A stretch of DNA of 64,000 nt from an uncultured Chloroflexia bacterium (GTDB lineage: Bacteria; Chloroflexota; Limnocylindria; Limnocylindrales; CSP1-4): NCBI GenBank assembly GCA_963763775.1, contig CAVXPZ010000003.1:128001-192000 (forward strand). The letters run 5' to 3'. The position numbers were made by a program, and so were the translations under genes. Shown here piece by piece: positions 1 to 64,000 of the stretch (its first letter is position 1; each line of letters opens with the position of its first letter). The notes under the pieces were generated by a model. The model had not been told where the DNA came from and did no database searches. It was given only the letters and a program-made list of their open reading frames with translations.

Positions 1-567
1 TCAGCAGACCAAGTGGCTGATGGCGGTGGCGGGCGTCGCCGCGGTCGCGTTCCCGTTGTCGTTCCTCCTCCCGGTCTTCCTCCTCGAGCTCCAACCGCTG
101 GCCGATGTCTTCTTCCTCATCGGGACCCTGGCGCTGGTCGCGCTGCCGTGGGCCATCACGATCGCCGTCCTGCGCTACCGCCTCTTCGAGATCGACCGCC
201 TCGTCAGCCGGACCATCTCGTATGCGCTCGTCAGCGCCGTCCTGATCGCGGTCTACGCGTGCGGCGATCCTGCTCGCTCTCGTCGGTCCTCTCGACGTTC
301 GCCCAGGGCCAGACCGTGGCGGTCGCGGCCTCGACGCTGGTCGTCTTCGCGCTCTTCCAGCCGATCCGGCGACGCGTCCAGCGGGCCGTCGACCGCCGGT
401 TCGACCGAGCCCGCTACGACGCCGAGCGCGATCGCCGTCGCCTTCTCCGGACGCCTCCGGAACGAGACCGACATGGCGACGGTGACGACCGACCTCGTCC
501 GGACGGCGAGCGACCGATGGCGCCGGCGACGCTGTCCGGATCTGGCTGCTCGAGGCGGCGGTCGTGA
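1..567 (+). CDS. Multi-pass membrane sensor-like protein, C-terminal part (5'-truncated by window, frameshifted)
   Basis: Hydrophobic helices followed by AVLRYRLFEIDRLVSRT...FQPIRRRVQRAVDRRFDRARYDA...FSGRLRNETD, spread over ORFs 20..628 and 13..567. Typical of Chloroflexota/Actinomycetota membrane proteins that precede GAF domains. Confidence 0.6.
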   Translation, partial: SADQVADGGGGRRRGRVPVVVPPPGLPPRAPTAGRCLLPHRDPGAGRAAVGHHDRRPALPPLRDRPPRQPDHLVCARQRRPDRGLRVRRSCSLSSVLSTFAQGQTVAVAASTLVVFALFQPIRRRVQRAVDRRFDRARYDAERDRRRLLRTPPERDRHGDGDDRPRPDGERPMAPATLSGSGCSRRRS

Positions 568-635
568 CGATGACCGGTCCGTTGCCCATCGCCGTAACGA
601 TTCCCGGACGCACGCGAACCTAGGGTGACCGCGAG

Positions 636-2258
636 ATGACCGAATTGACCCGTCCCATCCGCCGCCTCCTCGGCCGTCGCGACGCCGTCACGGACGAGAC
701 GGCGGCCGTGCCCTCGGAGCCGACCGTGGCCGCCGCCCGAACCCCGGACGATCCGGCCATCGCGGTCGACATCCCCGAGTCCGACCCGCTCCTCGCCTAC
801 CTCCAGACCGCCCCCGGGCCGGTCGAGATCGCCAGGCTCGAGCTCGATTCGCCGGCGGTCCGCGCGATGCGCGAGGCCGGCGTGGCGCTCGTCGTCCCGC
901 TCGTGTCGCAGGGCGAGCTCATCGGGACGCTCAACCTCGGGCCGCGGCTGTCCGAGCAGGACTATTCCACGGACGACCGACGCCTCCTGACCACGCTCGC
1001 CGCGCAGGCGGCACCGGCGATCCGCGTCGCGCAGCTCGTCCGCGAGCAGGCCGCCGAGGCCGCCGAGCGCGAGCGCCTCGAGCAGGAGATGCGCGTCGCG
1101 ACCCTGATCCAGCAGCAGTTCCTGCCGCGCGAGCTCCCGCACCTCGCCCAATGGCAGATCGCGGCCTACTACGGTCCGGCCCGCGCGGTCGGCGGCGACT
1201 TCTACGACTTCATCGAGATGCCCGGCGGCCGGATCGGGATCGCGGTCGGCGACGTCACCGACAAGGGCGTGCCCGCCGCGCTGGTGATGGCGCGGACCCA
1301 CTCCGTGCTGCGCGCGGAGGCGTCGCGGTCCGACTCGCCTGGCGTGATCCTCGCGCGGGCCAACGACCTGCTCGTCCCGGAGATGCCGGCCCGGATGTTC
1401 GTCACGTGCCTGTTCGCCATCCTGGAACCGGAGACCGGACGGATCGTGCTGGCGAACGCGGGACACAACCTCCCGTACGTCCGGACCGACGCCGGGGTCA
1501 TCGAGCTGCGCGCGACGGGGATGCCCCTCGGATTGATGCCCGGGATCGTCTACGAGGAGACCGAAGGGGTCATCGATCCCGGGAGCAACGTCCTGCTCTA
1601 CTCCGACGGGCTCGTCGAGGCACACGACCCGCAGAGCCAGATGTACGGGTTCCCGCGCCTCCGGGAGGCCATGGCCGTCGACGACGCCGGGAGCGAGCTG
1701 CTCGACCGGCTCCTCGACGACCTGCACCGATTCACCGGCGCAGCGTGGGAGCAGGAAGACGACATCACGCTCGTCACCCTGCGGCGCGCGTCGGGCGTGG
1801 CCCAGCACGACGCGGACCCGTCGGTCCTCAGGACCTCGTTCTCCGTCCCGGGCGAGGAAGGCAACGAGCGACTCGCCATGGACCGCGTCGCGGCCGCCGT
1901 GGCCGATCTGGGCCTGCCTCCCGCGCGACTGGAGCGACTCAAGACCGCCGTGAGCGAGGCCGCGATGAACGCGATCGAGTACGGCAGCCAGGGCCAGCCC
2001 GACGTCCCGGTCGACATCGTCGTCGAGACCACGGCGGACGACGTCATCGTGCGCATCACCGACCGCGCCCTGTCCGGCGTCGTGCCCGCCGATGCCGAAG
2101 CCCCCGATATCGAGCGCAAGCTCGCCGGCGAGCAGAAGCCGCGCGGCTGGGGGCTCTTCCTGATCAAGAACATGGTGGATTCGATGGACGTGACCAGCGA
2201 TGGGTCGTCCCAGACGGTGACGCTCACGATGGCACGCAAGGAGCCCAGCGATGGATGA
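636..2258 (+). CDS. SpoIIE/RsbU-type PP2C phosphatase with N-terminal partial GAF and C-terminal RsbW-like HATPase (anti-sigma kinase) domain
   Basis: PP2C motifs VGGDFYD, GDVTDKG, ANAGH, YSDGLVEA, EDDITL. C-terminal AVSEAAMNAIEYG...RITD...PRGWGLFLI. Confidence 0.92.
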   Translation: MTELTRPIRRLLGRRDAVTDETAAVPSEPTVAAARTPDDPAIAVDIPESDPLLAYLQTAPGPVEIARLELDSPAVRAMREAGVALVVPLVSQGELIGTLNLGPRLSEQDYSTDDRRLLTTLAAQAAPAIRVAQLVREQAAEAAERERLEQEMRVATLIQQQFLPRELPHLAQWQIAAYYGPARAVGGDFYDFIEMPGGRIGIAVGDVTDKGVPAALVMARTHSVLRAEASRSDSPGVILARANDLLVPEMPARMFVTCLFAILEPETGRIVLANAGHNLPYVRTDAGVIELRATGMPLGLMPGIVYEETEGVIDPGSNVLLYSDGLVEAHDPQSQMYGFPRLREAMAVDDAGSELLDRLLDDLHRFTGAAWEQEDDITLVTLRRASGVAQHDADPSVLRTSFSVPGEEGNERLAMDRVAAAVADLGLPPARLERLKTAVSEAAMNAIEYGSQGQPDVPVDIVVETTADDVIVRITDRALSGVVPADAEAPDIERKLAGEQKPRGWGLFLIKNMVDSMDVTSDGSSQTVTLTMARKEPSDG

Positions 2259-2583
2259 CCGGACGTTCGGAGCGGACGTGACGGAGGTGCCCGACGAGGT
2301 GCGCGTGCGACTGAGCGGCGACCTGAACGGGCGGGCGGACGAGGCCATGGCCGGCGCCTACGCGAAGGTCGTCGACCTCGGCTCGCATCGGGTCAGCCTG
2401 GACTTCCACCAGGTCGGCTACATCAACAGCACCGGGATCGCCCTGGTCGTGCGGTTGCTCGCCGACGCCCGCCGAGACGGACGGACCGTCCGGGCGGTCG
2501 GCCTGAGCGACCACTACCGGGAGATCTTCCGGATCACCCGCCTGTCGGACTACATGGACATCGTGGAGGGAGACGCAGCATGA
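2251..2583 (+). CDS. STAS-domain anti-sigma factor antagonist
   Basis: LSGDL...LDFHQVGYINSTGIALVV...IFRITRL; overlaps the stop of the upstream gene. Confidence 0.9.
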   Translation: MDDRTFGADVTEVPDEVRVRLSGDLNGRADEAMAGAYAKVVDLGSHRVSLDFHQVGYINSTGIALVVRLLADARRDGRTVRAVGLSDHYREIFRITRLSDYMDIVEGDAA

Positions 2584-2927
2584 GCGCGACCGTCATCGCG
2601 ACCGATCTGTCGGGGTCCACGGCGATCCTGCGGATCTCGGGCGACATCACCTCCGCGAGCGAGGGCGACCTGACGGCGGCCTACACCCGCGCGCTCGAGG
2701 CGGGTGCCACGACGGTCATCCTCGATTTCGCGGGCCTCGAGTACATGAACAGCGGTGGCATCGGCCTCCTCGTGACGCTCCTGGTCCGCGCCCAGCGCGG
2801 CGGCGTCAGCCTGATGGCGACCGGGCTCTCCGACCACTACCGGCAGATCTTCGAGCTCACTCGGCTCGACGAGGCGATCACGATCCACGACGACACCGCC
2901 GCGGCCGTGGCCGCCGCCGGTGCCTGA
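2580..2927 (+). CDS. STAS-domain anti-sigma factor antagonist (second paralog)
   Basis: ISGDI...LDFAGLEYMNSGGIGLLV...IFELTRL; ATGA overlap with the previous gene. Confidence 0.9.
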   Translation: MSATVIATDLSGSTAILRISGDITSASEGDLTAAYTRALEAGATTVILDFAGLEYMNSGGIGLLVTLLVRAQRGGVSLMATGLSDHYRQIFELTRLDEAITIHDDTAAAVAAAGA

Positions 2928-2938
2928 TCCCGAAGGAG

Positions 2939-3715
2939 ATGGAGATGACCGAACCGCAGCCCGCTGATCAAGGGGGTCGCGATGCCGCCAACTGGGCGCG
3001 CCCGGTGGACCGGTTGTCCGCCGCCGGTGTCGCCGGCGCCAAGGTCGACTCGGTCAGCGGCAAGCGCGTCTCCGGGCCGCTCCAGGGCTTCGGTCAGCTC
3101 TGGCAGAAGACGTTCAAGGTGCGTCTGGAGGGCAGCGAGCTCGTCCCCCACCGACGCTGATCGCGACATGGAAGGAGCAGCTTTCCCGACGTTCTGGCCG
3201 GGCGGGTACCGGTTCTACTGCGCCGCTCGCCGGGATCGCGCCCGGCGAGGTCGCCCTCCTGGACATCCCACCGGTGCCCGGGTCGCCGGTCAAGCTGTCG
3301 ACGGGCGTCATGGTCATCTACGCGGACGACGAGTCGTTCACGTTCATGACCCCCGAAGGCCATACCCTGTCGGCATGGATCACGTTCTCGGCCTTCCGCG
3401 ACGGCGACGTCACGGTCGCCCAGGCGCAGGCACTGGAGCGCACGTCCGATCCGTTCGACGAACTCGGCTACATGTTCGGTGCGCAACCGGATGAACAACC
3501 GGTTCTGGCGCATGACACTCGAGAACCTCGCGACGCTACGTCGGCGTCGGCCCGAGCCGAGCGTCGAGACGACAGGTCGTCTGCATCGACAAGCACCGGC
3601 AGTGGCGCCACGCGCGCAACGTCCGCAACAGCGCGACGCTCCGGACCGCACGGCACACCATCACCGCGCCGATCCGCTGGGTCACGCGGCGGGGGTGAGG
3701 CGGCAAGACCCTTGA
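2939..3715 (+). CDS. Conserved hypothetical protein (frameshifted; possible SRPBCC/DUF1990-like fold)
   Basis: AAGGAG RBS. One continuous coding signal across frames: GPLQGFGQLWQKTF, STGVMVIYADDESFTFMTPEGH, AQALERTSDPFDELG, NRFWRMTLENLA. Confidence 0.6.
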
Positions 3716-5232
3716 GCGGGCCGACGCTCGACGCGATCGTCGTCGGGGCCGGCCCGAACGGCCTGGCCGCCGCCATCACCCTGGCCCGGGCCGGCCGCTC
3801 GGTGCGGGTCTACGAGGCCGCCGACCGCGTCGGTGGCGGGACCCGGACCCAGGAGCTCACCCTCCCTGGTTTCCGCCATGACGTCTGCTCGACGATCCTG
3901 CCGCTGGCCCTCGCATCACCCTTCTTCCGGACGATGGACCTCGCCGCCCACGGCGTCGAGTTCGTCTACCCGGACGCGCCGTTCGCGCAGCCGCTGGACG
4001 GCGGCCGGGCGGTCGTGCTGGAGCGGTCGGTGGCCGCGACGGCGGTCGGCCTCGGTCCGCACGACGGCCGGGCATGGCGACGCCTGTTCGGTCCTCTGGT
4101 TCGCGCCGCGGAGGACCTCGGGGACGAACTGCTCCGGCCCGTCGTGCACGTGCCGCGACATCCGCTGCTGATGGCCCGGTTCGGGCTGCCAGCCCTTCGC
4201 TCGGTCGAGGGGCTGGCCCGCTCGGCGTTCCGGGACGAGCCCGCCCGCGCGCTGTTCGCGGGGGTCGCCGCCCACTCGATGCTCCGCCTCGATCGCCCGT
4301 TGAGTGCCTCGTTCGGCCTCGTCCTCGCGACGTATGCGCACGCGGTCGGCTGGCCGATGGTGCGCGGCGGGGCCGCGGCCGTCGGCGACGCGATGGCCGC
4401 CGAGCTCACGGCGCTCGGCGGCGAGATCGTGACGGACCAGCGCGTGACGTCCCTCGACGAGCTCCCCTCGACCCGCGCCACCCTCCTCGATCTCACGCCC
4501 CGGCAGGCGGCGGCCATCGCCGGACCACGGCTCACCGGTCGCGCCCGTCGGCGCGCCGAGCGGTTCCGCTACGGACCGGGGGTCTTCAAGGTCGACTGGG
4601 CCCTCGACGGGCCGGTGCCGTGGGCCGCCGAGGGGAGTCGCCGCGCCGCGACCGTCCACCTCGGCGGGACCCTCGACGAGATGGCCGCGTCCGAGGCGGA
4701 CGTCGCCGGCGGCCGGCACCCGGACCGCCCGTACGTCCTCTTCGTCCAGTACGCGCCGTGGGACCCGAGCCGCGCGCCCGGCGGGCACACGACCGCGTGG
4801 GCCTACTGCCACGTGCCGGCGGGATCCACGGTGGATATGACGGCCCGCATCGAGGCCCAGGTCGAGCGCTTCGCCCCCGGGTTCCGGGACCGCATCCTGG
4901 CCCGGTCCACCCACTCGCCCGTCGAGATGGAGGCGCACGACGCCAACTACATCGGCGGCGACATCAACGGCGGGATCCAGGACATCCGCCAGCTCGTGTT
5001 CCGGCCGTGGCCGGCCCTCGACCCGTATCGACTCGGTCCGGGCGGGCTGTTCCTGTGCTCGTCATCGACGCCGCCGGGCGGCGGCGTCCACGGGATGAGC
5101 GGGATGCTCGCCGCGCGTTCGGCCCTGCGCCACGAGCTAGCGCTGAGCGCTCCTCGTCACCTCGGCCGACCTCACGGCGCAGCCAGACCCCGAGCAGCAG
5201 GGCCCCGATGGCGGGCACGACGGCCCACATGA
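3712..5232 (+). CDS. Phytoene desaturase family NAD(P)/FAD-dependent oxidoreductase
   Basis: DAIVVGAGPNGLAAA Rossmann motif, VGGGTRTQELTLPGFRHDVCS, C-terminal STPPGGGVHGMSG. True stop is probably near 5140. Confidence 0.88.
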   Translation: MSGPTLDAIVVGAGPNGLAAAITLARAGRSVRVYEAADRVGGGTRTQELTLPGFRHDVCSTILPLALASPFFRTMDLAAHGVEFVYPDAPFAQPLDGGRAVVLERSVAATAVGLGPHDGRAWRRLFGPLVRAAEDLGDELLRPVVHVPRHPLLMARFGLPALRSVEGLARSAFRDEPARALFAGVAAHSMLRLDRPLSASFGLVLATYAHAVGWPMVRGGAAAVGDAMAAELTALGGEIVTDQRVTSLDELPSTRATLLDLTPRQAAAIAGPRLTGRARRRAERFRYGPGVFKVDWALDGPVPWAAEGSRRAATVHLGGTLDEMAASEADVAGGRHPDRPYVLFVQYAPWDPSRAPGGHTTAWAYCHVPAGSTVDMTARIEAQVERFAPGFRDRILARSTHSPVEMEAHDANYIGGDINGGIQDIRQLVFRPWPALDPYRLGPGGLFLCSSSTPPGGGVHGMSGMLAARSALRHELALSAPRHLGRPHGAARPRAAGPRWRARRPT

Positions 5233-5842
5233 CGAAGACGAGGATGAGGATCGTCACCACCGCCTGGAGATCGGACAGGCTCTCCTGGAGGACGCCGCTC
5301 TTCAGGCGGTCCGCGAGCGAGCGCATCTGCGCCCCGAGGGCGGCCAGCGAGTCGTGGTTGGCCGTGAGCGCGTCGCGGTTGGCACTGAGCGATGTCGAGA
5401 CGCCGGAGAGCCGTTGGTCGAGGCCGTTGATGCTGGTCGCGATCGACCCCATCAGGTCGGCGGCCCGCGACAGCGGCTGCGCGCCGAGGATGTTGATGGA
5501 CCGGAACTGGTCCTGCAGCCCGGCGAGCTGCGGCTCGACCGTGGCGATCGTGGTCGCCGCCTGGTCGAGGGTCGTCGAGGCTCCCTCGATCGTCGTGGCG
5601 AACGACCCGGCCGTGTCGCTGGCGTCCTCGAGCGCGGTGGCGGTCTTGTCCAGGGTGGCCGTCAACTCGGCGATCGTGACCGTCGCGCGATCCGCGGCCG
5701 CGTTCATCCGCCCGTTGATCCAGAGCAGGCCGCCCAGCCCGATCACGGCGACCACGAGGCCGACGAGGCCGTAGACGACGAGCCACGAGCCGAGGCGTCC
5801 GAGTCCGCGGCGGAGTCCGAGCGGTCGTTTGTCGGTGGTCAC
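4964..5842 (-). CDS. Membrane protein with two TM helices flanking a coiled-coil region
   Basis: N- and C-terminal hydrophobic helices around an Ala/Thr/Leu heptad-rich region. True 3' end is probably near 5137. Confidence 0.6.
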   Translation of the reverse strand: MTTDKRPLGLRRGLGRLGSWLVVYGLVGLVVAVIGLGGLLWINGRMNAAADRATVTIAELTATLDKTATALEDASDTAGSFATTIEGASTTLDQAATTIATVEPQLAGLQDQFRSINILGAQPLSRAADLMGSIATSINGLDQRLSGVSTSLSANRDALTANHDSLAALGAQMRSLADRLKSGVLQESLSDLQAVVTILILVFVMWAVVPAIGALLLGVWLRREVGRGDEERSALARGAGPNARRASRSSRGRRRPAASMTSTGTARPDRVDTGRGPATAGTRAGGCPGSRR

Positions 5843-6603
5843 CCGTCGAATGCTACGCCGTCGCCGACCGCCGTCGGCAGCATCCGCACATCGGGCGCGA
5901 GTTCCGAGGCGTATTCGACGAACGCCGCCGGGGGCTCGACCAGTCGCTCCGGGTAGATCCGCCCCATCGCGTGCGGCCAGTACGTGCCCCAGTGGATGGG
6001 CACGGCGGCGCGCGGCCGGATGAGGCGCAGCGCCTCGGCGGCGCGCAGCGGATCGAGATGCAGCCCGCGGCCGAGCGTCGGGCCCCAGCCCCAGACGGGG
6101 ATGAGGGCGAGGTCGATCGGCCCGGGCAGGCTGGCCATGCCCGGGTGGAGGTCGGTGTCACCGGCGAAGTAGACCGTCCTCGTTCCCGAGATGACGTAGC
6201 CGATGGCCGCGGCGGTGGGGCCGAGCGGCGGTCGGAACCCCGAATGGAGCGCCTCCACCGCGGTCACGCGGACGCCGCCGATCTCGATGACGTCGCCCGC
6301 CGCCTGCTCGCGGACATCGCTGAACCCGGCGTCGCGGAGCCAGGCGCCGGCGCCCTTCGGGACGTGGATCCGGGCGTCGCGGCCGAGGTCACGCAGGGAT
6401 GGGATATCGAGGTGGTCCCAATGCAGGTGCGAGATGAGCACGAGGTCGACGCCACGCAGCCGCTCGCGCGCGGGCACCGGCTCGACGCGCCGCAACGGCC
6501 CGACTCGCGCGCGGGTCACCGGGTCGGTGGCGATGCGGACGCCATCGAGGTCGATGACGAGCGCCGAGTGCCCGAGGAAGTCCAGCGCCAGGGACGCGGT
6601 CAC
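5839..6603 (-). CDS. MBL-fold metallo-hydrolase
   Basis: [18 protein letters not shown] and PIHWGT motifs. Confidence 0.9.
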
Positions 6604-8654
6604 CGCCAGCCGCTGCGGGCGGCGTCGGGGTACAGCCGCACCCGACGGTACGGCTCGCGGCCACGCGACCGCGACACGAGGTTGGCGCGCTCGGCCATCT
6701 GGTGCTGGAGCCGCCGGATGTACGCGTTCTGCGGCGCGAGCTCCACGGGCTCGGACGACGCCAGCACGACGCCGATCGCGTCCTCCGTCTCGCGCAGCGC
6801 GGCCTCGCGCGGGTCGATCTCGAGCGAGAAGATCGACGTGAGACTCGCCTGCATCTGTCCGATGGTGTTGCTCTTGAGGACGTAGATCGGCATCGACCGG
6901 TCCTCCGCGTCGCGGAGCATCGGGGTCTTCTGCTTGTACTCGTTCTTGAGGGTCATGACGACATCCGCCTCGTCGACGTCGCGGGCGATCACCACGGGGA
7001 GCTGCAACTCGCGGATGGCCTGTTCGAGGCGCTTGCGGCTGATGCCCTGGGGGAGGATGCGCAGCGTCGGGAGCGGCGAGCCGCCCGGCACGAGCACCGT
7101 CTCGCCACGCGGCCCCTCCTCGGCCCCGAGCGGCAGGTCATCGAGGTCGTCGATCTCGAGATCGTCGGCGTTGACCGGGCCGATCCCCTCCTCCGCCTTG
7201 TGCGCGTTGAGCGCCCGTGCCGCCTGGTCTCGCCACGCCTTCTGCCGCTCGAGCTCGCGGGCCTCGCGGGCACGGGTCTCGGCACTGGACATCGACCCGG
7301 CACGCTCCAGCGGACCACGGTCCGCGATGTCACCGGCGACGAACGGCGCGTCCGCCGACCCGAGGGCCGGACCCGATGCGGGGCCCTCCGATGGCGTGCC
7401 ACGCGGCGCCAATTCGCGGCCGGACCCGCCGCGCGTCTGGCGCCAGCCGCCCGAGGCGCCCGGTCGGTAGCCGGGTCGGAAGCCGGCGCCGCGGTCGGCC
7501 TCGCGGTACCCGCCGCTGCGGTACGACCCCTCGCCCCGCCAGCCGGGCTCCATCCGCCACGGCGACCCCGTCCCGACGAGCCCGGCGAACCGGTCCGGCC
7601 CCAACTGCTCCCGCGGCGATGGCCGTGGCCGGCCTTGCGTCCGGTGCACGCCTTCCTCGTCGCGCCAGCGCAGCTCCGGGGCGACCGGGTCGCCGCGCAG
7701 CATCGCGTCGACGGTGTCGGCGACGTCGCTGTGGACGACGACGCGCTCGCGGTCCTGGATCTCGACGATCACGTCGAAGGTCGGCGGCGCCTTGCGCTCG
7801 AGGACGCTCTTCTGGGTCCGGCGGCGACGCGCCTCCTCGTCGCCGAGGGTGACGCTCTGGATGCCGCCGATGAGGTCCGACAGGGTCGGGTTGAGCATCA
7901 GGTTGTCGAGGTTGTTGCCGTGCGCCGTGCCGATCAGCTGGACGCCGCGCTCGGCGATGGTCCGGGCGGCCTGGGCCTCGAGCTCCGTGCCGATCTCGTC
8001 GATGACGATGACCTGCGGCATGTGGTTCTCGACGGCCTCGATCATGACCTCGTGCTGCAGCGACGGCGTGCGGACCTGCATCCGGCGCGCCTTGCCGATC
8101 GCCGGGTGCGGGATGTCGCCGTCGCCGGCGATCTCGTTGGAGGTGTCCACGACGACGACGCGCTTGCCCATGTCATCGGCGAGCACCCGGGCGGCCTCGC
8201 GGAGCATCGTGGTCTTGCCGATGCCGGGCCGACCCATGATGAGGATCGACTTCCCGGTCTCCACGAAGTCGTTGATGATCTCGATCGTGCCGTACACGGC
8301 CCGCCCGATGCGGCACGTCAGCCCGACGATCTTGCCGCTGCGGTTGCGGATGGCGCTGATCCGATGGAGCGTCCGCTCGATGCCCGCGCGGTTGTCGTCG
8401 CCGAACGTCCCGATGTGCTCGACCACGAACGCGATGTCCGCCTCGCTGACCTCGCGGTCCAGGAGTCCCACCTCGGAATCGGGGAAGCGGGCCTCCGGGC
8501 GTCGGCCGAGGTCCAGCACGACCTCGATGAGGGAGGTCCGGTCCGGCAGCGCGTGCACCGCTTGGACGATCTCCGGCGGCAGCGCAGCCAACAGGACATC
8601 GAGATCGTCCATCGTTTCGAACTGGCGGTCGTCGGATGGCACGGACGCCTCCAC
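6600..8654 (-). CDS. Ycf45/SpoIIIAA-like AAA ATPase with C-terminal R3H domain
   Basis: Walker [25 protein letters not shown]-terminal [15 protein letters not shown]...[12 protein letters not shown] (R3H). Confidence 0.9.
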
Positions 8655-8662
8655 TACGCGGG

Positions 8663-9727
8663 CTATCGGACGCCGGCCGGCACGAGAGCCGGTTCGGCGA
8701 CCCGGACGAGGGTTTCCTTCATGAGCAGCGTGACGCTCGCGATCGAGTCGAACCCGGCCTCCTCCAGTCGACGGTCGATCGGCGATTCATAGGTTCGCAC
8801 GGGGGCGATCACGCCGTGCTCGGAGTGTCGCCCATCCTTCGCGGTCGCGCCCGCGATGACCCCGAGCCCGAAGCCGACGAGCGCGGCCGCGTCGGCGTCC
8901 GGCCGGGCGATGACCTTGAGGTAGTGCGGCTGGTCCTCCTTGGCGACGCCGACCTGCACGAAACCCGCGAGTTCGGTGCCGTCGCGCCCGCCGCCGGGCA
9001 GCTCCTGGACGAAGCCCTCGACGTCGGCGAAGCGCAGGATCGGCGCCAGGCTCGAGCGGGGCACGCGCCAGTGGTTGCCCTGCCGCTCCCAGTCCGCGAG
9101 GCGGATGGCCTCGAGGCGCGCGACCGGGTTGGGGGTGGCCACCGCGTACAGGCGCGAGAGCGCGAGGGCGTCCAGCTGCCCCGCCGGCCGGATCCCGGCC
9201 GCGGCCGCACGCTTGTCGGTCCACGGCGCTGGCAAGGGCTTCTCCGGCGGTCGCGCGAGGATCTGCTCCTCGCCGTAGCGCATGAACCCGGCCTGCATCA
9301 GGAGCTCGACGTTGCCATCGCGGTCGGCGCAGGCGACGTGGAACCGCGCGGCGGCGCGTTTCGCGCCCTCGCGCAGGAGCTGCTGCACGAGGCGGTAGCG
9401 GATGTCGCCGGCGTCCGCCATCCCGACCGCATCGAGCTCCACGATCGTCCATTCGTCGCGGACGCTCTCGCGCTCGACGCGGACCAGGCCCGCGATCCGG
9501 CCGTCCTGCTCGTAGACGTACATCAGGTCGTTCGGCCGGAAGGCACCGAGCGGGAGCCGGAACAGGCTGAAGACGCCGATCGGCGGGCCGGAAAGCGGCA
9601 GACCGAGCGAGCGTGTCTCCGCCCCGTCGGACTGGCACAGGCGCGACAGTTCCCCGAGCGCGGCGAGGTCGGTGAGACGCGCGGCGCGGACCTTGCCGGG
9701 GCGGCGCGCGATCGGCGGTCCGCTCAT
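8663..9727 (-). CDS. Hypothetical protein, probable tandem GNAT-like fold
   Basis: Two GNAT-like halves ([12 protein letters not shown]...IAGLVRV...QAGF; [12 protein letters not shown]...LAGFVQV...EAGF); coupled to pdxT. Confidence 0.6.
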
Positions 9728-10362
9728 CGAGGCTGCCTGGTCCGACGGGTCGGATGCGGGCGGCGGCCGGACCCTTCGCCCGGGTCCTCGTGCTCGCTGG
9801 CCATGGCGGCGACCAGCCGATGGAAGCGCGTCTCGCCGGCGAGTTCCGGGTGGAACGCCGTGGCGACGATGTTGCGCTCGCGGACGGCGACGATCCGGCC
9901 GTCATCGAGGCGCGCGAGGACGTCGACGCCCGGGCCGGTCCGCTCGATGATCGGGGCGCGGATGAACACGGCGTGGACGGGGGTGTCGCCGAGCACGGGG
10001 ACGGTCAACTCGGCCTCGAACGAGTCGAGCTGCCGGCCGAAGGCGTTGCGCTCGACGGTCACGTCGAGGAGCGGGAGGATCGGCGGCTCGCCACCGGCGA
10101 TCTCGTCGGCCAGGACGATCATCCCGGCGCAGGTGCCGAAGATCGGCGCGCCGCGCTCGGCGAGGTCGAGGATCGGCTCGCGCAGGCCCCAGCGCTCGAT
10201 CAGCTGGCGCATGGTGGTGCTCTCGCCACCGGGCAGGATCAGGCCGCTGACCCCGTCGAGATCGGCCGGCTCGCGCACGCGCACGCCGTCCACGCCGATG
10301 GCGTGGAGCGTATCGAGGTGCTCGCGGAACGCCCCTTGCAGGGCGAGGACCCCGATCCTCAT
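9724..10362 (-). CDS. pdxT: Pyridoxal 5'-phosphate synthase glutaminase subunit
   Basis: IGVLALQGAFREH, LPGGESTT, GTCAGMI, RNAFGRQLDSFE, FIRAP, FHPEL. Confidence 0.97.
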   Translation of the reverse strand: MRIGVLALQGAFREHLDTLHAIGVDGVRVREPADLDGVSGLILPGGESTTMRQLIERWGLREPILDLAERGAPIFGTCAGMIVLADEIAGGEPPILPLLDVTVERNAFGRQLDSFEAELTVPVLGDTPVHAVFIRAPIIERTGPGVDVLARLDDGRIVAVRERNIVATAFHPELAGETRFHRLVAAMASEHEDPGEGSGRRPHPTRRTRQPR

Positions 10363-10396
10363 CGGGTGACCGTCGTGGTCGCCGTGGCCGTCGTGC

Positions 10397-11284
10397 TTAC
10401 CAGCCGCGGACGGCGAGTCGCTCCTGGTCGGGGATCTCCTCGAGGGCGATGCCCCGCATCGGGGCTCCCAGGCCCTTGGAGACCTCGGCGATCTTCTTCG
10501 GATCGTCGAAGAACGTGGTCGCCTGGACGATCGCGTTGGCCATCCGGGCCGGATCCTCGCTCTTGAAGATGCCGGAGCCGACGAACACGCCTTCGGCGCC
10601 GAGCTGCATCACGAGGGCCGCATCGGACGGCGTGCTGATCCCGCCGGCGACGAAGTTCACGACCGGCAGCTTGCCGTTCGCGGCGACGTCCTTCACCAGC
10701 TCATACGGTGCCTGGAGCTCCTTGGCGGCGACGAACAGCTCGTCCTCGCGCATCCCCTGGAGCCGGCGCATCTCGGCGAGCACGTCGCGAAGCTGGCGGA
10801 CGGCTTCGACGATGTTGCCGGTGCCCGCCTCGCCCTTGGTCCGCATCATCGCGGCGCCCTCGTTGATGCGCCGCAGGGCCTCGCCGAGGTTCCGGCAGCC
10901 GCACACGAACGGCACCTTGAAGGCGTGCTTGTCGATGTGGTTCGACTCGTCGGCCGGGGTCAGGACCTCGGACTCGTCGATGTAGTCGACGCCGAGGGCC
11001 TCGAGCACCTGGGCCTCGACGAAGTGGCCGATGCGAGCCTTGGCCATGACCGGGATCGTCACCGCGTCCATGATCCCCTCGATCATCGAGGGGTCGGACA
11101 TGCGGGCGACGCCGCCGGCCTTGCGGATATCGGCCGGGACGCGCTCGAGCGCCATGACGGCGACGGCGCCGGCATCCTCGGCGATCTTGGCCTGATCGGG
11201 CGTGACGACATCCATGATGACGCCGCCCTTGAGCATCTGGGCGAGACCCTTCTTGGTGGCCCAGGTGGACGTTTCGACGGTCAT
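10397..11284 (-). CDS. pdxS: Pyridoxal 5'-phosphate synthase lyase subunit
   Basis: [54 protein letters not shown]. Confidence 0.98.
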
Positions 11285-11518
11285 GTGCGGTGGATCCTTT
11301 GGTTGGCTGCGCTCGGTTCGCCGGTCGGGTCTGGCCCCGGGGTCGTCGCCCGTTCGAGTCGGCCGAGCCCCTCGCGCGTACGGGATTATGGCACGAGGGC
11401 CCGCATCGGCCTACCCCTTGGTCCAGTGGAGTGGGCCATCACGGGTCCCGCGGGACCGGGCGCGGCGGCCGGGGCCCGTGGCGGCGGAAGGCTGTCCGCG
11501 GCCCGGTCGCCCCATTTG

Positions 11519-11711
11519 CCGATTCCTGCCAAATGCCACTCAGGAGAGCCGTCGTCAGCAGATTCGGTCTCCCGACGACGACCCGTGATCGCGCTCCACG
11601 CTCGAGCGGACGCGCGACGTGGGCGACGCCTTGCCAATGGCCGTCCTGATGCGACATATGGCAGCGGATCTGCTGACGAGTGCCCGCCTGAGTGGCATCT
11701 GTCAGAAACGG
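11519..11711. repeat. Long imperfect inverted repeat (about 47-bp arms, about 100-bp spacer), REP/MITE-like
   Basis: ATGCCACTCAGG (11533-11544) / CCTGAGTGGCAT (11687-11698) and TCGTCAGCAGAT (11552-11563) / ATCTGCTGACGA (11668-11679). Confidence 0.8.
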
Positions 11712-11767
11712 ACGGTCGGTCGGCGTGGCGGAGGCCGGCGCGGGCCGCCCGGCGCGCGGCCGATGTC

Positions 11768-12557
11768 CTACCGCGAAACCGTGCGGACGACCCCCGACAT
11801 GAGCTTCGTCGCGCGGCGGGCAGCCGTCGGCGAGAGGCGGGACAGCGTCTCGACCAGGTCGAGGACGTCGTCGTCCGGCAGGCCGCCGAGCAGGTCGAAC
11901 AGCCGCAGGATCGTTGTGTCGGGCACGCGTGCGAGCAGGTTGAGGGACCGCTCGAGCTCGCGGGGCTCGACCTTCGGCACGAGCCCGACGGCGCGGTCGA
12001 ACAGCTTCACGAAGACCAGGAACGGCGGCCAGCCAATCGCGGAGCGCGCCGAGCTCCTTGTCCTCGGGGTGCGCCTCGGCGGCGGTCGCGGCCTCGACGG
12101 CCTTGGCCTCGAGCACGGCGACGATCGGGTCGCCCTCGCGGACCTTGCGCTCGGCGATCACCCGGCCGAACCACTGCCAGTGGTCGCCGACCGCGAGGTA
12201 GGCGGTCCCGGCCGGGCCGCGTCGACCCACGCGTCGCGGCTCCGGGACGCGCTCGACGATGCCCCAGGACTCCGCCTCGGCGAGGGCCAGGCTGGCGGCT
12301 CGGTGACTGAGACCTAGGGCCTCGCGCACCTCGCGCTCGGTCAGCGGCTCCTGGCGGGCCATCAGGTAGGCCTGCACCCTCGCGATCGCCGGGGTGACCC
12401 CCCAGGCTGCGCCCATCTCGCCCCAGGCTGCGGCGAGTTCGAGCCGGATCGCCTCGGCCGTGGCGGACCCGCCCGCATCGGCGCCGTGCCCGTTCAGGGG
12501 CGCGCGGTCACCACTCGATGAAACGTGCGCCTTGACAGTAGCGAGTTCTTGGTCCAT
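11768..12557 (-). CDS. GbsR/MarR-family transcriptional regulator (frameshift near 12030)
   Basis: WGEMGAAWGVTPAIARVQAYLMARQEPLTEREVREALGLSHRAASLALAEAESWGIVERV winged helix. C-terminus lies in ORF 11768..12010. Confidence 0.78.
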
Positions 12558-12579
12558 AACTTGCTATGCCAGAGTAGCA
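12532..12579 (+). promoter_or_regulatory. Candidate sigma70 promoter and palindromic operator in the divergent region
   Basis: TTGACA (12532)-17 nt-CATAAC (12555), followed by the inverted repeat TGCTA-N8-TAGCA (12562-12579). Confidence 0.4.
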
Positions 12580-12593
12580 CGAGGCGATGTCCC

Positions 12594-13073
12594 ATGGACG
12601 CCACGACGCCGATCGTCGCCGTCGAACCATCGTTGCCGGAGCGGAGCGTCCGCGCGATCGGCGCCGCACTCGCCGCCGTCGTCGCGCTCTCCATCGCGAC
12701 GACCGGCGGCGCACTCAAGCCGGACGACCAGGGCTGGTTGCTGGGTGTCCTCGGATTCCCGGCGGCGACGGTCCTTGCATGGCGGACGGCACCGAGGGTC
12801 ATGGCCGAGACCACGAAGGAAGGCGTCGCCCGACGAGCGACCTGGTTCGGCGTGCGGACCATCGCCTGGACCGAGGCGGCGATCTTCGGGCTGGCCATCA
12901 TCGTCCTCGGCCTCGCCAGCCTGCTCGACCAGCAGGGACAGCCGCTCGCCTGGATCCTGTTCCTCGCCGCGTACGGGTTCGTCGCCATGGTCGTCAGCGG
13001 GGTCGTCGTCGCCGTGATCGTCATCCCGGCGGCCATCATGTGGGCGGCCCTGCTTCGGATCGCGGCACGGTAA
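12594..13073 (+). CDS. Hypothetical membrane protein (about 4 TM)
   Basis: GAGG RBS plus ATG; hydrophobic helices. Confidence 0.65.
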   Translation: MDATTPIVAVEPSLPERSVRAIGAALAAVVALSIATTGGALKPDDQGWLLGVLGFPAATVLAWRTAPRVMAETTKEGVARRATWFGVRTIAWTEAAIFGLAIIVLGLASLLDQQGQPLAWILFLAAYGFVAMVVSGVVVAVIVIPAAIMWAALLRIAAR

Positions 13074-13079
13074 GCGACG

Positions 13080-13775
13080 GTGGCGACTGGATGGCAACTG
13101 CCGGCCCCAAGGCGATATCGCGATCCGCGCCGGCTCGGGCTGGCGATGGGGGCGATCGTCATCGTCTACGCCGTGTTCGTCGGCGGCATCCGGGCCGGGT
13201 TCGTCAAGGTCGCCGGTTCGAGCGCCGGCGAGATCGGCCCCAATCGAGCCGACCTCGGGGCGTTGTGGTTCATCGCCGCCCTCGCCCTGCCGGGGTTGAT
13301 CGCGGCGATCGCGGCGACCAGACGGTCGGGGGCGCTGCTGATCACCGCCGGCGTCCTGTGCCTGGCCCAGTCGGTGATCGCCTTCAGCGGCGTGACGCTG
13401 CCGTTCGCCGTGCCCGGGGCAGTCCTGATCGCGCTGGGCGTTGACGCGGGCTCGAGGTCCGCGCCGCAACGAGCGACGCTCGCGGGTCTCGGCGTCTTCG
13501 TCCTGGTGATCGCCGGCTGGGTGGTCGGCCTCGGGCTGACCGAGACTCGATGCTGGGTCGCCACGCAGGGCCCGGATGGTGTCCTCGTCTACGCCGACGT
13601 CCCGGACACCGGTGATGTGGCACTCGGCGAGACGGAGGTCGGCGCCGGTTGCGACGGCGGCGAGCCGACCGCGGCCGGGCTCGGTCTCGGTTTCGTGTTC
13701 GGCGCGACGGCCATCGCGTTGGCGGCATGGGGAACGAGGCCGAGCGCGCGTCGCGCGGACCTCGAGACCGCCTAG
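13080..13775 (+). CDS. Hypothetical membrane protein
   Basis: About 6 hydrophobic helices, with a Cys pair in a late loop. Confidence 0.65.
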   Translation: MATGWQLPAPRRYRDPRRLGLAMGAIVIVYAVFVGGIRAGFVKVAGSSAGEIGPNRADLGALWFIAALALPGLIAAIAATRRSGALLITAGVLCLAQSVIAFSGVTLPFAVPGAVLIALGVDAGSRSAPQRATLAGLGVFVLVIAGWVVGLGLTETRCWVATQGPDGVLVYADVPDTGDVALGETEVGAGCDGGEPTAAGLGLGFVFGATAIALAAWGTRPSARRADLETA

Positions 13776-14239
13776 GTCAGCGGCAGCGGGATGTAGGCGC
13801 CGAGTGCGTTCGCGACCGCGACGAACAGCGGCGCGCCAAGGTCGACCTCGACCTCGCAGGAGGCGATGCGCTCGACGCCGGTCGGCGCGCTGAACTCATA
13901 GACGAGCTCCTGTCCGTCGAAGGCCGTGGGGCACTCGCCGGTGAACGGATGCGTCCGCAGCTCGGCGAAGTCGGTGAGCTTGATCGCCGCATCGATGGCC
14001 GCGACCTGGTCGAGCGGCACGGTCCCCAGGTCGTTCGGCGGCTTCGCGGCCTGGTGGACGCGGCCGTCGCGCTCCAGGATCACCGTCGTGCCGCACGGCG
14101 CGTTCGGACATTCGCCGCCACGCATCTCCACGGTGACGAGCGGTCCGCTCCCGCCGCCTCCGGCGATCGAACAGGCACCGGCGAGACCGGCCGCCAGCAC
14201 GGCGAGGATGGCGATGACGATGGCCGTTGGGCGTCGCAT
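13772..14239 (-). CDS. Putative lipoprotein / secreted Cys-containing protein
   Basis: MRR plus hydrophobic stretch plus LAGAC lipobox-like motif; GGECPNAPC and GECPTAFDG. Confidence 0.65.
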   Translation of the reverse strand: MRRPTAIVIAILAVLAAGLAGACSIAGGGGSGPLVTVEMRGGECPNAPCGTTVILERDGRVHQAAKPPNDLGTVPLDQVAAIDAAIKLTDFAELRTHPFTGECPTAFDGQELVYEFSAPTGVERIASCEVEVDLGAPLFVAVANALGAYIPLPLT

Positions 14240-14395
14240 GTCGTGCATGAGCGCCCCGACGGTAGCCGACGGTGCGCGGTTCCCGCCGCGACGTCCTCGT
14301 GGAGGGCCGCGTCGCGCACCCGCCCGGGAGCGACGGTCCACGACCCATGTCGACCCTCGACGACGGCGATCCCGCGCGGACGTTCGCGATGGGAT

Positions 14396-14425
14396 TCACC
14401 CGTTTGCCCGACGTCGTGCATCTAC
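14396..14425 (+). promoter_or_regulatory. Candidate ECF-dependent autoregulatory promoter
   Basis: TCACCCGTT...GCATCTA upstream of the ECF gene; conserved as TCACCCGTT...GCGTCTA in the paralogous copy at 19286. Confidence 0.45.
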
Positions 14426-14470
14426 TCTGCTGACCGGCGGATGTGCTGCTGGACGGCGGAGGGAGTGGGG

Positions 14471-15001
14471 TTGACTGTCGAGTCGTTGCGACGCGGCGAG
14501 GCCGAGGTCCTGACCGAGCTGCTCGAACAGCATGGCCGGGAGATCCAGGGTGTCGCGTACCTCATCCTGCGCAATGCGGCCGATGCCGAGGACGTCCTGA
14601 TGGACACCCTGATCGCCGCGCTCGACCGGGGCGCCTCGCTCCGTGACGCGGCAGCCCTGCGCCCCTGGCTGCTCAAGATCGCCACCAATCAAGCGCTCAG
14701 CCGTCGGCGTCGCTTCCGGCTCGTGACCTGGGTCGACGTCGTGCCGGATCTTCCGGGTCCGGTGACAGACACCACAGAACACGTGGCCTTGGTCCAGGGC
14801 CTCGCGGCCCTGCCGATCCGGTCGCGCGCAGCCGTCGTGCTGCACTACTACGCCGACCTCCCGGTCGCGGACGTGGCCGCGGCGATGGGCACGAGTCCGA
14901 ACACCGTGAAGTCCCAACTCCGGACCGGTCTGGCGCGACTGCGCGAGTCCCTTGACACCTCCGTCGCCAACGCGACCCATGTGGAGCCGATCAATGGCTG
15001 A
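14471..15001 (+). CDS. ECF RNA polymerase sigma factor
   Basis: Region 2 DAEDVLMDT...LRPWLLKIATN; region 4 RSRAAVVLHYYADLPVADVAAAMGTSPNTVKSQLRTGLARLR. TTG start after GGAGGGAG. Confidence 0.9.
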   Translation: MTVESLRRGEAEVLTELLEQHGREIQGVAYLILRNAADAEDVLMDTLIAALDRGASLRDAAALRPWLLKIATNQALSRRRRFRLVTWVDVVPDLPGPVTDTTEHVALVQGLAALPIRSRAAVVLHYYADLPVADVAAAMGTSPNTVKSQLRTGLARLRESLDTSVANATHVEPING

Positions 15002-16396
15002 ACAGACGAATGACCCTCGGTTCGAATCGCTGTTGCGAGGGGCCCTGGCGGCCGAGGTCGCGAGCCTCCCGCTGACGATCGGCCCGGAGCGGATCTTGGA
15101 CCACGCCGGTGCTCGTCGAGGCGGTCGCGCGCGTTCGCGCCTCGGACTGGGGATCTCGGTGGCAGGACGGTCCGTCTGCGCCAGGCTTCCCTCGGACTAG
15201 GTGCTGTCGCGGTGGTGGTCGTGGTCGGTGCCGTCGTCCTCACCACCTTGCGGTTCGACCACACCTCCACGGCATCGCTGCCCACGTCGCTCGACGGCTG
15301 GTCGCGCGTCGCCTTGGACATGCCGCCTGACAGTCGGATCGAGTCGATCGTCGCCGGCCCGCATGGACTGCTCGCGATCGCTCGAAGGGATGGGGATGGC
15401 CCGGCCAGCCTCGTCGTCTCGGCGGACGGCCGTGACTGGACGACGGTGCCGAACGACCGAGCTCCCGGTGGGTGGGACACGAGGAAGACCAATCGCATCG
15501 CGGCCACCGGAACGGACGAGGGGTTCCTGATGCTGCTGGGCGACGAGGCCTGGACCGCCAAGACCGGCGACGGCGACTGGCAGCGGATCTCCAGTGAGAC
15601 CGGGCTCTGGCCGAACGTCATGGCCGTCGCCCGAGGCGGTCCCGGCTACGTCGCGGTCGGGGAGAACGACCATGCGTGGTATTCCAACGACGGGTCGGAC
15701 TGGACCCCGGCCAAGCTGCCGCCGCCGCCAGTCGATCTGGTCGACCGCACGGACTACCCCCACGTCACGGTCCTCCTCTCCGGCATCGCCGTCGCGGGCG
15801 ACCACCTCCTCGCGAGCGGCTGGGCCGGTGCCGACAACGGCAAGGAGATCATCGGGCACGACATCGTGCTGACGTCGAAGGACGGCCGGACGTGGACCGC
15901 CGCCCCCGCTGGGGGATCGGATGGGCAATCGATCGCCGGGGGACCCGGCGGCTTCGTGGCTATCGATCTCGATCCGGACATCGATGGGTGGCGAGTCCAG
16001 TCCTCCGCGGACGGCGAGACCTGGCGGAGGACCCAAAGCGACGCGTTCCGACGGAGCCTGCCGCACGCACGGCCATCCGACGACGCTGGCGGCGACCGGA
16101 ACCCCTTCCACGGGATCTCCGTCGCTGATGTCGCCGCGGTCGAGGACGGATATGTCGCGGTCGGCTTCGAGCAGGCCTGCCCGGGCGGGCAGTGCTGGAC
16201 GACCGAAGCCGTGATCTGGACCTCAGCCGATGGACAGACGTGGTCGCGCCTTCCCAGCGACGAGCGCTTCAGGTCGGTGGGTCAGTGGGACTCGTCCGGG
16301 ACCGAAGCACGTTGGGTCGTCGCCATGGGATCCCGGATCGTCATCGCGGGAACGTACGAAGACGTGCCGACGATCTGGATCTCCGATGGTCGCTGA
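14994..16396 (+). CDS. Putative membrane anti-sigma factor with extracellular Asp-box/beta-propeller-like repeats (frameshift near 15160-15210)
   Basis: Overlaps the sigma stop. DPRFESLLRGAL N-terminus, one TM, repeated SxDGxxW motifs (SADGRDW, SNDGSDW, SKDGRTW, SADGETW, SADGQTW). Confidence 0.7.
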
Positions 16397-16633
16397 GCCA
16401 TCGAAGCAGGTTTCGATCGAAACCGCCGCTCCTGCATCGCCAGTCGCCTAGCGCGACGACCGCGAGTCGGGCACGCGCCGGCGCCGAGCGGTTCCGCGCC
16501 CGCCACGACGGCGCCCGCGCATCCGGCCACACGGCCGCAGCGATCGGCGTCGTACTTTTGAGTATCCGGGCGGCGACCATCCGTCATAACGGACAACACG
16601 CGCCACAAGGGCTCGTGTCGGTGGGAGGAGACG

Positions 16634-17185
16634 ATGCGGCGCGATCTCGTCGAGGCGGCACGTCGCGGCGATCACGAGGCCTTCGAGGTCCTCGCGACGT
16701 CGGCCGGCGATCGCCTGTACGCCGTCGCTCGCCTGATCCTTCGCGCGACCGATCTGGCGGAGGATGCCGTGCAGGAAGCGCTCGTTCGCGCGTGGCAGCA
16801 GCTGCCGTCGCTGCGCGACCCGGATCGGTTCGACGCGTGGCTCCATCGCCTCGTGGTCAACGCCTGCGCGGACCAGGGCCGACAGCAGCGCCGCTGGGCG
16901 CAGCAGGTCCGGCCACTCGCGACCGACGTCTCGATCAGCGACGACACCGGTTCGGTCGCCGATCGTGACCAGCTCGAGCGTGGGTTCGATCGACTGAAGC
17001 CCGAACAGCGGGCGGTGGTCGTCCTCCACTACTACAGCGGGTTCTCGGCGGCCGAGATCGCCGTGATCCTTGACATCCCGGAGGGGACCGCAAGGTCACG
17101 ACTCTATTACGCGACCGAGGCGATGCGTGCGGTGCTCGACGCCGACGCCCGTCGGCCGGTGGTCGCCCAGAACAGGACAGCGTGA
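16634..17185 (+). CDS. ECF RNA polymerase sigma factor
   Basis: GDHEAF, LAEDAVQEALVRAW, RDPDRFDAWLHRL, GTARSRLYYA; GGAGG RBS. Confidence 0.93.
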   Translation: MRRDLVEAARRGDHEAFEVLATSAGDRLYAVARLILRATDLAEDAVQEALVRAWQQLPSLRDPDRFDAWLHRLVVNACADQGRQQRRWAQQVRPLATDVSISDDTGSVADRDQLERGFDRLKPEQRAVVVLHYYSGFSAAEIAVILDIPEGTARSRLYYATEAMRAVLDADARRPVVAQNRTA

Positions 17186-19245
17186 TGGACCGATTCGACC
17201 AGTCCGACGAGATGATCGGCCGATGGCTCAAGGATGCGGCGGACCAGCGACTCCCTCAGCGGGTGTTGGACGCCACCTTCGAGCGGACGCGGAAGAGCCG
17301 CCAGCGAATCCCGTGGCGTGTCATGCCGTGGAGATCCTGGATCCCGCGGGCCGTTCCCGCGATCGCTGGCGCAGCCGTCCTCGTGGTCGCGGTCGTGGTG
17401 GCGGCGAACCTGGCCATCGATCACCGGGCCGCCGTCGGGCCACAACCGACTGCTGGTCCGACCGCCGATGCCAGAAGCCCCTTCCTCGGGACGTGGATCT
17501 CCACCAGCGACGCCGACGGCGGGACACAGACGCTGACGGTCAGCCCGTCCGCCGATGGCGGCGTCGAGATCGCCGTGAGCGACAGCATCGCCACGGTGTG
17601 TACGCGCACCCCGTCCACCATGACCGGGACCGGGCGGATCGAGGGCAGCACGAAGCTCGTCATCCCCGCCCCCGTGTACAAGTGCGACGACGGGAGCGCG
17701 CCCACGGTCCCGAGCAGTGATCCCCCGCTCGATCAGCAGCTCCGTGGCCTGACCTATGTCCACGACCCCGAGACCGACATCCTCACGGTCGGGAGCGGGA
17801 ACGTGAGCGTGTGGCGACGGCCCGAGGCGGTCGAGGTCGTGCCGCCCGATGGCGGCGGCGATCGCGGGCAGTGGGATCCAACCCACTTCGCCGGCACCTG
17901 GGCGTCGTCGAACGCCGACACCGGGTTCCTTGGGACATGGGCAGCGACCGACGTGGACGGCAGCTCCCTCGTGCTCGGGATCCGGGCCGCAGAAGCCTCC
18001 CCGGACACGCTCGAGGTCCTGCTGCTCGACGATCGCGCCGGTGGCGGCCATCGCCGGTGGCCCGATTCGGACTGGCCGAGCCCGTTGTGCTCGACCGGCT
18101 CCGGCACCCCCGGTCCGATCACGATGACCGGGATCGGGCGCGCCGAAGGACCGGCACTCGCCGTCGACCCACAGACCTGGCTGTGTGCGAACTCGCCTAG
18201 CCCGACCGTCGTGACGGGCGATCGCTCGATCCAGATGGCCGGCGCCTATGTACCCCTCATCCACGACCGGGAGACCGACACCCTCGGGGGCCCAGCGGGC
18301 GTGGTCTGGCACCGACGGTCGGTCGGGAGCGACCCGATCGCCCTGCCGTTCTGGGGCGTCTGGCCCCAGTCGTCCGCTCAGGATGCCGCCGAAGCGCAGC
18401 GGCGTGCCGACGCCGGCGACCCGGCGGTCGCATGGCAGATCGCTCCGGATCTGGCCAACCCGCCGGGCTCGGTGACCTACCCGTTCCCGTCGCGAGTCCC
18501 GCTGCCCGACGCCGCCGATGCGGCCGAGATCCTGACCCGGTTCTTCCGGGACCAGCTCGGCTGGGAGCGGTCCATGACCGTCTCCCGGAGCGGACCGCCA
18601 GACGGGTTCCCGGGCCCGGGCTGGGACTTCGTTCGGATCCGCTGCGGCCCTGGGACGAACCCCCTCTACCCGAACGACTCGATCGGGAGGGCCTGCCCGC
18701 CGACGATCAACGGCACGCAGTACGAGACGGTCCGAATGCGGGTCATGCAGCCGGTCCACAACGGGCCGACCGGGATCTGGGTCGTCTCCGGGTGGGAGGC
18801 TCTCGACCCCGGAGACGGGCGGGTCCTGGACTTCGCGAACAGCGGCTGGGTCCATCGGCAGTACGCGCAGGTCGTGCCACCCACCCACGCCGAGATCGTG
18901 GACGCCCTCAAGACCTTCCTCACCGCCAGGGTGGCGGGTCGCGGGGCCGAGGCGTACCTGACCGAGAGCTACCTCGACGCCCAGCAACCCGCGACGGTCC
19001 CACTCCTCTACGCGACGTCCGCGGGCGACCCTTTCGAACGTTTCGAGATCGTCGACGTGCAGAAGGAGGCGGACTGGCCGGCCGGTACGTACGGGGTGAC
19101 GGTGCGGCTGTTCGCCCGTGGGAAGGACGTCGTGCAGCAGGAGATCCAGATGTGGCCGGGCGCTCAGGGACGGATGAACCTGGACTCTTCGATCACCTTG
19201 GAGAACGGGGCAGGGGTCCCGGACGACCTAGGCTTGGTGGAGTGA
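17182..19245 (+). CDS. Putative membrane anti-sigma factor with large extracellular region containing a tandem-duplicated domain
   Basis: GTGA overlap with the sigma gene. Short cytoplasmic N-terminus (IGRWL...LDATFERTRKSRQR), one TM, two FLGTW...C...TMTG.G...C...HD.ETD.L...W.R repeats. Confidence 0.7.
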   Translation: MMDRFDQSDEMIGRWLKDAADQRLPQRVLDATFERTRKSRQRIPWRVMPWRSWIPRAVPAIAGAAVLVVAVVVAANLAIDHRAAVGPQPTAGPTADARSPFLGTWISTSDADGGTQTLTVSPSADGGVEIAVSDSIATVCTRTPSTMTGTGRIEGSTKLVIPAPVYKCDDGSAPTVPSSDPPLDQQLRGLTYVHDPETDILTVGSGNVSVWRRPEAVEVVPPDGGGDRGQWDPTHFAGTWASSNADTGFLGTWAATDVDGSSLVLGIRAAEASPDTLEVLLLDDRAGGGHRRWPDSDWPSPLCSTGSGTPGPITMTGIGRAEGPALAVDPQTWLCANSPSPTVVTGDRSIQMAGAYVPLIHDRETDTLGGPAGVVWHRRSVGSDPIALPFWGVWPQSSAQDAAEAQRRADAGDPAVAWQIAPDLANPPGSVTYPFPSRVPLPDAADAAEILTRFFRDQLGWERSMTVSRSGPPDGFPGPGWDFVRIRCGPGTNPLYPNDSIGRACPPTINGTQYETVRMRVMQPVHNGPTGIWVVSGWEALDPGDGRVLDFANSGWVHRQYAQVVPPTHAEIVDALKTFLTARVAGRGAEAYLTESYLDAQQPATVPLLYATSAGDPFERFEIVDVQKEADWPAGTYGVTVRLFARGKDVVQQEIQMWPGAQGRMNLDSSITLENGAGVPDDLGLVE

Positions 19246-19285
19246 CCGCCGCGGCCAAGCCCGCCTGACCGGGATCCGCGACCAA

Positions 19286-19515
19286 TCACCCGTTCGGCCT
19301 ACCCGGGCGTCTAGTCTGCTGACCGGCGGGTGTGCCGCCGGCCGACGGAGGGAATGGGTTGGCCGTCGACGCATCGCGGCGCGGTGAGGCCGACGTCCTT
19401 GCCGAGCGAAGAGTTCTGGATCCTCGTGATCGTCGCGGAGGGATCGCCTGGATCGCCATCGAAGGACCTCGCCGAACGGCAGGCGATCCTCGACTCCATC
19501 CACATCGAGCCCTGA
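19286..19515 (+). pseudogene. Deletion remnant of an ECF sigma/anti-sigma cassette
   Basis: 19286-19407 aligns to 14396-14519 (promoter, RBS, LAVDASRRGEADVLAE vs LTVESLRRGEAEVLTE). It is then joined to an unrelated C-terminal fragment ...DLAERQAILDSIHIEP*. Confidence 0.75.
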
Positions 19516-19574
19516 GCTCGTCGATCGTCGAACCGCTCGTTCGCAGGGCCCGGCGCCGCCTATGATCGACCGCG

Positions 19575-21183
19575 ATGGCCGTCCTCACGACGCGGATCGT
19601 TCCGGACTCCGATGAGGCGCGCACGAACCGGGCGTCGATGCAGTCGCTCGTCGACGACCTGCGTGCGCGTCAATCCGCCGTCGCCGGCCGGGGTGCCGCC
19701 GGTGACGAGCGCTCGATCGAGCGCCACCGAGAGCGCGGCAAGCTGCCGGTCCGCGATCGCATCGACCGCCTGATCGACCCCGGCTCGGCGTTCCTGGAGC
19801 TCTAGCCCGCTCGCCGCGACCGGCCTCTACGACGACGACGCGCCCGGCGCCGGCATCGTCACGGGCATCGGCCGCATCGAGGGCACGACGTGCGTCGTCG
19901 TGGCCAACGACGCCACGGTCAAGGGCGGCACCTACTACCCGATGACGGTCAAGAAGCACCTGCGCGCCCAGGAGATCGCCCTCGAGAACCGGTTGCCGTG
20001 CATCTATCTCGTCGACAGCGGCGGCGCCTATCTCCCGCTCCAGGCGGACGTCTTCCCGGACCGCGACCACTTCGGGCGGATCTTCTACAACCAGGCACGG
20101 ATGTCGGCCGCGGGGATCCCGCAGGTCGCGCTGGTCATGGGCAGTTGTACGGCCGGCGGCGCGTACGTCCCGGCGATGAGCGACGAGACCGTCATCGTCA
20201 AGGGCACCGGCACGATCTTCCTCGGCGGGCCGCCGCTCGTGAAGGCCGCGACGGGCGAGGACGTGACGCCCGAGGAACTCGGCGGGTCCGAAGTCCACGT
20301 CGCGAAGTCGGGCGTCGCGGACCACGAGGCCCTCGATGACGAGCATGCCCTGGCGATCGGCCGGTCGATCGTCGCCAACCTCAACCGCCGGCCGCCGATC
20401 CCGCCCTGGGAGCGAGCCGAGCCCGAGCTGCCCGCCGTCGACCCGGCCGGCCCGAGCGGCCTGTACGCCGCGGTCTCCTCCGACCCGCGCCGTCCCGTCC
20501 CGGTCCGCGAGCTCATCGCCCGGCTCGTCGACGGCTCGCGATTCCACGAGTTCAAGGCGCGCTACGGCGAGACGCTCGTGACCGGGTTCGCGCACCTCGG
20601 CGGCTACCCCGTCGCGATCCTCGCCAACGACGGGATCCTCTTCAGCCAGTCGGCACTGAAGGGCGCCCACTTCGTCGAGCTCGCCTGCCAGCGTCGGATC
20701 CCGCTCGTGTTCCTCCAGAACATCACGGGGTTCATGGTCGGCCGCGAGTACGAGGAGGCCGGCATCGCCAAGGACGGCGCCAAGCTGGTGATGGCGGTCG
20801 CCAACGCGGAGGTCCCGAAGTTCACCGTCCTCATCGGCGGCAGCTTCGGGGCGGGCAACTACGCGATGGCCGGTCGCGCCTATCAGCCGCGGTTCCTGTG
20901 GTCCTGGCCGAACGCCCGGATCTCGGTGATGGGCGGGCCGCAGGCGGCGCGGGTCCTGTCGACGGTCCGCGGCGGGTTCGCGACGGACGACGAGCGCGAC
21001 GCCTTCGAGGCGCCGATCCTCGAGACCTATGAGCGCGAGGGCTCCCCGTACTTCGCGACGGCGCGGCTCTGGGACGACGGCGTCATCGACCCGCTCGACA
21101 CGCGCCGCATCCTGACGATGGGCATCGAGGCGGCACTGCACGCGCCGATCCCCGAGACGCGGTTCGGGGTCTTCCGGATGTGA
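19575..21183 (+). CDS. liuB: Methylcrotonyl-CoA carboxylase carboxyltransferase (beta) subunit (frameshift near 19803)
   Basis: [53 protein letters not shown]-terminal FGVFRM. Confidence 0.9.
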
Positions 21184-21233
21184 GTCCGATGCACGGACCG
21201 GCGGGCGAGCACGCCAGCCGGTAGCATCGGCCG

Positions 21234-22005
21234 ATGCCGCGCGTCAGCCGTTTCTCGATCGCCCCGGTCCGAAGCCTCGGGCTGGAGCATCCCGACGCGA
21301 TCGACGTCACCGAGGTCGGCGTCGTCGAGGACCGGCGGTTCTTCCTCGCCGACGCCGACGACCGACTGGTCGACCGGCTCGATCGTCGGCGAGCTCGTGC
21401 AGATCGCGACGCACACCGACCCGGAGGCGACCACGCTCCGGATGACGTTCCCGGACGGCCGCGTGATCGAGGGCGAGGTGCGTCTCGGCGGTCCGATCGA
21501 GACGCCGATCTACAAGCGCGTCGGGGTCGGGCACGTCGTGGAGGGCCCCTGGGCCGAGGCGCTCTCCGCCTTCTGCGGTCGCCCGATCACCCTGGTCCGT
21601 TGCGATCGTCCGGCCGGGACACGGTCAGGCAACCCCGTGAGCCTCATCACCGATGGCTCGCTCGAAGAGCTCGCCGGTCACGCCGGCGTCGATGGGGTGG
21701 ACGGCCGACGGTTCCGGATGCTCATCGAACTCGAGGGCGCGGTGCCGCGGGAGGAGGACACCTGGATCGGCCGGCAGGTCGCGCTCGGGAGCGCCGTGCT
21801 GACGATCACCAAACCCGACGCCCGGTGCGCGATCACGACGCAGCACCCGGACACCGGCGTTCGCGACCTCGACACGCTCCGGACGCTCATCGCCTACCGA
21901 GGCCTTCGCGACGGGAACAAGGTGGACTTCGGCGTGCTGGGTGAGGTCGCGGCGCCCGGACGGATCGCGCTCGGGGACGAGGTCCGGGTCCTCGAGCCGG
22001 CCTAG
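21234..22005 (+). CDS. MOSC domain-containing protein (frameshift near 21380)
   Basis: IAPVRSL...DRRF N-terminal barrel, DGRRFRMLIEL, RCAITT, FGVLGEV...GRIALGD. Confidence 0.85.
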
Positions 22006-22814
22006 CCGGAGATCTCGGCCCGCTCCGTGAACAGGGCCGTGACGAGCAGCGCCCCGATGAGCCACGCGGCCACGACCACGAGCGCCAGCTCGGGATCGAG
22101 TCGCACGGGGCCGCTACCACCGCCCGTGGACGCCGTCGTCGCCACCACGGCGGTGGCGGCATTGAAGGGCAGGAACTTCACGATGTCGGGCAGGAAGATC
22201 GAGGCGAACTGCTCGCCGAAGTAGACGGCGATCCCCACCCCGATCCCGGCGAGCTGGCTTCGCGCGAGCGTCGCGATCGCGAACCCGAGCGCGCAGGCCT
22301 CGGCGAGCGCCAGCCAGCCACGCGCCAGGAGCTCCGGGACCTTGCCAAGGGTGGCCGCGTCGCTGACGCCGGCCGTGGGCACCTGGGCGATCACCGCGGC
22401 GACGAGCGCGACGACGACGCCGATCGCGAAGGCCACGACCATCCCGATCCCGACCATCACGGCGATCGAGGCGAAGGACACGAGCTGGTAGCGACTCCGG
22501 CTCTCGCCGCGCGCGACCGCCGCCTTGAGCGTCCCCCACGTCCACTCCGAGCCGGCGATCGCCGCACCGTAGATCATCGCGAAGAGGCCACCGAGTCCGA
22601 GGATGAAGGACAGCAGCAGCGAGTACGCGCCGGGGAACGTCAGGAGCAGCAGCGCGGACCGACCGCCGTTCCCGCCATCCGCGCCGGTCTGCTGTCGCGC
22701 CGTCGCCCCGACGGCCAGGTAGATGAGCGCGAGCAGGCCGACCAGCAAGCCGAACGTGACGAACGTGGCCGGCCGGCGGACGAGCTTGCGGAGACCCGAG
22801 CGGAAGAGCCTCAC
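22002..22814 (-). CDS. ABC-2 type transporter permease
   Basis: GSEWTWGTLK motif, about 6 TM, C-terminal ERAEISG; downstream of the ATPase gene. Confidence 0.85.
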   Translation of the reverse strand: MRLFRSGLRKLVRRPATFVTFGLLVGLLALIYLAVGATARQQTGADGGNGGRSALLLLTFPGAYSLLLSFILGLGGLFAMIYGAAIAGSEWTWGTLKAAVARGESRSRYQLVSFASIAVMVGIGMVVAFAIGVVVALVAAVIAQVPTAGVSDAATLGKVPELLARGWLALAEACALGFAIATLARSQLAGIGVGIAVYFGEQFASIFLPDIVKFLPFNAATAVVATTASTGGGSGPVRLDPELALVVVAAWLIGALLVTALFTERAEISG

Positions 22815-23830
22815 GAGGCGCCTCCCGGCCCGGAAGCGTCCGGTCCGCCCGCGGCGGGCGGCGCGACGTTGCCACCGGCGACGCCGAAGAACGTCCCCTC
22901 GTGGTCGGATGAGCCGTCGCCCGCGGTCAGCTCGAGGAACAGCGACTCGAGATCGCTGCCGGTCTCGAGGCCGGAGGCGTAGACGCCGGCCGATGCCAGG
23001 AGCCGATTGACCTCGGCGGCCCGCTCGGGGCCGATCCGCACCGACAGCCAGCCATCGTCCCCGGCCGTCGCCGGCTCGGTCGCCAGGCCGTCGAGGAGCC
23101 GGCGGGCGGCAGCCACCTCGTCGGCGGCCACGCGGACGCGGACGACGCCCTCGCCCTGGAGGAGCTCGTCGATCGGACCCTCGCGGACGAGTCGCCCCGA
23201 CGCGATGATCCCGAGGACGTCCGCCAGTTGCTGGACCTCGCCGAGGATGTGACTCGACACGAACACGGTCTTGCCCGATGCCGCGAGCTGCTTGAGCGTC
23301 TCGCGCATGGCCACGATGCCCGCCGGATCGAGGCCGTTGGATGGTTCGTCGAGCAGGAGCAGCGTCGGGTCGCTGAGGAGCGCGGCGGCGATCCCGAGGC
23401 GCTGCTTCATCCCGAGCGAGTACGTCTGGACCTTGTCGCGCGCTCGCTCCCGCAGCCCGACCAGCTCGAGCAGCTCCTCGATCCGCTTCGCCGGCGTCGG
23501 GGCACCGACGGCGGCGAGCGCCCGGAGGTTCTCGCGCGCCGACAGGTACGGGTAGAAGGACGGCGACTCGATGAGCGCCCCGACATCGAACAGGTGGCGG
23601 CGGTCGTGGCGGCCGAAGGGCCGGCCGAGGACTTCGATCGTGCCGGCATCCTGGTGGATGAGCCCGGTGAGCAACCGCATCGTGGTCGTCTTGCCGGCGC
23701 CGTTCGGCCCGAGGAAGCCGTACACGACGCCGGCGGGCACCGACAGGTCGAGGCCGGCGAGGGCCAGGCGCTGGCCGTATCGCTTCTGCAGGCCGCGCGT
23801 CTTCAGGGCAAGTCCGTCGGTCATGGGCAT
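22811..23830 (-). CDS. ABC transporter ATP-binding protein
   Basis: GPNGAGKTT, YSLGMKQRL, LLLDEPSNGLDP, VSSHIL. Confidence 0.95.
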   Translation of the reverse strand: MPMTDGLALKTRGLQKRYGQRLALAGLDLSVPAGVVYGFLGPNGAGKTTTMRLLTGLIHQDAGTIEVLGRPFGRHDRRHLFDVGALIESPSFYPYLSARENLRALAAVGAPTPAKRIEELLELVGLRERARDKVQTYSLGMKQRLGIAAALLSDPTLLLLDEPSNGLDPAGIVAMRETLKQLAASGKTVFVSSHILGEVQQLADVLGIIASGRLVREGPIDELLQGEGVVRVRVAADEVAAARRLLDGLATEPATAGDDGWLSVRIGPERAAEVNRLLASAGVYASGLETGSDLESLFLELTAGDGSSDHEGTFFGVAGGNVAPPAAGGPDASGPGGAS

Positions 23831-23860
23831 CCCGATACTGGGAGCGGGCCGGCTGATGTG

Positions 23861-24479
23861 TCAACCGACGGGCCGGGCGACCTCCGAGCGGCGGCCGACC
23901 CAGCGACGGACGATGACGACCCAGGCGAACGCGCGCGAACGCGATCAGCGGCGACACGAGGACGGCCGCCGTGACACCGTCGCGGAGCACGAGCCCGGCG
24001 GCCATCCCGGCTGGGCCGGTCCCCTTGATGAAGGCCACCACCAGGTAGACCCCGATCATCGCGGAGGCGACGGCCGCGAGCGGGACGCCGACGGCGAGCG
24101 CGAGACCGGCGCTCGCCGCGGAGGCTCGGGATCCGAGGGCCGCGGGCGTCAGCCCGGCGCCGAGGAGCGCCAGGGCCGGGATGCTCATCACGACGACCAG
24201 GATCCCGGCACCGTCCGGGGCGCCAAGGCCCTCGGGCGGCGTGACCAGCGCCGCGACCCACACGACCGGTGCGTACAGCACGGCGGCGACGATGGCGCCG
24301 CGTCGCGAGGCCTTGATCATCGCGAGGCGCTGCCCGGTCGGGTCGGGCACCCACTGCGGGTCGGACGGCGAGATCACGCGGAACGGTTCGTCAGACAGGG
24401 TTCGCCACCAGGGTCGCAGGTCGCATCGACCCGAGCCTACCAGCCGTCCTCGCCCGCCCAGCCCTGACCTCCGGGCCAT
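23861..24479 (-). CDS. Hypothetical membrane protein (start uncertain, frameshift near 23935)
   Basis: Four to five hydrophobic helices in the N-terminal part of ORF 22002..24479. Confidence 0.5.
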
Positions 24480-25237
24480 CAGCCGGTCGGTGAGGGTCCC
24501 ATCCGCCAGCGCACGCCGAGCAGGTCCGTCTCGGTGCTCGCATGACCTCGCGCCATGAGGTGCACCGTCGTCCGCGGCGTCGCCGGTCCGCGACGCGGTC
24601 GCAGGCGCAGGCGTTGCGAGCCGATGTCCGCGTCACGCGCGCCGCCGCCCGCGAGCGACGGTCGGAACCGGAGGCCGACGGCACGCAGATCCGCCTGGCT
24701 CTGGCGGTTCACGTCGTCGACGGCCAGTTCCAGCACGGTCAGTCGCGTCGGTCCGTCGGCTCGGGCCGCGCGATCCTCGGGCGTCCATTCCGCGGCCGAC
24801 GAGTCGTGCTCGATGAGGAAGGGCGGCCGGTCGGGATCCAGTCGCGTCCCTGCCGCGAGTCGCCAACGAACGACTCGTCCGTCCGGGCGGAGGCGCTCGC
24901 CACCGATCGGCTCGGCGAGGTCCGACCCCTGCGCCCGAAGGGCGGCGACGTCCGCGTCGATGTCGTCGGACGCGATCGCCCAGGTGGCCAGCCCGCCGCC
25001 GGTCTCCAGCGCCCGCAGCGTCGGCGCCCCGATCCACGAGGCGGCGGCAAGGACTGGGTCGAACACCCCGATGAGCTCGAGATACGTGTCGCCGAGCCAG
25101 ACGAGACGATTGAAGGTGCCGAGCGCCTCGTGTCGACCGCCGCCGCCGGCCACCAGGCCGAGGTTCGTCTCGAGCTCGGCGGCCGCCGCGTCGGGGTCGA
25201 CGACGGCGATCACGAGGTGGTCGATCCCGGTTTGCAT
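24479..25237 (-). CDS. VOC/glyoxalase-like family protein
   Basis: IDHLVIAV, GGGRHEALGTFNRLV, YLELI, PFLIEH. Confidence 0.85.
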   Translation of the reverse strand: MQTGIDHLVIAVVDPDAAAAELETNLGLVAGGGGRHEALGTFNRLVWLGDTYLELIGVFDPVLAAASWIGAPTLRALETGGGLATWAIASDDIDADVAALRAQGSDLAEPIGGERLRPDGRVVRWRLAAGTRLDPDRPPFLIEHDSSAAEWTPEDRAARADGPTRLTVLELAVDDVNRQSQADLRAVGLRFRPSLAGGGARDADIGSQRLRLRPRRGPATPRTTVHLMARGHASTETDLLGVRWRMGPSPTG

Positions 25238-25335
25238 CGCCGGAGCGTACAGGGGCCGGGGCAAGGCCCGGTGGCGGGCTCGCGTGAGACTCGGACGCGA
25301 CACGGGGGCGGTGCCGCGGTCGCTAGGATGACGCG

Positions 25336-26151
25336 GTGAGCCCCACCGTCCGCCTCGAGCGCACCGGACCCGGCGGCGCCGTCGCTCGCGTCTGGCTCTC
25401 CCGGTCCGATGTCCACAACGCGTTCGACGCCACGCTGATCGCCGAGCTCCGGACCACCTTCGCGGCGCTCGCCCGCGAGACGCCGACCCAGCTCCGCGCG
25501 GTCGTCATCGGCGGCGACGGGCCGTCGTTCAGCGCCGGTGCGGACCTCGCGTGGATGCGCGCCGCCTCGTCTCTCAGCGTCGAGGCGAACGAGCAGGACG
25601 CGATGGCCATGGCGGACATGCTCGAGGTGATCGACACCTGCCCCGCTCCGGTCGTCGCTCGGGTGCACGGCGCCGCGCTCGGCGGCGGCATGGGTCTATG
25701 CGCCGTCGCGGACCTCGTCATCGCCGAGAGCGGCACGCGGTTCGGCTTCACCGAGACGCGGCTCGGCATCCTGCCGGCGGTCATCTCGCCGTTCGTCATC
25801 GCGAAGATCGGCGAGAGCCAGGCACGGGCCCTGTTCCCCGGTGCACGGCGCATCGATGCCGTGCGGGCGCAGCGCATCGGCCTGGTCCACGAGGTGGTGG
25901 AAGGTGACGACGCGCTCGATGCCGCCGTCGATGCGGCGGTGGCCGATCTGCTGATGGCCGGCCCGACGGCGGCACGGGCGGCCAAGGCGATCGTGCGCGA
26001 GGTGCGCGGTCTGGGGCACGGCTCGGCGAAGTGGCACACCGCCCGCGTCATCGCGCGCCAGCGGGTCAGCGACGAAGCCCGCGAGGGGTTCGCGGCGTTC
26101 GACGAGAAGCGCCGCCCGGCGTGGGCACCGCCCGATCCGGACGGTGGCTGA
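25336..26151 (+). CDS. liuC: Enoyl-CoA hydratase family protein, probable methylglutaconyl-CoA hydratase
   Basis: HNAFD, FSAGADLAWM, HGAALGGGMGL, FGFTETRLGILPAVISP; located in the leucine catabolism cluster. Confidence 0.85.
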   Translation: MSPTVRLERTGPGGAVARVWLSRSDVHNAFDATLIAELRTTFAALARETPTQLRAVVIGGDGPSFSAGADLAWMRAASSLSVEANEQDAMAMADMLEVIDTCPAPVVARVHGAALGGGMGLCAVADLVIAESGTRFGFTETRLGILPAVISPFVIAKIGESQARALFPGARRIDAVRAQRIGLVHEVVEGDDALDAAVDAAVADLLMAGPTAARAAKAIVREVRGLGHGSAKWHTARVIARQRVSDEAREGFAAFDEKRRPAWAPPDPDGG

Positions 26152-26665
26152 CCGCACCGTCGCCTGCCTCGGCTGCGGCGGGATCGTCCCCGACGTCGAC
26201 GGGCCGTCGCATCGATACATGCTCGCGTCGCCCGGGTGCTGGGCAGCGTATGGGTCGTTCCTGTCTGGCGGGCTCCAAGGCTCGACATCCGGTCCACTCG
26301 CACGGCCGCAGGCGGCGTTGACCGTCGACGCGTATGCCGTCCAGCATCCCGGCGTCCCAGGACCGCAGGCGACCCAGTCGGTCTGGGTGCACCTGATCAC
26401 GCTGCACCTGGTCCTCGATGGAGGCTGGGCACCGTCACAGGCCATCCGCCTTCGCACGATCGGTGCGGACGCGTCGGCCGGCTGGGCGTGGCTCGAACCG
26501 CCCCGATCGATGGGTCCGGTGACCGCCATCGACGTGGTCCACGCCGACGAGCTTGACCTCAGCACGACCGTGCGTGCCTGGGTCGACGGGGCCTGGGCCG
26601 CATGGTCGGTCCACCATCCCGCAGTCCGGGCGACGGCCGCGGACCTGGTGCGCCAGCTGGACTGA
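26144..26665 (+). CDS. Hypothetical protein (DUF5946-like)
   Basis: CLGCG, HRYMLASPGCW, VDAYAVQHPG, QSVWVHLITL. Confidence 0.7.
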   Translation: MADRTVACLGCGGIVPDVDGPSHRYMLASPGCWAAYGSFLSGGLQGSTSGPLARPQAALTVDAYAVQHPGVPGPQATQSVWVHLITLHLVLDGGWAPSQAIRLRTIGADASAGWAWLEPPRSMGPVTAIDVVHADELDLSTTVRAWVDGAWAAWSVHHPAVRATAADLVRQLD

Positions 26666-26686
26666 TATGCGACGATCGCGACATCG

Positions 26687-28705
26687 ATGCCGGATGAGCT
26701 GAGTCCAAGCGAGGTCGCACGTCGCCTCGGGACGTCCACGAGGACCGTCCAGCGGTGGATCGAGGCAGGCCGGCTCCCCGCTCGACGCGTCGGCGGGCGG
26801 TGGCGTGTCGCGTCTGACGCGTTCGGCGCGTTCGAACGGGAGACGGCAGGCCGATCCGCGCCGGAACGGCGGATCCGGGCGCTCTTCATCGCCAATCGCG
26901 GCGAGATCGCCACGCGGATCGCGCGAACATGCGACCGCATCGGCATTCGGGTGGTCACGCCGGCGACGGACGGGCCGGAGGCGCTGGACCTGCTCGACGG
27001 CGATGCTGTGGTCGCGGCCGCGCGCGCTTCGGGCGCGGACGCGGTCCATCCCGGCTTCGGGTTCCTTGCCGAGAACGCGGCGTTCGCGGAGCTCGTGATC
27101 GCCGCCGGCCTGATCTGGGTCGGACCGCCGCCCGAGGCGATCCGGACGATGGGCGACAAGGCCGCCGCACGGCGGCTCGCGGCGTCCCTGGGCGTGCCCG
27201 TGCTGCCCGGCTACGACGACACCGACCAGTCCGACGCCGCCTTCGCCGCGGCGGCGGAGCGCATCGGCTGGCCGCTCCTGGTGAAGCCTGCCGCGGGCGG
27301 TGGCGGCAAAGGCATGCGCGTGGTCCGCGACCCCGCCACGTTCCATGACGCGCTCGGCGGCGCTCGCCGGGAGGCACGCGCCGCGTTCGGGGACGAGCGG
27401 CTCATCCTCGAGCGCCTCGTCGACGGCGGCCGTCACGTCGAGATCCAGGTCCTGTTCGATGCCCACGGGCACGGCGTGCACCTCGGCGAGCGCGACTGCT
27501 CGATCCAGCGCCGCCACCAGAAGGTGCTCGAGGAAACCCCGTCCCCGGCCGTCGACGCCGGGCTACGCGACCGGCTCGGCGCGGCCGCGCTCACGTTGGC
27601 CGCCGCCGTCGGCTACGTGGGTGCCGGCACGGTCGAGTTCCTCGTCGACGATCGTGGGGCGCCGTCGTTCCTGGAGATGAACACACGGCTCCAGGTCGAG
27701 CACCCCGTCACGGAGATGGTCACGGGACGGGACCTCGTGGCAGACCAGCTGCGGATCGCCGCCGGCGAGCCACTCGGGTTCACGCAAGAGGACGTCGTGT
27801 CCCGCGGGGATGCGGTCGAGGTGCGTCTCTATGCCGAGGACGCCGAGGCCGGTTTCCTGCCGCAGACCGGTCGCGTCGAGGCGCTGCGCTGGCCGACGGG
27901 CGAGGGTGTCCGCGTCGATGCCGGCATCGAGGTCGGCACGGAGATCGGCGGCCGCTTCGACCCGATGCTCGCGAAGGTCGTCGCATGGGGCCCGTCACGG
28001 GACGTGGCGCTCGACCGGTTGACCGCCGCCCTCGACGCGACACTGGTGCTCGGGCTTGTGACGAATCTGCGGTTCCTGCGCTGGCTCGTCCGGCAGCCGG
28101 TCGTCCGCGACGGCGCCGCCCGGACCGATACGCTCGACCGGATCTGGCCGCCCGACGACTGGGCGTCGCGGACCGCGATCCCCGATGAGGCGTGGGCGGC
28201 GGCAGCCCGGGCGCTGGCTGCGGGCACGGCCGGCGGCGGCGATCCGTGGAGCGACGGGTGGCGGCTCAACGGCCCCGCGAGGATCCGGCTGGTCGCCGAC
28301 GGCGTCGAGCGCACGGCTCCCGCGGCCGTCGGCTCGGCGGGGCCCGCAGTCGACGAGCCGGCCGCCGTGCGGGTCGGGGAGATGGTCCATGTCGACATCG
28401 CCGGGCGGAGCGTCGCCATCACGGCCGCGGCGGCGCCCGACATCGACCGGGCCGCGCACCGGTCCGGCGCCGGTCCGGGCGGCACGGCCGAGATCGTCGC
28501 GCCGATGCCGGGCCAGGTCCTCACCGTCCATGTCCGCCTGGGCGATCGGGTGGAGGCCGGTGACGGGATCGTCACCCTGGAGGCCATGAAGATGGAGCAC
28601 CGGGTCACGACGCCGGTGGATGGGACCGTCACGGCGCTCGAGGTCGCGGCCGGCGATCAGGTCGCGCGCGCGCAGGGCCTCGCGACGATCGAGCCGTCGC
28701 CGTAG
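26687..28705 (+). CDS. liuD: Biotin carboxylase/biotin carrier (MCC alpha) subunit with N-terminal excisionase-type HTH
   Basis: IANRGEIA, HPGFGFLAEN, GGGGKGMR, ERDCSIQRRHQK, EMNTRLQVEHPVTE, biotinyl EAMKME. N-terminal LSPSEVARRLGTSTRTVQRWIEAGRLPARRVGGRWRV. Confidence 0.9.
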   Translation: MPDELSPSEVARRLGTSTRTVQRWIEAGRLPARRVGGRWRVASDAFGAFERETAGRSAPERRIRALFIANRGEIATRIARTCDRIGIRVVTPATDGPEALDLLDGDAVVAAARASGADAVHPGFGFLAENAAFAELVIAAGLIWVGPPPEAIRTMGDKAAARRLAASLGVPVLPGYDDTDQSDAAFAAAAERIGWPLLVKPAAGGGGKGMRVVRDPATFHDALGGARREARAAFGDERLILERLVDGGRHVEIQVLFDAHGHGVHLGERDCSIQRRHQKVLEETPSPAVDAGLRDRLGAAALTLAAAVGYVGAGTVEFLVDDRGAPSFLEMNTRLQVEHPVTEMVTGRDLVADQLRIAAGEPLGFTQEDVVSRGDAVEVRLYAEDAEAGFLPQTGRVEALRWPTGEGVRVDAGIEVGTEIGGRFDPMLAKVVAWGPSRDVALDRLTAALDATLVLGLVTNLRFLRWLVRQPVVRDGAARTDTLDRIWPPDDWASRTAIPDEAWAAAARALAAGTAGGGDPWSDGWRLNGPARIRLVADGVERTAPAAVGSAGPAVDEPAAVRVGEMVHVDIAGRSVAITAAAAPDIDRAAHRSGAGPGGTAEIVAPMPGQVLTVHVRLGDRVEAGDGIVTLEAMKMEHRVTTPVDGTVTALEVAAGDQVARAQGLATIEPSP

Positions 28706-28716
28706 ACTTCCGAGCC

Positions 28717-28905
28717 ATGGCCCACCACGAGACCCCCCTGCCGCAGACCCGCGAGGCGCTGCTGGCCCTGCATGCCGAGACCCGCAAGCGGCGCAACGCG
28801 GCCGAGTGGGGCAGCCATGAGCACACCGAGGCCATCGACCTGATCGGCCGCATCGAGGTCGAGATCGCCCGCATCGAGCGGGCGATGGATCCGCCACGGG
28901 TCTGA
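28717..28905 (+). CDS. Small hypothetical helical protein
   Basis: 62-aa ORF with typical codon usage, filling the gap within the operon. Confidence 0.55.
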   Translation: MAHHETPLPQTREALLALHAETRKRRNAAEWGSHEHTEAIDLIGRIEVEIARIERAMDPPRV

Positions 28906-28942
28906 TCGTCGCCCTGGCGACGACGGCCGCGGGTCACCGGCG

Positions 28943-29881
28943 ATGACCCTGCCGACCATGAGCGAACGCGTCCGGATCTACGAAGTCGGGCCTCGCGACG
29001 GGTTGCAGAACGAGGCGACGCCGATCCCGGTCGACGCCAAGCGACGATTCATCGAGCTGCTCGCCGACGCCGGGCTCGCCGAGATCGAGGCCACCTCGTT
29101 CGTGTCACCCCGGGCGATCCCCCAGCTCGCCGACGCGGACGAGCTGCTGTCGGGGTTGCCCCGTCGTCCCGGCGTCCGCTACCCCGTGCTCGTCCCGAAC
29201 GAGCGCGGGATGGCCCGGGCCGAGACGGCCGGCGCCGATGCCTTGGCGGTCTTCACCGCGACGACGGACGCCTTCACCCAGGCCAACATCGGCATGACGG
29301 TCGAGGCCTCGCTGGCGGCCTTCGCCCCGGTGCTCGCCAGAGCCGCGGAGCTCGGCTGGTGGCGGCGCGGCTACGTGTCCACGGCGTTCGGCTGTCCCTA
29401 CACGGGGGCGGTCGTACCCGAACGGGCGGTGGCCGTCGCCCTCCGGCTGCTCGAGCTCGGCGTGGACGAGGTCTGCTTCGGCGACACGATCGGCGTGGGC
29501 GTCCCGAGCCAGGTGGCCGCGCTGACCGGCGCCGCGGTCGCGGCCGGCATCCCGCTCGACCGCGTCGCCTTCCACTTCCACGACACGCGCGGCACGGCCC
29601 TCGCCAACGTCGCCGCCGGTCTCGATGCCGGGGTCCGCTGCTTCGACTCGGCGGCTGGCGGCACCGGCGGCTGCCCGTATGCCCCGGGAGCGGCCGGCAA
29701 CCTCGCCACGGAGGACCTGGTCTACTTCCTCGACGCGTCCGGCTGGGAGACCGGCGTCTCGCTCGGCGGCGTGCTGGCGGCCGCGCGATACGTGAGCTCG
29801 GCGCTCGGCAGGCCGCTCGCGAGCAAGGTCGGCCAGGCGGGTGGCTGGGATCCGACGACGGGGGCGGCCTCCGACCGCTGA
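28943..29881 (+). CDS. liuE: Hydroxymethylglutaryl-CoA lyase
   Basis: EVGPRDGLQNE, SFVSPRAIPQLAD, HFHDTRG, GGCPYAPGAAGNLATED. Confidence 0.95.
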   Translation: MTLPTMSERVRIYEVGPRDGLQNEATPIPVDAKRRFIELLADAGLAEIEATSFVSPRAIPQLADADELLSGLPRRPGVRYPVLVPNERGMARAETAGADALAVFTATTDAFTQANIGMTVEASLAAFAPVLARAAELGWWRRGYVSTAFGCPYTGAVVPERAVAVALRLLELGVDEVCFGDTIGVGVPSQVAALTGAAVAAGIPLDRVAFHFHDTRGTALANVAAGLDAGVRCFDSAAGGTGGCPYAPGAAGNLATEDLVYFLDASGWETGVSLGGVLAAARYVSSALGRPLASKVGQAGGWDPTTGAASDR

Positions 29882-29915
29882 GCACCATCCGACGTCTCTG
29901 CTATCGTCCGCGACG

Positions 29916-30431
29916 ATGGACGGTGTCGTACTCGTACTGAACCAGAATTACGAGCCGCTGAACGTCTGCAACGTCCCGCGGGCCTTCCGGCTGCTCTTCG
30001 GCGAAAAGGCCGAGGTGATCGAGTACGACCATCAGATGATCCGCACGCCGCGGACCGAGTACCGGGCGCCGTCGGTCATCCGCCTCCAGCACCTCATCCG
30101 CCGGCCGCGGCCGCGCGTGAAGCTGTCCCGACGCGAGATCTTCGCGCGCGACCGGCACACCTGCCAGTACTGCGGGCGGCAGGCGCACGACATGACCCTC
30201 GACCACGTCGTCCCGCGTCATCGCGGCGGCGGGCACACGTGGGAGAACCTCGTGACGGCGTGCAAGTCGTGCAACCACCGCAAGGGCGGCAAGACGCTCG
30301 AGGAGGCGCGGCTGCGACTGATGCGCCCGCCGTTCGAGCCCCGCAACGACATCTACTCGCTGTTCACGCCGTACCTCGCCGACGAGAAGAACGAGGCGTG
30401 GCGCTCGTACCTCTTCCTGGGACGGAACTGA
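29916..30431 (+). CDS. HNH endonuclease (McrA-like)
   Basis: VLVLNQNYEPL, PSVIRL, RDRHTCQYCG, TLDHVVPRHRGG..WENLVTACKSCNHRKG. Confidence 0.92.
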   Translation: MDGVVLVLNQNYEPLNVCNVPRAFRLLFGEKAEVIEYDHQMIRTPRTEYRAPSVIRLQHLIRRPRPRVKLSRREIFARDRHTCQYCGRQAHDMTLDHVVPRHRGGGHTWENLVTACKSCNHRKGGKTLEEARLRLMRPPFEPRNDIYSLFTPYLADEKNEAWRSYLFLGRN

Positions 30432-31824
30432 CCGCGTCGGATCTCGACGCGGCCATCCGGGCGGCGGTCCCGGCGCCCGTCCGCGAACTCCTCGAGACGT
30501 TCTGGGGCGCTGGCCATGCCGGCTACGTGGTCGGCGGCTCGTTGCGTGACGTCATCCTCGGGCGCGCGGCGGCCGACTGGGACCTCGCGACCGATGCCCG
30601 GCCGGACGTCATGGTCGACCTGCTCCCGGACGCCGTGTACGAGAACCGCTTCGGGACCGTGGCCGTCCGCCGCGACGGCGAGGTGTTCGAGATCACGACG
30701 TTCCGGTCCGACCACGACTACGCGGACTTCCGGCGGCCGCATCGCGTCGAGTTCGGCGACACGATCGAGCTCGACCTCGCTCGTCGCGATTTCACGTGCA
30801 ACGCGATGGCCTGGGGGAGCGCGGCGGGCGTGGTGTCGGCTGGCGGAACGCCCGAGCTCGTGGACCCGTACGGCGGCGCCGCGGATGTCGACGCGCGGCT
30901 CCTCCGAGCGGTCGGCGACCCACCACGCCGGTTCGAGGAGGACGCGCTCCGCATGGTCCGAGCGGTCCGGCTCGCGGCCACCCTCGGCTTCCGCGTCGAG
31001 CCGTCGACGCTCGACGGCGATCCGGGCCCGGGCCGACCTGGTCCGCCACCTCTCGGGCGAGCGGATCGCGGCGGAGCTCGACAAGCTGCTCGCCGCCGAG
31101 CGGCCGTCGATCGGCCTGCGACTGATGCTGCGACACGGACCTCCTCCGGGGGATCTCGCCCGAGCTGGCCGACCAGCGCGGGATCCCGCAGAACAAGGTC
31201 CCGGGCGAGGACCTCTGGGACCACACGCTGCGGACCGTCGACGCGGCTCCGGCCGGTCGGCCGGTCGTCCGGTTGGCGGCGCTCCTGCATGACATCGGCA
31301 AGCCGGCGACGTTCGCCGACGGCCACTTCATCGGGCACGACAGTGTCGGCGCGGATCTCGCCGGCGCGTTCCTCGAGCGGCTCCGGTCGCCACGGTCCGT
31401 GCGTGAGCGGATCGTCCATCTCATCCGGCACCACATGTTCAGCTACGAGCCGAACTGGTCCGCCGCGGCGGTCCGTCGGTTCATCGCCAAGATCTCGCTC
31501 GATGGCGCCGCGATGGAGTCGATCGAGGAGCTCTTCGACCTCCGAGCGGCGGACAACGTCGGCTCCGGACTCCCCGCGAATGCCGGCCGGCTGGACGAGC
31601 TCCGCCGCCGCGTGGACGAGGCGGTGGCCGAGGGGGTCGTGCTGGATCGTGGCGACCTCGCCGTGGATGGCAGCGACCTCATGGCCGAGCTGGGCATCGA
31701 GCAGGGGCCGCGGCTCGGGCGCATGCTCGATGTGATGCTGCGCCGCGTACAGGCCGACCCGGCCCTCAACGATCGTCCGAGCCTGCTGCTCATCGCCCAG
31801 GCGATGCTGGCGGACGAGCCGTGA
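30428..31824 (+). CDS. cca: CCA tRNA nucleotidyltransferase / poly(A) polymerase family with HD domain (frameshifts near 31015 and 31130)
   Basis: VVGGSLRD, DWDLAT, DLARRDFTCNAMA, RFEEDALRMVRAVR, SGERI, LLHDIGKP. Confidence 0.88.
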
Positions 31825-32285
31825 TCGAGATCCTGCTCCAGGCCGAGCGGGCGCTCGAGATGGGACGCATCGATGTGGCCGAGTCGCTCTACCACCAGGT
31901 CGCGGACAACGACCCGAGGAATGCGATCGCCGTGGTCGGCCTCGCGCGTGTCGCGCTCGAGCGCGACGACCAGGCGGAAGCCCTCAGCCTGGCGCGACGC
32001 GCCCTGCTGATCGACCCGGAGAATGCCGCCGCGGTCCGGATGGTCGCGCGGCTCGAAGAGGTGTACGCCTACCGAGGCGAGTCGATACCGGCCCCCGCCC
32101 GGTCGACACCGGCCCCGGCCGAGCCGTCCGAGGCGACGAGGCTGGCCGCCGACGAGCCGCCTGCGGCCGAGCCGCCAGCGCCCATGGAGATGCCGCCCGA
32201 GATCATGGCGGCTCCCCCGACCCCGCCGGCACCACCCAAGCCGCGTCGAACCTGGCTCGACCGTCTCCTGCGTCGCAACCGGTAG
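31821..32285 (+). CDS. Tetratricopeptide repeat protein
   Basis: AESLYHQVADNDPRNAIAVVGLARV and ALSLARRALLIDPENAAA, plus a Pro-rich tail. Confidence 0.75.
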   Translation: MIEILLQAERALEMGRIDVAESLYHQVADNDPRNAIAVVGLARVALERDDQAEALSLARRALLIDPENAAAVRMVARLEEVYAYRGESIPAPARSTPAPAEPSEATRLAADEPPAAEPPAPMEMPPEIMAAPPTPPAPPKPRRTWLDRLLRRNR

Positions 32286-32301
32286 CCGCTACCATCGCCG
32301 C

Positions 32302-33297
32302 ATGACCCGCATCCTCGTCACCGGCGGTGCCGGCTACGTCGGCTCGGTCTCGGCGGCCGCGTTCGCGGCGGCCGGCCACGACGTCACCGTGCTCGACGAC
32401 CTCACGACGGGCCATCGCGCTGCCGTCCCGGTGCACGCCCGCCTGTTCGAGGGCTCGTACACGGACAAGGACGCGACCGCGCAGCTCCTCGTGCAGGAAG
32501 GGATCGAGGCCATCCTGCACTGCGCCGCCCGATCGCTCGTCGGCGAATTGATCGCCGATCCGGCCAAGTACTACCGCGACAACGTCGCCGGCGGCGTGGC
32601 GCTGCTCGAAGCGGCTCGCGAGGCCGGCGTCGGGCGGGTGGTGTTCTCGTCGTCGGCTGCCGTGTACGGCACGCCCGACGCGACCCCGATCACCGAGGAC
32701 GCGCCGCAACGGCCGATCAACCCCTACGGCGAGACCAAGCGAACGTTCGAGGGTGCGCTGCGGTGGTACGGCCAGGCGTACGGCCTTCGCGCCGTGAGCC
32801 TTCGCTACTTCAACGTCGCCGGCGCCACCGAGGACCACGGCGAGGACCACGACCCGGAGTCACACCTCATCCCGAACGTGCTCGCGGCCGCCGCCGGCGA
32901 GCGCGACCTCACCGTCTTCGGCGACGACTATCCGACGCCCGACGGGACCTGCATCCGCGACTACATCCATGTCGCGGACCTGGCGACCGCGCACCTGCTC
33001 GCGATCGAGGCGACGACCCCCGGCGATCCACGGACCGACGCCTACCTGGCGTGCAACCTCGGGGTCGGCGGCGGGTTCTCGATCCGCGAGGTCGTCGCGG
33101 CCGCCGAGCGCGCCGTCGGCCACCCGATCCCGTTCACCCTGGGCACACGGCGCGCCGGCGACCCGCCGATCCTGGTGGCCTCATCGGAACGGGCGAGCAC
33201 GGTCCTCGGCTGGCGCCCGGCGCATCCGTCCCTCGACGACATGGTCGGATCGGCGTGGGCCTGGCGACAGCGGCACCCGGGCGGCTACGGAGCCTGA
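32302..33297 (+). CDS. galE: UDP-glucose 4-epimerase
   Basis: ILVTGGAGYVGS, FSSSAAVYG, NPYGETK, LRYFNVAGA, DGTCIRDYIHV. Confidence 0.95.
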   Translation: MTRILVTGGAGYVGSVSAAAFAAAGHDVTVLDDLTTGHRAAVPVHARLFEGSYTDKDATAQLLVQEGIEAILHCAARSLVGELIADPAKYYRDNVAGGVALLEAAREAGVGRVVFSSSAAVYGTPDATPITEDAPQRPINPYGETKRTFEGALRWYGQAYGLRAVSLRYFNVAGATEDHGEDHDPESHLIPNVLAAAAGERDLTVFGDDYPTPDGTCIRDYIHVADLATAHLLAIEATTPGDPRTDAYLACNLGVGGGFSIREVVAAAERAVGHPIPFTLGTRRAGDPPILVASSERASTVLGWRPAHPSLDDMVGSAWAWRQRHPGGYGA

Positions 33298-34565
33298 GCG
33301 GGTCCCTCGACCGCGCGCTGCCATTCAGGGACGTCGGTCGCGGGGAGATCGAGCTTCTGATCCGGCTTGACGCCGTCCAGGTCGAGTAGCCAAAGCGTCT
33401 GTTCGGACGGGTAGTACGCCAGCACCGACGACCCATCCGGAGAGAACCTCGTGTTGGGCGTGGCATTCTCCGTCAGCCTTGGACCGATGTCGATCGGCGT
33501 GCCGCCCTCGACCGGCACGACACTCAATGACAGGTACTCCGGCATGAAGCGGTAGAAGATGATCCGCTTGTCGTCCGGCGACAGTTGGGGGATCTCGTGG
33601 TTCTCCCCGAGGCCCGCGCTGACGGTCACGGGGACGTCGTGCTCGATGCCGGTCGCGATGTCGAGCAGCCGGATCCGACCGGGTTTGCCGGCGGCGAGAT
33701 CCCACTGGTGGTAGACGAGCTGACGGCCATCACCGGAGACATAGGGGGCAAACCAGGTCCCTTCGTCCGAGGAATAGGCCGTGATCTGCTTGAGGTGGGA
33801 TCCGTCCGCATCGACCGTGTAGATCGCGTAGTTGACGGCTCCACCGACCAGGCTCGTGCCTTTGAAGATGAACCCGCCGCCCGGGAGATACCAGAAATTC
33901 TGGGGCCGCACTTCGAGATCCAGAGTTCGAGCGCCGGAGCCATCGGCCTCGAGGACCGAGATCGCCGGCGATCCATCACGGTCCGCGATGATCGCGACCT
34001 GGCGCCCGTCAGGCGACCAATCCTGCTCGGCGAAGCCCGTGTATGTGCCGACCAATGGGTGGACGTCCGAGCCGTCCGCCCCGGCGACGAACACGCGCTG
34101 GCTCCCGTCCGAGACGAGACGTTCGAACACGATGTGTCGGCCGTCGCGGGACGGCAGCGGCGACGAGTCTTCCTCCGGGCCGCTGGAGATGGCTCGTGGC
34201 GTTCCAGTGGCAGAGTCGACGGCGTAGACGTCGCCGCCCGACGCGTAGATGAAGGAGCCGTTCGCCGCCGGTCCGAACGGTGCCGGAAGCGGAGCCGGGC
34301 GAGTGCCGATGTACGCCACCGCGAGCGCCGCGATGAGCAACGCGATGATCACGAGGAGCGCCAACGAGCGCGGTCGCCCACGGCTCGGGGCGCGAGCGAT
34401 GGTCAGATCCACAGGGAGCCACCTTTCGGGGAAGCGCCAGACGGGCCGCTGCCGCATACGGGCGGTCTGTCCGACGACGTCATCTCGGTAGTCGGGGGTC
34501 GCCATCGGCGCGAGCTGCGCCAGGAGACCGGGAAGGTCGCGCTCGAAGCGCTGTTCGGAGGTCAT
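33285..34565 (-). CDS. Putative membrane anti-sigma factor with TolB-like (PD40) beta-propeller
   Basis: Coupled to the sigma gene; short N-terminus plus TM; repeated SRDGRHI, WSPDGRQV, SGDGRQL, LSPDDKRI, FSPDGSSV. Confidence 0.75.
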   Translation of the reverse strand: MTSEQRFERDLPGLLAQLAPMATPDYRDDVVGQTARMRQRPVWRFPERWLPVDLTIARAPSRGRPRSLALLVIIALLIAALAVAYIGTRPAPLPAPFGPAANGSFIYASGGDVYAVDSATGTPRAISSGPEEDSSPLPSRDGRHIVFERLVSDGSQRVFVAGADGSDVHPLVGTYTGFAEQDWSPDGRQVAIIADRDGSPAISVLEADGSGARTLDLEVRPQNFWYLPGGGFIFKGTSLVGGAVNYAIYTVDADGSHLKQITAYSSDEGTWFAPYVSGDGRQLVYHQWDLAAGKPGRIRLLDIATGIEHDVPVTVSAGLGENHEIPQLSPDDKRIIFYRFMPEYLSLSVVPVEGGTPIDIGPRLTENATPNTRFSPDGSSVLAYYPSEQTLWLLDLDGVKPDQKLDLPATDVPEWQRAVEGPAQAP

Positions 34566-35125
34566 GCCGGATGTCCTCCCGCGAAGGGCGCGGCCGCGGC
34601 GGCCGGCTCGCCGACCACCGAGGCGCGCATCGCCTTGAGCGCGTAGTACAGGCGGGATTGGGCCGTTCCGTAGGGGATGCCGATGGCGGCGGCCACCTCG
34701 TGGAGCGGCATGCCGAGGTAGTAGTGCAGGACGACGACCGCACGGTGCCCGGGATCGAGCCGCCGAAGCGCGACGTCAAGCAATTCGCGGTCGGCCACGT
34801 CACCGGCCATGTCCGTCACCGCCGGTGCATCGATGGGTTCGAGATCCACCTCGACCACGCGCCGGCTTCGACGCCGGGCGAGGTCGAGACACGAGTTCAC
34901 GGTGATGCGATGGAGCCAGGCATCGAACCGATCCGGGTCACGCAGGCCTGGGAAGTCGCGCCAGGCTCGGATCAAAGCCTCCTGGACCGCGTCGCGCGCG
35001 AGCTCCGGGTCCCGAAGGATGAGGCGAGCCGCGGAGTCCAGCCGCGCGATCGAGACGTCGACGAGCACGGTGAAGGCGTCATGATCGCCGTCCCTCGCGC
35101 GTTCGACGAGCCGTCGCTGGTCCAC
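34562..35125 (-). CDS. ECF RNA polymerase sigma factor
   Basis: GDHDAF, ARDAVQEALIRAW, LRDPDRFDAWLHR, GTAQSRLYYA; clear paralog of 16634..17185. Confidence 0.93.
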   Translation of the reverse strand: MDQRRLVERARDGDHDAFTVLVDVSIARLDSAARLILRDPELARDAVQEALIRAWRDFPGLRDPDRFDAWLHRITVNSCLDLARRRSRRVVEVDLEPIDAPAVTDMAGDVADRELLDVALRRLDPGHRAVVVLHYYLGMPLHEVAAAIGIPYGTAQSRLYYALKAMRASVVGEPAAAAAPFAGGHPA

Positions 35126-35432
35126 ATCTCGCCTCGTACTGGCACGCCGACGTGGTCGTGCTCACAAAGGTATGGCGTGGAGCCCGCGCGAATCATTCAT
35201 CGCCGCTTCGAATGGGTCGCTGGCGACCGCCCTGAGGCGCGAAGGGATGGGCCTGGTTTGATGGCGACGGTCCGCTTGGTCTGCATCGTGCCGCCGTCAG
35301 GCATGAAGGTTCTTGGACTCGAGCGAGTCGTCGGGGTCACGACCGCCGACGAACGCGATCCTGGACGGGCCGGCCAGCCCGATCCAGCAGCGCGATCCAG
35401 CGGGCTCGATCGGCCACTGCCGGCTCGGTTGC

Positions 35433-35588
35433 TTCTCGCGTAGTCACCAGACGGGCCCTGTGCGCCCCTCGGACGGTCATCGCTTCTTGCCTAGTCCTCA
35501 GGTGACTATCTGGGATGCAGATCGCCCGATTCCGGGCCGATCCGGCTCAAGTCGCCCACACAGGGGTCGGCTGGTGACTATCCGGGAA
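35433..35588. repeat. Imperfect inverted repeat with an internal partial direct copy, REP/MITE-like
   Basis: TAGTCACCAG (35441-35450) / CTGGTGACTA (35571-35580) within arms of about 32 bp. GGTGACTATCTGGGA (35501) vs GGTGACTATCCGGGA (35573). Confidence 0.7.
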
Positions 35589-35691
35589 GTGCCGGGTCCG
35601 CTCGAGGCGATCTCGGCCCGACGCGGGCCCGGGCCCGCGTGCGCCCCGGCCGCGCCCGGTCCCCGCCGACCCGAGCATCAGCCGCGATCCC

Positions 35692-37056
35692 CTAGCGCGG
35701 CTCCATCGGGCCACCGGCCGGGGCCAGTCGTTCCGGCGGCGTCGGGTGCCCGTGGAAGGCGATGTCGCCCTCTCCGCTGCCGGCCCAATCGTCGCGGACC
35801 GGCCAGATCAGCCACAGGCCGATGAGCATCGTGACGAGCAGGCTGAGCACGGCGACCTGGTACGCGAAGTTCCCCGCCGCCTCGAGCAGGAGGAAGATGA
35901 TCAGGCCGTACAGCAGCTGCCCGACGACTTGCGAACCCTTCCCCACCAACCCGTACAGGCCGAAGAACTCGCCCAGCCGCTCGGGCGGTGAGAGCCGGAC
36001 CATGAGCACGCGGTCCGCGACGGTCACGCCGCCGAGGCCACTGCCGAGGATGGCGCCGGCGATCAGGAACGGGATCAGTCCACTCGACCCGAACCCGAGC
36101 GAGATCCCACCGATCACGAGGCCCACCGCCCACGAGATCAGCACCACCACCAGTGTCCACTTCGGGCCGCGCCGGTCGCACAGCCAGCCCCACACGAAGC
36201 TCATGAAGATCGCCACGAACGTGAGCCCGAGCAGGATCACATTCGCGGTCGCCGCCGAGACCCCGAGGACCTCGACCGTGACGATGCTCATCACGACGAT
36301 CACCGTGTTCACGGCATCGCTGTAGAAGAACCGTCCGACAAGGAACCGGCCCAGCCCCGGCACCTCGCGCGCATGCGCGATCGACCGGCGCAGCTGGCTG
36401 AAGGACTCGAGCAGGGTTCGCGCCGTGAACGGTTCGTCAGCACGGACCTTCGGCTCGCGCACGACGAGGAAGATCGGGATCGCGAAGAGCAGGAAGAGGA
36501 TCGCGGAGAGGCGGAACCGGTCGACGACCGGCACTTCCAAGGCGAAGATCAGGAGGCCGACGAACACGGTCCCCATGTACCCGACGGCGGTCCCGATCCC
36601 GGAGAGCTTGCCGCGGGTCTCGGGGTAGCTGACCGTCTTGAGCGTCGCGTCGTAATAGATGAGCGCGGCCTGGTACGCGAAGTTGGCCACGATGAACAGG
36701 GCGAGGCCGACGATCGGTGGCGGCCCGGCGATGAAGAACGTCGCCACGATGCACAGGACCGTGAACCCCAGCAGGTACGGCATCCGCCGTCCGCCACGGT
36801 CCGAGATCGCGCCGAGGACCGGCGACACGAGGGCGTTGATGCCGACGCTGATGACGATCGCGAGCGAGAAGAGCAGGTTGCCGTCGCGCTCGCCGAACTG
36901 GTCGTCGCTGACGAGATACAGCCCGATCGCCCCCGACACCACCGCGAAGCTGAAGATCGTGTTCGCGAAGTCGTACAGGGACCAGCCGATGGGCACCACC
37001 GCCCGGCCGCTCGGCGTCAGGCCCGCGAGACCGCCGGGACGGGTTGGGCTCGTCAC
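35692..37056 (-). CDS. MFS transporter (UMF1/Atg22-like)
   Basis: WSLYDFANTIF, SPVLGAISDRGGRR, FFYSDAVNTV, GEFFGLYGLVGK; about 12 TM. Confidence 0.9.
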   Translation of the reverse strand: MTSPTRPGGLAGLTPSGRAVVPIGWSLYDFANTIFSFAVVSGAIGLYLVSDDQFGERDGNLLFSLAIVISVGINALVSPVLGAISDRGGRRMPYLLGFTVLCIVATFFIAGPPPIVGLALFIVANFAYQAALIYYDATLKTVSYPETRGKLSGIGTAVGYMGTVFVGLLIFALEVPVVDRFRLSAILFLLFAIPIFLVVREPKVRADEPFTARTLLESFSQLRRSIAHAREVPGLGRFLVGRFFYSDAVNTVIVVMSIVTVEVLGVSAATANVILLGLTFVAIFMSFVWGWLCDRRGPKWTLVVVLISWAVGLVIGGISLGFGSSGLIPFLIAGAILGSGLGGVTVADRVLMVRLSPPERLGEFFGLYGLVGKGSQVVGQLLYGLIIFLLLEAAGNFAYQVAVLSLLVTMLIGLWLIWPVRDDWAGSGEGDIAFHGHPTPPERLAPAGGPMEPR

Positions 37057-37078
37057 CGCGCGATGATAGTCGTCTAGG

Positions 37079-37783
37079 ATGCGCTCGATGACGACCGCAA
37101 CCGCCCTGGCGATCGTTCGCGACATCCGGCCGCAGCGCTTCGGCGAGACCGCCCCCGGACGGATCGACAACCCCGTCGTGGAGCCGCTCTGGGCGGGGAT
37201 CCGCGTGCTGGCCGCCGTCGCCGGCGACGCGTCCGCGGTGGTCGACGAGACCGGCGAACCGATCGTCGACCAGCTCATGATCGAAGCGAGCCTGCGGGCC
37301 GCCGTGGCGGCGGACGAAGTGATCCTCGACGGGTTCCTCACCAAGCAGGTGTCGCACGACGGGACGGGCGTGTACGTCGGGGCACCGGCGCTGCCGGCGA
37401 CCGGGAAGCTCATCGCGCAGTCGATGGTCGGGAGCCGCCGGAACGTCCGAGCCGAGGCCACGGAGCACCTCGAGCGCGAGCACGAGGCGCGCACCTTCGG
37501 TCCCGGCGACACGATCTCGTTCGTCGCGATCGACCTCCTGCACCTCGATGGCCAGCCGCTGCTCGATGTCCCGCTGCTCGAGCGAAAGCGCCTGCTCGAA
37601 GCCGTCGTCAGCGAGGCCGATCTCGTCCGCCGCGGCGCCTACGTGCGACCGCCGATCGAGACCTGGGTCAACTCCTGGCGAGCGTTGGGTTTCACCGGCC
37701 TGAGCTACAAGGCCGCCAACGGGCACTATCAGCCGGGCGGCATCAAGGGCGACTGGGCGACCTCGGCGATGCCCCGCCGCTGA
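37079..37783 (+). CDS. ATP-dependent DNA ligase adenylation-domain-like protein, catalytically degenerate
   Basis: VEPLWAGIR, ILDGFL, FVAIDLLHLDGQPLLDVPLLERKRLL, YKAANGHYQPG...W. Catalytic Lys absent and no OB domain. Confidence 0.7.
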   Translation: MRSMTTATALAIVRDIRPQRFGETAPGRIDNPVVEPLWAGIRVLAAVAGDASAVVDETGEPIVDQLMIEASLRAAVAADEVILDGFLTKQVSHDGTGVYVGAPALPATGKLIAQSMVGSRRNVRAEATEHLEREHEARTFGPGDTISFVAIDLLHLDGQPLLDVPLLERKRLLEAVVSEADLVRRGAYVRPPIETWVNSWRALGFTGLSYKAANGHYQPGGIKGDWATSAMPRR

Positions 37784-37815
37784 CGCCGGCCGTGCGTGGG
37801 TGGTACGGTGGGGAC

Positions 37816-39192
37816 GTGCCCCAGACCGCCTTGACGCCGGCCATCCGCGATGAGATCGCCCGGCTCGGCAAGGCCGACATCATGGTCGGCATCCCGAGTT
37901 TCAAGAACGCCGCGACGATCGGCTACGTCGTGCGCGCGGCCCAGGCCGGGCTCGTCCAGTACTTCCCGGACCTCCGCCCGGTCGTCGTCAATTCGGACGC
38001 TGGATCGCCGGACGGCACGAGCCGCGTGGTCATCGAGACCGAGCCTCCCGACTACGTCGAGCAGATCCTGCTGGTCAGGCCCAGCCACAAGCTCCAGCGC
38101 GTCAGCCTGACCTACCCCGAGATCGAGGGCAGCGGCGGCAAGGGCGCCGCGCTGCGCACGATCTTCGAGATCGCCTCGGCGCTCGAGGTGCAGGCGCTGG
38201 TCGTCGTCGACTCCGACCTGCGCTCGATCGTCCCCGAGTGGATCGAACTCCTCGCCGGCCCGATCCTGAAGGGCGGCTATGACTTCGTCGCCCCGCTGTA
38301 CGCGCGTTACAAGTACGACGGCACGATCACGAACACCGTCACGTACCCACTGACGCGGGCGCTGTACGGCAACCGGATCCGCCAACCGATCGGCGGCGAC
38401 TTCGGCGTCTCGGGCGACCTCGTCAAGCACTACCTCGAGCTCGACGACTGGACGCCGGACATCAGCAAGTTCGGCATCGACATCTGGATGACGACCTCCG
38501 CGCTCGCCGGCGGGTACGCGGTGTGCCAGACGCGGCTCGGTGCCAAGATCCACGACCCCAAGGACCCAGGCTCGGACCTCGGGCCGATGTTCCGCCAGGT
38601 CGTCGGCACGATCCTCCGGCTGGCGGACCGCTATGCCGACCACTGGCTCCCGATCCACGGCAGCCACGACGTCCCGGCGTACGGATTCGAGCGGATCATC
38701 GAGCCGCCGCCGCTCGAGGTGAACACGCTCCGCCTCCTCTCCGAGTTCCACGCCGGGTCGCTGACCCTCGCGGACACGTGGCGCTCGATGCTGGCGCCCG
38801 CGACGGCCGCCACCGTCCTGGAACTCGCGGCCGAGGCCGGGACGCTCGCGGACGCCGCACGCACCAAGCTCGGCATCGGCGGGGACGTGGCCTCCACGGC
38901 GGCCACCACGCTCGAGATGGCCGAGGCGGCCAGCTCGTTCCACTTCCCGGACGACACGTGGGCCCGGGTCGTGTACGACCTCGTCGTCGCAGCGCGCGAC
39001 CCGAAGCCGTCGCTCGAGACGCTGGTCGCGGCGCTCGTCCCGATCTACTTCGGTCGGGTGGGGAGCTTCGTCATCGAGAACCGCCACGTCCCGACGGACG
39101 CCGCCGAGGAGCGCGTCGAGCGCCAGGCCCGCGAGTTCGAACTGCTCAAGCCGTACCTCGTCGAGCGCTGGGAAGCGGCGGGCACGCCGTGA
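37816..39192 (+). CDS. GT2 glycosyltransferase, glucosylglycerate/mannosylglycerate synthase-like
   Basis: DIMVGIPSFKNAATI, SDAGSPDGT, GKGAAL, VVDSDLRSI, RYKYDGTITN, RQPIGGDF, FGIDIWMT, GAKIHD. Confidence 0.8.
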   Translation: MPQTALTPAIRDEIARLGKADIMVGIPSFKNAATIGYVVRAAQAGLVQYFPDLRPVVVNSDAGSPDGTSRVVIETEPPDYVEQILLVRPSHKLQRVSLTYPEIEGSGGKGAALRTIFEIASALEVQALVVVDSDLRSIVPEWIELLAGPILKGGYDFVAPLYARYKYDGTITNTVTYPLTRALYGNRIRQPIGGDFGVSGDLVKHYLELDDWTPDISKFGIDIWMTTSALAGGYAVCQTRLGAKIHDPKDPGSDLGPMFRQVVGTILRLADRYADHWLPIHGSHDVPAYGFERIIEPPPLEVNTLRLLSEFHAGSLTLADTWRSMLAPATAATVLELAAEAGTLADAARTKLGIGGDVASTAATTLEMAEAASSFHFPDDTWARVVYDLVVAARDPKPSLETLVAALVPIYFGRVGSFVIENRHVPTDAAEERVERQAREFELLKPYLVERWEAAGTP

Positions 39193-41147
39193 GCGCGAGG
39201 ACGCCGCTCCCGGCTCGCATCCTCATCCCGGTCGCGAACCCGATGACCGCGGAGGAGCTCATCCGCCTCGGCTCGGCGATGCTCGACCGGCGGAACGGGG
39301 AGATCAGCGCGCTCGGCATCGTGGAGGTGCCCGAAGGGATGCCGCTGTCCGAGGGCGCGACCCGGGCGCGCCACGCCCGCCGGCTCCTCCAGCGCGTCCT
39401 CGACTACGCGCCGGACGGCGTCACGATCCACCCCATCGTCCGGATCGGGCGCCATGCGGCCGAAGGCATCGTCGAGGCCGCCGCCGAGCAGGAGGCCGAC
39501 CTGATCATCTTCGGGTGGGGCGGGCGCACCGCGACGACCCGCTCGGGGGCGGCACGCGCCGATGGCGGTCGGCGCGCGGGCGCGCGCGAGAGCAACGCGC
39601 CGGCGGTCCTCTCACCGACGATCGACGAGGTCGTCCGCGACGCGCCGTGCGACATCGCGGTCATCAAGCAGCGCGGCTCCAAGGACATCAAGCGGATCCT
39701 CGTCCCGGTCCGCGGCGGCCCGCATGCCGAGCTGGCCATCCGCTACGCGGACGCGATCGCCCGCTATCACGACGCGACGGTCGTCGTCCTCCATCTCGTG
39801 CCGCCCGGGATCACGATCGCGGTCCGCGCCCAGGCCGAGCGGGCCCTGGCGGGCTTCGTGAAGCAGCACCTCCACGGCCGGGGAGAAGCGCTGCTGCGCG
39901 AGGCCCCGAACGTCCGGAACGCGATCCTGCGCGAGGCGGAGAAGGCCGATCTCGTCGTGATGGGCGCGTCCGCGCAGACGACCGGCGCCGACGGTGAGGC
40001 GCACCTGTTCGGGGCGCTTCCGGAGGCGGTCGCCGCCCGGGCCAAGCCCTCGGTCGTCGTCGTCCGGACGCGTGAGGCCATCGGGCGCGCGACCTTCGAG
40101 CAGCTCGCGACCCGGGCCGAGACCCTCGCCGCGGCCGATCGTGCCGCCGATGAGGCCCGAGCCGTCCCGGTCCGCGTCGAGCGCTGGTTCGGCGAGTCGA
40201 ACTTCCACCACGCGGAGTTCGCCGACCTCCGGAGGCTCGTCACGCTGAAGGAGAAGCAGGGGCTGACGATCAGCCTGGTCCTGCCCACGCTCGACGAGGA
40301 GGAGACCATCGGGCCGATCGTCCGCAAGGCGATGCGCGAGATGGTCGGCCGCGTCCCACTGCTCGACGAGGTCCTGGTCATCGATTCCGCCTCGACGGAC
40401 CGGACTCGCGAGATCGCCGAGTCCGAGGGCGCCCGCGTCGTCCAGCATCCCGACGTCCTGTCGCGGTACGGCTCGTTCGTCGGCAAGGGCGAGGCGCTCT
40501 GGAAGTCGCTCTACGAGACCTCGGGCGACATCGTCGTGTGGGCCGACACGGACGTCCGGAACTGGCACCCACGGATGGTCTACGGGACGGTGGGGCCGCT
40601 CCTCCACGAGCCGCGACTCCAGTACGTCAAGGGCTACTACCAACGCCCGATCGTCGAGGACGGGATCCTCAAGGAAGGCGGCGGCGGGCGCGTCACGGAG
40701 CTCGTGGCGAGGCCGCTCATCAACCTCTTCTACCCGGAGTTGTCGGGCATGATCCAGCCGCTGTCCGGCGAGTACGCCGGACGACGCGCCCTGCTGGAGC
40801 AGATCCCGTTCTTCACGGGCTACGCCGTCGAGATCGGCCACCTCATCGACGCCGCCGAGCGGCTCGGCATCGAGGGCCTGGGCCAGGTGGACCTCGAGCG
40901 GCGCGTCCACCGCAACCAGGAGCTCGAGGGGCTCTCGCGCATGTCGTTCGTCATCATCCAGGCGGTGATGAAGCGCCTCGAGGAGCGTCGGAAGGCCCGG
41001 CTGTTCGCCGAGATGGGCTCCACCATGAAGCTGCCGCGGTCCGGCCGCGGCCGGTTGTCGCTCGAGGTGATCGAGCTTGCGGACCAGGAGCGTCCGCCGA
41101 TGATCCGCATCCCCGAGTACGTCGAGCGTCGCTCGATCAAGGCGTGA
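39189..41147 (+). CDS. gpgS: Glucosyl-3-phosphoglycerate synthase with two N-terminal universal stress protein domains
   Basis: USP motifs RILIPVAN...DLIIFGW and RILVPVRGGPHA...DLVVMGA. GpgS motifs SLVLPTLDEEETI, GKGEALW, DTD, GGGRVTELVARPL, QPLSGEYA, GYAVEIG, HRNQ. Confidence 0.88.
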   Translation: MSARTPLPARILIPVANPMTAEELIRLGSAMLDRRNGEISALGIVEVPEGMPLSEGATRARHARRLLQRVLDYAPDGVTIHPIVRIGRHAAEGIVEAAAEQEADLIIFGWGGRTATTRSGAARADGGRRAGARESNAPAVLSPTIDEVVRDAPCDIAVIKQRGSKDIKRILVPVRGGPHAELAIRYADAIARYHDATVVVLHLVPPGITIAVRAQAERALAGFVKQHLHGRGEALLREAPNVRNAILREAEKADLVVMGASAQTTGADGEAHLFGALPEAVAARAKPSVVVVRTREAIGRATFEQLATRAETLAAADRAADEARAVPVRVERWFGESNFHHAEFADLRRLVTLKEKQGLTISLVLPTLDEEETIGPIVRKAMREMVGRVPLLDEVLVIDSASTDRTREIAESEGARVVQHPDVLSRYGSFVGKGEALWKSLYETSGDIVVWADTDVRNWHPRMVYGTVGPLLHEPRLQYVKGYYQRPIVEDGILKEGGGGRVTELVARPLINLFYPELSGMIQPLSGEYAGRRALLEQIPFFTGYAVEIGHLIDAAERLGIEGLGQVDLERRVHRNQELEGLSRMSFVIIQAVMKRLEERRKARLFAEMGSTMKLPRSGRGRLSLEVIELADQERPPMIRIPEYVERRSIKA

Positions 41148-41671
41148 GCGCGGCCGTCATCGAGCGCCTCGAGGTCGACGGGTATCGAGCCGCGATCCCG
41201 GAGCTTGCGGCACTCGTCCTCGACGCCGTGGCGAGTGGCGCAGGAGTCAACTTCCTTGATGGCGTCACGACCGAGGAGGCGGCCGCCTGGTGGACCGCAC
41301 GACTCCCCGACATCGCCGACGGCACGACGACGGCGTTCGTGGCACGCGACGCCGACGGCGGGGTCGTCGGCTCGACGCTCCTGATCCGCTCGCGGAATCC
41401 CAACTCCCCGCACCGTGCGGAGATCGGCAAGGTACTCGTGCGGCACGACGCGCGGCGGCTCGGGATCGGTGGGGCGCTCATGACCGCCGCCGAGGTCGAG
41501 GCACGCGCCGACGGACGCTGGCTGCTCATCCTCGACACCGTCACCGGCAGCGCCGCGGACAGGCTCTATCGAGCGATGGGCTGGACCGAGCTCGGCATCG
41601 TCCCGAGCCATTCCCTGCTGCCGAACGGCATGCTGTCCGACACGACGTTCTTCTGGAAGGACCTCCGGTGA
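41144..41671 (+). CDS. GNAT family N-acetyltransferase
   Basis: PNSPHRAEIGKVLVRHDARRLGIGGALM, LILDTVTGSAADRLY. Confidence 0.9.
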   Translation: MSAAVIERLEVDGYRAAIPELAALVLDAVASGAGVNFLDGVTTEEAAAWWTARLPDIADGTTTAFVARDADGGVVGSTLLIRSRNPNSPHRAEIGKVLVRHDARRLGIGGALMTAAEVEARADGRWLLILDTVTGSAADRLYRAMGWTELGIVPSHSLLPNGMLSDTTFFWKDLR

Positions 41672-41908
41672 CCTCGCGGACGGTCCTCGTCGGCGGATCG
41701 GTTGACCTCACCCGCAGGAATGCCGTTCCTACGGCTTGGGCATGGGCTCTCCCACGTCGTCGATGACGCCGCCACGAGCGCCCACCGAAGCCGTCCTCGC
41801 GCTCAGGCGACGGTCCGAGCGGCGTCCGTCCGTGTCGATTCCGATCCGTATGACCGCAGATACCCTAGTTGTAGGAGTGGGATTCCTATGACCTCGCGGA
41901 CGGTCCTC
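41669..41908. repeat. 220-bp insertion-like element: 20-bp direct repeat flanking a 29-bp imperfect inverted repeat
   Basis: TGACCTCGCGGACGGTCCTC at 41669-41688 and 41889-41908; inverted-repeat arms at 41715-41743 and 41860-41888. Confidence 0.8.
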
Positions 41909-42963
41909 ATCGCGCCCAATTCGTTCAAGGGCTCGCTGACATCGGTGGAGGTCGCCCGGGCCTTGGCCGATGGCTGGCGACGGGCGCGCCCCGACGACAC
42001 GATCGTCCTCTCGCCCCTCGCGGACGGCGGGGAGGGGACGCTCGAGGCGATCTCTGCGGCGGGCGGATGGACGTGGCGGACGGTCGAGGTCCGCGACCCG
42101 CTCGCCCGACCGATCACCGCCCGGTGGCTGCGGGCCGACGACGGCGCGCACGCGGTGGTCGAGATGGCCGAGGCCTCCGGCCTGTCGCGGATCGGCGCCG
42201 ACGAGCGCGACCCGATCGCGGCGACGTCGGTCGGGACCGCCGACCTCCTGCTCGCGGCGATCGCCGCGGGGGCGCGTCACATCACGCTCGGGATCGGGGG
42301 CAGCGCGACGACCGACGGTGGCCGAGGCCTGGTCGAGGCGATCGACGCGGCCGGCCCGGCCCTCGACGACATCGACCTCGAGGTCGCCTGCGACGTGTCG
42401 AACCCGCTGCTCGGGCCGACCGGCGCGGCCGCCATCTTCGGACCCCAGAAGGGCGCGACGCCCGACGCAGGTCGGGACAGCTCGACGCGCGGAATGCCGC
42501 CTGGGCCGACGAGCTCGAGGCGCGGACCGGCCGCCGCGAGCGGGACACGCCCGGCGCCGGCGCGGCCGGCGGGGTCGGCTTCGCGCTGCTGGCGATGCAG
42601 GACCGGTTCGCGTCGTTCGCGCTGCGCCCAGGGGTCGACCTCGTGATGGCGGCCACCGACTTCGACGGCAAGCTCGAACGGAGCGATCTGGTCATCACCG
42701 GCGAGGGCCGGATCGACGCACAGACCGGTTTCGGCAAGACGGCGCTCGGCGTCGCGAGGCGCGCCCAGATCGTCGGCGTGCCGTGCATCGCGGTCGGTGG
42801 CGGGGTGGAGCCCGAAGGCATCGATGCGCTCGCCGCCGTCGGCGCGATCGCCGTCCCGGTCACCGAGCGACCGCAGACCGTGGAGGACGCGATCGCGGCC
42901 GGCAGCGCCCCGATCGAACGATGCGGCGAGCGTCTCGCGCGCCTCGTGAGCCTGTCACCCTAG
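41888..42963 (+). CDS. glxK: Glycerate kinase (frameshift near 42470)
   Basis: IAPNSFKGSL, PLADGGEGT, GIGGSATTDGG, CDVSNPLLG, FGPQKGA, GAGAAGG, ITGEGRID.QT.FGK. Confidence 0.92.
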
Positions 42964-42967
42964 TCGG

Positions 42968-43807
42968 ATGCCGATCGCCCGCGCATCGTCAAGACCCGAG
43001 CGCAAGCCACGCCCGAAGAAGCGCAAGTTCACCGATCCGGGACGGAGCTACGCGAAGCGGCTCGAGCGCTACCGTCCGGGACTGGTCACGTTCGTCCTCG
43101 ACGAGCTCGCCGGGCTGTACGGCCGCCCCAGGTGGGAGCGTCGGCTCGACCCGACGAGCGAGCTCATCCTCACGATCCTCACGCAGAACAGCGCCGACAT
43201 CAACGCCGAGGTCGCGTTCGAGGCGCTGCGACAGGCCTACCCATCCGGCTTGGCGACCGCGGTGCATCGCCCCGGGGGTGGCTGGGGCGGTGTCGGCCTA
43301 CCCGAGGGCGCGCCGCCCGACTGGGAGCGCGTCGAGTTCGCGCCGATCCCCGAGCTGACCGACGTCATCCGTCCGGGCGGCCTGGCCAACCAGAAGGCCC
43401 CGCGCCTCCAGGCGACGCTGCGGCGGATCCGCGAGGAGCGCGGCGACTACTCGCTCGAGTTCCTCGGGGAGATGTCGGCACTCGACGCCCGCGCCTGGCT
43501 GACCGGGATCGACGGCATCGGCAAGAAGACGGCGTCGGTGCTGCTGCTGTTCTCGTTCGGGATGCCGCTGATGCCCGTCGACCGGCATGTCGAGCGGGTG
43601 TCGCAGCGAGTCGGGCTGATCCCGGCGAAGGCCTCGGCCGACGACGCGCACGACCTGTACCTGGGCATGCTCGAGCCGGACCAGATGTACGAGGCGCACG
43701 TCAACCTCATCCGCCACGGCCGCCTCGTGTGCCACGCCCAGCGCCCCGAACACGAGCGCTGCCCGCTGCGAGACCGCTGCCGGTTCGTCGACCCGAAGGC
43801 GCCCTGA
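42968..43807 (+). CDS. nth: Endonuclease III family (HhH-GPD) DNA glycosylase
   Basis: ILTILTQNS, IRPGGLANQKA, GIGKKTA, PVDRHV. C-terminal CHAQRPEHERCPLRDRC Fe-S-like motif with one Cys replaced by His. Confidence 0.88.
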   Translation: MPIARASSRPERKPRPKKRKFTDPGRSYAKRLERYRPGLVTFVLDELAGLYGRPRWERRLDPTSELILTILTQNSADINAEVAFEALRQAYPSGLATAVHRPGGGWGGVGLPEGAPPDWERVEFAPIPELTDVIRPGGLANQKAPRLQATLRRIREERGDYSLEFLGEMSALDARAWLTGIDGIGKKTASVLLLFSFGMPLMPVDRHVERVSQRVGLIPAKASADDAHDLYLGMLEPDQMYEAHVNLIRHGRLVCHAQRPEHERCPLRDRCRFVDPKAP

Positions 43808-43865
43808 CCCGGTCGACCCGCTGGGCGCAGGCGCGCACCACATACCGCACGTGCCCTATTGCGCC

Positions 43866-43898
43866 GCAAGGTGGCCGGCAAGGTTACTGTGTAGTACT
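43866..43898 (+). promoter_or_regulatory. Tandem direct-repeat regulatory motif upstream of tad cassette 1
   Basis: GCAAGGT-N5-GCAAGGT-N10-TACT; the same arrangement occurs at 47543 and 55349. Confidence 0.65.
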
Positions 43899-43923
43899 TG
43901 TCAGCCATCCCCCATCAGGACCT

Positions 43924-44584
43924 TTGGCATTGCCGCTTCGACGACGCCGGAATGATCGAGCCCGTGGCCAGTCCCTGGCCGAGTTCGCCCTCGTCTTCCC
44001 GTTCTTCATGGTCATCCTGTTCGGCGTCATCGAGTTCGCGTTCGTCCTGAACGCGTCCCTCTCGGTCGAGTTCGCGACGCGCGACGCGGCCCTCGCCGCC
44101 GCCGAGGCCGGCACCACCCCCGGCGCCGACTGCTCGATCCTCAAGGTGGTCGAGGCGAGCATCGGGGCGCCTGCCGACAAGGCGCGGATCCAGGAAGTGC
44201 AGATCTATCGGTCCGACGCAAGCGGCCGCGTGAATGAGAGTCAATTCCTACGCACGAACTGGTGTCACTGTCGAAGGTCCGAACGCGACTACATGTCTGA
44301 TGGCTGACGGCACCAAATTGACCGTGCCGTATTCGGCCAATTCCATCGCCTACAAGGCAACGTCTCGCTGCAACGTCGTCAAGGGCTGCTGCAAGGACGC
44401 CAGCGGGAACGTGGTCCCGTTCACCGACAGTTGCCCGCCGGGGACGACCTTTCGCACGCTCGACACCATCGGCGTGCGAATCGCGTATCGCCACAAGTGG
44501 GTCACCCCAGCAGGGAGCGTCGTCGGAAGCGGAAACTTGGACCTCGTCCAATCGAACACGATGCGGATGGAGCCAGTCCTTTGA
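43924..44584 (+). CDS. TadE-like minor pilin (frameshift near 44240)
   Basis: Class III prepilin motif RG|QSLAEFALVFP...EFA...ATRDAA; ends MRMEPVL. Confidence 0.85.
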
Positions 44585-45228
44585 GCCGAGCGCCGTCGCA
44601 TCGCCGAATGAGCCGATCCGGCCAGAGCCTTGTCGAGTTCGCCATCATCGTTCCGCTTTTCATGCTGTTGCTACTTGGCATGCTCGAACTCGGTCTGGCC
44701 TTCACTCATCATCAGACGCTTGAATACGCCACGCGGGAGGGAGCACGGACAGGATCCGCCCTTGCGAATGGGGGCGGAAAACTAGGTTGCGGTAGCGGGG
44801 GATCACCGAGTGCGGCGACCGTCGATCAGCAGATCGTGGCCGCCGTCGAGCGAGTCCTTACGTCCGAGGGCTCACCGGTCAAAGACAACTTGAGTCGGAT
44901 CCCCACCATCAGGATCTTTCTCGCGACGCCGACCGGCGGTGAGAGTGGCGCGAGCGTCGACGTGTGGAACTACAAGGCGGGAGCCGGGCCTGTCGTGGAC
45001 GGCAAAGCGCTTGATTACGTCGCCGGAACCACGAACTACCCTGCCTGCTCTCGGACATTCCAGCCACCGGCCCAGGCCCTGGGAGTCAGCCTCAAGTACA
45101 CATACCAGCTCCAGACTGGGCTGGGCGGCATCCTCGGCTTCTTCGGCGGCAAAGGCTGGACGTCGATCGCGATGAGCGATAGCACCGTCATGAATATCAA
45201 CCCGACCAATCTGAACTTCGTGCCGTGA
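44581..45228 (+). CDS. TadE-like minor pilin
   Basis: SG|QSLVEFAIIVPLF...LEYATREGARTG. Confidence 0.88.
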   Translation: MSRAPSHRRMSRSGQSLVEFAIIVPLFMLLLLGMLELGLAFTHHQTLEYATREGARTGSALANGGGKLGCGSGGSPSAATVDQQIVAAVERVLTSEGSPVKDNLSRIPTIRIFLATPTGGESGASVDVWNYKAGAGPVVDGKALDYVAGTTNYPACSRTFQPPAQALGVSLKYTYQLQTGLGGILGFFGGKGWTSIAMSDSTVMNINPTNLNFVP

Positions 45229-47351
45229 CGAGGACAACGATGTCGCTCAATCCATCGCATTCGGCCACTCGCGTGGGCCGATCGCGCTCGCGCGGTCAGG
45301 TCGTGGTGATCTTCGCGGGTGCCATCTTGGCATTCGTGGCGCTGTGCGCGATCGTGGTCGATGTGTCTTGGTATTGGGCCAATACCCTTCGTGTGCAGCG
45401 CGCCGCAGACGCCGCGGCATTGGCGGGAGCGGTCTACCTACCCAGCGACTCAGACACGGCCTTCTCCGAGGCGCGCGCGGCGGCCAAGCGAAACGGCTAC
45501 ACCGATAACCTTGGCGGCGTGACGATCAAGACCTGGATCGACGACAACGATCCGCGGCAACTCGACGTTCAGATCAACGGCAGCGTCGGTTCGTTCTTCG
45601 CTCACGCGCTCGGCATCAATGCGTGGCCCGTTTCGCGGACGGGTGAGGGTGTCTATATCCAGCCCGTGCCTATGGGAAGTCCAGACGCCTACTACGGGGT
45701 CGGTGACTTCTATACGAACGTGAGTTCGACAACGACCGATCGATACGCTTCGGTGTCTCGCTCGCCCTATCAGTCCTCCAACGGCGGCCAGTGGCTGAAC
45801 CCGAATAATGCGTGGACGACCAACAACAACTTCACGACCGAGGACACGAACAATCAAACGCAGGTCTGGCAGAACCTCCAGATGCCCGCGATCCAGGGTG
45901 ACACCCTCGACGGAATCGTGGTGTCGTTCAGCGCCAAGGTGAGCGCTGCGTCGGCCGCCTGCAAGGTCCAGGCGGAGATTTCGTGGAACTCCGGCAATAC
46001 GTGGAACAACGCCAACCCGAAGCTCTTGAGCGGAAACCTGACGACCGCGTTGGTGTCATATCCAGTCGGTGACGCTGGCTCGCTGGCCGTTTGGGGGAAC
46101 AACAACGCCTGGGATGCGACGGACCTAGCGAATGGCGTCTTTCGTGTCCGTCTGAACTACCAGAAGGGCAACGGCTGCGGAACATTGTCCCTGAACTCGC
46201 TCACGGTGACGGCCTATTCGCATACGGACACGACGACCGTGACCCTGACAAAGTCGGTCGTCAAAGACCCGAACAACGTCGTACTCCCCAGTCGAGGCGG
46301 ATGGGGCGCGGTCATCACGCGCGGCGGCAACCAGGAGAACGGCGACGCGTACAGCCCCGAGAACGACGGCGGCGCATCCAATGGCATCTACGACTCCGGC
46401 GGCTACGACTACATCGTGAGCCTTCCGGCCGGCGGCACCGTCAATGTCTTCGACCCGGGGTTCTGTGCCATGGGGCAGGTGGCTGCAGGGAGCATCGGCA
46501 CGGGTGATCACTGGATCGCGGGTGCGTCCAACGATGTGTCCACCTACTACACGCTGTGGAATACCGGCGGCAAGCCAGGTCTACGGAGCACCTGGACGAG
46601 GCTCTACACCTCGGGACCGCTATTCGAGCGACAGCACGGCTATGACCCCGTGAACAACCTGAACCCCCCAAACGGTGCAACCAAGGGTTGTGACGCGTAT
46701 CACAACGGCTGGTGGACCATCCCCACCGGGAATCTTCTAGCCGGCCAATACGCCGTGCAAGTGCAGACGTCCAAGACCGCACCGCCTTCGACATCGGCGG
46801 ATGGTTCGATCAATGCCTCAACCAACGCCGAGAACATGTTTGCCCTCGAGGCGATCGGCGGGGGGAGCCCCCAGATCTACGGAAACGGCCGAATGGCCGT
46901 TTACAACAACCTTCGCCAAGGAAGTCCGACGCAGCAGTTCTACTTGGCGCAGATCGACCGACCGACTGGCGCAAGCAAGACGGCCCTCATCGACATCTTC
47001 GATCCGGGTGACGTCGCCGGTGAAGCGACGCTGAAGGTGCTCAGCCCGAACGGTGGCGGCCAGTCCGAAGCTACGTTCAGCTACACCACGGACGGCAACT
47101 GCAACGCCGGCGTCAGTGATGCGTGCTCTGGGTTGAATGTGAAGCAGCTGAAGACCGCCACCAACGGCAGGTCAAGCTTCAACAACACCTGGATCCACAT
47201 CAGCATCCCATTGCCGGCCAGCTATGGTGCGGGCGGGCTCTGGCAGGGCGGATGGTGGCAAATCCAATACATCACGCCCAACGGCGGAAATGACACCACC
47301 ACGTGGCAGGTCAACATCCAGGGCAATCCTGTGCACTTGGTCGTCCCGTAA
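45225..47351 (+). CDS. TadG-like pilus tip/adhesin protein, 708 aa
   Basis: RG|QVVVIFA...VDVSWYW...QRAADAAALAGA, followed by a long Gly/Asn/Thr-rich beta region with Cys pairs. Confidence 0.85.
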   Translation: MTRTTMSLNPSHSATRVGRSRSRGQVVVIFAGAILAFVALCAIVVDVSWYWANTLRVQRAADAAALAGAVYLPSDSDTAFSEARAAAKRNGYTDNLGGVTIKTWIDDNDPRQLDVQINGSVGSFFAHALGINAWPVSRTGEGVYIQPVPMGSPDAYYGVGDFYTNVSSTTTDRYASVSRSPYQSSNGGQWLNPNNAWTTNNNFTTEDTNNQTQVWQNLQMPAIQGDTLDGIVVSFSAKVSAASAACKVQAEISWNSGNTWNNANPKLLSGNLTTALVSYPVGDAGSLAVWGNNNAWDATDLANGVFRVRLNYQKGNGCGTLSLNSLTVTAYSHTDTTTVTLTKSVVKDPNNVVLPSRGGWGAVITRGGNQENGDAYSPENDGGASNGIYDSGGYDYIVSLPAGGTVNVFDPGFCAMGQVAAGSIGTGDHWIAGASNDVSTYYTLWNTGGKPGLRSTWTRLYTSGPLFERQHGYDPVNNLNPPNGATKGCDAYHNGWWTIPTGNLLAGQYAVQVQTSKTAPPSTSADGSINASTNAENMFALEAIGGGSPQIYGNGRMAVYNNLRQGSPTQQFYLAQIDRPTGASKTALIDIFDPGDVAGEATLKVLSPNGGGQSEATFSYTTDGNCNAGVSDACSGLNVKQLKTATNGRSSFNNTWIHISIPLPASYGAGGLWQGGWWQIQYITPNGGNDTTTWQVNIQGNPVHLVVP

Positions 47352-47371
47352 AGGCTGAGCACACGGTTGAG

Positions 47372-47437
47372 GCCAACGACACCACGACCTGGCAGGTCAG
47401 CGTCAAGGGCAACCCGGTCCACCTGATCCTTCCCTAG
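47372..47437 (+). pseudogene. Orphan 3' end of a displaced TadG-like gene
   Basis: Encodes ANDTTTWQVSVKGNPVHLILP*, 20 bp after the stop of ...GNDTTTWQVNIQGNPVHLVVP*. Confidence 0.85.
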
Positions 47438-47542
47438 GCCGTCGGACGGCCGCCCACGACCCCTCGGTATCGGGCCGGTGTGTGCCCATGTCCGCCGGGC
47501 CGGTGCGCCCATCCACCAGTGATTGACCCCGGGCCCTTGTGT

Positions 47543-47575
47543 GCAAGGTCTGGCGCAAGGTACCTCTGTAGTACT
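47543..47575 (+). promoter_or_regulatory. Tandem direct-repeat regulatory motif upstream of tad cassette 2
   Basis: GCAAGGT (47543)-N5-GCAAGGT (47555)-N10-TACT. Confidence 0.65.
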
Positions 47576-47600
47576 TGTCGCCCATCCCCCATCAGGACCT

Positions 47601-48188
47601 TTGGCATTGCCGCTTCGACGACGCCGGAATGACCGTGAACGAGGCCAATCCCTGGCCGAGTTCGCGTTGGTCTTCCCGTTCTTCATCGTCATCCTGTTCG
47701 GCGTCATCGAGTTCGCGTTCGTCTTCAACGCGTACCTCTCGATCGACTTCGCGACGCGGGATGCCGCGCTGGCGGCAGCCGAAGCCGGCAACGACACCGG
47801 CGCCGACTGCTCGATCCTGCGGGCGATCGAGCGGAGCATCGGCGCGCCGGCCGACAAGGGCAGCATCGCGAAGGTCCGGATCTTCAAGGCCAGCACGACC
47901 GGTGCCAACCTCGGTCCGACCAACGTCTACACCCGGACCGGCGCGACCCCGTGCCCGGACGGGTCGGGCAGCATCCCGTACACCATCCAGTCCACCGGCT
48001 ACGCCGAGTCCGCGCGTTGCAACATCCTCGCCGGCTGCGGTCCAGGGTCCCTGACGGTCGACACGATCGGCGTCGAGATCACCTACACGTACGCCTGGAA
48101 GACGCCGTTGGCCCGCCTCCTGCCGATGAGCGGCAATGGCTACACGATGATCAAGGACAACGCGATGCGGATGGAGCCGGTCCTGTGA
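47601..48188 (+). CDS. TadE-like minor pilin
   Basis: RG|QSLAEFALVFPFF; paralog of the 43924 gene; ends MRMEPVL. Confidence 0.88.
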   Translation: MALPLRRRRNDRERGQSLAEFALVFPFFIVILFGVIEFAFVFNAYLSIDFATRDAALAAAEAGNDTGADCSILRAIERSIGAPADKGSIAKVRIFKASTTGANLGPTNVYTRTGATPCPDGSGSIPYTIQSTGYAESARCNILAGCGPGSLTVDTIGVEITYTYAWKTPLARLLPMSGNGYTMIKDNAMRMEPVL

Positions 48189-48763
48189 CCCGCGGGCGTC
48201 GTCGCGGCCAGAGCCTCGTCGAGTACGCGGTGACGGTCCCGGTCTTCCTCCTGATCCTGCTCGGCCTGCTGGAGTTCGGCTTCGCGTTCTCCCATCACCT
48301 GACGATGGAGTACGCGTCGCGCGAAGGCGCCCGCGTCGGCGCCGCCCTGGCCAACGGCACCGACCAGTTCCCGTGCGCAAAGGTCGACGACCAGGTCATC
48401 GCGGCGGTCCAACGCGTCCTTGTCGCGTCGGGCTCCCAGATCGACCTCAGCCAGGTCAAGGAGATCCGCATCTACAACGCGAACAACGTCAACGGGAACG
48501 AGGGGTCGCAGGTCAACCGGTGGCGACCCGGGACCGGCCCGGTCGTGCCAGGCGAAACGCAACCGCTCAAGTTCGCCTTCTTCTCGGGCAACTGGTCGGC
48601 ATGCAATCGCGTGAACGCCGCCGACCCGGACTCCATCGGCGTCGCGGTCTCCTACACCTACCGCTTCGTGACGCCGCTCGCGTCGCTCATGCGGATCGCC
48701 GGGCCGGCGGTGCTGCAGATGAACGACCGGACCGTCATGGCCCTCAACCCCACCGTACCGTGA
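48185..48763 (+). CDS. TadE-like minor pilin
   Basis: RG|QSLVEYAVTVP...MEYASREGARVG; paralog of the 44581 gene. Confidence 0.88.
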   Translation: MTRGRRRGQSLVEYAVTVPVFLLILLGLLEFGFAFSHHLTMEYASREGARVGAALANGTDQFPCAKVDDQVIAAVQRVLVASGSQIDLSQVKEIRIYNANNVNGNEGSQVNRWRPGTGPVVPGETQPLKFAFFSGNWSACNRVNAADPDSIGVAVSYTYRFVTPLASLMRIAGPAVLQMNDRTVMALNPTVP

Positions 48764-51055
48764 GCGTGCGATCGATGGAACCGATGACGAGCAGCGCGAC
48801 CACGGGCCGCCGCCACCGACCCCGCGGCCAGGTCCTCGTGATCTTCGCGGGCGCGCTGTTCCTGCTGATGATGATGGCCGCCATCGTCATCGACGTCTCC
48901 TGGTACTGGGTCAACTCGCTCCGTGTCCAGCGCGCCGCGGATGCGGCGGCGCTCGCGGGCGCCGTGATGCTCCCCAATGACCCGTCCACCGCCTACACGC
49001 TGGCCCGTGATGAGGCCAAGCGCAACGGGTACGTGCCCGGGGCCGTCGCGGGCGGCAACATCGTCATCACGCCGCTCCAGGACGGCGGCAACCCGCGTCG
49101 CCTGGACGTGACGATCTCGGCTCCGGTCGGGACGTTCTTCATGAAGGTGATCGGCATCCCGTTCATCAACGTGACCCGGACCGCCAAGGCGGAATTCACG
49201 CTCCCCGTGCCGATGGGCAGCCCGCAGAACTACTACGGCGTCGGCATCCTCAACGTGCCCACGGTCACCAGTAGGGCCACCGGCTGGCGCATCCGCAACA
49301 ACGAAGTCGGCAACTGGACCAACGCGATGCAGGCCGACAGCACGATCAGCAACTCCAGCAGCCAGTGGGCCGCGTCTCCGACCGGGAACAGCCCCCAACA
49401 GCAGTGGACCGAATTCGGCCTGGAGAACGGCGCCAACGCCGTTCCGAACGACGCGTCGCTCGAGGTCCTCGGGATCGAAGTCCGGTCACGCGCGTTCCTC
49501 CAGGGCAGCGGCAATTCGACCAGCGGCTGCCAGATGAGCGTCCAGCTGTCGTGGAACAACGGGAATAGCTGGACGACAGCCGAAGCGCAGAACAACCTGC
49601 CGACGTCGCCACCGCCGACCACGCCGGTCTCGGCGACCGTCCCCTACAACGTGAACCTGGGCAGCAATGCCGACGACTGGAACCACACCTGGTCGTATGA
49701 CGACCTGACGAGTACCGGCAGCTCCAGCTTCCGGGTGCGCGTGACGTTCAACAACCAGGCGGGGAACTGCTCCAACAGCCGGACCCTGGCGATCGACACC
49801 CTCGAGGTCCAGGTGTCCTGGCGTGTGACCGGCCCGCCGACGCCCCAGCCCGTCAAGGACCCGTACAACGCCGGGGTCCTCGCCCCACAGAAGTTCTGGG
49901 GCGCGATGCAGAGCCAGGGTGCGCCGAGCGTCCAGGGCGACGCCTTCATGACCGGCTATGAGACCCGGAAGTCCACGACCAACTCCGAGTACCACCCGTT
50001 GCAGGGCTACGGCGGCAGCTCGCAGGAGTACTACGACTACGGGGTCGAGCTCCCCGGGGGCGGCGGCGAGGTCTGGATCTACGACCCGGGGTTCTGCGAC
50101 ACCGGCTTGTACGGCTCGGGCAACAACGTCACGAACCAGGGAACCGGCGAGAGCTGGACCGTTGGTGGCTCGAATGGCGCGGATCCGGCCCGACCGGTCA
50201 GCGCGCAATACGTCCTGTACGACACGAACGGCACGCCCTACGAGTACGGCGACGATCCCGTCAAGGCGTCGTCCGGGAGCACGTTCCGACGGATGATGCT
50301 GTCCGATCCGAATCTGAGCGGCGGGTCAGGCGGGAGCTACCCGGGTGTCTCGAGCTGCGCAGGCCTCGCGTGGCACGACAACTGGTGGCGTCTCGCGAGC
50401 GGTCTTCCTGCCGGGACGTATCGGCTGCACACCACCTCCCGCATCTACAACCCGTTCGTGACCCCGAAGACGATCGATGGCTCGGACGACCAGACCGACT
50501 CGACCGGGTTGAACGCCTTCGCGATCTGGGTCAATTCGAGCAGCGGCAAGCCGCGGGTCTACGGCCTCGGGGCGATGGAGGCGTACTTCCCGCTGCCGGG
50601 CAACCAGACCTCGGTCTTCTACCTCGCGCAGATCGACAAGGTCCATGCCGGCAAGTGGGTCGACATCGACCTCTGGGACCCTGGGGACACGGGTTCACTC
50701 TCGGCGACCCTGCAGGATCCTGGCTCCCGATGGGGGCAGCGGGTCGATCCAGCCGTTCTACTGGAACGCCTGGACCGGGACGGACCTGCCGTCGAACTTC
50801 ACGTGTGGTCCGACCACCAGCAATCAGACGCAGAGCATCGTGACGAGCAACGGCAGCGGCGGCATCTTCAACGGCCGATGGCTGCGGATCTGCTTCAAGC
50901 TCGATGACAACTACGCCGCGCCGCTCGACCCGACGTTCAACGAGCCGGGGTGGTGGCGGATCAGTTACCAGATGACCGGCAGCGGCGCGAGCACCGACCT
51001 CACCACCTGGAAGGTCACCGTCCGCGGCAACCCCGTCCACCTCGTCATCCCGTAA
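48760..51055 (+). CDS. TadG-like pilus tip/adhesin protein (frameshift near 50715)
   Basis: RG|QVLVIFA...IDVSWYW..SLRVQRAADAAALAGA; ends TTWKVTVRGNPVHLVIP; paralog of the 45225 gene. Confidence 0.85.
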
Positions 51056-51118
51056 CGGACGGTCCAGGCACGACGGTGGCCCGCTGGGCCACCGTCGCCA
51101 TGCGGCATACTCCCGGGC

Positions 51119-51835
51119 ATGTTGAGCACGCCGCGGCCGCGGATCCTGCTCGTCGACGACGACCCGAGCCTGCTCGTGGCGCTCGCCGAACTGCTTCGCA
51201 ACGACGGGTTCGTCGTCACGACCGCGCGGGACGGCGATGAGGCGCTGCGTCGCCTCGACCAGGGCTGGCCGGACCTCCTGATCATCGATCTGCTGATGCC
51301 CCGCATGGACGGCCTCAGCCTCGCCCGCGAGATCAAGGCCCGGGCCGACCTGCCGATCATCGTGCTGTCGGCCATCGACGCCGGCGACAACAAGGCGGAC
51401 CTCCTCGACGAGTTCGCCGAGGACTACATCACCAAGCCGTACCACTATGCGGAGCTCCGCGCCCGGATCCACCGCGTGCTGCGCCGGGTGGGCGACCGTG
51501 TCCCGCGCCAGGCCGTCCGCGTGGGCCCGGACCTCGTCCTCGAGCTGCATCGCCGCCAGGCGGTCGTCGGCGGCCAGGAGGTCGCGCTCACGCCGACCGA
51601 GTCGCGCCTGCTGTTCGCCCTGGCGGCGAACATCGGGCGGACCGTCACCACGGAGACGCTGCTGTCGCGTGGCTGGGCCGAGACCGACGAGGCCGACCCG
51701 TCCTATGTGTGGGTCACGATGCGACGCCTCCGCCAGAAGATCGAGGTGGACCCGAATGCCCCGCGCCATCTGCTGACCGTGCGCGGCGTCGGCTACCGAC
51801 TCGTCGGCGAACCGACGACGGGAGGCACGCCCTGA
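51119..51835 (+). CDS. OmpR/PhoB-family response regulator
   Basis: ILLVDDD, DLLIIDLLMPRMDG, DYITKP; winged helix LTPTE...RLRQKIE.DP..PRHLLTVRGVGYRL. Confidence 0.95.
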   Translation: MLSTPRPRILLVDDDPSLLVALAELLRNDGFVVTTARDGDEALRRLDQGWPDLLIIDLLMPRMDGLSLAREIKARADLPIIVLSAIDAGDNKADLLDEFAEDYITKPYHYAELRARIHRVLRRVGDRVPRQAVRVGPDLVLELHRRQAVVGGQEVALTPTESRLLFALAANIGRTVTTETLLSRGWAETDEADPSYVWVTMRRLRQKIEVDPNAPRHLLTVRGVGYRLVGEPTTGGTP

Positions 51836-51909
51836 GCGGCCCGCCCATCGGGGACGGCGCGACCGAACCGCCGCCGACGTCTCCGCCCACGGCCGACCCG
51901 GACTGGCCG

Positions 51910-53366
51910 ATGCTCGACCTCTCTCCGCCGACCCCACGACGGCCGCCGCGGGAACCGGCCCAGTCGCGGTTCTCCTACCAGACTCGCCTGACGCTCGCGA
52001 TCGTCGCGGCCGCCGTCGTCCCGCTCGGCGCTGTTCGGGATCCTGCTGATCGTGACCGGGACGCTGGACCCGCAGCTCGGTGGGCGCATCCTGCTGTTCG
52101 TCGTCGCGGTGACGGTCGTCCTCGCCATCGTCGTCGGGTACGCCCTGAGCCTGAGCCTCATCGAGCCGCTCCGGGACATCGCGGACGCCGTTCGACGCGT
52201 GAGCGATGGCGACCTGTCGCAGCCGATCCCGGTCAACGGCTCCGACGTGCTCGCCCAGCTCGCGGAGAGCCACAACCGGCTCGTGGCCGACGCGGAGCGT
52301 CGCAACCGTCAGCTCGGCATGATCCTCGCCGCCGTCGAGCGCGCCTCCCCCGAGGACGGGACGGAAGCCCTCGCCGACCGGGCGACACGCGACGCGGAGG
52401 AGATCTTCGAGCTCATCGCCGGCGCGATCACGTTCACCGACCCGAAGGCCGTGCCCGAGGTGGAACGCGTCCCCGGCGACCCCCTGACCGTCCGCGCGGA
52501 CATGCGCGTCGGCGACCAGCCGATCGGCGTGCTGATCGGGCGGCTGCCGGCGACGAGGACCTGGGAGCGTGCCGATCAGGCGCTCTTCGAGCTCTATGGG
52601 AGCGAGATCGCGGCCGCCGTCCGGAACGCCCAGCTGTTCGCGCAAGTCGAGGCCCAGAACGCCCAGCTCCGCCAGCTCGACGAGGCGAAGGACGACTTCC
52701 TCCGAGGCGTCAGCCACAACCTCCAGACGCCGCTGACGCGGATCAAGGCCAACGCCGAGGGCCTCGAGCGCACGGTCGACGACCCACGGCTCGGGAGCAT
52801 CAGCGACCAGGCGGACCGGCTGTCGCGGATGGTGGCGCAGCTGCTCCTGGTCGGCCGGCTCGGCTCGGGCCAGCTCCGGCCGCAGGCGGACGTCATCGCC
52901 GTCGGGGCGCGGATCCGACGCGCGTGGGACGCGCTCGCCGCGGAAGGCCGGGCGTTCGACCTCGACGACGCGTCGGGCGGCTGGCTGGCCGTCGCCGACG
53001 GCGACCAGCTCGACCAGGTCCTGTGGGCGCTCCTCGACAACGCGGTCAAGTACGGCGAGGGCGGCGTCGACGTCGCGATCGGCGCCGACGACGAGGGCCG
53101 CCGCGGTGTGGGCCACGATCACGTCCGGCGGGCCGGGTCTCACCGAGGCGGATCGCGAGTGGCTCTTCGAACGATTCGCCCGCGGTGCGACCGGTCGCGC
53201 GACCGGCGACGGGAGCGGTCTCGGCCTGTACGTCTCCCGGGCGCTGATGCGAGGCATGGACGGCGATCTCGACCTCGACCCCGCCGAGCCCGGACGTGGC
53301 GCTCGGTTCCGGCTGACCCTTCCCGGCGAGCCGCCACCGGTCGACGCGGAGTCCGGGCGTGGCTGA
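51910..53366 (+). CDS. Sensor histidine kinase (2 TM, HAMP, GAF-like, HisKA, HATPase; frameshifts near 52030 and 53100)
   Basis: HAMP EPLRDIADAVRRVSDGDL; H-box VSHNLQTPL; N-box LLDNAVKY; G-boxes GPGL...LFERF...GSGLGL. Confidence 0.88.
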
Positions 53367-53502
53367 GCGGAATTCTGTGGCGCGTTCGCGCACCACTGGT
53401 GCACCGAATCCACCACGGCGGCGACCGGAGCGGCGAGACTGTAGGGGACGCCGTGCGCACCCGCGGCTACGTACGACGACGCCCGACACCGAGGTCCAGA
53501 CG

Positions 53503-54490
53503 ATGACGGAACAAGAACGACGACGCCGACGGTCCGTGCACCTGCGGATCGGCGCGGTCCTGGCCCTCTGCCTGGTCGGCGCCGTGCCGGTCGTCGTCGC
53601 GATGGCCGCGTCACCCGACCCCGGTTCGTCGGCGCCGACCCGCGGCTCCTGCCGCCACCGCCGACCCGTCCGGCACCACGAGCAAGCCGGCCGGCGACGG
53701 CAAGGGCGGCCTCCGGCTCGACCTGCGCGGGTTCGGTGGCGGGATCGATCTCGGCCGCGGCGGGATCACGATCACCGCGATCAACGGCTCGAGCATCTCC
53801 CTCAAGACCGATGACGGCTGGACGCGGACGATCACGGTCACGCCGGACACCAAGATCCGGAAGGGCGGCCAGGACGCGACGGCCGCGGACCTCGCGGTTG
53901 GCGACAAGATCCGGCTCGCCCAGAAGCGCAACGACGACGGCACCTACACGGTGACCGCGATCGCGGTGCCGACGCCGAGGACGGGCGGCGAGGTCAGCGC
54001 CATCAGCGGCGACACGCTCACGCTGAAGCGTCGGAACGGCGAGACCCAGACGGTCACCCTGACCGGCTCCACCAAGTACACCTTCGGCAAGGATGCCGGG
54101 ACCAAGGCCGACGTCACGGTCGGGTCGCAGGTGACGGTCGAGGGCACGACGTCCGGGACCGACTTCACCGCACTCTCGGTCCACGTCCAGCCGACCGTCG
54201 TCGCCGGCGAGGTCACCGCCAAGACAGCCACCAGCCTGACGCTGAAGCAGCGCGACGGCTCGACGATCGTCGTCCATGTCTCGGCCGACACCAAGTACGG
54301 GCTCCGCGGCGGCAAGACCGGCGGACTGGCCGATATCGCCGTCGGCGACAAGGCGTGGGCCTCGGGCAAGACCCGCGGCGACGGCTCGCTCGATGCGACC
54401 GGCGTCGCCAACGGGTTCGGCCGTGGCAAGGGCGACCACAAGGACGCGAAGCCGGGTTCCTCGGCCGCACCGAGCGCGACGGCCGGCTGA
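53503..54490 (+). CDS. Secreted/membrane-anchored repeat protein (DUF5666-like OB-fold repeats; frameshift near 53640)
   Basis: N-terminal TM, then three repeats of the form IT(A/V)I.G..(I/L)TLK..dG...T(I/V).V...TK....ADL.VG..V. Confidence 0.7.
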
Positions 54491-54526
54491 TCGACGGCTT
54501 CGCCGTCAACGGTTACGATCGCTCGC

Positions 54527-55237
54527 GTGAGCTGGGACGCCGCGCCTGATCCGCGCCCGCAAGGACCGCCCAGCGGTCGTCGTGAGGCGGTCGAACTGAT
54601 CGGGACCCACCTGCGTCTCGATGGGGTCATCTCGCTCCATCGATTCAACCGCCTGTCCGACCTGATCAACTCGTCGAGCGGCTACGTCCGCATCCAGAAC
54701 GCCCGCCTGCTCCGGCGCAATGGCGACCCGACGACCCTGGTCCTCCCGGAGCTGATGGTCGACCAGGACGAGATCTCGTTCATCGCGGCCATCGAGGCGG
54801 ACGAGTCCATCGATGACGCGAACACGGCCCGACCGTTCGGCGGCGTCTCGGCGGACGACGGCAGCTCGAGACGGACGTCTGGGCCGGTCTCGGCGCCGCA
54901 GCACCCGGCGGTGGCGACGTCTGGGGCGCCCCGGGTGGCGGGACGCTCGTCCGGCGGCGGCGCCATCGAGCGTCCGCCGCGCGAGTTCGTGATGTTCACG
55001 CCGGGCCATTCGATCACCGGCAAGGTCCAGGTGTTCGGTGGAACGGACCTCGCGGGCTTCGTCGATGCGAGCGAGCCCCGGTTCGTCCCGGTGACGGATG
55101 TGGTCGCCCGCTCTCTGGCGGATCGCCGGATCATCAGCCACTTCTCGTTCGTGCTGATCAACCGGACGCACATGATCGCGGCGTCCGAGATCGGACGTTC
55201 CGGCGACATCAGCCACGAGGACGTCCCGGACCTCTAG
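54527..55237 (+). CDS. Hypothetical protein with two similar small beta domains (DUF6812-like)
   Basis: HLRLDGVI...RLSDLIN...YVRIQNA and HSITGKV...DLAGFVD...RFVPVTDV...FVLINRTH, joined by a low-complexity linker. Confidence 0.6.
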   Translation: MSWDAAPDPRPQGPPSGRREAVELIGTHLRLDGVISLHRFNRLSDLINSSSGYVRIQNARLLRRNGDPTTLVLPELMVDQDEISFIAAIEADESIDDANTARPFGGVSADDGSSRRTSGPVSAPQHPAVATSGAPRVAGRSSGGGAIERPPREFVMFTPGHSITGKVQVFGGTDLAGFVDASEPRFVPVTDVVARSLADRRIISHFSFVLINRTHMIAASEIGRSGDISHEDVPDL

Positions 55238-55348
55238 GCGCGCCATCCGGGGCACGTGCCGGACGGCCGCGATGGTGTCTGCCGTCACCACGGGCGGTAG
55301 GTCGTGGTGCGCTTTGGTGGGGTCTGGACCCGTACTGATGGGCTAGCC

Positions 55349-55381
55349 GAAAGGTCCTGCGCAAGGTCCCGGTCCCATACT
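55349..55381 (+). promoter_or_regulatory. Tandem direct-repeat regulatory motif upstream of tad cassette 3
   Basis: GAAAGGT (55349)-N5-GCAAGGT (55361)-N10-TACT. Confidence 0.55.
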
Positions 55382-55467
55382 CGACCCCTGATGTCGTGCG
55401 CCGGGGGGCATGCGTCATCCATACGACGCCAACGCGTCGTCATCCTCGCGACCCAGGGACCCCCCGG

Positions 55468-57078
55468 ATGCCACACCTCGTCCCCACCGACGCCCCCACG
55501 CGTCGGCGCCGCCCGCTCCTCCCGACCGCCCGATCGACGTCCCGCCCGCGCGGGACCCGGCGCAGCCGTGGGCAGGCCCTCGTGGAACTCGCCCTCGTCA
55601 CGCCCCTCCTGTTGCTCCTCTTCGCCGCGGCCGCCGACCTCGGCCGTGCCTTCTATGCCTATGTCGCCGTCGAGAACGCCGCGAAGGAAGGCGCGCTCTT
55701 CGGCTCACGCGCGCCGCTCTGCGACGCCAGTACGGGCGGGGCGTGCACCGATCCGAACAACGTCACGTGGCATGTGCAGCAGGAGCTCCAGAACCTGCGT
55801 ATGCCCGACGGGACGACGCCGGTCCCGACGGTCCAGTGCCTCGATGCGAGCAACGGGGCACCCCGAACCGCGCTGAAGGACTGCGCCGAGGGCGATACCT
55901 ATGCCGTCGGCGTCCAGGTGCCGTTCAAGATGCTGACACCGGTCCTCGGCAGCCTCATCGGGAACCTTCAGATCGCGTCGACGTCGCGCGCGGTCGTCCT
56001 GAACCTCGCCTTCGACCCATCGCCGGGTTTGAGCGTCCAGAAGTTCGTGCAGCCTACCGGCGCCATCAATGCCTCGGCGATCACCTCGAAATGCCTCGAC
56101 CCAAACGACCGCGATGCGGCCGGCTACTACCGCAGCCCGTGCCTCGACCTCTCGACGCCGGATCCGACCGACAAGCTGTGGGTGCACTTCGAGCAAGGCG
56201 ACACGATCGCGTACAAGATCGCCTTGCGGAACACGGGGGCGCAGAACCTGTCCGGCATCACGGTCGTCGATTCGCGCGGCTCGACCGGTTGCTCCTTTCC
56301 CACGTCGCTCGCCGCGGGTTCCTCGGCCTTCACCTGCACCTACACAAGGACGGCGCCGACCGTTTCCGGCGTGCCCGACTCGATGGACTACGCGAACACC
56401 GTCACGGTGGACTCGTCCGGGACCTTGCCGTCGCAGGACGGCGTCACCGTCGTCGTCGAGCGCCCGCCAGCCGAGTTCCAGGTCCTCAAGTGGGTGAGCC
56501 CGTTCAAGGAAGGTGACGACGGCGACGGGACGCCCGGGTTCGGGACGCAACCCACGGTGGCCGTGAGCTACAGCGCGCAGATCCCGCAGCCCGCGGTCTG
56601 GTTCAAGGTCATCGTCCGGAATGTCGGAGGGCGGACGGCCAGCGCGGTCGCGATCGCCGACTCCCACGGGGCCCTGCCATACGGACAGAACAACGCCACG
56701 GCCGTCTGCGACGCGGCTCCGACGAGTCTGGCCGCGAACGGGATCTTCCAGTGCAGGTACCGCGTGACCTATGCCTCGGCGCAGGTGGCCACGAACACGG
56801 TGTCGGCGACGAGTCCGGACGTCACGCCCGACAGCAACGACACGGCCACCGCGACGGCCACGGTCACGGCGTGCACCGGCGCCACTCGGGTCGTGCCGGA
56901 CCTGATCGGCCTGGCCAAGGCCGCAGCCCAGACCGCCTGGACCAGCGCCGGGTTCACCGGCACCTTGTCCGTCTGGAGCGGTCAGCCGAGCGCCACGGTC
57001 GTGACCCAGACGCGCCCGGCGTACGGCTGCATCGCCGCCAACTCGACGATGACGATCGGAAGGACGACCACGCCATGA
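55468..57078 (+). CDS. TadE-like pilin fused to two Ig-like (DUF11-like) repeats and a PASTA-like domain
   Basis: RG|QALVELALVTP...VENAAKEGA; two repeats (V.K...Y/FKI..RN.G...PTSLAA...C.Y...NTV); C-terminal VVPDLIGL...AGF...VVTQ. Confidence 0.8.
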   Translation: MPHLVPTDAPTRRRRPLLPTARSTSRPRGTRRSRGQALVELALVTPLLLLLFAAAADLGRAFYAYVAVENAAKEGALFGSRAPLCDASTGGACTDPNNVTWHVQQELQNLRMPDGTTPVPTVQCLDASNGAPRTALKDCAEGDTYAVGVQVPFKMLTPVLGSLIGNLQIASTSRAVVLNLAFDPSPGLSVQKFVQPTGAINASAITSKCLDPNDRDAAGYYRSPCLDLSTPDPTDKLWVHFEQGDTIAYKIALRNTGAQNLSGITVVDSRGSTGCSFPTSLAAGSSAFTCTYTRTAPTVSGVPDSMDYANTVTVDSSGTLPSQDGVTVVVERPPAEFQVLKWVSPFKEGDDGDGTPGFGTQPTVAVSYSAQIPQPAVWFKVIVRNVGGRTASAVAIADSHGALPYGQNNATAVCDAAPTSLAANGIFQCRYRVTYASAQVATNTVSATSPDVTPDSNDTATATATVTACTGATRVVPDLIGLAKAAAQTAWTSAGFTGTLSVWSGQPSATVVTQTRPAYGCIAANSTMTIGRTTTP

Positions 57079-57542
57079 CGCCCGAACGGACCCACCGGCG
57101 ACGTGGGCAATCCCTCGTCGAATTCGCCCTGGTCCTCCCGATCTTCGCCATCCTGCTGTTCGGCATCATCGACTTCGGCCGGTTCGTGTACGCGGCCAAC
57201 GCCCTGAACAACGGTGTCCGTGAGGGTGCCCGCTCCGGCTCCGTCACGATCCGACCGTCACCGCTTTGCGACGGTCTGAGCCGCGATGCGTGTGTCAAGG
57301 CGGTCGTCGCCAACCTCTCCTGGGGCGTCCCGGGCAGCTCGATCACCACGACGGTGACCTGTGAGCGCGTGGTCCCGAACAACCCGACGCCGCAGCCGGT
57401 CATCCCGATTTCGGGCTGCCGCACCAACGACCTGCTGCGGGTGAAGGCCACGGCGCCGTTCACGCTCGTGACACCGCTCATCGCGCAGTTCCTCGGCGGA
57501 CGGACGCTCTCCGGCGAAGCCCTGGTCACCGTGAACCAATGA
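57075..57542 (+). CDS. TadE-like minor pilin
   Basis: RG|QSLVEFALVLPIF...DFGR...VREGAR. Confidence 0.88.
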   Translation: MTPERTHRRRGQSLVEFALVLPIFAILLFGIIDFGRFVYAANALNNGVREGARSGSVTIRPSPLCDGLSRDACVKAVVANLSWGVPGSSITTTVTCERVVPNNPTPQPVIPISGCRTNDLLRVKATAPFTLVTPLIAQFLGGRTLSGEALVTVNQ

Positions 57543-57592
57543 TCCGCGCCACCCGCCCTCTCGTCCCCTCGCGACCCTCGAAGGAGCCCCCG

Positions 57593-58696
57593 ATGCGCCT
57601 CGCCCGCTCTCCACGTTCCCGATCGCCACGCGGCCAGATCCTGGTGATCGTCGCGGGCGGCCTGATCGGACTGCTCGCCATCGGCGCGTTCGCCCTCGAG
57701 GGTGGCACGCTGGTCCTCAATCGTCGCGATGGGCAGAACGCCGCCGATCTCGCCTCCTTGGCCGGCACCCGGATGGTGGCCTTGAGCCACACGGCGTCGG
57801 CGACCGGCGCCGACGTGTTCACGGCCATCCAGGGGTCGCTGGACAGCAACGACTGCCATGCAGCTTCGGGGACGCCGTGCACCTGGACCGCGCGGTTCGT
57901 CGGGGCCGGCCTCGCCGACCTCGGGGCGGTCTCCGGCAGCGGGACCGTGCCAGGGGCGGCGCTCGGCGTGCGGGTCGGCGTCACCCGCCAGCCCGGCGCC
58001 ATGCTGGGCCGAATCCTCGGGTTCGACCACTGGACCGTCACGACCGAGGCCACGGCCATCGCCGCCGAGCCGTCCCAGTTCCCCACCGGGATCCTGCTCC
58101 CGATCGCCCTCTGCGGTTGGGGACAGACGGGCGTCAATGACTGTCTGCAGGCTTCGAACAGTCCGGCCAACGTCATCAAGTTCCAGCCCAACCAGATCTA
58201 CGACATCACGGACGGCATGGATGCCCCGGGCGGGTTCGGCTGGTTGTCCTGGACGGGATCGAACTCAGCGGGCGCCCTTTCAGACAGCATCTGCACCCCC
58301 GACAACATCGGTTTCTCCCTCGACAACCCGTTCAATTCCCCCGGTACCTACAGCGGGACGCCCGGGACCAACCCGGCGGACGGGGAGACATGGTTCCCCG
58401 CCGATCCCGGGAAGTCGAACAAGGCCTCGATGCGAGCCTGTCTCGACGGGTGGATCTCCAGTCGAGCGACCGTCCTCATCCCCGTCTACGACATCGTCAC
58501 GGGCAATGGCAACAACGCCGCGTATCACATCACCGGCGTCGCGGCGTTCGTCTTGACATCGCGGGAGCAGCCAGCCGTCGACAACATCCAGGGTTACTTC
58601 GTGCAGTACTACCCGTACACGGACGTCCCGGGTGGGCTGGGGACCCAGCCACCAGGGCCGGACGACACGACGTACTTCCTGGGTCTCGTGAAGTAG
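57593..58696 (+). CDS. TadG-like pilus assembly protein
   Basis: AAGGAG RBS; RG|QILVIVA...RRDGQNAADLASLAG; PGGFGWLSW...VLIPVYD...YHITGVAAF. Confidence 0.82.
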   Translation: MRLARSPRSRSPRGQILVIVAGGLIGLLAIGAFALEGGTLVLNRRDGQNAADLASLAGTRMVALSHTASATGADVFTAIQGSLDSNDCHAASGTPCTWTARFVGAGLADLGAVSGSGTVPGAALGVRVGVTRQPGAMLGRILGFDHWTVTTEATAIAAEPSQFPTGILLPIALCGWGQTGVNDCLQASNSPANVIKFQPNQIYDITDGMDAPGGFGWLSWTGSNSAGALSDSICTPDNIGFSLDNPFNSPGTYSGTPGTNPADGETWFPADPGKSNKASMRACLDGWISSRATVLIPVYDIVTGNGNNAAYHITGVAAFVLTSREQPAVDNIQGYFVQYYPYTDVPGGLGTQPPGPDDTTYFLGLVK

Positions 58697-58703
58697 GGCC
58701 CGC

Positions 58704-59453
58704 TCAGACCGACGCGACGTCGCCCGGATCCACGAGGTCGACCGGTCCGTCGTAGGCGCTGCGGACCGAGGCGACCGCCGCGTTGCGGTCGAACCCCATC
58801 TGGAGATGGGTGAGCAGGACGCGGCTGACCCCACCGCGCGCGGCCAGGGCGCCGACCATCGGCCCGTCGAGGTGGGCCGCCCCGGGCGGGACCGGTCCGG
58901 GCCCGAAGCTCACCTCGGACAACAGCACGTCACCGGGTCTGATGAGCGGGTCGAGGTCCTCGGCTCGGCCGCAGTCGCCGGAGTAGACGAGGCCCGGCGC
59001 CGGACGGTCCGCCACGGACACGCGAAACCCGAGACTCGACTCCGTGTGCGTGACCCGCACCGTCTCCACGACGAACGGGCCGATCGCGATCGTCCCCGCC
59101 CCGAGATCGTCGACGTCGAGGGCCTCGGCGGTGAAGCCCGGCTCGTCGTGCAGGGCGTCGAGCCGAGCGGCCAGCCCGGGTGGCGCGAGCACATGGACGC
59201 GCCGTCCGCGCGGCGGCTCCCACCGGAGGTAGTGCCGAAGGGCGACCAAGTCGATGAAGTGATCCGGGTGGAGGTGGCTGATCAGGACCGCGTCGAGGTC
59301 GGCCGGGTCCAGCCGGCTCGCGACACCGGGGAACGCGCCTTGTCCGAGGTCGAGCAGGATGGCATGGCCTGAATGGCGCACCAGGTACGCCGCCCCGATC
59401 GCACCGGGTCGGTCGGTGTAGGACGGCCCGGCGCCGATGACCACGAGATCCAC
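58704..59453 (-). CDS. MBL-fold metallo-hydrolase (RNase Z/phosphodiesterase-like)
   Basis: LLDLGQG, SHLHPDHFID, YSGDCG, LLTHL. Confidence 0.88.
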   Translation of the reverse strand: MDLVVIGAGPSYTDRPGAIGAAYLVRHSGHAILLDLGQGAFPGVASRLDPADLDAVLISHLHPDHFIDLVALRHYLRWEPPRGRRVHVLAPPGLAARLDALHDEPGFTAEALDVDDLGAGTIAIGPFVVETVRVTHTESSLGFRVSVADRPAPGLVYSGDCGRAEDLDPLIRPGDVLLSEVSFGPGPVPPGAAHLDGPMVGALAARGGVSRVLLTHLQMGFDRNAAVASVRSAYDGPVDLVDPGDVASV

Positions 59454-59492
59454 GGTCCGTAGCCTAGCGGGCCGACCACATGGTCCGTGCGG

Positions 59493-60563
59493 TCAACCGC
59501 CAGCGTCCGACGCGCCGCCCTTGCCATTGCCGTTGCCCTGGCCGTTGCCGCTCGCCTTGCCGTTGCCGTTCGCGGACCCGTTGGCCTTCGCCGCGTGACC
59601 GTTCGCGTTGCCGTTCGCCTTGCCGTTGCCGTTGGCGCAGCCCCACTCGGAGCTCGTGGCGGAGCCGTGCCCGTTCGCGTTGCCGTTCGCAGCGCCGTTG
59701 CGGTTCGCAGCGCCGTTGCCGGGCGCGTCGGGCGCCGTCGCCGGCTGCTGACCGAGGTGCTTCCCGTTGTCCTTGCCGGGCCTCGAGGCCGGTGCATCCG
59801 GGTGGTCCGTCGAGGGCCCGTGGGACAAGGAGCCCGGGGCCGTCGCCGGGGCGTCCGGTCGGGAGCGCCCCGGCGCCACCGGGGGTACGACCTTCGGCAG
59901 GAGGGTCAGGAGTCGGTCGCGTGCAGCCGCGGGCGCCGCCGCGACGATGGACACGAGGGCGGCGTCCGAGTTCGCGAGGTCCGTCCGCAAGACGCCCAGC
60001 GCAGCGTCGTCGCCGCTGGCCTCGTTCGTCGACTCCCGAACGATCGATGCGTACGCCTCGATGCTTGCGAGCGTGGCATCGGCATCGCCGGCGGCGACCG
60101 CGCGGCGCGCCTCGTCGAGCCGCCGCTCGAGGCGCGTGATCTCGGCGTCCACCCGGGCCTGACCGGCAGCCGGCAGGGTCAGGTATTCGGTGAGCAGGCG
60201 CGCGGGATAGAGCGGGCCCCCGGGCCGTGCCGCGAGCGCCGATCCAGCGAGCATCGACACCATCAGGCACGCTGCGGCGACCGCGCTCATCGGTCGGACC
60301 CAGCGCGAGCTCCAGCGCGCCGCCGCGACCGGGCGGTGGCGACCGAACGCTGTCGATCGCGACGTGACCGCGACGGTGCGGGGCCGTCGACTGACGGGGG
60401 CACCAAGGTCCGTCTGGACCTGCGCGGCGATGGCCGCCAGGACGGCGGCTCGCGTCTGCGACGTCGCCTCGCGTGACGGCGCCAGTCGGGCCGTGGCGAA
60501 TGCGTCCAGCCGGCGCTCGAGCTCGAGGTCGGCCGGGAATCCCAGGGGCATGTCGGTCGCCAT
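59493..60563 (-). CDS. Putative anti-sigma factor (DUF5667-like) with Gly/Asn-repeat tail
   Basis: Directly downstream of an ECF gene; TM plus ARPGGPLYPAR...ERRLDEA; C-terminal GNGAANRNGAANGNANGHG... repeats. Confidence 0.65.
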   Translation of the reverse strand: MATDMPLGFPADLELERRLDAFATARLAPSREATSQTRAAVLAAIAAQVQTDLGAPVSRRPRTVAVTSRSTAFGRHRPVAAARWSSRWVRPMSAVAAACLMVSMLAGSALAARPGGPLYPARLLTEYLTLPAAGQARVDAEITRLERRLDEARRAVAAGDADATLASIEAYASIVRESTNEASGDDAALGVLRTDLANSDAALVSIVAAAPAAARDRLLTLLPKVVPPVAPGRSRPDAPATAPGSLSHGPSTDHPDAPASRPGKDNGKHLGQQPATAPDAPGNGAANRNGAANGNANGHGSATSSEWGCANGNGKANGNANGHAAKANGSANGNGKASGNGQGNGNGKGGASDAGG

Positions 60564-61177
60564 CAGTTGGTCCGATCCCCGGCCAGGCCGGAAGCGAGAC
60601 CGCCGGCCAGCACCTCGGCGGCCGTCCTGGGATCGTCGATCCCGAGCTCGCGTCGGAGCGACGCGATGGCACGGAATTGGAGGCCTCGGATCGTCCCCTC
60701 CTGCTTGCCCATGGCGAGCGCCGCTTCCCGAGCCGAGAGCCCGGCGAAGAACCGCAGCGAGATGGCGTCGCGCTGGTCGTCGGTCAGCGTGGCCAGGGCC
60801 ACGCCGACAGCATCGATCTCCTGACGGACGACGAGGAGGTCGTCGGGGCCGGGCTCAGGCTTGGCCCACTCCGCGACGGCGTCGAGGGCCACGTGCTCGC
60901 GACGCGTGCGAACGAAGTCGATGACGGCGTTCCGCGCCAACCGGAAGAGCCAGCCGGCGAACGGGACACCGCGACGCTCGTACCTGGGGAGCGCCTCGAA
61001 CGCCTTGACGAACACGAGCTGCGTCAGATCCTCCACGTCGGCCGGACGCCGGACGCGGCTGGCGATATAGCGGTGGACCGGTCCATGGAAACGGTCGAAC
61101 AGGCGGCCGAAGGACTCGACATCGCCGGCCTGCGCCGCGTCGACGAGCTGCTCGATGGCGGCCTCGTCGCGCGTCAT
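60563..61177 (-). CDS. ECF RNA polymerase sigma factor
   Basis: GDVESFGRLF, DVEDLTQLVF, FAGWLFRLARN, QRDAISLRFFAGLSAREAA. Confidence 0.92.
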   Translation of the reverse strand: MTRDEAAIEQLVDAAQAGDVESFGRLFDRFHGPVHRYIASRVRRPADVEDLTQLVFVKAFEALPRYERRGVPFAGWLFRLARNAVIDFVRTRREHVALDAVAEWAKPEPGPDDLLVVRQEIDAVGVALATLTDDQRDAISLRFFAGLSAREAALAMGKQEGTIRGLQFRAIASLRRELGIDDPRTAAEVLAGGLASGLAGDRTN

Positions 61178-61312
61178 CCCTCGGACTCGGCGGGTGGGTG
61201 GAGCGGCATGGTGGCACCATCCTGCCAGAAGATCGCCGACCTGCCGTCGATCCGCTGGTGCGGTCCGGTCGGGTCCAGCCAGAACGTGGTGCTCCGTCGC
61301 ACCACGCGCGGG

Positions 61313-62145
61313 TCACGCGTGGACGCCGGCACGCTCCAGCGAGGGCGTGAGCCCGACCGCGTCGGCAGCGGCATAGCCGTCCGAGAGCGCCCAGGCGAAA
61401 TGGTGCGGCAGATGCGCGTCGGACCCGATCGTGATCCGGTCGCCGCCGAGCTCGCGATAGCGGGCGACGGTGGCCGCGGACGGATACGTCTCGCCGGACG
61501 CCTGCCGGAGCCCGCTGGTGTTGATCTCCAACGCGGTGCCGCTGTCGATCAGCGCCCGCAGGGCCGGTTCGATCAGCTCGGGGGCGCCCGCCAGGTCGGC
61601 GGCCGTGATGTGCGGCGCGAGATACCGCTTCACGAAATCGATATGGCCGATGGCGTCGAACAGGCCGGACCGGGCGGCGGCCTCCACCTCGTCGTACCAG
61701 GGCGCGACGATCTCCGGCAGCGACTTCCCGGCGATCCAGGCCTCGACGCGTCCGGCGAGATACGGCAAATCCGCGCCGACATGGGCGGACCCGATCACGA
61801 AGTCGTAGGCGTGCTGGCGGAGGTGATGCCGCACGGCCTCCTCCCATGCTCGCTCGTAGGTGAGCTCCACGCCGAAGCGGATGGCCAGCCCGAGGGGCTC
61901 CCACCGATGCGCGGCATCGCGGACGACGCGACGGCGCTCCTCGAACGTGGAGTAGGCGTACGCCGGGGCTCGTGGGTCGAAGTCGACGTGGTCGGTGATG
62001 GCGATCTCGGCGATCCCGAGCTCGACCGCCTGACGGGCGTACGCGTCGATCGGGACGTCGCTGTCCGGCGAGAGGTCGGTGTGGAGGTGCCCGTCGAGTG
62101 GCAGGCTCCGCCCCCGTCGATCCTCGCTTGCGCCGGATCCGGGGT

Positions 62146-62149
<4 letters not shown>
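61313..62149 (-). CDS. PHP-family histidinol-phosphatase (HisJ/HisK-like)
   Basis: DGHLHT, IAITDH, GVEL, DFVIGSAH, GHID, LEINTSG, TIGSDAH. Confidence 0.85.
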
Positions 62150-63372
<1,223 letters not shown>

Positions 63373-63383
63373 CGGTCGGTGCC

Positions 63384-64000
63384 TCAGCCGGTGGTCCAGT
63401 CCATGATGACCTTCCCCGCGTCGCCCTGGCGCGCCGCGGCGAACGCCGCCTCGAACTCGCGGAATCCGAACCGATGCGTGATCGCCGGCCGGATGTCGAG
63501 CCCGGATTGGAGCATGACGGTCATCTTGTACCAGGTCTCGTACATCTCCCGGCCGTAGATGCCCCGGAGCGTGAGCATCTTCATCACGACCTCGTTGATG
63601 TCGAGGCTGATCTCCTCGGTCGGCAGGCCGAGGATCGCGATCGCGCCGCCGTGGGCCATGCTCCCGATCGCCGCGCGAAGCGCGGCGGCATTGCCGGACA
63701 TCTCGAGCGCGACGTCGAAGCCCTCCACCATGTCGAGGCCGTCGAAGACGTCGCGGAGGGCCCGCTCGCGTGGGTCGATCGCCACCGTGGCGCCCATCCG
63801 GATCGCCAGCTCGCGGCGGAACGGGTTGGGCTCGCTGACCACGATGTGCCGGGCGCCGGCGTGGCGGACGACCGCCGTCGCCATCAGGCCGATCGGCCCG
63901 GCGCCGGAGATCAGGACATCCTCGCCGAGGACCGGGAACGCGAGGGCCGTGTGGACCGCGTTGCCGAACGGGTCGAAGATCGCCGCGATCTCCTCGTCGA
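63384..64000 (-). CDS. tdh: L-threonine 3-dehydrogenase (partial, 5' end outside window)
   Basis: IFDPFGNAVHTAL, GAGPIG, EGFDVALEMSG, GIYGREMYETWYKM, GKVIMDW. Confidence 0.95.
   Translation of the reverse strand, partial: DEEIAAIFDPFGNAVHTALAFPVLGEDVLISGAGPIGLMATAVVRHAGARHIVVSEPNPFRRELAIRMGATVAIDPRERALRDVFDGLDMVEGFDVALEMSGNAAALRAAIGSMAHGGAIAILGLPTEEISLDINEVVMKMLTLRGIYGREMYETWYKMTVMLQSGLDIRPAITHRFGFREFEAAFAAARQGDAGKVIMDWTTG

Follow-up and report, generated by a model that had tools for sequence, protein, structure and literature searches.

Gene content of the array

The window, that is, the whole 64-kb stretch of DNA that was analyzed, contains three tadE-tadE-tadG triplets arranged around a two-component system. 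The nine genes of these triplets encode six TadE proteins and three TadG-type proteins with a Tad domain, as assigned by Pfam search. The features of the array are the following (window coordinates).

43866..43884, plus strand: direct-repeat element 1 (GCAAGGT-N5-GCAAGGT), 58 nt 5' of the 1a start, 0 mismatches; candidate regulator-binding site
43866..44182, plus strand: 5' anchor of cassette 1, comprising the repeat element and leader together with about the first 86 codons of 1a, start codon included
43924..44584, plus strand: 1a, TadE-like pseudopilin, Ea type (Pfam); frame broken at 44236 as assembled
44581..45228, plus strand: 1b, TadE-like pseudopilin, Eb type (Pfam); TTG overlaps the 1a stop, alternative ATG at 44608
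45225..47351, plus strand: 1c, TadG-like large pilin, 708 aa, type I clade (Pfam, tree); no Glu at +5
47374..47437, plus strand: orphan TadG 3' end (..NDTTTWQVSVKGNPVHLILP*), from alignment to the 3' ends of the L005 TadG gene and 1c
47543..47561, plus strand: direct-repeat element 2, 58 nt 5' of the 2a start, 0 mismatches
47601..48188, plus strand: 2a, TadE-like pseudopilin, Ea type (Pfam)
48185..48763, plus strand: 2b, TadE-like pseudopilin, Eb type (Pfam); GTGA overlap with 2a
48775..51055, plus strand: 2c, TadG-like large pilin, about 758 aa, type II clade, N part resembling type I (Pfam, tree); frame broken at 50716 as assembled
51119..51835, plus strand: OmpR/PhoB-family response regulator, REC and winged helix (Pfam)
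51900..53366, plus strand: histidine kinase with HAMP, HisKA and HATPase_c domains (Pfam); frame broken near 53112-53122, start uncertain
53503..54490, plus strand: secreted DUF5666 protein (Pfam); signal-peptide part and body in different frames
54527..55237, plus strand: DUF6812 protein (Pfam); accompanies the array in 11 of 77 loci
55349..55367, plus strand: direct-repeat element 3, 5' of cassette 3, 1 mismatch
55468..57078, plus strand: 3a, TadE-like pilin, 536 aa, with DUF7507/DUF11 Ig-like repeats (Pfam)
57075..57542, plus strand: 3b, TadE-like pseudopilin, 155 aa (Pfam); ATGA overlap with 3a
57539..58696, plus strand: 3c, Tad-domain pilin, 367-385 aa, of another family, G3 (Pfam); no Glu at +5

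Translational coupling within the triplets, proposed in the sequence-only reading of this DNA, is borne out by the junctions, which consist of stop/start overlaps (TTGA at 44581, GTGA at 45225 and 48185, ATGA at 57075 and 57539) or, before 2c, of an 11-nt gap with no overlap.

Protein families and prepilin signals

The TadE proteins match PF07811 (gathering cut-off 22.9 bits) with 46.6 (1a), 62.5 (1b), 48.9 (2a), 54.5 (2b), 48.5 (3a) and 63.8 bits (3b), and the large proteins match PF13400 (Tad; cut-off 22.3 bits) with 27.7 (1c), 34.4 (2c) and 28.7 bits (3c), the domain being followed by a large C-terminal extension. Among the relatives, TadE was matched by 73/73 Ea and 73/73 Eb proteins, and Tad by 61 of 62 TadG proteins; a search of the array proteins against NCBIfam added only sub-threshold TadE-like matches. 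A class III prepilin-like motif, consisting of a basic leader, [R/S]GQ and a hydrophobic helix, is present in 9/9 proteins, as had been claimed. In the TadE proteins, it takes the form RGQS(L/A)(A/V)E, with Glu at +5 in 6/6 and cleavage predicted from the motif; Glu+5 is missing in all three TadG proteins (1c, 2c and 3c).

The C-terminal region of TadG belongs to no recognized family. Pfam detected no vWA (MIDAS-bearing) family in 1c, 2c or 3c at E <= 0.01, sequence searches against solved structures gave no usable relative, and the protein atlas returned Tad-domain clusters only, with no match for TadG residues 336-703. The 700-aa TadG family comprises 1,118 clusters (50% identity, E <= 1e-30), and its distal domain is without a solved or annotated member.

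The description of the locus as three cassettes of one kind is an oversimplification, since cassette 3 belongs to a different type of module. Cassettes 1 and 2 are paralogues of each other in a sense that does not extend to cassette 3: 3a is a TadE protein of 536 aa with DUF7507/DUF11 repeats, and the part common to 3c and the 700-aa TadG family is limited to the N-terminal 65 residues.

The response regulator contains REC and Trans_reg_C domains and shares 91% identity with its syntenic counterpart in L005; the kinase contains HisKA and HATPase_c, with the ATPase domain in another frame (Pfam). No NCBIfam equivalog was found; the best match, MtrA, scored 171 bits (cut-off 300).

Cassettes 1 and 2 are old paralogues with a homogenized 5' end

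The identity between cassettes 1 and 2 around the ribosome-binding site and start codon was reproduced: positions 43905-43955 equal 47582-47632, exactly over 51 nt, with no extension of the exact match on either side. This match is embedded in a 319-nt tract that is 86% identical (43866-44182 and 47543-47859). Also confirmed are the divergent middles and the conserved ends noted previously (MRMEPVL*, VM.(I/L)NPT and GNPVHL..P*), with amino-acid identities of 119/193 (1a/2a), 90/190 (1b/2b) and 274/677 (1c/2c). Identical four-fold sites number 32/44 in the 5' anchor versus 22/61 in 1b/2b and 60/159 in 1c/2c.

Phylogenetic analysis places the parts of these cassettes differently. In the N part of Ea, 1a and 2a agree at 68 of 82 residues and are sisters in the tree, their identity to any of the other 77 Ea proteins being at most 63-69%. 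In the C part, 1a is the sister of L005 (97*), and a 1a+2a clade is rejected (AU test, p = 0.00024). The large pilins 1c and 2c are placed in different deep clades, which rules out cassettes 1 and 2 as recent duplicates. As judged from these comparisons, cassettes 1 and 2 are ancient paralogue types, the 5' 319 bp of which have been homogenized by gene conversion. Divergence is non-uniform: the 5' anchor is homogenized within the genome, and the remainder follows deep paralogue lineages.

Cassette 1 has a low G+C content (0.615). Insertion of the entire cassette from a foreign source is not supported: 1c groups with the syntenic TadG proteins of L005, L036 and L039 (98*), and the grouping of the C part of 1a with L005 likewise runs counter to it.

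Mosaic TadG genes

The TadG genes are domain mosaics. The 1c protein consists of a pilin N part, a hypervariable central part and a conserved C part, and the central domain, taken alone, has other nearest relatives than the rest of the gene. Entropy is lowest in TadG residues 21-160 and highest in residues 161-340, where indels are also most frequent; the latter region is absent from the 540-600-aa forms of the protein and occurs as 4-5 tandem copies in other proteins. Within arrays, TadG identity is 0.52-0.84 in the N part versus 0.22-0.41 in the central part. Thus, the large pilin combines a conserved alpha1N base with a variable distal domain, as do the tips of the Kil type discussed below. 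Recombination is further apparent from near-identical 5' parts of 1.6-1.9 kb that are joined to divergent TadG bodies in L020 (96.5% identity over 1918 nt) and in L059 (91.7% over 1635 nt).

The 64-nt orphan TadG 3' end between cassettes 1 and 2, which is identical to the 3' end of the L005 TadG gene at 51 of 55 positions and to that of 1c at 48 of 62, is a footprint of a past rearrangement. No reverse transcriptase or site-specific recombinase Pfam domain indicative of a diversity-generating retroelement (DGR), shufflon or invertase was found in the 140 + 19 ORFs of the window, and no tandem repeats were found within the array.

Related loci and the Tad machinery

The TadE-TadE-TadG triplet is a conserved module across 77 related Limnocylindria loci. 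The set of three cassettes and its order are not preserved in the relatives, which have one to four modules of differing type at the glyK-nth locus, both the number and the type varying from one relative to another. More than three pilin-like ORFs were found in 27 of the 54 loci of at least 20 kb.

The absence of tad machinery from the window was confirmed. T2SSE, T2SSF, Flp and A24 peptidase domains are absent from the 140 ORFs outside the array (at least 90 aa, GC3 of at least 0.74); tblastn searches with flp, cpaB and tadZ/A/B/C of the relatives gave only receiver-domain matches to the response regulator; and a scan with a Flp-like motif recovered one true flp, in L046, and nothing but TadE genes within the window. 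A search for a TadA protein on a contig of 871,678 nt, the length of the one that contains the window, gave none among the 120 matches listed, the search having saturated at 8000 candidates. The window thus holds three triplets without machinery genes, an arrangement typical of tip modules of the Kil Tip1-4 kind. The connection to a Tad machine assumed in the sequence-only reading is seen in relatives and not in the 64 kb analyzed of the 871,678-nt contig. In L046, the triplet ends a complete operon, in the order HK-RR-flp-cpaB-tadZ-tadA-tadB-tadC-Ea-Eb-G; in L068 and L069, the order is tadA-tadB-tadC-OmpR RR-HK-[cassette-3 type]-Ea-Eb-G; and in six loci the triplet lies directly behind cpaB. 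Altogether, machinery genes adjoin the triplet in 9 of 77 loci, with none within 10 kb in the other 68.

A direct repeat common to the three cassettes

Co-regulation of the cassettes, part of the original proposal, gains support from a direct-repeat element common to all three. GCAAGGT-N5-GCAAGGT, with up to 2 mismatches, has 3 matches in 64 kb, one before each cassette, compared to 0.12 expected, and 3 matches were reached in 0/100 shuffles. In the related loci, 65 of 97 matches lie at most 400 nt upstream of a pilin-like gene, zones that make up at most about 4.4% of positions. The repeat was found within 400 nt upstream of 0/7 triplets located directly behind cpaB or tadC, and about half of the relatives' Ea genes are without it at up to 2 mismatches. 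At 3 mismatches, there are 14 matches in the window, the others lying mostly inside genes, and even then no copy precedes the regulator gene. The period of the repeat is 12 bp, whereas OmpR/PhoB sites usually have a period of 10-11 bp. A scan for consensus promoters and terminators, an Rfam search and RNA folding of the spacer found nothing. From its adjacency and the form of the repeat, we infer that the OmpR-type regulator may act on this element. Sharing of the element argues for co-expression of the cassettes, not for one tip chosen at a time.

Frame breaks

As assembled, 1a and 2c are frame-broken, which the sequence-only reading had missed. In 1a (break at 44236), the N part ends at a stop at 44307 and the C part occupies 44234-44584 in the next frame; accordingly, L005 Ea aligns to 1a in two frames (43966-44256 and 44243-44581). 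The remaining breaks are at 50716 in 2c and near 53112-53122 in the kinase, and the DUF5666 gene extends over two frames. Housekeeping genes are likewise broken, cca twice and glycerate kinase once, with the intact proteins of relatives as reference, so that the breaks in the array are probably long-read indel or assembly errors. Many of the related records come from long-read MAGs, in which genes are split in a similar way. Otherwise, the array ORFs are full length with one break each, have conserved ends and show GC3 of 0.78-0.85. Phase variation by frameshift is ruled out: the break sites lie outside repeats and homopolymers, and breaks of this kind also affect cca, with two, and the genes for glycerate kinase, the histidine kinase and the DUF5666 protein. 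Overall, the earlier gene identities, the prepilin signals and the 51-bp identity stand; the frame breaks, in the array and in housekeeping genes, and the different type of cassette 3 had been overlooked.

Interpretation and alternatives

We consider it likely that the locus, in a Limnocylindria-like Chloroflexota genome, comprises three minor-pilin modules of a Tad/Flp pilus, functioning at its tip or in its priming, that surround a two-component system, share a machine encoded elsewhere and recombine. Cassettes that lie behind the same control sequence and are reshuffled point to a repertoire of alternative pilus tips. The notion of a library of tip modules is partly supported, as regards variable modules, mosaicism and the shared element, but not as regards a single kind of cassette.

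Each module is a small operon for two TadE-type pseudopilins with Glu+5 and one large TadG-type pilin without it. Prepilin peptidase would cleave each protein after the Gly of RGQ, and the three N-terminal helices may then bundle into a heterotrimer that, by analogy, would prime Flp polymerization on the TadZABC machine encoded elsewhere and end up at the pilus tip, presenting the hypervariable central domain of the TadG protein. Given that all modules have the direct repeat at the place expected of a -35 element, they are probably switched on together, with the OmpR-type regulator inside the array as the most likely actor. Alignments and trees show that the modules evolve by recombination: the docking parts (promoter, TadE genes and TadG N domain) are homogenized within a genome by gene conversion, and the distal TadG domains remain deeply divergent and are exchanged, with module number shifting between relatives.

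The modules could instead be ordinary old paralogues, each with its own Tad machine and no tip exchange, recombination being what commonly befalls tandem paralogues. Vibrio vulnificus has more than one tad locus in its genome, further triplet loci exist elsewhere in related genomes (L005 + L034, L039 + L063), the 1c and 2c clades split before the sampled genomes diverged, and in some relatives both the Ea-Eb-G and the cassette-3 types lie beside machinery genes. However, 68 of 77 loci are free of machinery genes for 10 kb around the triplet, modules are more numerous than any machinery seen per locus, and one upstream element is common to all module types. Moreover, the N-terminal docking parts are homogenized within genomes, which is expected if one common partner must fit and unneeded if each module has its own machine. 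We therefore find this explanation unlikely. Even less probable is that the modules are pilin-like membrane-anchored surface adhesins or a short secretion pseudopilus, independent of the Flp fiber. Although most triplets are unlinked from flp and tadA, the Ig-like DUF11/DUF7507 repeats of 3a are typical of surface proteins, and the TadG C-terminal region is without a recognized family, the class III signal requires prepilin peptidase, the L046 triplet closes a flp-cpaB-tadZABC operon, and six triplets follow cpaB directly. In addition, the distribution of Glu+5 is that of tip complexes, such as the one containing GspK, where it is present in the small pilins and absent from the large one.

The breaks in 1a and 2c and in the kinase and DUF5666 genes would also follow if the array were a decaying graveyard of duplicated minor-pilin genes, with cassettes 1 and 2 and these two other genes as pseudogenes; if real, the breaks in two of the nine genes and the kinase would leave part of the array dead. 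The orphan TadG 3' end, the fragmentary modules in L062, L002 and L076 and the lower G+C content of cassette 1 fit decay as well. Against this stand the similar single-base breaks in cca and glycerate kinase, the split genes of the related long-read MAGs, the otherwise full-length ORFs with their conserved ends and GC3, and break sites free of repeats and homopolymers, so that we give decay only a slight chance. Returning to tip modules that share one machine, a more specific version can be proposed tentatively, namely, that Limnocylindria maintain a modular, recombination-driven tip repertoire in which docking parts (promoter, both small pilins and TadG N domain) are kept compatible with a single machine by gene conversion, distal TadG domains are exchanged inside a genome as well as with other genomes, whole modules come and go, and one two-component system turns on the entire repertoire via the conserved GCAAGGT-N5-GCAAGGT operator. 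This may be the case, but we would not call it probable.

Relation to known systems

In Neisseria, silent promoterless pilS copies donate to one expressed major pilin gene, pilE. The array resembles pilE/pilS in that gene conversion between conserved flanks diversifies pilin segments of a single locus, but here every module is equipped with an upstream element, a ribosome-binding site and a start codon, and the genes encode minor pilins. Silent-cassette antigenic variation of this kind does not fit the locus, where the modules are full length, with repeat and start codon, and the only truncated copy is the 64-nt TadG remnant. The PprAB two-component system, in the part of its description available, controls Flp/type IVb pili in Pseudomonas aeruginosa and is encoded beside tad genes; similarly, the HK-RR pair of L046 lies directly upstream of flp. 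The regulator in the window, in contrast, is of the OmpR/PhoB family, is located among minor-pilin modules rather than beside machinery, and has a predicted target.

Aggregatibacter TadE-TadF-TadG is a comparable set of two small pilins and one large pilin. Another such set is described in the tip model of CpaJ-CpaK-CpaL from Caulobacter crescentus, with two small minor pilins and one large pilin-like protein; CpaL combines a pilin module at its N terminus with an inserted region rich in beta structure, the tripartite tip complex is predicted, and the genes lie in or near tad loci (PMC12607857, available part). Two differences are that CpaL contains a MIDAS-bearing vWA domain, of which Pfam detects none in 1c, 2c or 3c, and that one set per machine, with no array, is described there (PMC12607857, same part).

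The closest known system is the set of Kil Tad-pilus tips of Myxococcus xanthus, with four interchangeable KilL/KilM/KilN (kilLMN) modules (Herrou et al. 2025, PMC12075869). According to the available part of that report, the likenesses comprise several paralogous TadE/TadF/TadG-type triplets per genome, mostly away from the machinery, a variable distal domain on the large TadG-type pilin with conserved alpha1N helix bases, and the proposed role as alternative tips on one pilus (PMC12075869). The systems differ in that the host here belongs to Chloroflexota, with no sign of predation or a T3SS partner, and in that the modules form an array that surrounds a two-component system at a single locus, with a common upstream direct repeat, and display gene conversion, domain mosaics and copy-number change. 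Genetic proof of alternative Tad pilus tips dates only from 2025 and comes from Myxococcus; as far as this part of the report goes, such tips were thought to be largely confined to predators, and the Kil tip families are reported to be restricted to Myxococcota by HMM search (PMC12075869).

No report of Tad minor-pilin arrays in Chloroflexota was found in the paper library searched. Within this phylum, Limnocylindria are a class that is abundant in soil and freshwater and for the most part uncultured, and the window locus and its 77 relatives suggest that the alternative-tip principle is widespread among them. New compared to the Kil tips are the tandem array of modules, the candidate operator shared by them beside a two-component system, and the traces of repertoire evolution, in the form of docking-part conversion, mosaic distal domains and module turnover. 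The analysis offers predictions as to which parts match the machine, which carry specificity and which DNA element exerts control. A recombination-driven repertoire, if it exists, would amount to population-level adhesin or receptor variation on minor pilins, with no dedicated recombinase needed.

Layout of the array and gene identities

Nine pilin-like genes form three a-b-c cassettes between an endonuclease III gene and a metallo-beta-lactamase-fold gene, and four further genes, assigned with Pfam, occupy the interval between cassettes 2 and 3. The G+C content of the window, about 71%, drops to 62-63% at 44-48 kb.

Genes of the array and its flanks (window positions)
42968-43807: endonuclease III gene, one flank
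43924-44584, 44581-45228, 45225-47351: cassette 1, genes 1a, 1b, 1c
47601-48188, 48185-48763, 48775-51055: cassette 2, genes 2a, 2b, 2c
51119-51835: OmpR/PhoB-type regulator, first gene of the interval
second gene of the interval: HAMP-HisKA-HATPase kinase
53503-54490: DUF5666 gene, third in the interval, product secreted
54527-55237: DUF6812 gene, fourth in the interval
55468-57078, 57075-57542, 57539-58696: cassette 3, genes 3a, 3b, 3c
58704-59453, minus strand: metallo-beta-lactamase-fold gene, other flank

The six a and b genes contain the TadE domain (PF07811) and the three c genes the Tad domain (PF13400), all above the Pfam gathering score. The prepilin-like motif described in the sequence-only reading is present in all nine proteins, as a basic leader followed by [R/S]GQ and a hydrophobic helix; the residue at +5 is Glu in all six TadE proteins and Ile in all three large proteins. 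A home-made profile of the pilin N-terminus selects all nine and no other gene anywhere in the window. The translational coupling proposed for the triplets agrees with the 4-nt overlaps or 11-nt spacing between adjacent cassette genes.

The conserved ends ascribed to cassettes 1 and 2 (MRMEPVL, VM.(I/L)NPT and GNPVHL..P) were likewise found. The 51-nt identity claimed between them (43905-43955 = 47582-47632) is exact and lies inside a 319-nt tract of 86% identity, outside which the two cassettes are at most about 74-84% identical, over short pieces. Identical residues number 119/193 in 1a/2a, 90/190 in 1b/2b and 274/677 in 1c/2c. Cassette 3 is a different kind of module: 3c shares only the first 65 residues with the family of 1c and 2c (large TadG-like pilins, denoted G), and the similarity of 3a and 3b to the cassette 1/2 type is confined to the pilin part. 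The 3c family is better conserved than the 1c family, with the closest relative at 82% identity.

Related loci and module families

The 1c protein (708 aa) is a member of a Tad-domain protein family whose members are about 700 aa long. It has 637 matches, of which the nearest shows 70% identity; what source names there are point to Chloroflexota or Candidatus Limnocylindrales. A profile of 100 members of this family recovered 1,118 clusters (50% identity) at E <= 1e-30 among 1.84 billion representatives. The scan of one genome per species yielded 77 related loci (L001-L077), nearly all of them in MAGs of Chloroflexota/Limnocylindria, and identity to 1c does not exceed about 60%. The arrangement Ea-Eb-G, with products of ~195, ~200 and ~700 aa, recurs across the loci, where Ea and Eb are the TadE-like pseudopilin types encoded by the a and b genes; tblastn matches to 1a/2a, 1b/2b and 1c/2c were detected in 70, 71 and 77 of the 77 loci, respectively. 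Ea and Eb are paralogous to each other over their full length (hhalign probability 100, E 1.3e-43).

Two loci labelled as other taxa, L017 (Candidatus Sulfotelmatobacter) and L056 (Candidatus Dormiibacterota), contain typical Ea-Eb-G or G genes that nest within Chloroflexota in the TadG tree, a sign of faulty binning or labelling, or of gene transfer. A fourth module type, consisting of one ~135-145-aa TadE protein and a 440-800-aa Tad-domain protein with the C-terminus ..ALVGGTKLI(Q/H)LP, occurs in relatives (L058, 12484-14265; also L067, L070, L075, L044, L035, L051 and L007). DUF5666 and DUF6812 form a conserved pair that accompanies the regulator/kinase pair and pilin modules; DUF5666 matches were found in 8/77 loci and DUF6812 matches in 11/77, and besides the window the pair was noted in L005, L036, L058, L062, L067, L070 and L075.

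Association with Tad machinery

As the sequence-only reading held, the window lacks Tad machinery: the 140 ORFs screened outside the array (minimum length 90 aa, minimum GC3 0.74) yielded no T2SSE, T2SSF, Flp or peptidase A24 domain, and a tblastn search of the window with relatives' flp, cpaB, tadZ, tadA, tadB and tadC matched nothing except the regulator's receiver domain. Several relatives encode the machinery and triplets together.

Machinery genes adjoining triplets in related loci (Pfam, flanks; HK, RR as annotated)
L046: HK, LuxR-type RR, flp, cpaB, tadZ, tadA, tadB, tadC, Ea, Eb, G
L068, L069: tadA, tadB, tadC, OmpR-type RR, HK, cassette-3 type (inverted), Ea, Eb, G
L015: tadZ-tadA-tadB divergent from cpaB, Ea, Eb, G

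In tblastn searches, nine of the 77 loci (L013, L014, L015, L029, L031, L046, L065, L068 and L069) have a machinery gene no more than 10 kb from a triplet, and none was found within that distance in the other 68. Judged by this pattern of linkage, the triplets are Tad minor-pilin sets, usually encoded apart from the machine.

Gene conversion, mosaicism and module turnover

A phylogeny of 64 G proteins joins 1c to the syntenic G of L005, L036 and L039 as its sister group (support 98) and places 2c in the other deep G clade, together with L077 and the G genes that stand in second position in L058, L055 and L061. Because 1c and 2c fall in separate deep clades, an origin of cassettes 1 and 2 as recent copies is out; by their placement, 1c and 2c are old paralogue types.

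The start regions of the two cassettes form the 5' anchor (43866-44182 and 47543-47859). Four-fold sites are identical at 32/44 positions in the first 90 codons of 1a/2a versus 10/25 in the remainder, with 22/61 in 1b/2b and 60/159 in 1c/2c. In its N part, 1a is identical to 2a at 68/82 residues and reaches at most 63-69% against any of 77 other Ea proteins; the C parts are nearest to L005 for 1a (0.67) and to L058 for 2a (0.58). The Ea N-part tree shows 1a and 2a as sisters (support 84.5). In the C-part tree the sister of 1a is L005 (97), and grouping 1a with 2a is rejected (AU p = 0.00024). On these comparisons, the 5' anchor is homogenised by gene conversion between cassettes 1 and 2, and the converted tract resembles the cassette 2 lineage.

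The G genes, judged by the nearest relatives of their parts, are domain mosaics. The N and C parts of 1c are nearest to L005, L036 and L039 (0.70-0.75), and its central part to L003, L004, L001 and L002 (0.50-0.54); the N part of 2c is nearest to type-I G of L075, L067, L070, L062 and L058 (0.71-0.75), and its C part to L077 and type II (0.52-0.56). Within relatives' arrays, identity is 0.52-0.84 for G N parts, 0.22-0.41 for central parts and 0.34-0.73 for C parts. This pattern is sharper still in some relatives. In L020, 96.5% identity extends over 1,918 nt (from the upstream region through Ea and Eb into the first ~430 nt of G) and is followed by divergent G bodies that end in an identical 40-nt 3' end; in L059, identity is 91.7% over 1,635 nt, and in L064, L053 and L072 the ~410-nt G N-terminus is 85-88% identical. 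An orphan 64-nt G 3' end is located directly past the 1c stop (47374-47437); it agrees with the L005 G end at 51/55 positions and with the 1c end at 48/62.

Alignment of the syntenic locus across relatives, as the sequence-only reading had proposed, revealed variable cassette number and content. Uniform divergence without mosaicism would have spoken against that reading; both non-uniform divergence and mosaicism were seen in cassettes 1 and 2 and in relatives.

Modules at the syntenic locus of relatives
L005, L036, L039: one Ea-Eb-G
L058: Ea-Eb-G, two-gene module, second Ea-Eb-G
L062, L067, L070, L075: one triplet and one or two two-gene modules or fragments
L020, L051: two triplets
L059: three triplets

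L005 and L062 also contain cassette-3 types. In 27/54 loci of at least 20 kb the number of pilin-like ORFs exceeds three, a count that split ORFs may inflate. No recombinase, reverse transcriptase or repeat tract was found among the window ORFs or in the array; general homologous recombination is enough to account for the changes.

Anatomy of the large pilin

Among 100 members of the G family, residues 21-160 are conserved, variability and indel content peak at residues 161-340, and conservation is moderate over residues 340-703, with the last 20 residues the most conserved overall. Many relatives of 540-600 aa align in two stretches, without the central part. This part (~180-340) is present in five tandem copies in P0320 (1426 aa) and in four in P0377 (798 aa), and given these tandem copies it behaves like a repeat domain that can be separated from the rest. 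Neither the central nor the C-terminal part is accounted for by a Pfam family, a solved structure or an atlas cluster. The layout of the 1c-type pilin recalls CpaL of Caulobacter, in which a pilin module is combined with inserted beta-rich domains and with a split vWA domain (PMC12607857); unlike in CpaL, no vWA domain is detectable in the large pilins of the window.

A repeat element shared by the modules

Alignment of the regions 5' of Ea genes identified a direct repeat, GCAAGGT-N5-GCAAGGT. Allowing up to 2 mismatches, the window contains three copies (43866, 47543 and 55349), each just before a cassette, against an expectation of 0.12; three copies were reached in 0/100 shuffles. Across 1.46 Mb of loci, 65/97 matches lie no more than 400 nt upstream of a same-strand pilin-like gene, in zones whose estimated share of positions is about 4.4% at most (400 nt for each of 324 genes, both strands). 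The repeat precedes every module type (Ea-Eb-G, two-gene E-G, cassette-3 type and lone G), including the fourth type of relatives, and is absent before all seven triplets located directly 3' of cpaB or tadC.

An OmpR-type regulator neighbours the modules in 28/77 loci. This frequent proximity and the direct-repeat form at the position of a -35 element suggest that the repeat is a candidate binding site of the regulator; in the window, no copy precedes the regulator gene itself. The shared element argues for modules being expressed together, not one at a time. A 402-aa ORF (59464-60672) with no Pfam family contains, in its 3' part, three loose GCAAGG-type copies (59518-59623, minus strand), which are probably a coding repeat rather than a control element.

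Frame breaks and other features of the window

As assembled, 1a changes frame at 44236, 2c at 50716 and the kinase gene near 53112-53122, and the signal peptide and body of the DUF5666 protein are in separate frames, with the break at about 53650 (the L005 orthologue is a single ORF); intact relatives' proteins align to all four as successive pieces in different frames. The genes for the CCA-adding enzyme (30458-31815; three frames, two breaks at about 31020 and 31139) and glycerate kinase (41903-42954; two frames, one break at about 42470) are broken alike, with intact L030/L006 homologues aligning piecewise; no repeats occur at the break sites of the array genes; and similarly split genes are found in many related records, which are long-read MAGs. 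We therefore read the breaks as probable assembly indels, the rate of which seems to be roughly one per 10 kb, and not as a sign of pseudogenes or phase variation.

An HNH endonuclease gene (29796-30428) immediately precedes the gene for the CCA-adding enzyme and is a conserved neighbour in 15 related loci. The window also encodes a partner-switching module, a GAF-SpoIIE phosphatase with HATPase_c_2 followed by a STAS-domain protein (624-2580), and several ECF-type sigma factors (16.6, 34.6 and 60.6 kb).

A putative repertoire of pilus-tip modules

In the literature covered, largely outside the subscription journals, we found no report of Tad minor-pilin arrays of this kind in Chloroflexota. 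In GspK of type II secretion, Glu+5 is missing and the subunit is located at the very tip; the absence of Glu+5 from the large pilin would fit such a position. The pilin-like proteins would be cleaved by a prepilin peptidase, and the three proteins of a module may form a trimer at the pilus tip, with the neighbouring two-component system as the likely regulator of the modules.

From sequence comparison and analogy, the array is best read as a repertoire of minor-pilin modules that would serve as tips of a Tad pilus. Such a repertoire would resemble the four KilLMN tips of Myxococcus xanthus (PMC12075869). The modules would use one machine: homogenised N-terminal parts and divergent distal parts are the pattern expected if all modules dock onto one fibre and machine, each displaying a different surface.
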